A program made the position numbers and the translations under genes. 64,000 nt of DNA from Mytilus edulis (taxonomy: Eukaryota). The stretch covers positions 13,206,001 through 13,270,000 of the forward strand of contig NC_092349.1 of assembly GCF_963676685.1 (NCBI RefSeq), in the 5' to 3' direction. The notes under the pieces were generated by a model. That model saw nothing but the letters and a program-made list of their open reading frames with translations, searched no databases and was not told the DNA's origin. Shown piece after piece: positions 1 through 64,000 of the stretch. Numbering within the stretch: position 1 is the stretch's first letter; each line of letters starts with the position of its first letter.

Positions 1-1574
1 TAATGGGGTCATTTAGCACCTGAAGTTGCAGCTTATTTACGTATCATTGCTGTCTAATGCTACCAATAAAGGTAAATCCGAATCGGGCGAACGAAAGTTT
101 TTAAGTGTTTCTTTCATGGGTTCCTTTTAGTGTCGTATGAAATTATCCCAAAAAAGGTAGGTTATGTTCTGTATGTTAACCGGTTCATGGTTCAACTAAA
201 AATTCTCAGACTTTATCAAATCGTTGGCGTAAATTTGAAAGCATTGTAAAGAAATATGAAAATGCTTTTTAGATTTGAGGCAAAAAGAAGAATGATTTCA
301 TTAATGAATGTATGACAATAAATAGTATAATGTGTTGATGTGAGACGGGTAAAACCGAACGACAATACTGCATTTAGAATACATTACGACGTAAGTTTTC
401 GACAACGAATGGCAGTAATATCTCAAGCATATCAAGCATTGTTTTTTTGTGTTACAGCTTAATAATAAGCTTATTGACCATAACTTATGATTCACACCCC
501 CCAATATTCAATATCGTAAACCAGAGAAAAGTCAAATAACATATAGTTCAAATATAAATAAAGTTCCATCACCCATTGAAATGCATAAATGTATCTACAT
601 GTATATTCATAGAGTTGATATTTGGTATTTTATATGGCATAGGAATCGTATGGCGTACGATGCATGCAATTCTGAACATGCTTAAACTGTCAATTTACCT
701 GATCAGAAACGGTGTACGGTTTACAAATATATGGTATCTGAGAAATAACATGCATTTATTTGAATATTTCTTACAGCAGTGTTACCTTAGAATGTCTATG
801 AACTACGGTGAAAATATCTATCACATAGAGTTGGTATTGTTATAGTAATGCAGCGGTCATTATCTTAAGATATGGTGATACATGAAACACTTAGATTTTT
901 TTTAAAGTTTTTTTTCAGGATATCAAAAGTAAATACTTACATTGACATACTGGTCCCATCCAGGGCCACACACAATTGCACGATGCTAGTCCAACAGGAT
1001 TCAATGTACAACTTCCTTCGTTTTTACAAGGATTGTAAGTACACCCATCCATTACGAATAAATAGACATATAGAAACATCTAAGCCACACTAAGGAAAAT
1101 TACTTATTTTGCCTTATGATCATCCAGTTAACATTTATTATAAACAAACATATTTGAACACCTAAAAATAACTTCACAATAACTTTTCCGATTCATCCTA
1201 TAACTTCAATTGTTTAATAGTTTAATAGAAAAACCTATATAGTGTAGTTTTAGTCCCTTCGCAAATTTATAGTCATTAACTTTGTCTCTAATTAAACTAT
1301 TTGTAATTTTGCCTACAGATGTCATCATGTAATAGACAACTAAAACATATGTAACAAAAACAAGGTTTTCAGTCTTTCGTCAAAGGAAAACCTATTGATA
1401 AGAAATGTCTATTTTAGGTCTTTTTTCAACCAATCCCATATCTTGAAAATAGAGCGAAACATTGTTGTTTTTCTAGGTACATCCTATACTACCCCTCATC
1501 TAACTCATTAGTAACGACATCTCAATTGTCCAACTGTTGATTAAAAAATCGAGAGTTTTTGACTGAGGAATCAT

Positions 1575-1730
1575 AAGAATTAAACCCCTTTTTCATGAGA
1601 TTATTGGTGTGTAAACCGGGGCGATTGATTTACAATCTGAATTAAAGTCCGAAGATTTCTTTAAAGGTTGTGACGAAGCAACCCTGTTTATACACCAATA
1701 ACCTCTAGAAAAAATATGATTAATCCTAAA
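1575..1730. mobile_element. small degenerate inverted-repeat element (MITE-like)
   Basis: ttattggtgtgtaaac (1601) is inverted against gtttatacaccaataa (1686), with weaker pairing outward. Confidence 0.4.
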
Positions 1731-2088
1731 TAGAGTAGTATTTATTACAATAAAACAAAATTAAGATCGTCACACAGTCATTTTGTTTTATCTCCTTATT
1801 TATTCATACAAATGTTTAAAAAATATATGGTTTTAATAAACTTCGTTTACTGGTCACTTGTCACTGGTCATGACATTGACATCAAACTAGTTATTGTAAA
1901 AAATCATCAGTGATTAATAAAACATATTCCTAGACAGTTTCAACAAACTGATCTGAATTCCAACAGTGATACCATCACCATTCCACAAACGTCGCGATGA
2001 GCAATGTATGTGTATGTAAAACACTATTACAAACAGAAGATAACAATTGAGATAAATAATTGAAAAAAGATACATCTTTTTTATTATA

Positions 2089-4176
2089 CTGTAAACCAAC
2101 TTATTTTCGCGAATACTTTATTTCGCGTTTTACACTTATTTGTCTACTTCGTGTGTCTTTGATATCGCAATTATCTAGTGTATTCACTGTGCTTAAACGG
2201 CTGTGGGTAAGTTTCCCATAGCCCAAGATGGAGCCGCCTTGCGTCGGTTAGATACTTCTCCTCTATAGAATAACAGTACCATGAATGCATCACTTAAACA
2301 ACTGAATTTAAAAGTTGTATTAATCGTGTAGGGAAACCCCTAAACTGGACAGGTGATAAATTCTACAAAATAAACGATCACAGCACGATTTGAAAAAACA
2401 CTTAGGCTGTCCGTAACTTCAAAACAACTTGTCCGTAACTTTTTTCATCATACCAATAGAGATGTCCGTAACTTTCAAAGAATCGACATACGTGGATGTA
2501 ATGTTTAAACTTATGATAGAGATTGCATCGAATACATATTCACAAAACGAAGTAGATGTCAACTATGATATAATTCATTGTATCGATGAAAAACAAAATT
2601 GGGAAAAATATGAAAAAATTAACGATAAATCCGCAAAACTCGGGTCTTATTTTGTATAACGTCGGGGTACCCGAATCGCCTAGTTCGGAGGGTGGTTTCC
2701 GATCATTGCAGATAAACTGTTGAGACATCATTGTTCATTTTTATTTTTAAACAAGTAGACTACACAAGTATTTTTTTACACATACATGTAGCGTGTATAC
2801 ACTTATTGATTTTCTGCCAGCAACGGCAAGGGTAGCGTGAATCCGGGATTTTGGAGGGGAACCCAAATTGCCCAGGCAGTGGATAGGCTATACGAGACTT
2901 CAGTGCACCAACTTCTTTCCGTCTTTATGAAAAAGCCAAAAAAAACTTTTCTCTCATCCCCACAAAAAAAAATTCATCAGCATTGACAGTAAAATAAAAG
3001 GGGTGTCAATCTGGGCACACTGGGACGTTTCGTTCGATATTGCGACACGCTGGCCAAGATTTGCAGTAAATGGGAAAACTTGAAGAAAGGACATTTTGTA
3101 TATATGAATAAACCTAGTTTTACAGCTAGCTGCATATTTCATTTGTATGCAAGTTGCATTAAATCTCATTAAACTGAATAAAACTAAAAGACACAATAGG
3201 TAAAAGTCAGTGACAATAAAAGGAATAGAGCAGTCAACATAGTGTGACAATTAGACATAGTATATAAAAATATAAAAAACTACGTAAGACAACAGGGTAA
3301 TTTAATAGTAAAACCCCTGATAACATACAAAGAGAGAATAAAAACATACTAAAAAACATATTCAAAAAATCATAACACTATAACTAACTGGTGGGATGTA
3401 TAAATACCGAGCTGCGTCGAAGAGTATTCATCAAAATACACATAAAAAAGAAACAGAGGTGAAGGTAAACCGCAAACAGATAATTAAGCTCAAACATTAA
3501 AGAGTATGAAAAAGCCATGGTCTGAAGCGAAAAACGTCGATAGGACACACAGTAGTTAGTTAATAAATGTTAAAACAATAACCAGGATCGAGTACCACAA
3601 ACCCCACATACAACTTCCGTTGTGTAAGTATGATGCGTTAATAAAATCACATTTGTAGGTGAATGAGCAGTATAAACGGCCGTGTAGGTTACAAATAAGG
3701 GGTTTTATGATGTAAATTGTCTTTTAATTGTTGAAATTATAAATGTTAAAATTTTGAATCAAAAGTTACCCACATCAGAAGATGAAGTTACGGGCGTCTG
3801 CTTAGTTTCGATCAAAAAGTTACGGACGTCTTATGCTTTTTTTAAGTTGACCTTGCGCTTTAGTGAAATCTAAATTAATAAACTTGTGGTAATTGTTAGT
3901 GATTTCTTTATTCAAGAATCCTATAAATATTTACATTCTGCATGAAAAACGTTGCAAAAGGTAGATTTTGTATGCATTAAATATCAACGAGTTCAGAGTC
4001 CGCCATCTTGGGCTGTGGGTAACTTAAGTTACCCACAGCCGTTTAAGCACAGTGTGTATTGATGTAGTTTAATATTAAAAGTTTTTATATTCGCGACGAT
4101 TTATATTTACGTTATATTTTTCTACTCGTGAAAGTCGCGAAAAATAAATTACTCGCAAAAATAGGTTGGTTTATAG
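2089..4176. mobile_element. TA-flanked MITE (TIR ctgtaaaccaacttattttcgcga) interrupted by the 2185-4054 element
   Basis: ta|ctgtaaaccaacttattttcgcga ... tcgcaaaaataggttggtttatag|ta. About 210 bp once the nested insertion is removed. Confidence 0.7.
2185..4054. mobile_element. non-autonomous DNA transposon, CACTG-ended (CMC/CACTA-like), 1.87 kb
   Basis: Perfect 26-bp TIR cactgtgcttaaacggctgtgggtaa. Direct flank tgtatt at 2179-2184 and 4055-4060. Subterminal repeats tgtccgtaactt at 2408/2430/2463, with inverted copies at 3785/3818. No transposase ORF. Confidence 0.85.
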
Positions 4177-4504
4177 TATTTGAATAAAAATACATGCATA
4201 TATAACGTCATTGGTGGACACCTATTATTTTGCAAAACTGTTGTGATGAATGAATTAATAATATAAGATTGAACACATATAATAGCAACTACTTGTAAAA
4301 CTGCAAAATTACTTATTACATATATTTATTGATTTGTATTAGAATTACTAAAATCAAACTTTTAAAATCTTATTTCAATGGTGAAATTGATCAAAGTTAT
4401 ATTGTGAAAGGTTTTTACTGCATTTATTTAATTCTTATTTTAATATGAGTTAAATTTCTCGACTTTATGACTGCTTACCTGTCATTACTAATAAAAGTTA
4501 TTTT

Positions 4505-4713
4505 CTGTAAATTCAGAAACTATTGCGATGCTGTTATTATTGCGAAAAACTGCGACAGGGTTATAATCGAAATAATTTAAACTCACATTTTAAAACTTTT
4601 GTTATATGATTTAAACAGGACTTTTCGAAATATCGCAAAAATTAAAATCGCATTTTAGTCTAAAATGACATAATCGCAATAGTAAATGCACACAATAATA
4701 TCTGAATTTACAG
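4505..4713. mobile_element. MITE (ctgtaaattcaga TIR family)
   Basis: ctgtaaattcagaaactattgcg ... cacaataatatctgaatttacag|ta, plus internal ttgcga/tcgcaa repeats. Confidence 0.7.
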
Positions 4714-5793
4714 TATTCAAAATCACACCTAATTTGTCGCATTGATCTCCTATATATCCTTCATCACAACAACAACTGAACTTCCATCACTTTTGATTGA
4801 ACACGTGCTTTTTGCAGGACAGGGTTTTGGATCTTTTTCACATGGGTCATCTCTGAAAAAAGAAATACACTGTACGATATATATATATATAATATCAAAT
4901 GTTTTTATTATTTGCTATTCACGTATACTATTTTTGCTGTCTGTAAATCTCAATTTAAATAATTAACCTTATTAGAGTAAGTTTGTTTTTATTTAACGGC
5001 AAAATTGACTTTTTCAAATCTTATAATGCCCTGAATATGCATGGAACATTTGCTGCTGGACTTTAATGATGCAACACTAAATTAATCTCTTAGACACATG
5101 TTAAATAATTAAAGTGTTCGACAATCTCAAAAAATAAGAAGCGAGCATACATAATGTTGGAAAAAAACCCATTCGAATTTGAAAGGACGATATTATTTTA
5201 TTGTGTGTACGATAAATTACAAAAGAATCAATATCATGTTATTTATTTTAATGTTTTTTAACATAGAATAATAATCATATCCAGGAATAAAATAAGTGCC
5301 AAAAAATTAGAGAACTAAAAGGTAACTAAAAGTAGGTAGGTTAAAATAATCTGTAATTAGCATACCGTCACAATGGTCACCAGTCCAGTCGCCCATGCAA
5401 TTACATTGTGGGGTCAAATCTAAAAGATTGGCTAGTTCACAAGTACCTTCATGTGCACAGTAAATATTAAAACATGGATCTGAAAAGAATAAAAATGTGC
5501 AAATATAAATAAATTAATGCCTTCACAGTTTTTATCATGAATAATCTAATCATAGATACAAGGATTAAAACTGTGTACGACGCACGCTAGACTGGTTTCT
5601 TTAATTATAGTCTTTATAACGAGTTAAATATCACTTGATTTTAAAGAGATATTTAATTTTAATATAATAGTAAAAAGTAAAATCACTAAAATACCGAACT
5701 CAGGGGAAAATCCAATCGGAAATGAGCCTTCTGGAGGTATATTATTACTATTCACATAAATAGTTATCAAAGGTACCAGGATTATAATACTGT

Positions 5794-5837
5794 ACGCCAG
5801 ACGCGCGTTTCTTCTACATAAGACTCATCAGTGACGC
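5794..5837 (-). ncRNA. minimal type I hammerhead ribozyme motif in a retrozyme-like repeat (5757-5886)
   Basis: Minus strand reads gcgtca CTGATGA gtct-tatgt-agaa GAA acgcgcgt C tggcgt: stem I, core, palindromic stem III and GUC triplet. One lesion (C11.1->A). Confidence 0.8.
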
Positions 5838-6844
5838 TCATTTTAAAATATTTAAAAAGCCAAACAATTACAAAGTTGAAGAGCAATGTAGCGAGAGTTG
5901 GTATTATCCTGTTCTCAAGAGTCATAAACGGACAGAGTGATACGGGTATGGTATTTTCACACGAGAAATGGATCCCAGGCCACCACCATACGATAATTAG
6001 CTTTTACGTTTTCTAGCTCAGGAACAATTGATCAGCTATTCCTGAAGATATATTTGCCTTTTTTTTAAACATTGTTTGAAATGTTCTTTTTCTGAATTCC
6101 ACATTAAAAGCTAACATGTTCATTTTGGTAATAGCGACAGGTTTTCCCTGTTTTTATTCCGACATTGACTCTTACCATAAATTTTTATATATTACAGCAA
6201 GACTGAAAAGTTCTGAAACATACATTTGTTACGGAAACTTTGATTTTCAGGATGAGGACATTAATATGATATATTTGAGTAAATTGTAAAACTTTCAAAC
6301 TTACGTGGTATACATTTGTAACTATACCACAGTTGAATATTATTGCCGGATTTTGACCCTGACCTTGCTAAAAGCTCTTCCTCGTTTATACAATCGTCTT
6401 CATTAAAAAGATCACTGACTGTAAATTCACATGTTTGTTTTCCATTACATGCACCCTCAACTTTCGCTTAGGATTGTGGGTCGCTGAATTGATCTTTTTA
6501 GTTTTGCCACCTTTACGGTCTTTACCGCCTTTTTTCGGTTTGTGGTTTTTGCTGAACTACCATAGTTTGCGTTTTCCACACTGATTACCTCCCCTTCGTC
6601 GCAATTTATTGTCACTACATCATCATCGTCAAATACGTCATTCTCTGAAAATAATTATGATAATAAAGCTTGTCGTATTATTTTCTTTAAACAACAACGG
6701 TAATAAAACAACCCCAGGTAACTATTTGGTTTGCATTATATTATCTGTTATTCTAGCTACTTGATAAGCAGGTTTGTGTATACAATTGTTAAAATCAGAA
6801 AATTCAATGAAATCACATTTGTTATTTTTTGTGACTTTTGTAAT

Positions 6845-7640
6845 ATTGAGAACGGAAATGGGGAATGTGCCAACAGATAACAATCCGACTAAAATAAAAC
6901 CAGCCGAAGGCCACAAATGACTCTTCAACACAAGGAAAAAAAACCAAATCAGGAGGAGGGCACCAGCTGAATATTAAACAACCTATGTACTAGTTCAATG
7001 ACAATGGGTCCCGGACATTACACCAAACTCTAGAGCATATAGATGAACTAAAGGAGTAGGTTCAGTACATGTAAGACCCCTTTTTGGCCCCAGGTTTACT
7101 AAATTGTTAAAGTGTATACTTTTAGTTATTCATTGGACAGTGGAATTCTTCTGCTAAATAAACATGAGCTGTGTTTGACAATACAATGCACATATACATA
7201 TATCGGGTACTAGCATCATTAGTTCATGAAATCTTCACAATTTTAGCATTTTAGTTTAAAACGGTTTCCGTCTTAAATGAAAGTGGCCGCATTCGTGTTC
7301 ATTCGTAATATTGAAATGTAAGTTGTATTTTATGATAATACATAACATATATAAAGATTGAGGATGAACACGGATGCGGCCACATTAATTTTTGACAAAA
7401 ACCATCTGAAAAGTGACAATGTTTGGTATATTTGATAGATTTTTCATATTTAAGCTAGAATGGGGCGTTTTTAATGAGTAAATCAGTTAAAATCTTTTAC
7501 ATATACTTATTGAATGAACTACAATAGACACTTAAGTGTTTAAAAACCATCTAAAATCTTTCGTCAGATGAATTTGAAATTTGAGGCCGAAATCGACCAT
7601 TACTTTACTCCTTTAAAAACAAACAAGACTAACAAGGTTG
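6845..7640 (-). repeat. dispersed repeat (ttgagaatggaaatgggg family) split by a TTAA-type MITE
   Basis: Homologous to 15793-16114 and 29575-29693; homology resumes after the 7052-7612 insertion. Confidence 0.65.
7052..7612. mobile_element. Kolobok-like (TTAA-target) MITE
   Basis: ctaa|aggagta ... tactcct|ttaa. Internal inverted repeat gtggccgcattcgtgttca / tgaacacggatgcggccac. Confidence 0.65.
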
Positions 7641-7727
7641 TTATTGGTTATTGGTTTGTTCATGTATAAAGGCCGTTCTGTGATTGTTCTGTGACGTTAT
7701 TAGTTTCTTTCTAATGAAGATTTGGCT

Positions 7728-8310
7728 AAATAAAGGCAAAAATAGTATACTGTTGTTCAAAACTCATAAATCGATAGAAAAATACAACAAATCCGGGTCA
7801 CAAACCAAGACCGAGGGAAACGCATTAAATATAAAACAATGACGACACAACATTAAAACGTAACACACACAGAAACGAAATAAGCATTAGACAAAATCCG
7901 ATGAAAATAACAAATATAACATCAAAACCAAATACATGAATTTGGGATAGAAAAGTACCGTGACACGTCTTATAATAATGTGAATTCACACTCAAATATA
8001 AGAGGAAACAAACGACACAAAAGAAACACAACGTTAAAATGTAACACACACAGAAACTAACTATAATATAACAATGACCAAATTCCTAACTTGGTACAGG
8101 ACATTTTTTAAAGAAAAAATGGTGGGTTGAACCTGGTTTTGTGGCGTGCCAAACCTCCCTCTTTTATGGCCATGTTAAATATAACATTAAAATGACAACA
8201 CAATATTATAGGACTACAATACACATAAATAGGAGAACACAATTGACAAAGAAACACACGAATAATAGCCAACAAAAAGCTCCAGGTTTAAAATTTAATA
8301 CACTAAAAGT
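7728..8310 (-). mobile_element. 5'-truncated Penelope-like element 3' UTR (contains twister-like motif 8073-8173)
   Basis: Collinear with the 3' UTRs at 33700-34250 and 47426-47990. Ends in the aacag..gtatac..ctgtt hairpin + gcctttattt. Confidence 0.8.
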
Positions 8311-9477
8311 GCGTTTTAGTCCGGCCGATCGGTGAAAATAATGATACTTAAACTATTCATCATTTGAATGTTCTAAAGTTTATATTTTCAGGTCGGAGCT
8401 GTTTGTTCACCAGAATTTACCATATCTACAAAAGACCACATGTACATTATACAAATTAAATATTTCGCATCTGTTCAATCAATTTGGGAGTACATGCAGG
8501 ATGGCATTTAATTCCTCATATTCCACTTTTCAAGAAAATAATACTATAATTTCAGTCTTATAACAGTATAAATATTCCTCATTCCTGTACAGAATTTGTA
8601 ACTGCCTCTAACATGTGTCTAGGAATTGATCATCACCCGTACATGCATGCAACAATCTCCTGATGAGGGAAATACGTTTCCCAACACCACAAAGTTATAT
8701 ACTTTTGTTAAATCGTATCAAAATGTTCAATTATGTATAAAATTATACAGCAGAAGTTCATTTTTCCATCAATACATTACAACCTTTATCGGTTTTTAAA
8801 TTGAAGAGCATCACTTTTGGTATGTCTAAACACAAAAAAATTGAAAATAAACTGCAGACAGTTTACTGCATTAAAACATTTACATATCAACAGACACCAT
8901 GTTATTATCATTTCTTGCTGTATTCATGGTCATCTTTTAGAATATATATTAATTGTTATATTGTAGGCTGATTTTGTCTAGAAATTAATACCTGTATTTC
9001 ACAATATAAGCAGTCAAATTTACTGTAAAATCAAAATCAATTTTTTAAACATAATAACCCGATATGACTCTTAAAAATGTCATTTCCCAACAAAACAAGG
9101 TGCAAACAATGCAAAAAGACCTTTTTCAAAAAAAAATCTTGTTGAAAAAGATATCCAAGTTCTGCCTGGTTTTCCCTGGCATTGCCTCTTAAATAATTAT
9201 AAGTAGTCATGCAGTCCACCGAAAACTGTTGTGCCTCATGACAAAAGCTCATCATACCAGGCTTGGGCTTGTAGTTAACTGCGCCAGACGCGTGTTTCAT
9301 CTACACATACAAATCAATGACATCAAATCAAAACAGTTAAAGGGCCAATTGAAGTTCAAAATTGAAGAACCTTTAGGACTAAACATTTCGAAAAGTTTAA
9401 CCAAATACAGCTAAGTTGATCTACTTCTGAGGTAAACATCTTTAGTATTTCGAACAAGTTTGGTAAACAGTTTAACA

Positions 9478-12400
9478 ATTTATTAGTGTAATCATATCAA
9501 TGATATTAGTTGTTCATGTCAACACATAAGTGCTGACTTCTGAGCTTGGGGTGACCTTGGTTAAAGAAAGATATCATACAGCAACGCCGTAATATATCAG
9601 AAAGACATGCATAAAACAAACTGTACCGAACAAGAAAAGACATGATAATGTATAATGCATAAAACAAACTGTACCGAACAAGAGAGACATATATGTACTG
9701 CCGAAACTATATATATTAGCAGAGCAATATTTGTCCTTTGATGCCTTGATTGTACAACAGTAAAATTTTAACTGTAAGAGTTCCTGATGACGCTAAATCC
9801 AGAAAAAATACTTCTGACGCAATTTATTCATAACGTATTATTTTCATTTATAACGTGCATGGGTAGATCTGTTAGACCAGAGAGATCGATTTGAAGGACA
9901 TGTCAAGCTTAATAAAGATTTAAAAAAAAAAGCAATATAACTTTTATCCCCTCTCATTTAAACAATATATCCTTCAAAGTAGAAATTGAGTCTTCCATAG
10001 TCTCGGACCACACATCTGTGTCAATAATATATCGGGTTATGTTTTGTGTACTATTGTGTGTCTGTTGGTCGTTTTCTTTTTTAGCCATAGCGTTGTCAGT
10101 TTATGTCCGACTTATGAGTTTGAATGTCCCTTTGGTATCTTTAGTCTCTCTTTTGCAACTACAATTAGCATGTTTTTTATCCAGAAATGCAAATAATCAA
10201 TACAAAAGGTAAAACAAATAAAAACAAATTAATCCTATCATTTTACTAATTTTAAGTAAAGAAAAAATCAATTGATTTAATCAATGAAAAAAAATAAGAT
10301 TAAAAGGGTGCTTCTAATTCAGGTGATATTTCAAAGTAAAATGTCAAAGTGAAACTGAAAACTCCAAAATACTATATAGAACACGAAAAAGTATCTTCTT
10401 TATTCTATTAAAGAAGTGTCTCTCCGGTCAGTCTTTTCCATATAAATTCTTACACAATATTTTCAATTGATGAACTTTGTCTTGTGTCCATTGCCGTAGC
10501 TTTTTATAATAAATTTAGTAATACCACATCAAAATTGACAGAGTAAAACATGTTTCCTTTTTTCATATTCCACTTTTATATCAAATATATTGCAACGTTT
10601 ATCTTGACTCTACTTTCACTTGACTTTTATCACACTTCATTTTAAATGTTGTAAACATTCAGTGTATGATAGTATTCGATTATTTCGGGTGAGTCGTCAA
10701 CTTTGTTTGTGTGTTATTCATACAACAAAATTAAATGTACTTAAAATATTAAAAACCGCTATATAAATCGTACATTTTTATAGAAAAAATTTTAAATCAC
10801 AAAATCTACCTACACTGGTGATTGAACTGATGCAATGAATCTCCAAAACATATTTTCTCAAGCTTATTATATTAAGGAGGGCAACTTTTGTTTGAATAAA
10901 TATTGTCGTTGCTTTTTATAATAGTGTTCTTTGTTCGAAAGCCTGCTTGTGTTTTTTGTCGAATGTTCATTATATTGTCTGTTTACATCACGATAAAATT
11001 TTAATATCCCCTTGGTACTTCCCACACGTTAAAACGGAAAAAGGAAAGTATATTTCAAAAAGACATCGTATTTGATTTGTTTTTCTACTTAGGACAATGA
11101 GAACAAATATTTTCATTTTATTTATTAGTTTAACCATATCAATGATATTAGTAGTTCATGTCAACACACTAGTGCTGACTTCTGAGCTTGGGGTGACCTT
11201 GGCTAAAGAAAGATATCATACAGCAACGCCGTAATAGATCAGAAAGACATGATAATGTATAATGTCTAAAACAAACTGTACCGAACAAGAGAGACATCTA
11301 TGTACTGCCGAAACTATATATATAAGCAGAGCAATATTTGTCCCTTGATGCCTTGATTGTACAACAGTAAAATTTTAACTGTAAGAGTTCCTGATGACGC
11401 TAAATTCAGAAAAAATACTTCTGACGCAATTTATTCATAACGTATTATTTTCATTTATAACGTGCATGGGTAGATCTGTTAGACCAAAGAGATCGATTTG
11501 AAGGACATGTCGAGCTTAATAAAGACTAAAAAAATGCAATATAACTTTTATCCCCTCTCATTTAAACAATATATCATTCAAAGTAGAAATTGAGTCTTCC
11601 ATAGTCTCGGACCACACATCTGTGTCAATAATATATCGGGTTATGTTTTGTGTACTATTGTTTGTCTGTTGGTCTTTTTCTTTTTTAGCCATATCGTTGT
11701 CAGTTTATGTCCGACTTATGAGTTTGAATGTCCCTTTGGTATCTTTCGTCTCTCTTTTGCAACTACAATTAGCATGTTTTTATCCAGAAATGTAAATAAT
11801 CAATACAAAAAGGTAAAACAAATAAAAACAAATTAATCCTATCATTTTCCTAATTTTAAGTAAAGACAAAATCAATTTATTTAAAGTGAAAAAAAGGTTA
11901 AAAAGGTGCTTCTAATCCGGGGGATATTTCAAAGTAAAATGTCAAAGTGAAACTGAAAACTCCAAAATACTATATAGTATCTTCTTTTTTCTATTAAAGA
12001 AGTGTCTCTCCGGTCAGTCTTTTCCATATAAATTCTTACACAATATTTTCAATTAATGAATTTTATCGTGTGTCCATTGCCGTAGCTTTTTATAAAAATT
12101 TTAGTAATACCACACCAACATTGACAGAGTAAAACATGTTTCCTTTTTTCATATTCCACTTTTATATCAAATATATTGCAACGTTTATCTTGACTCTACT
12201 TTCACTTGACTTTTATCACACTTCATTTTAAATGTTGTAAACATTCAGTGTATGATAGTATTCGATTATTTCGGGTGAGTCGTCAACTTTGTTTGTGTGT
12301 TATTCATACAACAAAATTAAATGTACTTAAAATATTAAAAACCGTCATATAAATCGTACATTTTTATAGAAAGAATTTAAATCACAAAATCTACCTACAC

Positions 12401-12705
12401 TGGTGATTGAACTGATGCAATGAATCTCCAAAACATATTTTCTCAAGCTTATTATATTAAGGAGGGTAACTTTTGTTTGAATAAATATTGTCGTTGCTTT
12501 TTATAATAGTGTTCTTTGTTCGAAAGCCTTCTTGTGTTTTTTTGTCGAATGTTCATTATATTGTCTGTTTACGCCAAGATAAAACTTTAATATCCCCTTG
12601 GTATTTCCCACACGTTAAAACGGAAAAAGGAAAGTATATTTCAAAGAGACATCGTATTTGATTTGTTTTTCTACTTAGTACAATTAGAACAAATATTTTC
12701 ATTTC
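9478..12705. repeat. recent tandem duplication, about 1.6-kb unit (9478-11118 and 11120-12705)
   Basis: Near-identical over the whole length; both copies start atttattagt..catatcaatgatattagt and end gaacaaatattttcattt. Each carries a degenerate hammerhead (9778-9820, 11385-11427). Confidence 0.95.
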
Positions 12706-13545
12706 CAAGGTATAGAAAATGTTAACGTAAATAATGGCAGATGCCTTGAAATGTTTTGAATGTATGATATCTTTGATCACTAACATTGTGCTTTATCTGC
12801 GTATTGGTTTTTTTAACTGTCATTTGTCTATTCGTCATTGTTCATTTTGTTGATAAAGTTGTCTAATAACATCGAGATAAAGTTTTTTTTATTGTCCTAT
12901 AGTATTTTCATAATGGAAAGAGAGAAGCACATTTACGGTCCTTGTACATCCTTGGCTGCCAAATATTCGGCTTTGAGCGTTTCTGGTGAAGGTAAATCCA
13001 TTGTCATCGTCAAATAATATTTCTGTAGAATAATTCTAAAGTTGCAATACATAGGAAACGCATAGTCATCAGTACCAAATACAACGGTCCAAACTCCAAA
13101 TAAAGATAAAGGGAAAAATACAGTTCATGGTACACGAAAATATCACACTTGAGCACATAGAACTCATGTAAACATCAGAAATAAAAAAAGGTGCTCAGGA
13201 TTATTGAGCAGTTCCTGTTCATGATATAACATCTATTGTGGAAATATGCATATGGTACAATTAATATCGTATCATTAATGCTAGTACATGGTTAGTCAGA
13301 AACCTGTTGTTCAGTGGTTTTCGTTTGTTAATGTGGTTCTCAAGTGTTTCTCGTTTCTTGTATAGATTAGACCGTTGGTTTTCCTGTTTGAATTGTTTTA
13401 CACGAGTCATTTTGGGGCCCTTTATAGCTTGCTGTTCGGTGTGAGCCAAGGCTCCGGGTTGAAGGCCGTACTTTGATCTACAATTGTTTACTTTTTACAC
13501 ATTTTGACTTAGATGGAGAGATGTCTCATTGGCACTCAAACCACA

Positions 13546-14786
13546 TTTTTAAGTCTCCCAAACAAAGTTTGGAGACTTATTGTTTTTGGTCAGTTCTTAT
13601 TATTTTTATTATTCTTCCTCTTCCTTTTCTTCTTTTTCCGCCACTTTAAAAATGAACTTGTCCGCAGCGGTTCTCCTAAACGGCTTGTTAGATTTACTTA
13701 GGATTTTACAATATGTTAGACTAACATGTCTAGGTGAGCCATCAATGTTTCGTTTGTGCATTGGGGTCTATTAAGGGATATTTTGGGGGGTAGAAAGGAG
13801 GAAGGGGTTTACTATAGAACCCTATGGGATTTTATTTTCTAAAATTTTCAAATGAATATAACTTAAAAACTGTAAGTGATAGATACATGCAGTCTTCAGA
13901 AATGATTATAGGACAATAAAACAATTCACATGAAATATAGGGGGAGTCCCTGGGGGGTCATCCCCACCCCTTTCAATTTGAGAATATGCTTTTATCTTGT
14001 AAACGGTCCAGATCCCCACCCCTAAACCATATATATTCTTGAATGGGACGATAAAACAAATCAAATGAAATTAAAGGGAAGTCCCCAGGGGTCATCCCCA
14101 CCCCGTTCAATTTGAGAATGTGCTATTATCTTGTAAACAGTCCAGATCCCCACCCCTAAACCATATATATTCTTGTAGGGGACAATAAAACAAATGAAAT
14201 GAAATAAAAGTGATGTCCCTAGGGGCTCACACCACCCCCTCTTGTTTGAAAACTTGTAAACGGGCAACATCCCCACCCCTAAAACATATATATTCTTGTA
14301 TGGGACAATAAAACTAATCAAATGAAATTAAATGGAAGTTCCTTGGGGTCATCCCCACCCCGTTCAATTTGAGAATGTACTATTATCTTGTAAACGGTCC
14401 AGATCCCCACCCCTAAACCATATATATTCTTGCAGGGGACAATAAAACAAATGAAATGAAATAAAAGGGAAGTCCTGAGGGGGTCACCCCACCCCCTCTT
14501 GTTTGAAAACTTGTAAACGGTCAACATCCCCACCCCTAAACCACATATATTCTTGTATGGGACAATAAAACAAATCAAATGAAATGTAGGTAAAGTCTCT
14601 GGGGGTTACCACCACCCCTCCTGTTTGAATACTTGTAAATGGTGGAGATCCCCACCCGTAAGCCATATATATTCTTGTATTGGACAAAAAATCAAATCAA
14701 ATGAACATGACACCATATAAATGGCGAGTTATGGGAGCTTTGTTTGGGAGACTTCGTAACAGCATCCTGTTACAATTACTTCTTGT
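13546..14786 (+). mobile_element. Helentron-associated interspersed element (HINE/DINE-1-like) with internal minisatellite
   Basis: 5' subTIR aagtctcccaaacaaag (13551) with adjacent IR tttggagactt, then a (att/ctt)n tract and a tandem array. 3' subTIR ctttgtttgggagactt (14738), then stem-loop gtaacag-catc-ctgttac (14756-14773). Inserted at a T-rich site of another repeat (ccacat|cttatt). Confidence 0.85.
13905..14710. repeat. minisatellite, alternating 134/123-bp units (257-bp higher-order repeat)
   Basis: Anchor atccccaccc(c/g)taa at 14012, 14146, 14269, 14403, 14526, 14648 (spacings 134, 123, 134, 123, 122). Confidence 0.95.
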
Positions 14787-14809
14787 CTTATTTCTAATTA
14801 ATACACACA

Positions 14810-15700
14810 AAGATAGCCGAAAGATATCAAAGGGATCTTCAAACCCATTAGTCGAAAACAAACTGACAATGCCATTGCAAAAACAAAAAATAACAAATAG
14901 ACAATAAACAGTGCAGAAAACACAACATGGACAACTAAAGACTGAGAAACACGAACCGCAAATAAACATCGGGGGTGATTGCAGGTGTTCTGACGTAAGG
15001 GGGAGGGGGAGGTAAGGGGTCAAGCAATGTCTGAAATTCTTATCAACTTGGAGATATATACTCCAAATGCAGGCGTTGCTGGGATGTTGCTACATAGTTC
15101 ACAATTGGGAAGCTGAAATGTTCTCTTTTGTTATAAAGTTTTATATTCAACCGAGCCTTGTTGTAAAATTTCTAGGTGTAAGTCCAGATATGAGGCAGAC
15201 TTAATTGTATCGATTGTATCCTTTATCGCAAATTCAATGTTATATATTCGTTCAACATAATCACCCAACTGTTAATTATTTAGTGAGAGGACATCATTTA
15301 TATAGCGGAGAGTGGAGCGGGTACTGCTAAGTAAACTTTGTTTATTCTTCCTATATATGAATATAAACACAAATTGACAAGAAGGGGAGCACAGTATGTA
15401 CTCAAGGATGATGATTGCTTTTTGAAAAATTCATCCTCCAAACGAAGCAAATATGTTGCCAATCAAGAAATCAAGCATCTTGATAAAGTCAGTTTCAGAG
15501 AAAAAAAAATGTTCAAGTCGAATGTTTGACATTTATTAATTGTATGCATGCGAAGCATTTTTATGGAGTGACCTTCATAAGAAACGCGCATAGCCAAAAC
15601 ATTGAATGCCAAGGATGTATAAGAACCCAAACACGTTAAGAGCTATATCACCAAATGGGATCCAAAAAATAATTGTGACCAATAACTAAATAGGAACCCT
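14810..15700 (-). mobile_element. highly degenerate Penelope-like RT fragment with 3' UTR (second subfamily)
   Basis: Minus-strand remnants of IKMLDFLI.NIF..FGG and AIKDTIDTIKSASYLDLHLEI. 3' UTR is similar to 27427-27660. Confidence 0.65.
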
Positions 15701-15792
15701 ACTGTTAAGGGGACGCAATTAGATAAATTGTTTTACAGATGGGCGAAGGAGAGCTGATATTCACCTCACTACAGTTAAAGTAAAAATATGTT

Positions 15793-16114
15793 AATTTGAG
15801 AATGAAATGGGGAATGTGTCAATGAACGAAAGAGACAACAACCCGTCCAAAGACCAGAAAACATCCGAAGGCCACCAATGAGTCTTCAACACAGCGAGAA
15901 AATCCCGCACCCGGCGGTGGGCTATAGCTGGCCCCTACACAAAAAAGTGTACTAGTTCAGTGAAAATTGACGTCAAACTAAAGTCCGAAACATAAAAATG
16001 AACTAAAATTAAAAAAACAAGCATACAAGACTAACAAAATCCAGAGAATCCTGACTTGGTACAGGCGAAAAAATGCGGCGGGATTAAACATGTTTTGTGA
16101 GATCTCAACCCTCC
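15793..16114 (-). repeat. dispersed repeat family copy carrying a twister-like fold at its 5' end (16041-16114)
   Basis: Homologous to 6845 and 29575. Minus strand reads GAGGG..tgagatctca..UAA-UCCC-GC..CCUG-U-ACC-AA-GU-CAGG. Confidence 0.7.
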
Positions 16115-16716
16115 ATTATGTAGCTACATTGTATTTCCTTTCTCCAGAGTTTACACTTTTCAATGATTTTCTTTTTTTTTGTCAGCATGTTCATTTCATT
16201 TCCCCCGTGATGTACCCAATTATCTGCAAGCCAAATTTTAGATCAATCTGACCATCTATTACTCATTTGACCATCTATTACTCATTTAATGTAGTATATA
16301 TGAGCTGTAAAAATGCAATATAAGATGAATTTGAATAAAGTTCATCCAGATTTATTTTTATTATATATGGGATACGCATATCCTTCTTCTATTTATTTTT
16401 TTAAGTGGCGTTTCATGAATAACATTCATCTTCATGGATATATGTGTATGGATTATGTATTCTTCCATTTGATAAATACGAATACATAATAATTTTAGAA
16501 CAAATATATGGGTCAACCAGGATACTTTTCCAGATCGGTAATACTGTTGTCGGTATTATTTAAATCACAAAGGTATCCTCGATTTTTTAATAATTTCGGA
16601 AACAAAGTGTCATTTAAATTTTTTTGTTTAATTCTTACATTTAATTAGATGAAATTAAAAGCAAACAAGAAAACACTGATTGAGTATTGTCAATTGATGC
16701 ATTACTCACGTTTATC

Positions 16717-17097
16717 TTAAATTATAATCCTGGTACCTTTGATAACTAGTTACACCACTTGGTCGATGCCACTGCTGGTGGATGTTTCGTCCCCGAGGGT
16801 ATTACCAGCCCAGTAGGCAGCACTTAGGTGTTGACATGAATATCAATTATATGGTCATTTTTATAAATTTCCTGTTTACAAAACTTTGAATTTAAAAAAA
16901 AACTAAGGATTTTCTTATCCAAGGAATCGATAACCTTAGCCGTATTTGGCACAACTTTTTTGGAATTTTGGGTCCTCAATGCTCTTCAACTTTGTACTTG
17001 TTTGGCTTTATAACTATTTTGATCTGAGCGTCACTGATGAGTCTTATGTAGACGAAACTTGCGTCGGGCGTATTAAATTATAATCCTGGTACCTTTG
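16717..17097 (+). mobile_element. retrozyme-like element: 356-bp monomer + 25-bp terminal redundancy, with type I hammerhead (17028-17071)
   Basis: ttaaattataatcctggtacctttg occurs at 16717 and 17073. Hammerhead reads gcgtca CTGATGA gtct-tatgt-agac GAA acttgcgt C gggcgt. No ORF. Confidence 0.8.
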
Positions 17098-17139
17098 GTC
17101 ATTTTACTTTGCAGATTTCTTCGAACCACAGTTAGTCTT

Positions 17140-17488
17140 ATTACAACCACTGGGTCAATGCCTCTGCTGGTAGAGTTATTCTTCCCGAGGGTATCACCAG
17201 CCCAGTAGTCAACACTTCTGTGTTGACATTAATTATTATTGACATGGTCAATATTATAAATTAACTGTTCACAAAGATTTGAAATTTTCGAAATTCTTAG
17301 GATTTTCTACATCAGGTATAGATTACTTTAGCTGCATTTTGAAAAATTTTCAAGACGTTTGAGTCTTCAATGAACTTAAACATTGTTCTTTATTTAGCCT
17401 TTTTGACGTTTTGATTCGAACGTCATTGATGAGTCTTTTGTAGAAGAAACGCGCTTTTGGCTTATAAAAGATTAGTTTATTTACCACT
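17140..17488 (+). mobile_element. second, more diverged retrozyme-like copy (decayed hammerhead 17420-17462)
   Basis: Collinear with 16750-17075; core reads ttgatgagtcttttgtagaagaaacgcgc. Confidence 0.7.
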
Positions 17489-20400
17489 ATCCAATAGAGA
17501 AAATGATTCAAATGATAATTAAAAAAAAAAACTATATTAAAGAATTTGTACCTTCAAAGGAATAATAACAAAGATATATAATGTTGTAGATTATCTATTA
17601 TTTCTTCCTTTTTTATATATCATACTCACTTCTTTACAATAGCGTATTTGCTATCTTCTTAAATAATTTTTGATATATTTTTTTTATTAAATTGATAGGT
17701 GGAAACGACACGTGATTTCTGTAAAATAATGGAGGATTTACGTCACAGGCTAAGTGTACTCTTACAATATTTTCCTCTGAAAGTTTCGACTAAAATAAAT
17801 TATTCCTTGTTATCTCTAGTTTTGACACGACAATAACACGGACAACGTTGCTTTTTTTAACAGACTTTACATACTTCTTTTTTTCGCAAGAGTTTTTTCA
17901 ATATCACAGAGTCATACAGTACGTATCATTAACCAAACAAGCACTCATAAATAAGTTGTATTTGTTTGATGACATAAATCGTGTACCTTCATACTAATTT
18001 TAAGTGTTTTTAGATTTAATAATGCGCGATTCTGCAGACCAGTCAACCTAACGTGTTTATTACGATTGATATACAAACTTAAACTTAATTATGTCTTGCC
18101 ACTACTTTCACTTGACTTTGATCAAACTTATTTTAAAATCTTGTGAACATTCAGGATATGTTTTCTATTAATGCCAATTTAGGTTTTATCGTGTGTGACT
18201 GTCTCCGTTTGAAACACCAACCCTGTCGTTATGTTATTCATATAACAAAATCAAATTTAATCGGGTAATTAAAGACCATCAATTCCATAGTACATTTTAT
18301 CAAAAGAAATTTAAATATCCAATTCAGTGTGACATAATATTAAAAGAATATTTTCGCAATTAATCTTATGACGACGATAGACGATAAATGACAACGTTCG
18401 CCAAGTAATGAAAAAGCTCACACTAGTCCTTTAAAATAAATGCTCTAACAGTTCGGTAAATGTACAATATTCGAAGAATAGTGACTGATGCCAACGACAC
18501 GAATACCTCAATACGAAAAAATAGGCAAAACATATGGGTTTCTTTATATTTATAAATGATATGTCTTTTCTTTTGTAAATTTTGAAAGAACCTAAGATCA
18601 TCCCTGTTTTGTCCGTTTCTCTTCGACTCACGAGTTTTGAATATCATTTGAAAATTTTTGCCAGGTTTTATTCGGTACAAATTTTGTGTTATGTTTATTT
18701 GTTTAAATCTTTATATTCATGATATCATTTCGATATAACATCGACATGAGCAAAACTTGGATCAACCGTATATTGAAAGTTATCCCTTTTTAACAGTATA
18801 TCTCTTGAAATTGAATCGAATAGCTTAAGCGAAACAAGTTGTGGTGCCTCAAAAGTTATCACAAAAATAAGAAGAAAGATACATTTTACCACCAGTTGCA
18901 CGTGTTTCAAAGGAGAAGATAGTAAAAAGTTATTAGATTACTATCATGACAATAATGGGTCAAAATTCATAAATGAGTCCTGCCAAAGTATTTAACAAAA
19001 TAATACCACGTGCTTGTCTAAACTATTTGTGATATTCAGTTATTACAGTGTAACTGTCGGTTCTCTTAGGACAGTATTGGTTGGATTTCTTTCTGCCTTT
19101 GGTGATTTTTTTCATGTTGCATTTGGTACACTGATTTACTGTTATTTTTTTTCTTATCATTTATATAATACTACTTTTCTTATAAGTGTACTAATCTAAA
19201 AAATCAACACCACAGTTAATTAGACAATTATAATCATTTTTAATGGCTATGATATAAAAAATAAGGCGTTTTAGTATGATTCTGAATACACAATTATTCA
19301 CAAGAGACAACAGGACCTCGACGTAAGCAACCAATGGTCACCGTACGGCTTCATAAAATACTCAAACTGTACAGTTAGCTATAAAATACTCGGTATGGCG
19401 AATGTGTGAATCTATTCAAACTACAAAACCAACAGTCAGATTTATGATCAATCAATAAACAAAAATGTACTGTGGTAGACAGCAACAAAAGGCAACCACT
19501 AAATAGCAGTCTCCAGACTTTGTACAGGCATATCATTAATGGGGTATGGTTAGTCGTCTTCTTACTCTTTGACAGTGGTGGAACAGCAAAACATTAAAAT
19601 AACTGTTAAATTCCGTTCAAAAGAAAAGACTTGACTTTTTATAGGCACGAAGAACACAAAAATTATAAACAAAAAGACAATAGACACACAGTACCGGTTT
19701 AAAAGTACTCGTAGTAACTGCAAGCTAGTCAAAGGCAATTGAAATATCAAACAGTACACCTCCAACCTATTTTATGAAAATACATCATAAACATTCTGAG
19801 AAAAGCACGACCTTGTGGAATGCCTTGATACTAGAATCTGCAGGATGTAGCACCAAAAGTATTAAAAACTGTATATCAATAAATATGAGGTAATTCAGAG
19901 CAGCTATATTTGATTTAAAAAAAAATCACCCCTTTCATTTGTCCCCAGTAAACAAAAAGTAAAATCACAAAAATACAGAACTCCAAAGAAAATTCAAAAC
20001 GAAACTATCATATCAAATGGCAAAATCAAAAGCTCAAACACATCAAACAAATGAAAAACGTATTAAACAATGTTCTTGTGGGAATATAGAAATTATTTTT
20101 CTTGTATATCTCCCTTTTCGTACGTCTGTTTGTATGTATGTCTATCTAAGCATTTGCCCCCTTAAAGAGTAGTAAATCAAATTTGTGTGGAGTTCATGTT
20201 TTTGTGAGTTCAGACTTACTTGTATTTTATTTTACTGTTCCAGTTTCATTTCTTATAATCAAATTTATGAAAAGTGGTAATTGCAGTAAATGGCAACTAC
20301 CTAAACCGAAAACAAAAAAGATTAGCATTCCACAATATCTGCAAATCTTTTCTTGCTTGTGGATAGTTGCAAAATTATGATGTGGTAAATTAAACGATGA

Positions 20401-20532
20401 CATTTTGCACTGTACATTAGTCAATGAAAGGCGAGGTGTCTATTATACTGAACGTAAACATAACATGACGTTTGAGTCTTCAATGCTCTTCAACTTAGTA
20501 CTTTATTTGGCCTTTTTAACTTTTTGATTTGA

Positions 20533-20576
20533 TCATCACTGATGAGTTTTTTGTAGACGAAAAGCGCGTCTGGCGT
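20533..20576 (+). ncRNA. type I hammerhead motif (core intact, stems partly mismatched)
   Basis: tcatca CTGATGA gttt-tttgt-agac GAA aagcgcgt C tggcgt. Confidence 0.7.
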
Positions 20577-21991
20577 ATACATTTTTATCCTGGTATCTAT
20601 GATGAGTTTATTAACCACGATGCAAAGTATTTGTACCTTCTATGGAATAATGACAAAGGTGAATACTGTTGAATATTATCAATTAGATTATTGATTTGTT
20701 TCTAAATCATACTCACTCCTTCACAAAAGTGTATGTGCTCTGTTATTGAAATGAGTTTTGATATATTTTTTTTTATTGAATTAAAAGGTGGAAAACGACA
20801 GAAGATTCCTGTAAAATAATTGAGCGTGTGCACAAATGTTTTACGTCACATGATAAGTGTACGGTAACAAAATTGTACCTGACAATTTCGACTTAAAATT
20901 AATTATTCCTCGTTATCACTAGTATTGACACAAAAACCACACGGACAAGGGTTCTATTCTGTTAAACTGACGTTACCTACTTCTGTTTTTGCAAGAGTGT
21001 ATCTTGATATTAAAGAGTCATACAGTACGTATTATTACTTCAAAAAAGCACTCATATATAATTTGTATTTTTTGTTGATGAAATAAATCGTGTACCTTCG
21101 TATTCCTTAAAATGACTTATATTTACTTTCTTTTCAAACGTTGCAAGGGTCTAGTTTTTGTTAATTCCTTTTTTTAGATTTGATGATGCACGACTTTGCA
21201 GACCAGTGCATCCAAAGTGTTAGTTTGTGATTCATATACAAACTTAGACCTAATTATATCTTGCCGCTACTTTTTCTTGACTTTGAGCACACTTTCTTTT
21301 TTAAATCTTGTGACAAGGATATGTTTTCTATTAATGCTAATTTAGATTTAATCGTGTGTGACTAACTATCTCGGTTTGAAATGTCAACCCTGTTGTTATG
21401 TCATTCATATAACAAAATAAAATATAATCAATTATCATTAAAGACCATCAAATTCATAACACGTTATATCGAAAGAAATTTAAATACCAAATTCTACTAA
21501 CAGTGTGAGTTATATCTAAAAAGAATATTTTCTCAATAGTTCTTATCTATAATAAGCAGTGCAAAGTTTGTTTGAATGAATGTTGTTGCTCATTTAAATT
21601 GTCCGTTATCTACGTACTGTTATTTACTTGTTTATCATTTGTGACGTCATATAGTTGTCTGATTTCGTCCAAATAAAGTTTGTTTTATATTCACCCTGTT
21701 TTCCCCGCGTTAAAGATGGAAATAAGAAGGCACATATTACATAGACATAGCACTATAACTATTTTTGTTATACTTAGAACAATTATTTCAAATTATTTTC
21801 CTTTGCAAGGTATATGAAATTTGTAAAAGCATAAGTCACAAAATATTAGACAACACCATGGCCGACAAAAACCCAATAAAGACAAATAGGTAAACAACAA
21901 TACACTGTACATACATGGAAAAATAAAGATTTAGTAAATGATATTCAAGACAAAATCAGATATGAATTATGGTACCTTGATTATTTCAACA

Positions 21992-24900
21992 AATAAAGGC
22001 AATAGTAGTATACCGCTGTTCAATAGTCATAAATCGATTTAACTGAAACAAATCCGGGTCACAAACCAAAACCGAGGGGAAACACGTCAACTATAAGAGG
22101 AAACAAAACGGAACAACATAAACACTGAACTGTTACAAAAACAAACGCCAACACACATAAACATGGATTATGTGATAACAGTTGCCATATTCCTGAATTG
22201 GTAAAGAACATTTTAAGAAAAACCTCCCGCTTGTAGCAATGTTAAAAATACCGCTAAAATGACAACATTACGTGACAGGAACAAAGTACAAAAAAATGCA
22301 AGAACATTCAGGACAGAAAATACATAAATAAATAATATAATAGTCCATGTCAACATGTAAACCACAGAATAACAACGAACACCAAAAACATCCGTATTGG
22401 GCAATATAAAGGCTGGAGTACCCCAGGGGTCGATCCTGGGTCCTCATTTATTTTTGATATTTATCAATGATATCATATCTGATAAACAGTCCACTATTAA
22501 GTTGTTTGCTGATGATACAAGTTTATATTTGATAGTAAATAACCCCCGAGAATCAGTAAACAACTTGAATAGTGATCTCGCAAAAATCCATAGATGGTCT
22601 TCAGATTGGCTAGTGACCTTTAACCCTTTTAAAACCGAGAGCATGACTTTTTCACGGAAACTTCACAAACCTGATCATCCAAAACTTAACATGGACAACG
22701 TAACTGTAACTGAGGTATCAACCCATAAACACCTTGGATTACATATTTCAAACGATGGCACTTGGCATAAACATATTGATGAAATAAACTAAAAGGCATA
22801 CAAACGACTGAATGTTCTACGAAAATTTAGATTCATCCTTGACAGACGAACACTCGAGACAATATACCTAACACATATAAGACCATTTTTAGAATATGCT
22901 GATGTCATCTGGGACAACAACACACATCTTTTGTTTGATAAGATTGAAAAAGTACAAACAGAGGCTGCCAGGATCGTAACTGGGGGTACTAGGTTGGTGT
23001 CCCTAGAGAGATTATATCTCGAAACGGATTGGGAAAAGCTTAAAGATCGAAGGGAGGCCCACAGATTAATGTATTTTTATAAGATGAAAAATAGTATTAC
23101 TCCGGAATATTTATCAACCTTAGTTCCAAAATCCCATGCAACCATACATAATCATAATACGAGAAACTCGTCCCTAATCCCCCTGTTCGAACTAGAACAG
23201 CCCTGTATTCGAATTATTATTAACCGGCAACTGTACGTTCATGGAATCTCCTCCCTGAGAGTGATAAGACCAGTACTTCGGTGGGGGCATTCAGGAATTG
23301 TGCCCAGTCTCGAGTGACAAAACCTCCAAATTATTTTTACATTGGTAAGCGATTAGGTCAAATTTATCACTCAAGACTTCGAATGCAATGCAGTTCTCTA
23401 ATTCAACATATTTTTGTAAAAAAATATAGTGGCCTCACTACTTTGTTTATGTGGTGCTATAGAAACAACAGCGCATTACTTGTTGCACTGCCCCCGATTT
23501 CACATCATGCGTGAACAGCATATTTATAATATCAATATCATACATTTCTTGTCGGAAGAAAATTTGCTACATGGTTCAACGGATTTCAGCTACGAACAAA
23601 ACATTGAAATATTCTTTGCAGTTCAAACGGTCATACTCAGTAGCAAAAGATTTGTCATATGATAACAAACATCTTGTTCAACAAGAAATACTTATATCTT
23701 AAATAATTGTGTCCGTTCAGAAACATACACTTTATTATTGTATTTCCGATGTATATTTTGTTTTCTCTTTTGTGTTCACAACCTTATTGTATGTTTTGTT
23801 TATTTTCCATCTAGTGTAACATTGTTATTTTTTTAACATTATACTCCTTGAGTATTACAATATGAAATGTTCTTATTTGAATCAGGAAACGGATTAATAT
23901 AAGCTTACAGCTTGTTTCTGGATCCTATTAATTATTCACTTGAATTGATATGTAAATGACAATTTGTGTACATTACTTAACCTGAATTTAATTAATAAAA
24001 TATGTTTACACTAACACCAAAATTAATTTACGACAGAACACAAATACAGCACAATAAAATAATGAAATGTGCGTCACACGATTGTAGCAACGCCACAAAA
24101 AGTGACGTCATAGGTAATTTTTTGAAAATACCATATGAAATTGGGATTAAGTTTGTAATGGTGTTATTTGATATACTTTCTAACCATTACAAGCATATTA
24201 ATATAGAATTGTGTAAGTAATTGTGTAAATATTTGTATTTTATAACCATGGGTTATCTTCTAAATCAAACTGAAAACAACCCGAATGAATCCTGTGCATA
24301 TAGTTGCTTTTAATCTAAAATCATATCAATGAACTAAAAAGAATTAAAACAACAAACGATAAGACATAAAACAACATTCCACCAGAATTACAAATGTAAC
24401 ATCATAACTAAATAAATGAATGTTGGATGTACAAATACCGAGACACGTCTAATATTAATGCAAATTTATACTCAGCAAAACAGTCATATTCGGGAATAGG
24501 TCACGTTCGATACTTAGAAGACCAGACGACGTAGATGGTAAACCACAATATAAGACGTATTGAAAATGTCGTTAGCTAGTTTAAACACAGTCACACCGTA
24601 AATATCAACCATTTCGTGATAGTGTCCATAAATACGGAGTGTAATTTTTAATCTTTCCTCCTCATAACTCTGTTGGAGCAGTTTCTGCGTAAGGAGCACA
24701 CTCCTGTAAATGAATGCGTATAGTGTAAACATGCACGCGCATAGCGTATCAACTGAGATATGTAAACACCATACGATGGAGCAGAGGGTATGTTACTGCT
24801 GAGAAATGGAAAAATGATAATTGTGAAGTTGAAATCGTCCTTTTGTCATAAATTTTAGTGTGAAGTAGTTCATATGTGTAAATATTGAGTAAAAGATCAA

Positions 24901-25186
24901 GGTATGAAGCAATCATCCTAGTTTTAGTAGTATCCTTAATTTCAAGTTCACTGGGATATACGAGATGTAAGTACTGGCTGAAATACGGGTTATTCAGTGA
25001 TAGCACATGATCAATATATCTGAAAGTAAAATTAAAGAATTTCGCAAGGTGCTTTTTCTTTTTGTCTTTTAGAAGGTTTTGAATGAATTCAGCTTCATAC
25101 GAGTACAAAAACAAATCGGTCAGTAGGGGTGAACGATTACTACCCATTGGAATACCGAATCTCTGTTGAAATATCAATCCTCCCAT
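21992..25186 (-). mobile_element. Penelope-like (Naiad-type) element, RT C-terminal part 25186-24514 plus 3' UTR, with a LINE nested in the UTR
   Basis: GIPMG, FRYID(H) and ASYLDL motifs. UTR continues on both sides of the 22388-24012 insertion and ends in aacagcggtatactactattgcctttattt. Confidence 0.8.
22388..24012 (+). mobile_element. 5'-truncated CR1/L2-group LINE (RT pseudo-ORF)
   Basis: GVPQGSILGP, LFADDT and FNPFKT motifs, plus C-terminal CLCG..ET..HYLLHCP. Stop at 22790 and later frameshifts. 10-bp TSD aacaccaaaa at 22378-22387 and 24013-24022. Confidence 0.9.
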
Positions 25187-27426
25187 AAAAAGAAGGTATA
25201 GATCTCATCATTTGAAACATATTTGTTCCGTAAAAGTGTCTCTATTTATAACGATTTTTAAAATAAAACACAAGCCGTATAGTTAATCAAAAAGTGCTCG
25301 GTATAGCGAATTGTGTGAAACTATTCAAATTACAAAACCAACAGTCAGATTTAATATAAATCAATAAACAAAAATCAACTTTGGTAGACAGCAACCAAAG
25401 ACAACCACTAAGCAGCAGTTTCCAGACTTTGTACAGGCATATTATTAATGTGGTAGGATGAATCGTATTCTTACACTTGGACAGTGGTGAAACAGCAAAT
25501 CATTAAAATAAATGTTGAAATCTGTTCAAAAGAAGACTTGAGTTTTTTATAGGCACGAAGAACACAAACTAATCAACAAAGAGACAATTGACACACAGTA
25601 CCTTTTTGAAAGCTTGTATAAAGCAATAGAAATATCAAACAGTACACCTCCAACCTATTTTATGAAATAGTCTGCGAAAAGCCCGACATTATGGAATGTC
25701 TTAATACTAGCATCTGGAGGATGTAGCACCAAAAGAATTCAAAAATATATATCAATGCATATGACGTAATTCAGAGCAGATAAGTTTGATTTTGAATAAT
25801 TCATCCCTTTTTGTGCCCCGTAAATTAAATTCTTAAGGGAAAATAGAAATTATTTTTTCTCGTGTATCCCTCTGTTCGTACGTATGTTTGTATGTCTGTC
25901 TATCTAAGCATTTGACTTGTCGACAAAGAACCGTCTATCTAAGCATTTGCCTTGTCGACAAAGAACCCCTGCAAGAGGAGTAAATCAAATTTGCGTGGAG
26001 TCCATGTTTTGTGAGGTCACACTCAGTTATAGTTTATTTTACTGTTCCAGTTTCATCTCTTATAATCAAATGTTATGAGTTGTAGTAAATGGCAACCACC
26101 TAAATCGAAAACAGAAAATATTAGCCTTCAACAATATCTGCAAATCTTGCTTTATGATGTGGTTAATTAAACGATGACATTTTGCACTTAACATTAGTCA
26201 AGGAAAGGCCGTGTGTCAATTATACTGAACGTAAACATTACTATAACGTTTTTGAATGGATAAAAAAAAACATAAATACAGTGAAATATGTTGCATTCTT
26301 ATAATTTAATGGTTTAAAATAAAGCATGAATTTCCCCGCAGAAAAATCCAAGCTTAAAATAAGTGTGATTTCATCATGAAAATATGAAATGGAAATCACA
26401 CTGTCAAAAATATATTAAAATAGCATGTTTTATCATTTAAATGCGTTATTTACAGGATGAATTCAAACAGATTTGCTGTTGATGATTATTTGTTCTGATC
26501 TTCACAACTTAACATGAATTGTTCCTTCTTTTAAATCACAAGTTCTTTACCGAAAATGGGTATTGTTAAGAAAGTGAGCTTTATTTATTAAACCTAACTT
26601 TAACCTACGGATTCGGTATCTTTATAGGAAAAAAGTGAAATAGAAAATAAAAGAACACCAGTAATTGCAGTAGTCCGAAGAACAGATCTGAATTTTCATC
26701 AGGAAAGCTTAAACTCAAACGTTGACCAGTCAAAGATGTATCAGACGTAATCATGTTAGTACCTACATTGTATATGACCGAAAGGTACCTAAGAATTATC
26801 CAAGTTCATATAAGGTAAACTTAACCTAAAGGAATTGAAACTTTAATTTCGAAATGTATGAAAAGTTCATAATAATACTGAGTACTTATCGTTGACTAAA
26901 ACGTTGAAAAAAATCACGCGTAAATATTTTGTATATGCATGATAAAATAAATCGCTTAACACTACTTTCACTTGACTTTTACACCGTAGTCTGTTTGTTT
27001 GTATTTGTTTTTCTTGTGGTCATAGTATAACAATAATGAAATCTATTTTCGTCTAGATAAATTATCTTTGTAGTCTCTAATTTGATAATAGTGAAAGGTG
27101 AATATATTTCACATAGACATCGTTAACTAATCATTTTTCAATGTCTTTTATATTTTGTTGTTTTTACTTTAGACAACTATAAGAAATAGTTTTCTTATGA
27201 ACGATATAGAAAATTTTAAAATCGTTAGTCCTAGACAAAACCACCGTCGAAAACAAAGATAGATACATAAGAGTACATGGTACACTAAATAGAAACCGTA
27301 AGATTGAGTAATGGAAACTCATGACAAAACTGTATTCAGAAAAGGCACCAGTTGAAGTATCTTATATATACAATTGACGATTTCAGTATGTAATAGTGAC
27401 AAATTCCGTATGTATGGTTGGTTTTA

Positions 27427-27868
27427 AAGAGAGGCGAAAGTTACCAAAGGGACATTCAAACTCATAAGTAAAGAATAAACTGACAACGCCATGGCTAAAA
27501 AAGAAGAGACCAACAGACAAACAACAGTACACATGACACAACATAGAAAACTAAAGAATAAACAACACGAACCCAACCAGAAACTGGGGGTGATATGAGA
27601 TGCACCGGAGGGGTAAGCAGATGCTGTTCTACATGTATCACCCGTCGTGTTGCTCATGTTAGTACAAACCCGGTAATAAGTATAAATCGGTAGGCATATT
27701 CGGGGACAGAATTGTAGTTACGACAATTGGAACATATCCACTGTTAACAGTGAAACGGATATTTCATAACGGTAACCAACTCGTGATGGCGTCCGTAAAA
27801 TTTACGAAGGGATGATTTTAACTTCACCACTTGGAACTCTTGGTTTAATAGCTGCCTTGTCAGCAGTT
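27427..27868 (-). mobile_element. Penelope-like element 3' end, second subfamily
   Basis: LLTRQLLNQEFQVVKLKSSLRKFYGRHHELV followed by a structured UTR. Related fragments at 37208-37420, 10020-10155, 11632-11760 and 14810-15000. Confidence 0.75.
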
Positions 27869-28234
27869 TATGTTTTCTATTTATTGTGAAAATAGACCTC
27901 ACAGCTATTTTCATTGTTATACATTTTAAAATTTTGTAAACTAACAAACATTTAAGATATAATATTTGAATTAATCTGTGATGGTTCTTTTTTAATTAGA
28001 ATTTGTCTTTAATTGCATACATATCAGGTCGGTAATACTGATTTTATTTTATTTACAGACACGAAAAGAACTTCAAACAAAAGAGGCAAAAGATGATTTC
28101 AGTCAACTTATAGACGCGTATTATTGTATTTGCAGATACTTATTTTATAAAGAATGTCGACTGAAATAACATTTCCTGTTAACATTTTTTTATAGTAAAT
28201 AAACTCATCATAGATATCAGGATTATAATTTTGT

Positions 28235-28278
28235 ACGCAAGACGCGCGTTTCGTCTACAAAAGACTCATCATTGATGC
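28235..28278 (-). ncRNA. type I hammerhead motif (C3->A) in a retrozyme-like copy (28195-28440, resuming 29545-29730)
   Basis: Minus strand reads gcatca ATGATGA gtct-tttgt-agac GAA acgcgcgt C ttgcgt. Confidence 0.7.
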
Positions 28279-28440
28279 TCGAATAGAATGAGTTAAAAAG
28301 GCCAAATAAAGTATAGAGTTGAAGAGCAATGCTCACCCGAAATTCCTAAACGTTTTGCCAAATACAGATAAGGTAATCTATTCCCGGGGTAAAAATTCGT
28401 TAGTATTTCGAAAAATTCAAAGTTTTGTAAACAGTTATTA

Positions 28441-29550
28441 ATGCTATTAATAAGTATTAAAATGTGCATTGTTATTAAATGCAATATCAGTATTTAGTTC
28501 AAATATAATCTTAAATAGATCCTAATTCTATCTTATTCATTCAAATGTGACGCCATTTTTCATTTTTTAATGATCTGTTTTACAAATTCAAATGACGTCA
28601 TTTTTTGGTCTTTTTTACAATTTCAAATATGACGTCACTTGGCGTTGAGGTTTAAACTTATTCGGATGTGTCTACATTTTGTGTTGCAAATGCCTGGTTA
28701 TGTAATGTATTTCAGTTGTTTCCTGTAATTAGTTAATACTTCAGTTTCATCATGTACATCTTTTGTATAGTAATTTTATAAATTTACTGTTTGCAAAAGT
28801 ATAAATTATTCTAATTAATAGGGATGCTCTGGTAACTTAACAGAAAAGACTGGCCGTTTTTGGCACAACTTTTTTTTTATCTTTTGGTCCTCGATGCTGT
28901 TCGACTTCGTTCTTGTTTCGGCTTTCAAAGTTTTGTATCTGGGCGTCACTATTAGATCGTGTGTGGACAAAATACACTTCTGGCGTATTAAAATTTTGAA
29001 CTTGTTGCCTTTTGTTAGCTGTTGTTCGTGTGTTTTTTTGTTAATTGTGTTCTCCAATTTATTTTTATTGTAGTCTTGTGGTGTTGAGTTGTCATTTTAA
29101 TGTTATATTTCACATGGCTATAAAAGGGGAGGTTTGGCATGCCACAAAACCAGGTTCAACACACCATTTTTTCCTTTAAAAATGTCTTGTACCAAGTCAG
29201 GAATATGGCCATTGTTATATTATAGTTCGTTTCTGTGTGTGTTACAATTTATCGTTGCGTCGTTTGTTTTCTCTTATTTTTTAGTGTAAATTGACATTGC
29301 GATAAGGCGTGTCACGGTACTTGTCTATCTCAAATTCATGTATTTGGTTTTGATGTTATATTTATTATTCTCGTGGGATTTTGTCTGATGCTTGGTCCGT
29401 TTCTGTGTGTGTTACACTGTAGTGTTGTGTCGTTGTTCTCCTCTTATATTTAATGCGTTTCCCTCAGTTTTAGTTTGTTACCCCGATTTAGTTTTTTGTC
29501 CATGGATTTATGAATTTGAACAGCGGTATACAACTGTTGCCTTTATTTAT
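28441..29550 (+). mobile_element. 5'-truncated Penelope-like 3' UTR copy nested in a retrozyme-like repeat
   Basis: Near-identical to 33191-34250. Contains dead hammerhead 28943-28986 and twister-like motif 29114-29212. Confidence 0.85.
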
Positions 29551-32500
29551 AATTATGACCACATCAATGATAATAAAATTGAGAATGTAAATGTGGAATG
29601 TGTCAAAGAGACAACAACCCGACCAAAGAGCAGAAAACAGCCAAATGCCACCTATGGGTCTTCAACACAGCGAGAAAATCTCGCACCCGGAGGCATGTCA
29701 ACACAGAAGTACTAACTACTGGGCTGGTGAAAAATAGATTTAGTTAATATACGATTTTGTAAATATTGTTTTCATAAACACATTTTCGTATTGCTATTAG
29801 TTACTGCATATAATGCATTTCGAACAGAACAAACATATTGAATATATAAGTTTTTTCTTATGCGTATTAAAGTTCTTGCTGACTAAATCGGCAATCTTTT
29901 AAGTTCAAATGTTCCCATGTTTAAAAACTTTCTTCTCAACTCTTTGCTTACGCTTCAAATAGTGTTCACGTATCATACTTTAAACAAAAGCAGTCAAGTA
30001 ACTGAAATTGTAGTTGATGAAATTTTTCGGACTTTTGAAATTACTCCTCAGAATGGAAGTAGTTGTTTATTTTAATTGATTCAAATTGATTTCTATTCAA
30101 TGTATATTGGTTTTAATCAAGCATTATCTTTACTGCTTTGAAATATGAATTCACATGGATCGTGTTAATAAAATTACTTTTGCTCTTCAATTAGACAATA
30201 ACGTTAATATCTTAATGAGGTCGACTGAACTGTCATTGTTGTGCGATGATAATTGAGAATAAATATCGATGCAGAGACGGTAAACAGATAATAGGGGATT
30301 CATTTAACTTTTTGCGTATTTTGGTCATTTGATAACAATAAAAAATCATTTCGATCAAAAAAGATTGGAACACTCTCTGCCGATCCTCCTCAGAAAATCT
30401 GTTTCGCTTCAATCCGTATTTATCCTATTTCCGATTGTGTCTTTTTAACATAAATAGCAGAAGACGTATGCCCTGTCCACGCACACCTGGTCAGATTCTG
30501 TTTATAGTTCTTGCGATTTCTGTTGTTTTTATTTGTTATCTTGAAATGTACCTTTCTTATCTATTTTATCGATTTACGAGACTTGAACAGCGGTAAAATA
30601 CTGTGGTCTTAAATCAACTGTGAACTTTTTCAAAATATACCTACATGTTTAGTTCAATCAATCAATTCAGTGTTAAATTCTAACATATTTACAGTATGTT
30701 TACTTTAATGTATAAAGTATCTATAGAAGCATTTGTTAATTTGCTGACATCAACTTATTATTATTGCATAATTGATAAAAAAAAAACACCTCCCATATCA
30801 GTTTTATATATTAAAGTAAATGTCGCTGATTGGTTTAATACATTCATGACTATGTTAAGAAATAAAATCACCATGGCGGTGATTTGTTTCTTTTTCTTTT
30901 GCAGGCTATATAATGAAAACATGTCTTTAAATTGTCAGTCAGTACTAGCTGTCGACTACAACAGTACATCTTTCCAACCATGAAGTTGCAGGTTCTGTGC
31001 GTACTTGTTTTTATCTATGGCGTAAGTTGTATGAGCAGTAATGTTTTCAGAAAGTATTTGGGTAAGTTTTATCAATCAATTTAAATATTTGCATTGAAAT
31101 TTATTTTAAACCTGGTATCTTGTATGACTTTAAAAAAAACCAATCTACATGTAGCACCATAACTGATCTTATCAAAAAGGTAATTATAAAAATAAGAAGA
31201 TGTAGTATGACTGCCAATGAGACAACTATAAAGAACACACCTAATTACGTAAATGTAAGCAACTATATGTCTCCGTACTGCCTTCAACATTGAGCAATGC
31301 CCATACCATATAGTAAGCTATAAAAAGCAACAAAATTACAAAATGTCTCTGCTCAATTTATTCTGAAACATAAGCGTTATATTCAATTTAAAAAAAAGTT
31401 ATAATATTTTAGATCTTTTCCCTAAATACCATGAAAAGGTGTGCATTTGTCATGTTAATTTTGATTCACTTAACCTATTATGCAGATCATATGTGAATAT
31501 AATAAATATGCATAATGCAACGTTTTGGCAATACTGATTTGTAACTTTATTAATATTAAGCTTATTTTTAGGTCTGTTCTTTTCTTAAATTTTATAGTTA
31601 TTTCACTCTATATCCCTAGGGTTGATCTTTTCACTTTGTCTCATTTGTCTTCCTCGACCGTGCCTCGAATTTTGAGGTTTAACGGCAAACCGTACAGATG
31701 TTTGGCTTATCGTAAAATACAGTAATCACAGTTTCAACATTGGTCCCGATTAAGCTAACACTAATCTATATGGATTTTCAAAATTTTTTCTTCCTTTGAA
31801 TGTTAACGGACTTTCCGTGTGGAATTTTCCTTGGAGTTCGGTATTTTTGTTGTTTTACTTTTTTCATCAATTGTTGACCGAGGCGTTCCGATGTCATCTT
31901 ATATACTCAAGTTATTTCGTTTATTTTAAATTTTACATATTAAGTGATATATTAGTGTTTGTCATTAAACGTAAGTGAGTTTGGTTTTAAATCATTGGTC
32001 CATTTAGAAGGAAAATTGTAGTCAATTTCAAGAAACCAAATCAATTTCTGTACTCACTCCATAATTTCGCTGTTAAATTTTAAAAGAACATTGAAATCTT
32101 CTGTAGCAACATACGACACATCCAAGGACGATGGTTTTAAAGTTTCCAAGAATCGGCGTCAATATTTAAAGTCATATCGAATGGCTGAGATATGCTATAA
32201 AACAAGTCTTTATAAATGTACTGGCATTGAAATATTTTCTACCCGTACTCTAATTCCCCGATTGTTTCCCGTATGCAGTTACCTTCACAGCGAGACCTCT
32301 CGTTAGAACATCGACCGCCGCACATCGCAAGTGGGAGGAAAAAACCGCTATAAAAGAATGTAAACAAACGTGCACTGGAAGGTAAATAGTAGTAACTTTT
32401 TTTAAATGAAAAATTAAGTACACCAATCATTTAACGGCTCTTTAAGTTAAATTAATAAATTGGAACGCTGGAAAATGTCAGCACAGTATCATGGCTCTCT

Positions 32501-32709
32501 CAACCAATTTACAACGTGCTACACGTTCTCTGTTTTTTTTTTCAATTCAAGGTCTAATAAACTTTGGCAACAAACTCAAAAGTGAATAAGGTTGCAATCA
32601 ACAATTAAATATTGAAATCTCATTTGTCGATAATCAGTCATAGAATCAGAGATGCATGCATTGGTTTAATATTTCAATAATATAAATACAAAATATTCTT
32701 TCCATATGA

Positions 32710-34250
32710 CTTTAATATACAGGAGTGTGCTCCTTACGCAGAAACTGCTCCAACAAAGTTATGAGGAGGACAGATTAAAATTGACACTCCGTAAATTTTA
32801 TGGACACCATCACGAATTGGTGGATCCATACGATGTGTCTTTGACCAAACTAGCTAAGGACATTTTTACCACATGGTAGATTGTGGTTTGTCATTATGTC
32901 GTCTAATCTTTTAATTATTACTATAAGACGTGTTACGGTACTTGTCTATCCCAAATTCATGTATTTAGTTTAAATGTTTAATGTTATATTTGTAATTCTC
33001 ATCGGATTTTGTCAAATGTGTTGACGTCTTTTCTAATATATTTATGTGTTATGGTAAAGAAAATTAATCACCGCATTCATTTATTAGATTTGATTTTGTT
33101 CAACGTAATCAGTACGATATTTTACGTTTGAAGTTAGATTCAAAACAAACCGGACATAGCTTTATAATATAGTTAATTGCTACCTTAGTTTGCTATTAAT
33201 AAGTATTAAAATGTGCATTGTTATTAAATGTAATATCAGTATTTAGTTCAAATATAATCTTAAATCAATCCTAATTCTATCTTATTCATTCAAATGTGAC
33301 GTCATTTTTTTGTCATTTTTTACAATTTTAAATATGACGTCACTTGGCGATGAGCTTTAAACTTATTCGGATGTGTCTACATTTTTTGTTGCAAATGTCT
33401 GGTTATGTAAGATTTCAGTTGTTCACTGTAATTAGTTGATACTTCAGTTTTATCATGTACATCTTTTGTATAATACTTTTATAAATTTACTGTTTGCAAA
33501 AGTATAAATTATTCTAAATAATAGAGATGTTCTGGTTACTAACAGAAAACCCAGGCCGTTTTTGGCACAACTTTTTTGATCTTTTGGTCCTCGATGCTGT
33601 TCGACTTTGTGCTTGTTTCGGCTTTCAAACTTTTGTATCTGGGCGTCACTAGTAGATCTTGTGTGGACAAAATGCACTTCTGGCGTATTAAAATTTTTAA
33701 CTTGTTGCCTTTTGTTGGCTGTTGTTCGTATGTTTCTTTGTCAATTGTGTTCTCCAATTTATTTATACTGTAGTCCTGTGGTGTTGAGTTGTCATTTTAA
33801 TGTTATATTTCACATGGCTATAAAAGAGGGAGGTTTGGCATGCCACAAAACCAGGTTAAACCCACCATTTTTTCCTTTAAAAATGTCCTGTACCAAGTCA
33901 GGAATATGGCTATTGTTATATTATAGTTCGTTTCTGTGTGTGTTACATTTTAACGTTGCGTCATTTGTTTTCTCTTATTTTTCAGTGTAAATTCACATTG
34001 CGATAAGACGTGTGACGGTACTTGTCTAACCCAAATTCATGTATTTGGTTTTGATGTTATATTTGTTATTCTCGTGGGATTTTGTCTGATGTTTGGTCCG
34101 TTTCTGTGTGTGTTGCATTGTAGTGTTGTGTCGTTGTTCTCCTCTTATATTCAATGCGTTTCCCTCAGTTTTTGTTTGTTATCCCGATTTTGTTTTTTGT
34201 CCATGGTTTTATGAGTTTGAACAGCGGTATACTACTGTTGCCTTTATTTA
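32710..34250 (+). mobile_element. Penelope-like (Naiad-type) element: last ~53 codons of RT ORF (stop 32879) + ~1.37-kb 3' UTR
   Basis: YRSVLLTQKLLQQSYEEDRLKLTLRKFYGHHHELVDPYDVSLTKLAKDIFTTW*. No C-terminal GIY-YIG after the RT thumb. Terminal hairpin aacagcggtatactactgtt. Confidence 0.85.
33814..33913 (+). ncRNA. twister-ribozyme-like motif, type-P5 permutation (candidate)
   Basis: P5 atggctata/tatggctat; P2' G(A)GG + GA + GGT; AA-CCC-AC; P3 cattttt/aaaaatg; P4 cctg/cagg with loop T-ACC-AA-GT. Pseudoknot complements GGT:ACC and AC:GT are present. Confidence 0.6.
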
Positions 34251-36989
34251 AATGAAACGTATTTTCTTATGTGTATTTACTCGATTAGTATGGAGTGATT
34301 TTAGTTATAAGAACTTGATGTAAAATATGGATAGCCTTACTGGCAATATTATTTGATTTTCGTCAATTTTTGCAAATTCTTTGAATTGAGGTTGATCGTT
34401 CGTCGTTCGCCATCTTGGATTTTAAAACCTCGGACTACAATCGTTCAAGTTCATCAATGATACCATGATTATACTTATAATAAAAGCAAAACAATTCGGA
34501 AGGCCAATTCAATAACGACGTATACGATCATTATTTCAAAAACTTAAATTTGTATCAAATCTGTCTAAAGATATGTAAGCCCACGGTAAAAATAGTAATC
34601 TTAGAGTTTTAAGTGATTTAAACGTTTATTTAGCCTTAAATGTACAGAAATTATTGTATCGATTCATATCAGCATAAAACATTGATTACAAGGCTTGTGG
34701 TACTCTCGTTGAAGAAGCGTTCAACAGCTGTGGAGCAGAAACTGATGATTCAACTTAATATTTACATATAAACAATGTGGTTACTTGTAATTCAGAATTT
34801 TCGTTTATCGTTCTCGCATTTCGTTTTGATGAATTTCGGAAGACTATATTATACTAAATCTTTCTAATTGAAACTGGTTAGTTTTATTATCTGGGACGTT
34901 AAATTTTGATTAATTAAAATATATTTTGGCAGAGATAATCAATTTTAAATTGTAGTTTTCAAAATGTTAATTAACAATATAATATTTAAAAATCAAATTA
35001 CAAAAACGGCCTTTTAAATCAAATAATCCATGCGGATCATCAAGAGTAAACCGTATACACTATCATGAAAAAGTTTCATTAATTAATCTCAACTAAAGCA
35101 ATTTATTTAAAAGGCTGACATAGCAGTTGTAAATGTATAACACTTATTTAAGAATATCCTAGTATTCAATTCTGTTTTTCCTATTAACTAACACTAAACT
35201 ATATTCATTGTGTATATTGAAATATATGTTTACCTATAATTACTTGGATTTTTGTTTGTAATCGATGTTCTTTTTCGTTTTTATGAAGATAATATTTTCA
35301 ATATTTCTTTTTTTTTAAGTGTCAAAACAACAAAAGCTATTTGATAGAGGCCATAGTGAAAGTGAAAGCAAAGGTAATGTATTGCCTTTATACGCAGTGT
35401 CTATTATTCCAATTATCCTGGATAGCATATAACTGTCATAGATTTAATTAACCATTGCTGTATTATTGTCCAGATTATTTAAATTGGTCATTTAATAAAT
35501 CAGATTCTACATAATCAGCCTTTTGATGAGCATAGTGTCTGTAAATCTAGGTGTCTGATTGTCGTTTCTGTTATTGTGGTAGATATCGATTTGATATAAA
35601 CACAATGTCCATATGTTTTATTTTCCATAATCATATAGTGATGTTTCAGGTCATAAAAAGTACCAAGACGTCATCCCCTGTCTATTAAAAGTCCTGACCA
35701 ACTATTTCATGTATTTAGAAACAATTTTTTTTTTTTTAATGCAACTACAATCATATGTTAGCTGTATAAAAGAATTAACATTCATTAATTCAAACCTCAT
35801 ATGGTATTATTGTCAAACTCATCAAAGATTCTAAGCTTGTAAATTGGTACGCAAACCCTGCTCAAACAACTACGTTACGTCCACCTTTGAATTGAGCAGT
35901 TTTTTTACTTGTTAAATATGTGCTCTTTATATCTATATATACATGAACATTAGATGTAGTTTTATCTTTATATAAACGTTTTCATACAAAAAAAATAATT
36001 TGAAACTACATTCGTATATGTTGTGCAATGGTTATGAATTATTTCTTAAAAAAAAATAATTCTGAAATATATGTTTAATACTTTTATTGCCTGTTGCTTT
36101 TTTTTTAAATGGAATTTGTAAGTTGTGAAAATAGCAGAATTTTATTTTTAAGTGAGGATATATGAAGTAGTGTTAAGACCTACAAATAAGACTGCTTATC
36201 ACTCCATATGGAAGATTGATATTAAAACAATCTTAAACTAAACAAGTGTACGCACGAGCGTAAATAGCGTGTCAACGGCTCCTTTTTTTTTATACCTGAT
36301 TAAGATGCAATTTGAAAAAAGAAGATGTGGAGTTTAGTATATAACAACGAAAAAGCAACCCAATCACAAAACAAAACAAAAACAGCATAAAGGCAACATA
36401 CAGTCTTCAATAATAGACAGATTTCAGTACAAGATTTAAATATGTTAATTGTGAAAATAGAATAGAACAACCACATACCCCTATTAACACCCAGCTTTTC
36501 TAATAACGAAGACCGTTTATATATTATATACAGCAACCACTGACAAGTTGAAGGTTTCTGATTTAGGCAACCTCGACGAATATGTCGGGGTCAACGTTGT
36601 TTTGTGAGGTCTAAACATTTCCTATTTCGTATCTCAATACGGAAATGCAGACTGACAAAGTGTACATAAAAGATCGCACACAACAAACAGTGTAGAAAAG
36701 CCCCATCTCTGAAATTACGGGATAATATACTACAAAAATACGTTAACATAAAATGAAAGATAAAATCCAGATAAGTTGATAGAATAAATTGTGCACATGC
36801 AGTAAAAAGAATGTTACAAGTTGTAATAACCTTTTTCTACTGAAATGAAAACTGTATCTTCTGTTTCATTGGGGTGTTTTTATCTTATCATCTAGGTACA
36901 AAAATGTAATTGACCTTAAATGATTTTTTGTTATTCACATTTTTGTTCAAAGTGAATAATATTGCATGTATTATACAATTATCACAATT

Positions 36990-37535
36990 AACTCGGGAAC
37001 TGATCTTGGGATCTATCGGTCCCCAACGGTATCATCAGCTCAGTAGTCAGTACTTCGGTACTGACATGATTTATAACAAACCTTTCCAAAATTGCCCGTT
37101 TATAAATTTTTGAATTAAAAAGAAACTTAGATTTCAACTCCCTGGAGCAAAATTGACCTAAGATGCATTTTGTATGTCCTTTTTGGTTACATGTATATAG
37201 CTCTTCAAGGAGAGACGAAAGATACCAAAGGGACATTCAAACTCATAAGTCGATAATAAACTGACATCGCTATGACTAAATTAGACAAAGATCAACAGAC
37301 AAGCAGACAACCAATAGTACACAAAAAACGATTGAAAACTAAAGACTGAGCAACACGAATCCCACCAAAAACTTGGGGTGATCTCATGTGCTCCGGAAGG
37401 GTAAGTAGATTCTGCTCCACAACTGTATCGGTTCGTATACATCCTTGACTTTCAAAAATTGAGCGTCCCAGTTGAAGGTAAATCTAGGAAAGCGCTTCGG
37501 ACGCATGACATTTAGAACGTGTTGTTTTCAATTTT
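36990..37535 (+). mobile_element. second retrozyme-like family copy (decayed hammerhead 37463-37504), interrupted by a Penelope-like UTR fragment 37208-37420
   Basis: gcgtcc cagttga aggtaaatcta gga aagcgctt c ggacgc. Related cores at 9778, 11385 and 12977. Confidence 0.65.
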
Positions 37536-37546
37536 TTTTTTTACAG

Positions 37547-37897
37547 AAAATGGCCTATTCGACGATGATGAGGTGGTTATAATAACTTGTGGCGAAGGGG
37601 AAGTAATCAGTATGGTTAATGCCAACTATGGTAATCCAGCAAAACCTCGTAAATCGGGAAAAGGTGGTAAACATGGAAAAGGAGGTAAAGGCGGCAAATC
37701 TGGGGAAAATAAATGTAGCGATCCACAGTCCCTAGAGAAAGCGAAAGGCGAATGTAATGGAAAAACAACTTGTGAATTTACAGTCAGCGACCTTTTTAAT
37801 GAAGATGATTGCATAAACGAGGACAATGTTGAAGTTAGGTCGGGGTCAAACTCTGGCAATGATATTCAACTGTGGTTGGATTACCAATGCATACCAC
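37547..37897 (+). CDS. SUEL/RBL-type lectin domain exon of a lectin-EGF protein (internal exon, phase 1-1)
   Basis: ttttacag|...|gtaagt, 351 bp open. Motifs ITCGEGEVISMVNANYG, CSD, ECNGKTTCEFTV, DDC and DYQC follow the SUEL cysteine spacing. Confidence 0.88.
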
Positions 37898-38317
37898 GTA
37901 AGTTTTAAAATGATATAATTCACACATATATAACATATTTATGTCCCCACCGCTGAAAATCAAAGCGCCATTCAATTCAAATAGTTATAATAAACACGAA
38001 GGCTCGATCATTATAATATTGAATAAAATAAGTCTTTTTAATGTCGAGAGACATTCAACTCTCACTCGTCATGTAACCTGTTATAAAAGATACAAGTCTT
38101 ATTATTGTGTATTCCAGAGGCGCGTTTCATTTACAAATGACTCATAAGTGACGCTCGTATCAAAACAATTCAAAGTTCAAATCAAATACGAATAAAAAAT
38201 TGCAAAATAAAAGACAGAGAAGAAACAAAATGAATGAATAAAAGCAGTGTGATTAAAACTTTGTAGTCATCAACTTATCAATATTTGCACATTTGTCATA
38301 ACCCTTATATTTTCCAG

Positions 38318-38431
38318 ACCCATGTTTAAACTTTTACTGTGCACATGGAGGAACTTGCAAACTAGTCAATGTTTTAGATTTGATCCCACAATGTGATTGC
38401 TTAAGCGACTGGACTGGTGACCATTGTGACG
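38318..38431 (+). CDS. EGF-like domain exon 1 of lectin-EGF protein
   Basis: tttccag|...|gtatgc, 114 bp, phase 1-1: HPCLNFYCAHGGTCKLVNVLDLIPQCDCLSDWTGDHCD. Confidence 0.9.
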
Positions 38432-38941
38432 GTATGCTAATTGCAGATTATTTTTAACTATTTTTGTCTACCCTTATATTATGCAACTATTGTTTTTTTT
38501 TTACATTAACTTTACTCCTGCATGTGAATACTTATCGATGTTGAAAACTTCTTTTAAAAGAGAGTACATGATATTTGTTTTCTTTTAATTTATCGCACAA
38601 ATCTTTTGTACATGTTCCAAACAATATCGAATTCGATATTTATTACATCACAGTGTATGATCACTTATTTGTTTTGAGATTGCCGAACACTTTAATCATT
38701 TAGTTTTTGTATCATGAATGAATTGGTTGATTGGATGTGGCTTGCTTCACGTCCAGTGGCAAATATTGCATGCGTATTCAAGACAATATAATAATGAAAA
38801 AGTGAATTTTTATGTTGAAAACAACAAACTAACAAGTAAAGTAAATACTTTGAATTCAAATTTATCAACAATAGTAATGGTAAACGTATGTAGCAAGCGA
38901 TACAGATGTTTAATTTATTTAGTGTATTAATTTTGTTATAG

Positions 38942-39064
38942 ATGACCCATGTGAAGCAGATTCAACACCATGTCCCGCACAAAGCACGTGTTCAATCAAA
39001 CGGGATGGAGGTGTCGGTTGTTGTTGTGATGAAGGATATACAGGAGATCAATGCGACACATTAG
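38942..39064 (+). CDS. EGF-like domain exon 2 of lectin-EGF protein
   Basis: gttatag|...|gtctga, 123 bp, phase 1-1: DDPCEADSTPCPAQSTCSIKRDGGVGCCCDEGYTGDQCDTL. Confidence 0.88.
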   Translation: MTHVKQIQHHVPHKARVQSNGMEVSVVVVMKDIQEINATH

Positions 39065-40047
39065 GTCTGATTTTTGAATAAATAAATGTATATTTATTAT
39101 TAATGAGTAATAAGCAATAACAAACTTAAGAGATGTAACTCATATTGAAATAAGAATTTTTCTACGCACTAAAAACCTTTTAAGATAATCATGGCAATAT
39201 GTGGTGGTTTCGAAATTTCGAAATAAATGTTTGCAAAAATTACACTATTTGTTATAATGTACCAAACTGGTATCAGTGATGAGTTTTTACCATAACTGGG
39301 TTGATGCCACTGCTTTGTAACTTTTCATTCCTGAGTGTATCACCAGCCCAGTAGTCAGCACTTTTGTGTGGACTTGAAATACCATTGATATCTTTATTTT
39401 CTGCAAATGTACATGTATGTTTATAAATTGTTGAAATATTTGAAACAATGAGGTTTGCAACAAGCAAATATTACCGTGACCGTATTTGGCATAACATTTC
39501 GGAAATTTCGGGTTTTAATACTCTTCAACTTTAGAATTGGATCAAGTGTCTCTTCATTAATAAACCTTGCCAAAATATTTGTTCTTGAGATTGTCGCAAA
39601 TGGAATAAAGTATTGAATAATCTGTTTTTTGGTGTCTTGACCGTTTCTAATTTGGTTTCTTCCATAAATGTCAGACCAAAGTTTGTTGTGCTTAATAACC
39701 TTTGAAAGAGAAGTGGGGAGTAATATGTTATACTCTAAAAAAAACAACTTTAAAAAAAAAGCTCGATTTTCAACGAGTTGTGCTTGGTTTAAAAAAGAAA
39801 TGAAATGGACACTGTTTATCAATAGGGTTTTCTTCAGCATATATATCATTGTTCTTTACACATGATTACAGTTTGCTGTAACTTGATCACATATTTGATC
39901 AAACTTACAAACAGTTCAACTAAAGACAAAGTATATGACAAAGTGTTTCAATATTTTCTTTTATATAAATGCGTATTGGATGATCTTTAAACTTAATTAG
40001 TTGTTTGCCTTAGTAATTTCTAAATAATTGTTCATATTTCATTTTAG

Positions 40048-40158
40048 TGGATGGATGTACTGTCAATCCTTGTAAAAACGAAGGTAGTTGTCAACTGGAT
40101 AGTAATGGACTTCCGGAATGCATCTGTATAGTGCCATTCATGGGACCGGTTTGTACAG
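40048..40158 (+). CDS. EGF-like domain exon 3 of lectin-EGF protein
   Basis: attttag|...|gtaaat, 111 bp, phase 1-1: VDGCTVNPCKNEGSCQLDSNGLPECICIVPFMGPVCT. Confidence 0.9.
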
Positions 40159-42086
40159 GTAAATGCTATGTTTTCTATACCATAAAAAGAACTTTGAGCA
40201 TTTTATTTTTATTTTGCACAATATCCTTTAATGTACGCTGTATTACAATAACTCATAACAGTCGGGATTCTACTTCGTCAAAATTATCTCCCCATTACGC
40301 CAGTTCATTTTCACAATCGTAGAAAAGGAGGCCATTGTAGGGATGACGCGCTGCCAATTTTGCCCTTGGAAACCGATAAATTTATCCACATTGCACCATT
40401 ACGATCCTCATATGTCAGTTGTAATTTAAAAGACAAATGTATCAACTAGCTAATGAGCATCAGTTAATGATCTTGTCTGCATTGATTCAACTTAAACTAT
40501 TGTCTGATCGGTTGTCAGGTGGAATTTTCGAAAATTCATAAACATTTAAAAAAATTTCTACTTAAATATTTGACTAGATTTTTTTTGTGGTTGAAGACAA
40601 TAAACCCTAGTTATCACACACAAAAAATCATAATTTTTCGAGGAAATGCATTTTCATCATCCAACTTGAAAGACTGTCGTCAAGTACTTTCAGTAAAAAA
40701 AAAGCTATTCGAACGCACCTACTCTGTTTTTGTGATTCATTAGATAGGTATTTCACTTGACCCATATATTTCATCTTTCAGTACTGTGATTTTTTTATGT
40801 TATAAAGTCAACCTGTAGCTTTGATATATAAAAATGATAGAATCTGAAGTGAGACGATGTATGAAATATTCTTGCTTTGTACGATATCAAGACAAAATAT
40901 TCAACTCAAACACGCCCTTACATAAAAAGGTGCACTCGATTTCCTCTTTTCGATACAATTGTTACCCATTTTTTGGAATTTTTTCTTGAGTCACATAATG
41001 GAAGGGCAGACACGGAAATTGCTAAACTAATGGATTAATATGTTTTCCGTTCGTGGTAATTTTTTGAAAAAAATCGGAGGTTATGCATTTTCTACATCCA
41101 ACTTGAAATATACCCATGTCGTCGACTTGATATCTAATTGTTCTGCTTAGCTATGTACTAGATAAATTAAAAACTTATGCAAATGGTGTTTTTAGAATAA
41201 AACACTTCGTAATTGAGAAGAAAATTGTAAATTTGTTTGTTTCTATTAACTTTTAAATTTTTTGTCACTATAGTAAACATTACAGTAAGCATTTATCGCC
41301 TTCTCTAACAAAGAGCTTCGAATCTTTTGTTCTATTTTAACCGGGTTTCCGACTGATAACTGGACGTTTTAACAAAGTTTCAGTTTCATTTTTTTTTAAA
41401 TGAAGGTCTTGACAATTTTCTAAGTCTATCAAATTACGTATTTTACTTTAAGTTTAGCTTTATGTGTACATTTTATTTGTATATATATATATTTTTTATA
41501 AAGTTTCCTTGTTCTTTTAAAATCATATTTGCACCAAAAAAAATATTGAGCTAGGTATCACGGACTTGCTAAACATCAAAATATTGGTAATGCCAGAGAA
41601 CACTTTGAATTTGACAAAATACTAAGGGTTTTCTTCCCCTGGGATAGATTACCTTAGCTATATTTAACTAAACCTTTCAAAATTTTGGGTCCTCATTTTC
41701 GTACTTTATTTGGCGTTTTAAATTTTTTTGATCCGAGCGTCACTTTTGTATACGAAGCGCGCGTCATTGGTACAAAATATTATTCGTGGCATCTGTGATG
41801 AGTATATGCTTAAGCACTGACTACTCAGCTTATGATTCCCAAGGTGACTAACAGTCCACCAGAAGTGGTAGTAAATGAAAATAACACATTCTAAATCCCA
41901 AGCGCAAATAACATAAAAGGGCCTAAGCAGAAGCGCCTACACTGAATTTACGTGTTAGAGATGCTCATTTTATTTCAATGATAATCAAATGTAACAATAC
42001 TATGAAAAATACTTATATAAATTCAGTTTGATCCACAAATTAAAAATATCTGTGGTCTTATACGGAACATTTACCTCATTATGCAG

Positions 42087-42136
42087 ATACCCAAGAAGGA
42101 ACATTTGATACCCGAATACCGGAATTCAGCACCTGA
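42087..42136 (+). CDS. candidate terminal coding exon of lectin-EGF gene (DTQEGTFDTRIPEFST*)
   Basis: atgcag| acceptor in the correct phase, stop TGA, aataaa near 42288. Not supported by homology. Confidence 0.4.
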
Positions 42137-42628
42137 AAAATTTATAAATCGAGGTTAATATTCAATATCAAAATTTGAAAAGCGAATCTCTCAATTTTTG
42201 AATTATTTAGTTGCAGTATCCATGAGCACCACGAAAAAAAAGATTAAAGATCTCAAACTATTAAGTCATTCAAATATCTTGAAACAAAATAAATTTCCAT
42301 TGTTATGTAATTATGAACTAATTTTATAACGAAATTTTATATATTTAGCAAATTAAAAAAATACTGTTTTATAGAATTGTGCACAAATTTACACAGAACA
42401 CCAAAACAACATATAAGTCTTTATTTTTGGTACTCATTATGTAACATTAAAGTAAAATCTAAGGAATTTATCGGTTAAATTTCTTTTATAAGAACTGAAA
42501 AAGAGAGACTGAAGATATCAAAAGGTTTTTTATGATGTCGTTTCATTTTGATTGAATTGTTTGCAGAAAAAAACTAAGTTATCAAATATTCACATGTTAA
42601 AATGGAATATTTTGTTATTTTGTATTAG

Positions 42629-42663
42629 AAATGGGTGGTTATTACAACAGAGACACAGCATAG
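42629..42663 (+). CDS. alternative candidate terminal coding exon (EMGGYYNRDTA*), exon may run to the donor after 42856
   Basis: tttgtattag| acceptor in the correct phase. Downstream gatcag|gtaaattg donor is conserved with the minus-strand paralog (699). Confidence 0.4.
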
Positions 42664-44936
42664 CTTTGGAAACCAAACACTGAAGACGACCTTGATAGTA
42701 TTGTTATGCGATAAGTCCAACATGTAAGATAAAAATGTACAATGTTGTGTGATACATGTGTTAATGTGGGTCTGTGTTGAGATCATAATTCAGGCATAAA
42801 CAAGCAAACTCCTCATTGAATGAAAATGACATAAACCCTACACCATATGAGATCAGGTAAATTGGCAGCTTAAGCATCTCCTGATTCCATCGCCATACGA
42901 TTTCTAAACAATATAAAATACAAAGTGTCAAATCTATGAAATGACTTAACTATATACAAATACATAAATGCATTAACTAGCTTTAAAACCAGGTTTAATC
43001 CACCATTTTCTACATAAGAAATTGTCTGTACCAAGTCAATTACATGACAGTAGTTTTCCATTCGTTTGATGTGTTTGAGCTTTTAATTTTGCCATTTGAT
43101 AAGGGTCTTTCCGTTAAGAATTTTCCTTGGAGCTCGGTATTTTTGTTATTTTACTTTTCAATGGGTGATAGAACATTCTTAACATTTGAATTATTTTTTA
43201 TTTGACATTTGTTCTGGTAAACCATATTGAATCTAGGGAGTGTGAATCATAAATGATGGTCTTTGAGCTGATTATTAAGCTCAAACAAAAAACGTACTTT
43301 TTTATATGCTGTAGATACCATTCTCCCTCTTTGGCGCAAAATTACGTCGCAAAGTTTTCTGAATGCATCATTGGCGTTCAGCTTTTACCGTCTTTACTGT
43401 CATAAATTAGTAAACGAATCATTCTTCATTTGCCTCGAATTTTAAAGAGCATGTTCGTGTTTCTTTACAATGCTTTTAAATTTACGCCACCAATTTGATA
43501 ACTTCGGAGAATTTTCCATATGAACCAAGGACCGGATTAACATACAGAACATGTCCTACTTTTAAAAAATATTGTCATACTAAATCAAACATGCTAAAGG
43601 GGACCTATGTAATAAACACTTTAAAATGTTTGTGTGGTCGAAGCGCCTGTTCTGGTTGTACCTACATCGGGAACATTTGAACGTTGAGATGCGTAAATAC
43701 GCTGCAACGTTAGGTGCTATATTATCCTAAAAAACCTAAACGGAAGAAGCAAATTCATGTAATATCAACTTTGCATATTACAACATAAGGTATCTACCAC
43801 CAACACCTTTTGTTTTTATCCCAACATTCTCCTTTATAATTTCGATCGGTAGAATTACAACAGATTTACAACACATAAAATAACTTCCAACATATTTTTT
43901 TTACATTCAATTTATTATTGGATTGGTTGGGGCCGGAAGTTGTCATAATTACAGCTAAATGACATATTAAATGGACATTTTCAGTTTTTTCCCTCGGCAT
44001 AGATTTCCATCTTAAACCCTTCTATTTCATAGTTTTTAAGTAAGTTTTTGCTCAACTTTAAATTCCATATCCAATTAAAAATGGAGTAATATAGGGGGAA
44101 TAGACATTACAGTTCACAAGCATCGGCTTTCCTGTCTGTACCAGCCATTGTATACCAATTTTACTTTCACCCATGACATAATTTTCCTTTTCAACTCAAC
44201 AGTCATAGCAAATCACCGAAATCAGAAATATTAACATTATGTGCTATGTAAAAATGAACTTTTTCGAACTTTAAAAGAAGTTACTTGCTTGAATTCTTTG
44301 ATATGTATAATGTAAAATCTTCAAAACTCTTAAACACTCTGTTGATTGGAGGTCTTTAATCTATTTAGATTTTTCCTGCTTATATGACGATATAATTTAT
44401 TACACTAAAGCTTAAATTTACGATAACCCCTAATAATTTTACTTCATCATTGCACATATCATGTGTGTTTTGTAATGGTTTTTTTTTAAATAGAAATATG
44501 GCTGTCGGTTAGGTATGGCAGTACTTCGTTTTAGCCTAGTTGTTTATTAAAGAATATACAATTTTCAGAAACAAAAGTTTCCCTATTTCTTAAATATTTA
44601 CGGGAAATATTGGAATGGACATGCTATAAGGCTTACTATACCACATACAGGTTTATTACAGGTTTTTCTTTTTCTTTTCAGATTCCATTGTTTATAACAC
44701 CATTACAAGACATTCCCTGAAAATCCAAGCTGTAATATATAACTTGTCTTAATTCTCCCTGGATAACTTCTGTAGTTGAATCTGTTACTTTGGTAGCATC
44801 TATATGTCAAAGAAGATTTTGTATTATCGTTAATGTTATATTATGAGCGGTCTGCTTTGTTCAATCATCCATTCGTGCAATTGCAGTTACTTGATTCGCA
44901 CCTCCTATTTTTTAAACATGTTAAACGAGTACGTCT

Positions 44937-45376
44937 TAGAGGTGTAATACCACCATTGATTTCCCCCTATTAGCCTTTATTAAGTTTTGCAAAAAATTGT
45001 GCAGAATTTATCTTTGTTTCAAATAAAGAAATACTTGGCATGATGTAAAGTTTTATCCTGTCCAGTACTATAGACAAAATTTCAAATAACATTTCCTACA
45101 TATAAGAAAATAAACATCACTGGAAGTTAACCAATCAAATTTTCACCTCTTTTTTTTTAATCTGTGTACAAGCTTTAGTAACCATGTAACCTCAAGTTCC
45201 AAATTATTCTATAGAAACACCAATTAAAAAAAGATTTATGACCCAGACCTCTTTTACTGCAATGAAATGTAGGATTAATTATTTATAACTGTCAAATTCA
45301 AGGGAATATTTTTTTTCGACCCTTTTGCGTATGCAACCGGATGTGCCGTACTATGATTTGGTGGTATTACACTCTA
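44937..45376. mobile_element. MITE with TAGAG..CTCTA ends (Academ-like termini)
   Basis: tagag(g)tgtaataccacca ... tggtggtattacactcta. No clear TSD. Confidence 0.6.
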
Positions 45377-47425
45377 AAGTGATGATTCTTAAATTGAGCC
45401 TGACAATTTTGATTAAAACAACGACTATATCCAAGTTCTACTCGGTTATATTGCGACGTCAGCAGTTTGATAACCATTTGTAGGTAAATAATCTAGTAAT
45501 TTATTTTGTCTTATTATTAGAAAAATAATACATTCCTGTATCTTAGACACTATGCTGATTGATTATTTGGCTACATGGAAAATTATAGATTAAATGTAAA
45601 AAAAATATATATATCATTTATATACTTTTTAAGAGACTTAACTTTTACCTATATACGTATCTGTTATTATATATCTGCAAAGAATTCTGTTCGCTTTCTA
45701 CTGTTGATTTTGTTTGTTCTCACAAAGATACAAGTTTAAGTTGCAATTGGTGGAACTTGGTTCTATTTGAACTTTTCTCAAAATATTACTTTTAAAAGTC
45801 AGGAAAAGGACAGTTGTTTTCCTTTCGTTTGATGTGTTTGAGCTTTTGATTTTGCCATTTGATAAAGGACTTTCCGTTTTGAATTTGGAGTTCGATATTT
45901 TGTTATTCTACTTTTTGTGCCATTCTATTTAAAAAAAAACTGAAATCCAAATGTCTTTTTGACTTAAATTGCTTTCGAATATTATTTGCCATGGATATTA
46001 AAAACTTAACATGTTTTGAAGCAAATTAAAATGAATTCATTTCCATGTGAAAGACAGAATTTGTGTAAGATTTTGATATCCAAACTATGCACATTTTAGG
46101 AAATAAGAAAACGTTGATAAATACTACGAACTGTCATTGCATTTGAAATCATATTTTTGTTATCTATATAAGGTATTATATTTGTTAGCTATCTCTACAA
46201 GTAATTAATTTCACAGAATCTAAACTACGAAAGCAAACATTCATGACAATTTTGACAACGTTCAATGTGAGCATTCACTTCTAAGAAATTCCCGTTTACA
46301 TTTGCTATTCCTACAAATCTATTTTCATTTCAATTGCGTGTTTTTGGTAACACTAATGTTGGACATAAGTTCTGAAACGAAATATCCATAGTTTAAAACA
46401 CAAAAGATGTAAAAGAATCACATTTTAAGTAATCATATTTTTTCTGATTTGCTCGGTTAAGAATCGTGTCTGTGTTTTTTTTTTTATTGTTTGAAATCAC
46501 AACAAATATGCATACTTTTTCTGTATGTGTTAAAATGAAATTTGTAATCAATTAGTGAATACAATGCCATTCCTAGAAGTAGTTTTTATATACTTTGTTC
46601 TTTTTATGTTCTTCTTAAATAAAAATTTGCAGCAGTCGTGTTTTATTTTGTTTTTATTTAACACATTAGAAGTAAGCTTTACTTCGTCTTTTGTCGTAGA
46701 CAATAATATAATACACTCCCCATTTACACTAATACATTGTGATGGTGATTTCTAGTGGTTGGGTGATAAAGTCCCATATTGAATCAATCGACTATTTTGA
46801 TTCTCATTGAATCATGAATCTTTGTCAATCGTCATTTATCGAGTGAATTCGATACGTTCCTTCTATCAACGGAATCTGTTAAAAGACGAATAGAAACTCA
46901 GGGTGTATAATATAACTTTTGTGTCATGTTTTCCCCCTACAGACCTGCATAATAAATAGGTTCACAGAATATTTGTTCATTTATAAGAACATGTAGAAAA
47001 ATGAAGATTAGTAAACAGTTGGTCATATCTAAAAGACAGTATCATGTCACAGTAACACGAGTTTATTTAAGATAAAATTAAAGTAACGTGTTTATATTAT
47101 AAAATGGAGTCATGTAAGGCACCCAATCAGTCGTAAAGCATTTATACAAATTTTCGGCTATGTGATAATTATCCTAACCATCAGTCTGTTACTGTTTAGG
47201 AAGATTAAGATTACAGATTTAGAACCGAAAGATGGAAAAACGTCAACAAAATTAGTTATCATCTCTGATTACCATGTTTTTAAATCGATTGGAAGACCAG
47301 AAATAGCCCTATAAATGACCATCCATAAATTCATCTAGTAAATTGCAGTTCATAGAACAAATATTTCAAAAAAACATTCCCGAAGGATATTTGAACCTAT
47401 ACAGTAAAAGTGATTCAATACCTAG

Positions 47426-49653
47426 ATAAAGGCAACAGTAGTATACCGCTGTTCAAACTCATAAATCCATGGACAAAAAACAAAATCGGGGTAACAAACT
47501 AAAACTGAGGGAAACACATAAATATAAGAGGAGAACAACGACACAACACTACAATGTAACTAACACACACAGAAACGGACCAAGTATCAGACAAAATCCC
47601 ACGAAAATAACAAATATAACATCAAAACCAAATACAAGAATTTAGGATAGACATGTACCGTGACACGTCTTATCGCAATGCCAATTTACACTCAAAAATA
47701 AGAGAAAACAAACGACGCAACGTTAAATTGTAACACACACAGAAACGAACTATAATATAACAATGGCAATATTCCTGACTTGGTACAGGACATTTTTAAA
47801 GGAAAAAATGGTGGGTTGAACCTGGTTTTGTGGCATGCCAAACCTCACACTTTAATGGCAATGTTAAATATAACATTGAAATGACAACATAATATTACAG
47901 GACCACAATACAAATAAATAGGAGAACGTATTAGACAAAAAAACACATGATTAATGAATAACACAATTTTCAGGTTTAAAATTCTATACGCCAAAAACGC
48001 GCCTTGTCCAAACAAGACTCACCAGTGACGCCCAGATATAAAAGATCGAAAGCGAAAAAAGTACAAACTTGTACAGCACTGAAGATCAAAAGTTGAAAAA
48101 GGTTGAATACATTTGACAAAATCCGATAAGAATTACAAATATAACATTAAACATTTAAACTAAATACATGAATTTGGGATAGACAAGTACCGTAACACGT
48201 CTTATAGTAATGTGAATTCACACTCAGTAAAACAGTCACAATCGGGAATAAGTCACGTTTGGTAATTAAAAGATTAGACGACATAATGACAAACCACAAT
48301 CTACCATGTGGTAAAAATGTCCTTATCTAGTTTGGTTAAAGACACATCGTATGGATCCACCAATTCGTGATGGTGTCAATTTTAATCTGTCCTCCTCAAA
48401 ACTTTGTTGGAGAAGTTTCTGCGTAAGGAGCACACTCCTGTATATGAAGTCCGTATAGTGTGAACAAGCACGTGAATAACGTATCAATTGTGATATGTAA
48501 ACACCATACGAAGGGGCAGATGGTATGTTACTGCTGAGAAATGGGAAATTGATAATTGGGAAGTTGAAATCGTCCCGTTTATCATAGATTTTCGTGTGAA
48601 GTCGTCCATCTACGTCAATATTGAGGAAAAGATCAAGGTATGAAGCAGTCCTTCTAGTATCAGTAGTATCCTTAATTTCAAGTTCACTGGGATATATGAG
48701 ATGTAAGTATTGGCTGAAGTATGGGTTATTCAATGATAGAACATCATCAATATATCGGAAAGTAAAATTAAAGAATTTCGCAAGGTGCTTTTTCTTTTTG
48801 TCTTTTAGAAGGTTCTGAATGAATTCTGCTTCATACAAGTACAAAAACAAATCAGCCAGCAGGGTGCACAATTAGTACCCATTGGAATACCGATTGTCTG
48901 TTGAAATATAAATCCTCCAAACTCAACAAATATACTGTCGATCAAAAAGTCCAGCATTTTGATAATATCATCTTCAGTATATTTTCTGGAAGATTCAGTG
49001 TGATTCTTCACAAAATATGAATTATTGTAACCCAAAACAAGAAATTGTATCTACGATTCCCATTTTTAAAGAAAAAGCTCTGTTTTATGAGATGGTGAAG
49101 TCGATCTTTCAACTGAGCATGGGGAATAGTAGTATATAGCGTAGAAAAATCAAAAGTTTTTATGTTGCTGCAAAATTGCAAAGATTGTGATCGAAGGTTA
49201 AGCAGTGAGATCTTTGGAATTTTTGAGAATCCACATCTGGTTAACACCACTGGTAGAGTATATCTCCTCACAATATTTTTGAAGCCCATCTTTAACTGTA
49301 GAAAGAATAGTAGTCAGTACTTTAGAAAGATGTTTAGTCGGACATTTTGAAGAACCAGCTATGTATCGTTCTTTATATGGAGTTTTGTGTAATTTAGGTA
49401 TCCAGTATAATGAGGGCAAGTTTTCTTCGTTTTCTTTGATGTTGATACCAAAAGAAAGAAGGACAGATTTATGATTTTTTAAATTTCGTCTTTGGTAAAT
49501 GATGTTAAAGAATATGTAGGATTACCAGTAGTTTTATCAATTCCAAGCTCTGTAGTGAGACATTGCAAATAATGTTTTTTTACATATGAAGACAATATTA
49601 TTGGAGGCTTTATCTGCTGGAACAACGACATATTTGTCATGCAAAGAGGATAG
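47426..49653 (-). mobile_element. Penelope-like (Naiad-type) retroelement, 5'-truncated, frameshifted RT (49653-48301) + 3' UTR
   Basis: VVPADKASNN, LYWIPKLHK, RYIAGS, FDFSTLYTTIPH, GIPMGTNC, FRYIDD and YGVYISQLIRY motifs across several frames. UTR holds dead hammerhead 47988-48031 and twister-like motif 47762-47861. Confidence 0.92.
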
Positions 49654-50900
49654 TCAATGTATTTGTACGCAACAATGATTCTTAATAATGGGTTTCCTAA
49701 TGACCGTACATATTGAATTTAAAAAAAAAGTCTGTACTTTCTTTAAGAAAATAAAATACAAATTGAGCAAAATAGTTGCCTGTTGCAAATATGATATTCT
49801 TGTGATCAAAATAAAATGAAATACATTTAACAATTTGTGCATGCTATCTATATATCATATTTGTTTTGCTGATTGTTTTATTTTGTCATAACTAGGATCA
49901 TTGGTTTTCTGGTTTGAATTGTTTCAATTTTTTTCGTGCCAGGGGTCTCTTATACCTGAATATGCGGTATGTGTATTTATCATTCCTTAATACCGTACGA
50001 TGATCTATGCATTATTTTATATCTGCGTGCACCCAAGTCACATTGACAGTTGTGTATGTTTGGCGCATGGACAATAATCTGACATCTCCTTAATTATATT
50101 TATTCTAATTAGTCATGTGATTTCAGGAAAGAATATACATACTAGTAAATACAATTTTCCATAACGTTGAACAACACTTATATTAGTATTAACCGCACGA
50201 GGAAGGGACTCAAAATTGCCAGTCAAGATCATTGTCAGATCTAGATTAGATGAACATTTATTTAAAAGTTTTCTCTCGCTATTATGCTTCTCTGAGCATA
50301 GATGAAAACGGTATGAAATAGTTCATATTTGATCTTTTATTTTGTATGACTCTTAGTTTGAATGAGACAAACAATGTTTTGTCCGAGCAAAAGGTGTAAA
50401 TTTAAATGCTCTTAGAGTTCATTTGAAGTCTTAATTTCATATTTCTATGAAATTTAAAAAGAAGTAAAAATCTAAAACTTGACAAATAACAATCAGGAAT
50501 TAGCTGCACTAGTCTTCGGGACATGCTTTACCCCAATCATAACGAACAAGATTATCAATTCTACATAGTATATAAATAACAAAAAAAGGATGATTTCCAA
50601 TGAGTTAACTATCCACCAGACACCATTGAGTGTTAATCAACTAGATGGTAAGCTGTTAAAGGCTTCGACATGACAAAATGAAAAAACGTTTTTTTCAAAC
50701 AACAAAGGCCGGAAGTATGATAGACATCAACCAATAACTGTCATTGATTTCCTTGCTGATGACATAGAATTTGGCTGAGTAAAACATGTTTGCGACCAAT
50801 CAACTTGTAAAAATCAAAAGAAAAAAAGCTTGACTCATCAGATTGACACAAAGCACAACTAACAACTAACAAGAAGACTACAGCAACAAAGGACCGATCT

Positions 50901-51468
50901 AATAAAGGCAACAGTAGTATACCGCTGTTCAAACTCATAAATCTATGGACAAAAAACAAAATCGGGGTAACAAACTAAAACTGAGGGAAACGCATAAATA
51001 TAAGAGGAGAACAACGACACAACACTACAATGTAACTAACACACACAGAAACAGACCAAGCATCAGACAAAATCCCACGAGAATAACAAATATAACATCA
51101 AAACCAAATACATGAATTTGGGATAGACAAGCACCGTGACACGTCTTATCGCAATGTCAATTTACACTCAAATATAAGAGAAAACAAACGACGCAACGTT
51201 AAATTGTAACACAAACTGGTGGGTTGAACCTGGTTTTGTGGCATGCCAAACCTCGCACTTTAATGGAAATGTTAAATATAACATAGAAATGACAACATAA
51301 TATTACAGGACTACAATACAATAAATAGGAAAACGTATTAGACAAAGAAACACATGATTAATGAATAACAAAAAGCATCAGGTTTAAAATTTAATACGCC
51401 AAAAACGCGCCATTCCACACAAGACTCACCCATGACGCCCAGATATAAAAGATCGAAAGCGAAAGAGT
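50901..51468 (-). mobile_element. Penelope-like 3' UTR copy with an internal deletion
   Basis: Near-identical to 47426-48060; lacks the P3/P4 half of the twister-like motif. Confidence 0.85.
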
Positions 51469-51919
51469 TTAACAGATTGTCATACATTTATGAAAAAAGA
51501 GAAAATTGATTAAAATTAGTTGCCAATACCTTCAAGAGTATTCAATTAGATTATGTCCCAATCAACATTCCAAGATATTTACAAATAAGAGTCGATAACA
51601 GCACGAAACAGTCATGGGTTTTTCTTATTGAAATTAAACATTGTGTATTACAAATTTATTGTACATTTTTCCTCCATATTTGGTTAACACCGTTAAATAA
51701 AGAGGTACACATATGATTTCTTATTTGGTACAATAGAACCTATGTAGAGTTACTGCGGTTTTTTTTGTTTGTTTTTTATTTGCCATAGAAATTCAGACAA
51801 TGGTACAAGAAAATGATAACCTTAAACATCATTTTTATAAAGTTTGAAAACGTTTCTCTGTAATTTTCAGTAGAAAGGACATTTTATCAATTACCAACAT
51901 ACTGGCCAAATTGTTTGAA

Positions 51920-53010
51920 GTGTGCATATGAAGGCAAACTAATTCAGAACCTCCTCAAAGACATAAACAAAAACATCTTATCATGGTAATAAATTTCACT
52001 TTCAGATACGTGGATGACATGTCACTCCATATTCCACATATCAGTTAGTGTACATATTATATATACCAGTTAACGTGAGATTAAGGATACTACTGTAACT
52101 AAAAGAGAGCCGTGGTGTAGTGGTTAGTGCATCGATCTACTAACACGAAGGTTCCTGGTTCGATTCCCGTCTGGGATGAAAATTTCAGGAACTGAATTTT
52201 CGGCTCTCCCTTGACACCATTTACGAGTATGGTCTCGAGGAAACGATGATAGTCCGTCGGAAGGGGACGATAAATGGCTGACCCGTGTTAAGAGAGAGCC
52301 ATATCTCTTGCACGTTAAAGACACCCTTGTAGATTTCGAAAAAGAGCAGGCTAATGCCGCTACAAGGCAGCACTCGCACCCGCAAAGTGGAAAGGAATTA
52401 ATATAAGTTGCAAAACTTGTTTCCCAATCCACTATAATTAAATATGTTTAAACTAAAAGGTCTGCTTCATATGTCCCTCTTGCCCTCGATATTGACAAAT
52501 ATAACTGACTTTAATACATATCTGTATTTACACGTGACGCTCTTTAAAGTCCACACTGTATGGAACAGAACGACTTAAATCGAAACAACATAAGTTTTAC
52601 GGTCACCACTACAAACTGGTTGACCAATACGATATGCATGTTTCTTAACGCAAAAGCGTCATGTTTCTGCTGTCTTAAAGCTAAAGATACAAAAAAGTAG
52701 TTTCATCTGTAATGTAAATGATTGTTTCCATAAAGCGCGGAGGTTTAGCTAGCCACACAACCAGGTTCAACCCACCATTTTTTCTTAAAATGTCCTGTAC
52801 CAAGTCAGGAATATGGCAGTTGTTATCTAATAGTTCGTTTCTATGAATGTTGCTTTGTTGTTTGTTTTTTGTTGCACTTGTGTGTTCTATTATTTCGTTG
52901 TTTTCCTCTTATAGTAGATGTGTCTCCCTAGTTTTTAGCTTGTAACCCGTATTTGTTTTCTCTCAATCGATTTATGACTTTTGAACAGCGGTATACTACT
53001 GTTGTCTTTC
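51920..53010 (+). mobile_element. degenerate Penelope-like RT fragment (host of the SINE) followed by a UTR fragment with twister-like motif 52725-52820
   Basis: Remnants of IQNLLKD, NFTFRYVDD and EIKDTT..K|SASY, split exactly by the SINE. Confidence 0.7.
52106..52450 (+). mobile_element. tRNA-derived SINE, central region resembling the Deu/Nin conserved domain
   Basis: Box A tggtgtagtgg (52113) and box B ggttcgattcc (52157). Body tcggaaggggacgataaa...cgttaaagacaccc...ttcgaaaaagagcagg resembles the Deu/Nin domain as recalled. TSD aactaaaag at 52097-52105 and 52451-52459. Confidence 0.88.
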
Positions 53011-54505
53011 TTAATCTATTCCCGATTGTTGAATATTGACTAAATGTGGATTCGCATTGCAGGTGATGCATGCAAAGCAGGAGACGAATATTGGATTGAT
53101 TCACGTCGTCTTGCGCTTTATGGAATACGGTTTTTTGTGTTTTTTACCGTGATCAATTTATGAGATTATAATATCGGTAAACTGCCATTGTCTGAATAAA
53201 AACATTGTCTATATTAAACACACATGTTATTACGGTTTCTTTTCGACTTTATGATAACAAGTTGAAAAGCGATTGTAATAGGGTTTAAGGGTAATCCAGG
53301 TAACATCGTTTTCCCAATATAAATCATCCGACAACGGTAGAAAACGTTTACATATAGAGAGGCAGCATGACGTTCGGTGGACTCTAAAATTATGGCAACG
53401 GGTAACAATGTATATCTATGCCTTAGTAAGGAAAACTCTAGAAGTGTTTTAAATGTAACTTGTATGAATATTTAATTTTAGACAGTATCCGTGTCCGACT
53501 ATGAAAACATATCAAAAGTTTGCATAACAATTAAAAAGAAATTAGTATCCGTTGGATATTTTTATTTTAAAATGTATGTATTGCGTTTTTTAATTTTAAG
53601 AACAATGTAACATGCTGATTTCTAATGAAAAATATTTTCAACTATACATGGCTTGATCCATTAACTGTAACATATACAAACATTAAGACGTTGATTTATA
53701 AATACATCGCAAACAGAGTAGGTGAATTCATATATTATTATTTCGAATAGAAATACCAATAAGACATCCATACAAAAATATAGATAAGTTAGAATAGTTA
53801 AATCCAAAGACCATCATGTTATGCCCACACTAGCATGTATCTATATCATACTTTGTGGCCAATGTTGATCTTTCACCTATTGTCCTGTCCTGCAAGCACA
53901 TTTCGACACTGCTTTCAAAGCAATTCGCCACTTTTCATTTTTGTAAACATTAGTGGTCACCTTGTTTTTGGAGTTTTGCGCCAATTATTTGGTTTAAACC
54001 CGCCATATACTGTGCTGAAAAGTGTATGACGTTTGGTTATTTGGATCAAATAGTGTCCTTTGTTGTTTGTATTTTGTCTCTACTGACAACGGTTCTTTTA
54101 GGAATAGGTTAAAACTAATTATATGACCAGGAAATATTGTAACTTGTAAAAGTATTTCTCCTGTGATAATGATGGGTATGCTAACATTTTTTTACCAATA
54201 TAGTAACATAGTGCTATCATATCAACGAAACTACTGTAAGACAGCTTCAAAGATATTTTTCACATTTTTTGCTGTTTTATACCATAATTTTGATATGACA
54301 ATGCATTATCGTATACATGTATGTTGCGTTGGACTTTTACTTTGACTATCGTTGTCTACCAATTCCAGAATACAAAATTCTTGTAACCGTATTCCACTGT
54401 TACATTTGTTCACTAAAATCAATACTTTTTTGTATTTAAAACAATTGTTATAAGTTTGCAATACAATGTATTTTGAAGTTTATGTCGTAGTTCATGTAGA
54501 TAAAC

Positions 54506-54661
54506 TGTATACTGCAATATTGTAAAATAGCAGTATACAATCTGCAGATTTTAAGTCTAGTTCTTATCTTAAAATCTGCAAATCTTTATTCAAATACACA
54601 GTCTTACACAATTATAGCCAATTCGGCTATTAATGTGTAAGACTGTGTATTTGAATAAAGA
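54506..54661. other. three abutting hairpins (10-, 13- and 28-bp perfect stems)
   Basis: tgtatactgc/gcagtataca; tgcagattttaag/cttaaaatctgca; tctttattcaaatacacagtcttacaca/tgtgtaagactgtgtatttgaataaaga. Confidence 0.9.
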
Positions 54662-54752
54662 ATAATAAGTGATTTATTGAATTACAAAGATCGTTTTAAC
54701 ACATATCAATCATTTGTTTTTGTTTGAACCAATTTTTAAATTACTCATTTAA

Positions 54753-55126
54753 GGGGAGCTTACTAAAATAGGAAAAATTATATTAAGGAATGTTAAAGAA
54801 ATTTAGATTGTGTACTTATAGCGAAAAACACAATTTCGGTGACACCCTTTTTTCATCATATTTTCTTGAAGCATAGTATAAAACCTATCTTTTGCTATTT
54901 TATTTCAAAAGTCTATCTCATAAATTTCTTTTAATCACAAAGAAGTGTTTTTTCATGAATTATCTATACAAATTTGTGTAAACTTAAACGACTTGTAGCT
55001 TGAAAAATGGCATTCTGACCCAAAGTTTTTCAAATTATTTTTGTAAAAAGCATGGTGAAATCTAAATGTTGGCAAAGTATAATAATAAGTAATTAAATCT
55101 GAGGAAGTATATACCGATGATTTACC
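54753..55126. mobile_element. Kolobok-like TTAA MITE (second copy at 56876-57230)
   Basis: ttaa|gggg...tacc|ttaa. Homologous to 56876-57230 (shared ttcggtgaca, tttatttcaaaa and gaaaaat..ca..gtgaccca). Confidence 0.6.
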
Positions 55127-55911
55127 TTAACCGATATAAGGATGTGGACAAATTCGGAGCGCTAATTTTTTAATCCAAACTGGCTTCAAACTTGTTACTT
55201 TTTACTACTGGAATAACACGTTAATGTAAAATCACAAATTGAACGCTCTGAAATAGTAACTTTAATCAATATAAAGATGCAAAATGAACGCTTCTACACG
55301 TTATAGTTGTATAGATTAGTTGAGAAGTCAATAACAAAGTGTGTTATCTTTTGAATAGACCGAAAACGAAGATCAAGAAGGAACTATAAAATTTGCACCA
55401 CAAATTCTGGTAGAAAAAATTCTTTCAACTTTGACATCTGAGATCATCGAAAAACTAATAAATTCAACTGTTATACTTGCAGAAACTTGATTTTATTATC
55501 TGCGTTGTCAGTTTTTCATCGACCTGTGAGTTGGTTTGCTTCGCCTATGTTTTTATATTATTGAATATCCCTACAATAGTTCAACATTTGTATTAAATGT
55601 ACGCAAAATCTACCTAAAACTTTTCAAAATTACCTGTTCCCTATGCCCAGTTCATAGATTTTCCTTACAGGTCGATATTTCGTTGCGTTGTACAGCCACA
55701 AAACAATACCAACACGATAACACATTGGTCAATACATTAAGAACTCACTCAACAGTTTTGAAAGAAAAAAGAAATTAAAGTGAAAAATACATTATCTTTT
55801 CTATTTTTAGTTCATAAGTTACTTTAAGCGGTTGTATTCATAATCTGACTTGACCCATTCAAGTATGTATCTTGACCGTAATGAATTATATGTTTGTGCT
55901 TGACAACATAT

Positions 55912-56582
55912 TCAATTTTCATTGTGTCCTGTATCTTCCTCGTCGTCTTCAACGTCCTCAATTTCAACAATGCCAAGACATTCTCCAAACCATCTAGCAA
56001 AGGTTATCACCTGTTCTTGCAAAAGATCAAAACACATAGCTAAGAGTGTTAGTCCAAATAGTAGATAAATTGCACAGATAAACTGTTTTGGTTGACTTTG
56101 CCACGAGTCTAAACTATGTCCTGGTACAACATCACCGAATCCTATCGTTGACAAGGTGATGAAACAAAAGTAAGCAGACGTTAGTATGTCCCAACTGGTT
56201 TCCCATAAATGAAAAAGCAATGTGCCAATCAGTGTATACGTTATAACAAGTAAACTGCAAACGATTATGGGCACGTGCTGTGGAGGCGGCAGAGTACGAG
56301 ACGGTATATAAACTATTAAATTCTTTTCTTCGGATATAGTTCCGTTTTCACCTTTGACCTTTTTATGCTGGATAGTTGTGTGGGGAAGTGGTAAAGCATT
56401 CCCAATACCAAAATCTCGTTTATTTCTAACAACTGGTATTCTATTATAGAAGATCTGAAATCCTTTCCCAAGAAGGGATCCAATATTTGCAAGACACAAC
56501 AATGTAAGTGGTATTCCAAAGAATGCATATATCATTGTGACAATTCGTCCCCATGCAGTTTTAGGTGTAATGTGTCCATAAC
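55912..56582 (-). CDS. two-pore-domain potassium channel (K2P, TWiK family), coding exon 2
   Basis: ctgttgaag| acceptor; (G)YGHITPKTAWGRIVTMIYAFFGIPL; pore 2 YFCFITLSTIGFGDVVPG; TM4; stop TGA. Joins exon 1 in frame (1335 bp, 444 aa). Confidence 0.95.
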
Positions 56583-58029
56583 CTTCAACAGAATAAATTG
56601 ATGATTACTGTTTGCTTTACACAGGAGAAATGAATACAAGACAAATCGGAAAAAGTTTGCCTTAACTTGGGTAAAAAAAGATTGCGTCCGTCCATCTTGG
56701 CTTGCACAATCACAGTACAAAATTGGTCTAGTTATTTGCCCAAATCTGCAAATTTGGAGACAAATTTGTAAATAAATACTTTGACTGTTAATTTATATAA
56801 AAAAACTTGGTGGTTTATTGTATTATTCAAAATATTTAAACAAATATTATTCATTTTTTCAAATGAGTCAGTCAAGGGGAGATAACTTTTTTAGTAAAAT
56901 ATTTATACTGAACTAATATGGATTTTTTTATTTTTTACTTGTTGTATGAAAACAACTTCGGTGACAACATTTTTTATTTTTATTTTCTTAAAACATAATA
57001 CCTATCTTCTCACAATTTATTTCAAAATTCTCTCATAGATTTTTTTTATCTATTGTTATTTCATGAACAATCTAACCAAATTAATGCAATTTCCAACGAC
57101 TCATAGCATGAAAAATAACACGGTGACCCATACTTTTTATTATATTTTTGAAAAAAACATAGTAAAATCTTCAGTTTTGGCAACAAATGAGAAAATTCTG
57201 TCTAAAAAAAATCTATACTTTTGATCTACCTTAAGTCGAATATGTCATGGAGTAAAACAAATATACATTACTATTCTTTTTTGAGAATATGTTGCTTCAT
57301 CACAGTAAGACTGTGCAATAATCTTTAAACCCGATTGATCTCTAGTCGAATTGCTGCGACTCATTCAAAACAAAACACACCGATATTGGTACATATGAAC
57401 ATACATAGATATATAGTTTATGTCAATAAGACCACCACCTACCAGCATACGAAAGTCAGGGAGATCATTCGACAGCATTGAACAATAAACAAATTTTCAT
57501 CAATATGTCAATTAGTTATAAAGTATTGGAAAAAAAAATAACATAAACAATCAAAAGTAAACAATAGTTCCAAGACCTCTACTCATATCAATTATGGCAC
57601 ATTCATATTTAAATATAAGTCCCATAAAAATATTGTATTATCTTTTTTATAAATTCTCATCTCGCTTGGCGACTTCCCGTACATTTCCGCACATTGATAG
57701 AAATTCATTATAACAACTCAACTGAAATATGCATAACGTTTGGCGTGTGAATTAATTGATCACAACGCATGAAAAGCCTCCAAAGTATTCGTTTTTTTGC
57801 AAAATAAGGCAATTTCCTTGATTGAAAAATATAATTTACATATACAATACATAGTATGAAATCATCACACCATGATAAGTCAGAACATTTGACATTTCAC
57901 GTATGAGTAATACCATTCAAACTAGTTAAGATCAAATCCAAATAAATTTATCTATTTCAATCATTATGACATGATCTACCTTAGTCGAGAAGATATAAAT
58001 ATGAAGAGGTGTCAACATAAACTTGTATA

Positions 58030-58239
58030 CTGTGCATTCATTTATTTTCGTAGGTACCAATTTTCGTGGTTTGAGAAAAATATTTGCATATTCGTGGATA
58101 TTTGATTTCGTGGATTTGGCAAATTCTGCAGGCATTCCTTAAGAAAATTGGTAATTTGTTGATCATTTGGATTCTTGGTTCCCATGTAACCACGAAATCC
58201 ACGAAAATTAGTAGCTAACGAACATTAATGAACTCACAG
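58030..58239. mobile_element. TA-flanked MITE in the K2P intron
   Basis: ta|ctgtgcattcatt..ttcgt..aattttcgtgg ... ccacgaaaatt..acgaa..aatgaactcacag|ta. Confidence 0.75.
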
Positions 58240-58373
58240 TAGTTGTAGTAAATATATAAAAAGACACACTTGCGAGGATTTGAGAGGTTGACAAAGCAGA
58301 TTGTTAAACCATCAGATGTAAGAATAATGTTTCGAAGTTTGAATTTGTTAACTGAATTTTGTTTATAATTTAC

Positions 58374-59037
58374 CTATTGTTGTAATAACAGTGACTGAAT
58401 ATAACAAGGAACCAGTAAAGGACCAGTGCAGCTCACCCACGGCCTCGTCTGAAATGCCATCCCATCCTAGTTGCGTTGTAGCTATGTAGATTTGCTTTTC
58501 AAAAATGCGTAAAGTATTTTCCACCCTTCCCGTCCAATTTGGCTTCTCGAAAATATCAAGAAGATAAGTCGTATTCCAAAGATCATTTAATGTCTCCTTT
58601 CTGAGGTTTGTAGTAATAATTCTACTTTGCTTTTCATTTCCTTGCTCCAAGCTTTGAAAAATAATGGCACCAAACATTGAATATCCTATAACCAGGCATG
58701 TCAAACCTACGTGAGAAAAAAGGAATATCAGAAATTTCTTCAAGAGTACTTTCCCCTTTCTTTTGATTTGTTCTGACTTTGGAATGTCTTTTTTGTCCTT
58801 TTCTTTCTCTGTCACTGGGTTTGTGACATCATTGGTGTCGTCACCTGCACATAAGCTGTTGTATGATGCCGAATGTATTTTATTTATATCATGAGCTGAG
58901 ATATCACTGATGATACATGTTTCACTGGATTCTGCAATTGACATCCCAAGCTTTTCTGAATCCTTCAGGTCTTGTATCGACACATCTGTGGTAACATATG
59001 GGTCGTTTGAAATATCAGTAGAATAATCTGTCGACAT
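58374..59037 (-). CDS. two-pore-domain potassium channel (K2P, TWiK family), coding exon 1
   Basis: ATG at 59037, exon acceptor ttgcag| before 59052. TM1 LFSHVGLTCLVIGYSMFGAIIFQSLE; pore helix WSFTGSLLYSVTVITTIG; donor ag|gtaaat splits the first G of GYG, the intron position typical of K2P genes. Confidence 0.95.
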
Positions 59038-61494
59038 TTTGTCTAAGAAGACCTGCAACAAATATAAAAATCTGGTATAACATGTATAAGACAAGCTGGT
59101 CTGTAAGATAAGGAATCAAATTAAGAAATAGTTCATTCATGTCATGTTCTATGCTCATTTTAAAATGGGTAGGCCTACACTTTCGATATATAATTTATCG
59201 ATATTTATACTGAACGTAGCTTTTGAACAGCAATTTACTACTGTTGCCTTTATTAGATGTAGGCAGTTAGGATATACATGATAGATATAATTTCCTAGAA
59301 AAATAATGAATATGAAACAGAAAATTTGTGCTCAAGTTTCAAGTATATGTTGTGCTAATAAGAACACGGCTTTGTTTACAAAGCGAAAGAAGGACGTCAT
59401 ATTAGAAAAAAAATTATAAACTGACCAAGCGATATCCAAACACGTTGAAAGATATACAAAAAAGAAATAATTCAAGATCAACTTGTCCAAATTTTTTATG
59501 CGTTTGATTATGGAGTAAAAAAACTTCTTATTGCCTCGAATCTTACATTTCAAACAACACATCCGTAATATTCCATAGTCCCCACGAAAAATAATGTCGT
59601 ATCGTGATCGTTAATACAAACATCTATGTATTTTTTTAATCACTGATGAGTTGAGAATTGTTTTCATGTACATGATCCCCCTAGCTTTTGTGACGTTCCC
59701 TTTGCTATTTTTGTTTTGTTTTCTATGATGTTCCTGTTGCTAATTTTGTTTGTTTTATGTGATGTATTTATATACCATGTATACTGTTGTTTGTCTTTTG
59801 GCCTTTTTTCGTTTTTGCGATTGCATAGTAAATTTGGTTTTTACTTACGAGTTTATATATTTTTTCGGTTTTTTTTACTGTCTTTTTTTTTATTTTACTA
59901 CATGCAACGAAAATGAAAAAGATAACAGATATGAGAACACAATCAAATATGTTCCTCACCATTTTCATTCTCCTATCTGAAGTGTGATTAAGTGCGAACG
60001 CCTTAGAATCGGGAATTAGACGGAACTATTAAATCAGACGCATACATCAAACTATCTTAGACACCAGCTATTTCTTGGCTAGGGATAAAACTTTATTTGT
60101 TGTTTCACTTAATAGACTGCTGCATTTCTACATGAATCATGAACACATTTTTCCCCATGAAAATTGGAACCTAAAAATCATTTAAAAAAATAACCTCCAC
60201 ATCCGAAATCCCCTTTTGCCACATATACACACAATTGTGAAGGTATTGTGCCATACAATGTTTTCAAAGTAATTGAATAGTTATATTGCCGTTCATGCAT
60301 ATCAAATGTTTATTTCGCACGTCTGTTATATTATGTAATTACTTGTCTACGTTTTTCTTTGTTAACAGTAGATTAAGTAATTAATTTACGGATATAAGTT
60401 TTCATCGGAAAATAATTACTATTGATCAGCTGAATCAACTGTACGCAGTGTTTCATTGAAACGATCAATACTAAAAGGATTGTAATAGAATACTCTCCTG
60501 ACACCATCGTAAAATATACATTTGAATAGTGAAATAAAACATGTCCATGAAAAAAAGCATCTCTTCGTTGTAAAAGTTTGAGTTGAAATTAAAAAACAAT
60601 AGTCAAGATATCCAAATATATGTTTACAAAGTCAGATATATCACATTTTTTGTTTTTGTATGTATTTTTTTATTGCGACAAACTTAGCAGTCGTAATAAA
60701 TATATATACATCTTATCGTCCTATACAAAGAATTATAATCCTGGTACCTTTGATTACTATTGAGATTGAATCTTTAATATAGTATTACAAAACTACCGAA
60801 TTCCACATTAACTCCAAGGAAAATTCAAAAGATAATGCTGGTCAGCGATAATAATTCTTGATCGAGTTTTGAGATCAAAACTTACATACATCGTTTTGAT
60901 GACATCAATATATGGAGATTAAAGGTGGAATATCAAACGCAACTAGATGACAACTGTCACTTTAGAATAGTTTTCCGAGTATTCATTAGTATACATGTAT
61001 AAGTACTTTTCCGGTATAAACAAGTGTCAACATCTAAATGTACCTCATCGTTTAGTTCTGAGATCCCGTGTCCTATTGCCTTTTAAACACATAAGTCACA
61101 TGCGTCCGTTAGAAAGGTAAATATTTAGGGTTGGAATCAATACATGCAACGTCATCAGTAGCAGATCCATGATTTTGAACAAAGGGGCTCACTAAGGCAA
61201 CGTTTAGAAATAAAAATCAATGCTTTAACCATATGTTTTTTTTTTATTTAACCATATGCCGCTTAATAAGGTAGCGTCCGTTCCTACTTCAATCGGCTTT
61301 TGTAAAAAAAAACATCATCTAATGGAAGAAGACACCTTCAGATGTTTGTTTATTCATAATCATGCAAGTGTCTCTTCATAACATACAACAAGTGCTAACC
61401 TTGAACTGATACCCGCTGAGCCATCATCAATTACAGTTCATGCCTATTCCTTCTATGGCAATTGTCCCAACACAGGATATCGTATTATTTCATT

Positions 61495-61930
61495 CATAAT
61501 CAGACATTAAATGTTTTTATTGATCAGATTTCCGTGTTGCCATTCTCCGGCAGTTGTCTAGTGCAAACCATAATCTGTCAATATTGATCAGACAAGCATT
61601 TATCCATGATCCAGTTGGTGTTACTTACATACCATTAAACAAAGTTTATTTTGATGAGATTTCCGCTTAGTAGTTTCCATTCTCCGACATGTTTCTATAA
61701 AATACTGTCTACTGTCAAAATTGATCAGATATAATAAGAATACTTATCCAATATACATCAGTTATCTTTCTCATGTCGCTTACAGTATTCCGCTTATATT
61801 TTTATCGTCGTGTACCTCTAAAAAAATCATGCCGTCAAGTGTCAATCTTGATCAGACGTCCACTTATCTATCTTCCAGCAGGTTTCTTTTCCATACCGTT
61901 AGCCGTTCTCTTGATCAGACCACCAATCGT
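61495..61930. repeat. degenerate tandem repeat, ~65-bp subunits forming a ~130-bp dimer, anchored on TTGATCAGA
   Basis: Motif at 61520, 61584, 61651 (ttgatgaga), 61721, 61848 and 61911. Confidence 0.7.
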
Positions 61931-62221
61931 CCATTTTCAAACAACTACCCCTAACAAACTGTCTAAATATCTTTTTCGACACACAATGGTTTTAGGATAC
62001 TTAATACTAGTTTTGTCACGAAGCATATCTTTATTTTTGGCAGAAATGAGTCGCCCTATTTAATAATTTTCATTACAGAAAAAATATACAAAACTGATCA
62101 CCAATATGACATGTAATATTATATTTTGGCGGAATTACGTGTACCGTCAATTTTATGGTCGGAGTAATAGGCCAATATTTTGCGCAGTCGATGTCAACAC
62201 ACCTTAAAATTCGGATGAATT

Positions 62222-63027
62222 ATTGCACCCTCAATGGAGTTGGGGTGACATATTGTTATTCTTCAACACATATTGTCCACGCTATTTCTTGGAATTGAAT
62301 GGACCAATTTTGATGGAATTATACCATCATGGGGAGTAATGAAGTTGTGCACCTGACTTTTGAATGTGCAAGATGTTCGTCGGTTTCATTGAAACAGAAC
62401 AAATGAAATCATTTTTATTTTTGGTTTTTGATAAATTATTTGATTATGCATGAACTGAAAATCATTAATTGTAATTGTTGGTGTCCACTAAATACAGGTT
62501 TTAGATAATTTTGAGAATCCTTTGAACTACTAAAATTTATAAATTGCCTTGGAAACTAAATACGTTTAGCATTAAAACCTATATGAATTTTTAAAGTAGC
62601 ATTTACATGCATACTAGGCAAGTCAAATTCAGTGGTTCTTTCAGGATAATGTCCCTGTCATGTGCCAATGTTGCAAGCGTTTTGGGAATTTTGAAAAAAT
62701 GGTCACCATTACATGTACCACGGAAACCGAAGAAATGTTCAAAAATTTTAAAATGCTCCAAACTTAAAGAAACTTGGTGTCAATGTTGCCCAATTAGTAA
62801 AGATAAGACTGTTGACTTTGGAATTTCAAAAATGGCCACCGTTGTTATGGAGACGGCAAAATTGTAAAAAATTTTGAAAATGCTCTAATCTTACTGAAAC
62901 TTACAAAAATGTTAATTGACATGTGTAGATATGCTCTTTGATCTTATGATTTCGAAAAGGCTGCCGTTACCCTTGCAATGGGGAAACGAGGTGCTATCCT
63001 TTATTGCTAACAATTAAAAATCTAGTT
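62222..63027 (+). mobile_element. degenerate HINE/Helentron-type element
   Basis: 5' gcaccctcaa..ttggggtgacatattgttattctt, internal repeats aaaatttt.aaaatgctc..a.ctta..gaaactt, 3' gaggtgctatcc..attg-ctaa-caat..ctagtt. Confidence 0.55.
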
Positions 63028-64000
63028 ATTTTTCCTTTTGAACGAATTGTTTAATTCAGGTCTTGGTGGAGATTACATAAAAGAGAATAAAGGAACAAAT
63101 CTTCTGACAAATGAATATAAACTAATTTTTAACGGAGAAAAAGAGAGCAAAAAAAAAAAGAATAGTGAGAAATGAAGTGCTTATATATATTGAATAGAAA
63201 TTTAAAGTCAAAAATATAACGAAAGTACCTACAATATTTAAGAACACAAAGATGAAGGAAGCCCCCCAAAAAATAAGCAAAATACCTTCTTACTGGAATT
63301 AGAATACCACGACAGTATTTAAAAAGATGATAACTTAAAAAGACGGTATACAAATTTTCCAATGAAATGTTAATTCTTAACATTTGTAGATGACTATTTT
63401 CGTATGAGCAATTACACGTCTCAGTGTAGTCTCGTTACATTTAAAGGTTGTAATAAACGCTAAAATTCATGTAGGTTTTAACCAAAAAAGTATTTAAAAA
63501 AAATAAAAAAAATTCTACAAATATATCAATAAAATATCAATAAAATATCGCCATGCCTACCTGACTTGCAATTCGTAGTCATTTTTAACCTTCCATTAGT
63601 TCCGGCAATTGTGTCTCATGTTGCAGAGTCAACCGATTTATGAATAGATATATATTTGTTTTTAATTATCATTTTCGAACATTATGCAGTTGTAATCATA
63701 GTGTCATAAATATTTTATAACCTTAGTGCAGTTCCAATACCTCAGAGAAATCAATGTTCTAAGTTTCAGTATCGAGTTTTCAAATCCTTTGGGGTTTAAC
63801 ATTATTTGTTATCTAATGGTGTTCAATTATTTTGCTGATAATTTCTCAGATTAAATGGTACCATACACCTTGATAAAATTTATTAAGCTCGTTTTATTTT
63901 CATAACATTTTGACAAAATCTTTATTCAACACTTTGAAATAAACTTTAAAAATCAAAACTTGAACAACATACTTTATCGGAAAAATTTCACTAGATATTT

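Follow-up and report, generated by a model that had tools for sequence, protein, structure and literature searches.

What is the repeat fragment that bears a twister-like fold on the minus strand of this Mytilus edulis locus, and why does the same fold recur in other repeats nearby? The window, which is the whole stretch of DNA that we analysed (64,000 nucleotides; contig NC_092349.1, positions 13,206,001 to 13,270,000), had been described in a first-pass annotation as carrying a ribozyme module in canonical twister register that several abundant, otherwise unrelated repeat families have in common.

A decayed copy of an abundant retroelement

Every letter of the motif quoted in that annotation was found at 16114-16041 (minus strand; Table 1). 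A DNA search of the mussel's own genome (1.37 Gb) with window 16114-15793, in which the best 40 of 6401 candidates were scored, returned relatives with 81-85% identity when the self match was excluded, and the insertion was ~16% diverged from its family, which we call family A. The copy had been thought to be truncated at its 5' end, and relatives in the genome indeed match from ~16114 onward. A further 5' extension was ruled out, as the 26 nt 5' of 16114 are non-family sequence (78% of 3000 random window segments score equally well against family A).

In the 29 best relatives of the window copy, loop L4 read CCC in 21 (one further relative was mis-registered by the script) and ACC in none, GAGGG was present in 19 of these relatives, which had not been selected for it, and the 5' and 3' strands of P5 were recovered in 22 and 15, respectively. 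The CCC in L4, the G-run upstream (GGGG-GA-GGG) and the closing P5 stem that had been predicted for the family are all found in it. Because the relatives have CCC, GAGGG and P5, the window copy stands alone in its ACC/GGG mismatch, broken P3 pair and lost P5. The copy itself is probably inactive ('dead'). Related repeats had also been pointed out at 6845 and 29575; both proved to belong to the same family, as pieces that cover less of its 3' end.

Table 1. Features in the window discussed in the text (positions are those of the window)
Feature	Position	Strand	Remark
Insertion with module	15793..16114	-	5'-truncated 3' end of Naiad family A
G, last base of truncated P2' strand	16114	-	
Conserved GA	16113-16112	-	G16113 predicted general base, by analogy with twisters as described in parts of PMC5408937 and PMC11662667
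GGG strand of 3-bp pseudoknot T1	16111-16109	-	
Palindrome 1	16098..16107	-	10 nt, perfect, in the position of P1
Palindrome 2	16086..16095	-	10 nt, perfect, last base is N-1
U16086|A16085-A16084	16084..16086	-	Cut predicted by analogy between 16086 and 16085
A16085	16085	-	Predicted general acid, by analogy
P2 strand UCCC	16083-16080	-	CCCC in family A
GC of 2-bp pseudoknot T2	16079-16078	-	
P3 hairpin	16066..16077	-	One broken pair in window copy
P4/L4	16050..16065	-	CCUG 16065-16062, U, ACC 16060-16058, AA, GU, CAGG 16053-16050
P5 3' strand	16040..16049	-	Decayed; 5' partner lost through truncation
Family A 3'-end fragment without module	6841..7052	-	
Family A 3'-end fragment without module	29570..29693	-	
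Family B module	33809..33918	+	GGU/ACC pseudoknot, 3-bp P2 with bulge
Family B module	29109..29217	+	Covariance model
Family B module	47758..47867	-	Downstream of same-strand Naiad RT
Broken family B Naiad RT	48383..49653	-	DKA motif
Family B module	8069..8178	-	Covariance model
Family B module	51149..51275	-	Interrupted after P2; covariance model
Module of further family F	52719..52825	+	Covariance model
Decayed module, family E type	42953..43056	+	Covariance model
Decayed module, F type	22176..22245	-	Internal deletion; covariance model
Decayed module, family C type	25406..25521	-	Covariance model, E 5e-7 (rough)
Decayed module, family C type	19497..19615	-	Covariance model, E 0.006 (rough)

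Longer family A copies run 5' into a reverse transcriptase (RT) reading frame. The element was read from eight near-identical young copies. In a full-length copy at locus L052, reading TGA as U gave an open reading frame of ~1000 aa, in whose translation an N-terminal GIY-YIG-like motif is followed by CxC, DKA and RT motifs, with no C-terminal endonuclease; a Pfam search of the family A frames gave no relevant match. At the same locus a long open frame beside the element (L052:1-2290) resembles what we take to be an LTR-retrotransposon pol. The N-terminal GIY-YIG, CxC, DKA and the lack of a C-terminal endonuclease are Naiad diagnostics in the account of PMC8557442, and family A is almost certainly a Naiad Penelope-like retroelement.

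Four in-frame TGA codons, in cysteine-like contexts, are the sole interruptions of the L052 frame (L052:2552-5563), and a SECIS-like stem after the stop codon (L051:5620-5684) scored 30.9 bits with the model SECIS_1 (E 0.00045), below the cut-off of 35. The element is a predicted selenoprotein. Selenoprotein Naiads are published for clams and spiders, and mussel Naiads are not listed among them in the portions of PMC8557442 consulted. The clam elements Naiad_Scon and Naiad_Mmer, as given there, resemble family A in the N-terminal endonuclease, CxC, DKA, UGA codons in matching motif contexts, a SECIS-like stem past the stop and the presence of the module in their consensi.

The module lies in the sense strand, ~360 nt past the stop codon and ~280 nt ahead of a fixed 3' end, which was found 276-279 nt beyond the predicted cut in 28 of 30 copies; the 5' ends are variable. 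At five places (L328, L119/L120, L018, L167 and L256) the 3' end is directly joined to a 5' UTR, with a unit length of ~3.97 kb in L328 (Naiad range 3.4-4.4 kb), and inverted and tandem pieces were seen in L328 and L353. An inverted pair of 3'-end pieces stands ahead of the full-length copy at L328:3687-4208, with the cut site kept and the GA-GGG strand absent.

A twister-type fold with palindromes in the place of P1

We read by eye eight bivalve Naiad 3' ends from the supplement of PMC8557442. In five of the eight, Mgal, Bpla, Mphi, Scon and Mmer, the module occurs close to the 3' end on the sense strand, unannotated in the parts of the source consulted. The cut-site AA, the GA, and the U and AA of L4 are unchanged in all five, as is GAGG, and new complementary P2, P3, P4 and P5 stems occur among them. 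T2 is CC/GG in the clam consensi Scon and Mmer, compensatory versions of P4 occur in Mphi, Scon and Mmer, and in these same three the outer T1 pair is U.U. Naiad_Mcor ends ahead of the equivalent position. String searches of the remaining 46 of 54 Naiad consensi in that supplement gave no further module; line breaks and divergence can hide matches in such a search. Naiad_Pmar and the preceding record (by file order Tgra) have no module; the two share a GC-rich 3' UTR motif that starts with a palindrome and may be a different ribozyme.

Our own alignment consisted of 14 hand-picked natural copies, one per apparent family plus the window copy. The structure paired 86.6% of its cells, with both-sided change in 15 of 26 pairs, and the covariation score was 0.399 versus 0.060-0.105 for slid controls, the shuffle control being one that ignores relatedness. 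P4 is invariant in this alignment because the search pattern fixed it. Since they were not selected by our patterns, the published consensi are stronger evidence for the fold than the alignment. Among the 14 copies T2 is GC/GU or AC/GU and 100% paired. P5, in which the RNA ends lie, changes on both sides in seven of eight pairs, with 70% of its cells paired. P2 has 4 bp in A, C, Scon and Mmer, and B, E and H have 3 bp with a bulge; by a view cited in PMC5408937, the active site may be disturbed when P2 changes in length.

The outer pair of T1 is Watson-Crick in 198 of 211 parsed copies (102 G-C, 96 U-A; copies failing the strict parse were left out), a covariation that may represent a single event between two clades, and it is mismatched in family G as well as in the window copy and the three consensi with U.U. 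In family G (L114, L127, L128), GGG stands opposite ACC in several copies, so that this family has spread with a G.A mismatch. NAA at the cut, with U or C at N-1, is kept in unselected relatives and in all five published consensi, and in the 34 nt before the cut 67 of 90 family A copies have one of two strings that are one linker base apart. The predicted monomer fold can sequester the T1 strand.

A search of the genome with the module pattern gave 27,797 matches (some places counted twice) and none for the reversed control, and the exact family A core gave 7,580 matches versus 0 in its control, showing that the module is not a chance match. With the canonical GC in T2 the pattern matched only 147 times; the 100 listed matches contained no new family and apparent point variants of A and C. 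Judged from these sequence comparisons, the module is very probably a twister fold maintained by selection.

The claim of a canonical twister register held for the core elements and failed for P1: fold prediction gave no stem adjoining the cut, the segment from the T1 strand to N-1 having no pairing with the bases that precede the cut. The Rfam twister models had no match in the window or in 20 loci, and none at E<=10 on an intact copy; a genome scan with RF02684 was blank, and so was its control. Because it lacks P1 and goes undetected by the Rfam twister models, we regard the module as twister-like and not as a member of the class. It resembles type P5 twisters (RF02684), as described in PMC5408937, in the strand order with ends in P5, the U/C-A-A at the cut, the GA before a 3-bp pseudoknot, the P2, optional P3 and 2-bp pseudoknot, and a P4 with G-C and a U/A extension; its core letters are nearly the same in family A as in the Schistosoma twisters of Table 1 in PMC8501958. 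Unlike type P5, it has two palindromes instead of a P1 next to the cut, a T2 G-U wobble in A, and the 3-bp, bulged P2 of the B type.

The 21-23 nt from the T1 strand to N-1 are made up of these two self-complementary segments. Palindrome 1 has a family-specific sequence, 10-12 nt long in the published Mphi, Scon and Mmer consensi, that is palindromic through its centre in all families; 97% of its cells are paired and four of five pairs change on both sides. A hairpin loop would have no need of such a self-complementary centre. It includes G-U wobbles, and because these are tolerated palindrome 1 would act in RNA; a role of the palindromes at the DNA level is disfavoured by the same wobbles. 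Palindrome 2 has 8-10 nt and is even or has a single unpaired base at its centre. Folded on its own, the segment reaches only 0 to -1.1 kcal/mol, compared with -15.6 to -19.2 kcal/mol for the self-duplex of palindrome 1 in families A, B, C and E. The signal is weak for palindrome 2 and for the palindromes of metagenome family H, with shuffle p 0.06-0.24. By analogy with Penelope hammerheads, which according to PMC4209133 have palindromic helix III loops and function as dimers, the palindromes in place of P1 suggest pairing between two modules.

The likeness extends to the location of the minimal pLTR type I hammerheads of Penelope-like elements, which lie in terminal repeats, have a palindrome that replaces a weak helix, and are proposed in the same source to cleave as dimers and yield a circular template. 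The Naiad module differs in belonging to another ribozyme class, in having two palindromes (8-12 nt) where the hammerheads have a palindromic loop of 2-4 nt, and in occurring in Naiads, which are reported to lack canonical hammerheads. A retroelement-linked twister with a relaxed P1 is also described in PMC8501958 for the Perere-3 T-variants of Schistosoma mansoni; there it is P1-type, sits at the 5' end of an RTE element, and insertions start at the cut. The Naiad module, by contrast, is P5-type, sits in the 3' UTR of a Penelope-like element, and insertions cross the cut.

Related Naiad families carry the module

That one twister-type module is common to several abundant repeat families was supported; that these are otherwise unrelated was not, as the main ones lie downstream of Naiad RTs. 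In A, B, C and metagenome family H, an RT resembling that of Naiads precedes the module on the same strand (in a few loci for C and H), and the A and B RTs share 36-51% identity over matched stretches and both contain DKA. The published Naiad_Mgal has a 3' end that matches family E, which points to a mussel host, and the tails of A and C are 63% identical over 462 nt. No reliable RT link was seen for families E, F, G and I in the loci examined. Because homologous RTs lie upstream and E matches Naiad_Mgal, we consider the families to be related Naiads with diverged UTRs.

The first-pass annotation's view of one module shared by otherwise unrelated families would mean a ribozyme cassette that moved between them. 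It had described the flanking repeat as not alignable to the 32710-34250 UTR, and the A tail aligns with 33022-34250 only over ~125 nt around the module (64%). This pattern would fit a cassette, as would the different 3' motif of the Naiads Pmar and (by file order) Tgra, which shows that modules vary among Naiads. Against movement stand the same-strand RTs of A, B, C and H, the match of E to Naiad_Mgal, and the co-occurrence of the 4-bp P2 with UGA-containing elements (A, Scon, Mmer), and we hold a mobile cassette to be very improbable. As far as the sequences can tell, shared descent would account for the sharing of the module better than movement between unrelated repeats.

More decayed versions had been proposed in a third family near 19500, 25420 and 36550. 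Those near 19500 and 25420 were detected with the covariance model, have 63-69% identity to family C copies, and are local duplicates of each other. The one at 36550 was not confirmed: there was no covariance-model match at E<=5, and only its downstream tail aligns, weakly and in low-complexity sequence (66%, E 1e-7). Two weak covariance-model matches (E ~0.01) were seen at 13494-13588 and 4535-4635 on the plus strand, and 13250-13800, which matches other loci at 76-88%, may contain another decayed family.

Elsewhere in the window, the minus strand at 28233-28278 has a type I hammerhead-like motif in a separate abundant repeat (21.6 bits, cut-off 34), which recurs at L003:1885-1928 and 2242-2285 (minus strand) with 33 bits and has related copies at ~5766, 38083 and 47960. 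Long near-perfect inverted repeats at 54583-54661 and 7257-7407 scored weakly against microRNA models. Open frames at 55912-56604 and 58363-59115 (minus strand) resemble exons of a two-pore potassium channel gene, and broken frames at 22373-23317 (plus strand) resemble what we take to be a non-LTR (CR1/L2-like) RT.

Predicted cleavage and the role of the palindromes

P1 is dispensable for twister cleavage according to PMC5408937, which gives near wild-type rates for P1-less twisters, and PMC11662667, by which insertions 5' of the cut are also tolerated. On these grounds, as the two texts present them, the core of the module is predicted to be competent. By analogy with known twisters, the module probably self-cleaves, and, if it does, would be fairly likely to depend on a dimer.

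Footprints of a cut were sought in insertions and in reads. Among 100 consecutive family A cores on contig C1, the predicted cut was the 5' end of the insertion in one and was crossed by the other 99, without enrichment. In RNA-seq run X24 (~6% read), both strands were represented and read ends did not pile up at the predicted cut; a small joint supported by 5 reads (back 34 nt) lay elsewhere. The result from X24 is a weak null because libraries rarely keep such ends and the reads likely come mostly from passenger copies. The only copy seen flanked by pLTRs, in L328, has an upstream module without the GA-GGG strand.

The silence of insertions and reads would be expected if the fold, though derived from twister, had lost cleavage and persisted as a structural signal, such as a binding site for the element's RT. 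The absent P1, the mismatched outer T1 pair in several families and the silence of Rfam fit such a signal as well. It would leave unexplained, however, why elements from mussel-like to clam share both pseudoknots, the U and AA of L4, the second A and the catalytic A and G, within a surrounding UTR that can no longer be aligned. We consider a purely structural role quite improbable.

A second alternative retains cleavage and drops the dimer. The module would then be a natural P1-less mini-twister that cuts as a monomer, and the palindromes would serve otherwise, for instance in dimerising the template RNA for the tandem and inverted insertions that characterise such elements and are seen in L328 and L353. 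The rates of P1-less twisters and the tolerance of insertions 5' of the cut, as given in the two texts cited above, agree with this, and palindrome 1 might fold into a short hairpin that stacks on T1. Constitutive cutting, however, would sever the open reading frame from the 3' end, which all insertions retain, and nearly all insertions cross the site; the palindromes, moreover, sit exactly at the position of P1. Monomeric cleavage thus appears unlikely.

We lean towards reading the stretch at 15793-16114 as a decayed Naiad 3' end whose intact counterparts are predicted to self-cleave, likely with palindrome-aided pairing of two copies. The twister-type (P5-permuted) fold in the 3' UTR of intact copies would cut at U|AA, and in a tandem transcript the palindromes that replace P1 would bring two modules together by pairing. 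If a partial tandem were read through, cuts at both modules would release a unit RNA of ~4 kb that may be re-ligated into a circle. Because 99 of the 100 insertions cross the cut site, the template of the RT would be re-ligated (circular) or uncut RNA. A circular template is also what hammerheads are proposed to supply in other Penelope-like elements; in the accounts of PMC4209133 and PMC6765202 they would cut tandem precursors into circles that template insertions of more than unit length. The module may be a common processing signal of its families, as had been suggested, although neither insertions nor reads showed a footprint of cleavage. In its strictest form, in which a P1-less, P5-permuted twister cleaves only as a domain-swapped, palindrome-held dimer, only in tandem transcripts, and thereby yields a circular template, the model is tentative and we would sooner doubt it than adopt it.

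Full-text searches of open-access papers, most of them judged by title and the opening of the abstract, found no association of twisters with Naiads. No ribozyme is reported for clam Naiads in the main text of PMC8557442, where the word 'twister' is absent; it is likewise absent from the accessible portions of PMC4209133 and bioRxiv 10.64898/2026.07.22.740005. Bivalve twister candidates are listed in the supplement of PMC11662667, whose text, in the part consulted, assigns them to type P1; they may bear on novelty.

Naiads dominate bivalve genomes, and their module is a natural P1-less twister-type fold missed by Rfam. In PMC8557442, the report that Naiads are without canonical hammerheads led to the view that Penelope-like elements may not need ribozymes, or may host them as parasites. 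If our reading is true, a conserved twister-type fold in the same place and with the same palindrome logic would argue that self-cleavage is required and that the class of ribozyme is interchangeable. If cleavage were confined to dimers, a twister numbering tens of thousands of copies would have converged on the dimer switch that Penelope hammerheads use.

Follow-up and report, generated by a model that had tools for sequence, protein, structure and literature searches.

Which of two ribozyme motifs came first in the untranslated region (UTR) of a mussel retrotransposon, and how did they come to lie side by side? The question is raised by a 64,000-nucleotide stretch of Mytilus edulis DNA (NC_092349.1, positions 13,206,001 to 13,270,000 of the forward strand; hereafter the window), where a Penelope-like UTR carries a piece of a retrozyme with a broken hammerhead and, directly downstream, a twister-like motif. 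The first-pass annotation of the window read this arrangement as a hand-over from hammerhead to twister, with the hammerhead inactivated before the subfamilies amplified, and as a physical link through which the reverse transcriptase (RT) element could mobilise retrozymes.

The host proved to be a Penelope-like element (PLE), as proposed, and could be narrowed to a Naiad. The window copy (32697-34250, plus strand) is a retrotransposon 3' end, 5'-truncated so that its RT is reduced to the final 60 codons and the stop (32697-32879), whose translation matches the C terminus of the 1007-amino-acid protein of the relative L042. The original 3' UTR follows (32880-33435); it is homologous in RT-bearing loci and ends in a left TTAG (33432-33435), the junction being placed from the group alignment. 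Beyond the retrozyme piece and the twister-like motif, the rest of the 3' UTR and the element's 3' end occupy 33914-34250, and this end is common to 28 of the 30 closest copies. Full-length relatives (L041, L042 and L045) contain an intact 1007-amino-acid open frame flanked by two UTR copies, and the tandem, pLTR-type arrangement with UTR on both sides of the open reading frame (ORF) was seen in L041, L042, L044, L045 and L050. In L042, a GIY-YIG domain (PF01541 at 138-226, E 1.4e-4, 22.5 bits against a cut-off of 22.6) lies N-terminal to the RT (PF00078 at 711-856, E 0.013, below cut-off) within one ORF, an order that is clear even though the Pfam scores are weak; on the family's RT fragments in the window, Pfam gave no RT match. 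A CxC linker motif and DKA (for DKG) were read in the translation, and both are Naiad features according to PMC8557442. The twister-like motif stands 3' of the RT in 18 of 20 RT-bearing loci. Lack of a canonical hammerhead, a further Naiad trait, holds for the young subfamilies (0/50 intact) but not for older filled copies (10/51 intact). An RT protein tree, which comprised unnamed relatives only and was reduced from 104 to 80 rows by removing the L161 and L121 RT rows, rows of fewer than 180 residues and duplicates, nests the host family with weak support among Naiads carrying another motif and not with the twister clade. Separately, a segment of ~110 nt occurs twice in the young subfamilies, right after the RT stop (32917-33022) and past the twister (33984-34092); the downstream copy is absent from older subfamilies, so the UTR grew by internal duplication.

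The retrozyme segment in the UTR is real and longer than first described. Window positions 33477-33715 align with the free retrozyme at 16859-17099 at 72.8% over 243 columns, with a local score of 160, where the best of 1000 dinucleotide shuffles reached 34, and the full homology extends over ~33436-33720 (plus strand), corresponding to about nt 65-350 of the monomer at 16750-17105. This captured, 5'-truncated retrozyme is missing from empty-site copies of the family, described below. A one-off insertion could be ruled out: all 40 of the best matches scored, among 4503 candidate genome matches, cover the segment at 95-100%, and it is present in 19 of 20 RT-bearing loci, the twentieth ending before the segment's place. 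The segment is thus a secondary insertion since fixed in the Naiad family. Further copies lie in the window: a second subfamily-A copy (28442-29549, plus strand, 89.9% to 33191-34250), a subfamily-B copy with an RT fragment, a differently mutated hammerhead and a twister-like motif (47423-49653, minus strand), and an old short 3' copy, of the empty type by motif match and with its twister partly deleted (21990-22345, minus strand). Two loci, L048 (oriented 5034-5520) and L050, share an arrangement in which most of the captured segment is duplicated in tandem.

Within the segment, the type I hammerhead remnant (33643-33686, plus strand; former cut site after 33680) reads CTAGTAG..CAAAA at 33649-33672, compared to CTGATGA..CGAAA at 17034-17057 in the free retrozyme. 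It departs from the type I core CUGANGA...GAAA...UH at five positions, G5, A6, G8, A9 and G12, and is predicted to be inactive. As the annotation had noted, a near-identical dead core is found at 28949-28972, the minus strand has differently mutated cores at 48002-48025 and 51410-51432, and the twister-like motif begins ~125-130 nt past 33695 (GA at 33830; P4/L4 hairpin at 33887-33902).

To place the loss of the hammerhead in the history of the family, we compared cores among its subfamilies. Intact cores were found in 20/36 free retrozymes, 2/14 earliest filled and 8/37 older filled copies, and in none of the young copies searched for them (0/28 in subfamily A, 0/13 in C and 0/9 in B, or 0/50 together; likewise 0/30 among the closest copies). 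Since the core is broken, and the break fixed, in all three young subfamilies, inactivation preceded their amplification, just as had been supposed. The older relatives carry hammerhead and twister together, with cores graded from canonical through single to double changes, and in 5/16 older loci an intact hammerhead accompanies the twister. G8 and G12 are changed in 28/28 subfamily-A copies, and the 13 subfamily-C copies have changed further. Because G12A slows the hammerhead 10^5- to 10^6-fold (PMC2553840), the A and C hammerheads are predicted to be dead. In the nine subfamily-B copies A6 and A14 are changed. A14 is important for hammerhead activity in general, and on this ground the B hammerhead is also expected to be dead, a weaker prediction than for A and C. 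Relative to the earliest-filled majority, the hammerhead core showed no significant excess of change over the remainder of the insert (p 0.04-0.49; the value of 0.04 counts position 17, at which the majority carries the derived base), and neutral decay is therefore compatible with the data.

The twister-like motif (33816-33913, plus strand) has a P5-permuted layout, recognised by a structural parse and by covariation across Naiad families, with no Rfam match. Its parts comprise GA (33830-33831), T1 (33832-33834, pairing with loop 4), P4/L4 (33887-33902) and a predicted cut at 33858^33859. P4 with an 8-nt L4 and the pseudoknots T1 and T2 follow in P5 order with compensatory changes across families: T1 reads GGT/ACC, GGG/CCC or AGG/CCT, and T2 reads AC/GT, GC/GT or CC/GG. 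For T1, T2, P2, P3, P4 and P5 such changes were seen in at least five families in the genome and in Naiads from other samples. All six group majorities agree in the catalytic G(A), the cut-site A (N^AA), T1, T2 and P4. Where a P1 hairpin would be expected there are two palindromes, which vary in sequence while keeping their symmetry. P2 covaries between families (G-C, A-T, T-A), but within the host family four of the six groups show a mismatch at the pair beside the catalytic G. In L107-type copies T1 contains a T-T mismatch. When scored against 510 shuffles, 14/17 representatives exceeded the best shuffle, a result that is partly circular, as the representatives had been picked with a profile of such motifs. 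The Rfam twister-P5 model (RF02684) matched neither the motif nor, with the best 79 of 31236 candidates scored, any place in the genome. Across the window, the motif and seven Naiad loci, Rfam likewise recognised no ribozyme family; this blank is weak, because the free canonical hammerhead was missed too. A strict twister descriptor matched just 1/80 metagenome loci, and the profile found more; in a random 400 kb, profile matches numbered 37 for the twister-like motif and 23 for the hammerhead. In a profile search of 104 RT ends, the twister-like motif was found behind RTs of 36-64% identity, the intervening sequence lacking a hammerhead, and hammerhead-free Naiads carry it down to RT identities of about 36-49%. 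In the structural parse the motif behaves like a twister, and we treat it as a candidate member of that class. That it would act as a dimer through its palindromes is a reasonable guess, because PLE hammerheads act as dimers through palindromes (PMC4209133). Because the RT of the host family groups, with weak support, with Naiads that have another motif, the family may have gained its twister in an earlier exchange of UTRs.

Related motifs were seen elsewhere. Twister-like motifs of other Naiad families lie in the window at 16039-16132 (minus strand), 42974-43047, 52724-52820, and 19528 and 25437 (minus strand). In many Naiad families a second conserved structured motif, 30-200 nt past the RT stop, replaces the twister, and it too has a loop-less palindrome. 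It occurs in the window (27561-27652, minus strand), at L072:3280-3385 and in many Naiads in L067-L146, L180, L209, L210 and L215, with compensatory changes in 18/24 predicted pairs and no Rfam match, and it may be another ribozyme.

We also inspected RNA reads for signs of cleavage. One 2026 RNA run (~6% sampled, 1865 matching reads) and two contig sets covered the UTR on both strands, and 79% of the raw-read matches continue into unlike sequence. The sole read-end pile-up (7 molecules) lies at neither the hammerhead nor the twister predicted site, in a library type that need not show cleavage. Double cutting and religation should leave genomic copies in which the cut sites of hammerhead and twister are joined; a search for such a junction gave 0 matches, an absence that proves little. 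The missing pile-up at the twister site, together with the lack of an Rfam match, the abnormal P1 and the weak P2, would suit a reading in which the motif is a conserved structure, such as a dimerisation or RT-binding signal, that no longer cuts, leaving young elements without an active ribozyme. We regard this as unlikely, given that the catalytic G and the cut-site A are retained, that compensatory changes preserve both pseudoknots, and that in tested twisters P1 is dispensable in type P5 (PMC5408937) and imperfections in P1, P2 and P4 are tolerated (PMC5408937, PMC11662667). Such a structure would, moreover, leave the order of events unchanged.

That order can be read from the insertion site. 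A genome search with an old copy revealed the same family in two states, empty and filled. In at least 6/30 loci the upstream UTR runs through one TTAG into the downstream UTR and twister without interruption, while others hold the retrozyme piece between two TTAG. The insert, ~285 nt, lacks the retrozyme's first ~65 nt and ends at the usual retrozyme 3' end: in 7/8 free copies (from the window and a random sample) homology ends just past the same 3' motif or enters the next head, and the eighth ends equally at that motif, with one change. Allowing up to one mismatch, the genome holds 79 matches to the empty junction and 198 to the filled right junction, compared to 0 for reversed-pattern controls. 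The family's RT end lies upstream of four empty copies at 80-82% nucleotide identity (L265, L266, L276 and L288), and the insert of the earliest filled group differs from the free retrozyme at 17/284 sites. No right junction is visible in the window copy, because a later small deletion removed it from the older-filled groups and the young ones.

To assess the relative age of the two states, we compared the sequence downstream of the site, using 3' ends of which 44/173 were unclassified; for the empty copies, L247 was kept and 14 near-identical, segmentally duplicated loci (L248-L262) were omitted. Of 335 downstream sites, 2 separate the empty from the earliest-filled majority; another 15 set these two groups apart from all later ones, and 17 more, nested within, split off B, A and C. 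Mean divergence was 9.4% for empty (n=18), 6.6% for earliest filled (n=15) and 7.0% for older filled copies (n=34), falling to 3.0% in B (n=9), 2.3% in A (n=28) and 0.5% in C (n=13), values biased by the choice of copies as best or exact matches and under which earliest and older filled copies are not separable by age. The ratios of exact to one-mismatch junctions (18:61 for empty and 73:125 for filled) likewise correspond to 11.5% versus 6.4% divergence (p=0.024). A T2-family outgroup agrees with the empty copies at 11 sites and with the young ones at 8, counts that leave the root undecided, and an RT nucleotide tree, which does not set the root, places the empty copies with older filled copies on very short branches. 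As an observation apart, one empty-site copy is repeated at least 17 times, 50-150 kb apart and 85-99% identical (L247-L263, G000:C3:31.74-33.00 Mb), forming a large segmental tandem array.

Together, these results do not support the proposed hand-over, and its direction is likely wrong: the empty copies are the most diverged, the twister core is unchanged, and the motif covaries in distant Naiads without a hammerhead, so the twister was probably there first, and the hammerhead was captured later and then decayed. For the hammerhead to have come first, the empty copies would have to be later deletions at TTAG microhomology. Copies with both an intact hammerhead and a twister do exist, the nesting of the RT among twister-free Naiads suggests that the twister may have been acquired, and TTAG at both ends could have served such a deletion on an undecided root; but the same family exists with a twister and an empty site in its most diverged copies, the deletion would need to stop precisely at the 3' terminus of the retrozyme, and the 104 RT C-termini include no clean hammerhead-only Naiad, whereas the twister-like motif is widespread in hammerhead-free Naiads. 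We hold this scenario to be very unlikely; on balance, insertion into a twister-bearing Naiad would be much more economical than a deletion ending by chance at the retrozyme's boundary. In our judgement it is highly probable that a Naiad 3' UTR took a retrozyme piece into an active, twister-bearing element, and that the hammerhead then decayed in successive masters while the twister core was kept. The empty and filled sites, the TTAG flanks, the insert's end at the retrozyme 3' end, the series of core changes, the covarying fold and a hairpin shared with Naiads, considered next, were observed directly.

We then turned to the relation of the free retrozymes to Naiads. Tandem units of ~350-390 nt with a type I hammerhead are found as the 16750/17141 pair and as the L061 trimer (period ~353 nt). 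By alignment, the monomer with the canonical core (16750-17105, plus strand) opens with ~65 nt that form a Naiad-type 5' hairpin. The first ~62 nt match the Naiad stretch from pLTR to ATG with a score of 40, compared to a shuffled maximum of 28 (2000 shuffles), nine heads give one hairpin fold with 9/23 pairs compensated, and the hairpin opens ORFs in three other Naiad families. The head of the free retrozyme L055 matches the L072 family at 53/62 positions versus 45/62 for the host family, and the genome contains at least 40 copies of the L072 family, at 98-100%, with a frame open to the locus end in 12/12 of those checked. The link between retrozymes and Naiads therefore exists, in the form of the shared hairpin, but the UTR segment, as a secondary insertion, cannot show which RT moves retrozymes. 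The hairpin would be the better pointer to the mobilising RT, and it points to another Naiad family, of the young L072/L297 type, as the closest. The converse descent, in which a deletion in the host UTR brought a Naiad 5' head up against the hammerhead segment and so created the retrozyme, has the slimmest chance of the readings weighed here: UTR homology does start at retrozyme nt ~65, where the Naiad-type head ends, and Xenopus retrozymes derive from PLE terminal repeats (10.64898/2026.07.22.740005), but the empty site would call for another event at the identical pair of breakpoints, the head is nearer another family than the host, and other retrozyme families share both the head and the following bases. 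Retrozymes may nevertheless have originated from some other, unsampled Naiad.

Hammerheads of a second, possibly third retrozyme family, with differing 3' ends, lie at 20490-20601, 28209-28322 (minus strand), 41697-41796 and 37456-37527. The window also contains another non-LTR RT fragment (22373-23317, plus strand; PF00078, E 2.5e-10), a tandem duplication of ~1640 bp at 93% identity (9478-12704), long near-perfect inverted repeats (54583-54661 and 7257-7407) seen only as sub-threshold miRNA-like matches, and exons (55912-56604 and 58363-59115, minus strand) that by eye resemble a two-pore potassium channel gene, presumably what they belong to.

How capture and decay might have proceeded can be outlined for our preferred reading, the capture of a retrozyme piece by a twister-bearing Naiad. 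A Naiad RT would have made the insertion, ~100 nt upstream of the twister in an active element. The twister, perhaps as a palindrome-paired dimer, would process tandem, pLTR-flanked transcripts into single units, and the hammerhead, ~180 nt upstream of it, would be a second cutter, useless or harmful, and so lost stepwise. This loss, by relaxed constraint or by selection, would have run as decay in successive master copies. Retrozymes would be non-autonomous Naiad partners, with the young L072/L297-type family as the closest match. More speculatively, and with clear reservation, Naiads might use swappable 3' self-cutting modules, including a twister that fires only on palindrome pairing of two pLTR copies, with retrozymes as passengers recognised by the shared 5' hairpin; once a passenger sat inside its helper, selection could have repeatedly silenced the hammerhead because a second cut breaks the transposition unit.

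Several elements of this picture are already published: PLE hammerheads, mussel retrozymes, the kinship of PLEs and retrozymes in Xenopus, and twisters in a schistosome retrotransposon. We found no literature on twisters in Naiads or on PLE capture of a retrozyme, in a search that left most subscription papers outside and on which the supplements of PMC8557442 and PMC7229834 may bear. The host family agrees with the Naiads of Craig et al. (2021, PMC8557442) in its N-terminal GIY-YIG, CxC, DKA, C-terminal RT and tandem pLTRs, in its abundant 3' fragments and in young copies without a canonical hammerhead; its unit of 4.54 kb slightly exceeds the 3.4-4.4 kb given there. That paper reports no canonical hammerhead, its main text does not contain the word twister, and its supplement lists 'HHR_core' cases, whereas the host family has a twister-like motif in the UTR and, in older subfamilies, a canonical-core hammerhead from the captured retrozyme. 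The twister-like motif is therefore a candidate resident ribozyme for Naiads. It shares P2, P4, L4, T1, T2, the catalytic G and the cut-site A in P5 order with type-P5 twisters (PMC5408937, PMC11662667) but has two palindromes for P1, no RF02684 match, a PLE host and cutting that is only predicted. Association of a twister with a retrotransposon recalls the variants in Schistosoma Perere-3 (PMC8501958), and a pLTR ribozyme with a palindrome suggesting dimer action recalls the dimeric minimal PLE hammerheads (Cervera and de la Peña 2014, PMC4209133), here with a different ribozyme class in the resident position. Whether hammerheads merely parasitise PLEs is a question raised in PMC8557442; the dated natural series found here (empty, captured intact, stepwise mutated and dead) offers material for probing the role of ribozymes in PLEs.

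The free retrozymes have the tandem ~350-390-bp units and type I hammerhead of the Mytilus galloprovincialis non-LTR retrozymes (Cervera and de la Peña 2020, PMC7229834), a likeness drawn from the description and not from the cloned sequences. PLEs were proposed there as the mobilising partner from co-occurrence; here, by contrast, an autonomous element has a truncated unit fixed within it, and the retrozyme head matches Naiad 5' ends, providing a candidate helper RT and a candidate recognition signal for mussel-type retrozymes. Finally, Li, Clavereau and Pollet (2026, bioRxiv 10.64898/2026.07.22.740005) describe homology of this kind between retrozymes and PLE terminal regions in Xenopus and read it as descent from PLE to retrozyme, whereas the homology analysed here is read as capture from retrozyme to PLE; retrozyme-PLE homology alone does not give the direction of descent.
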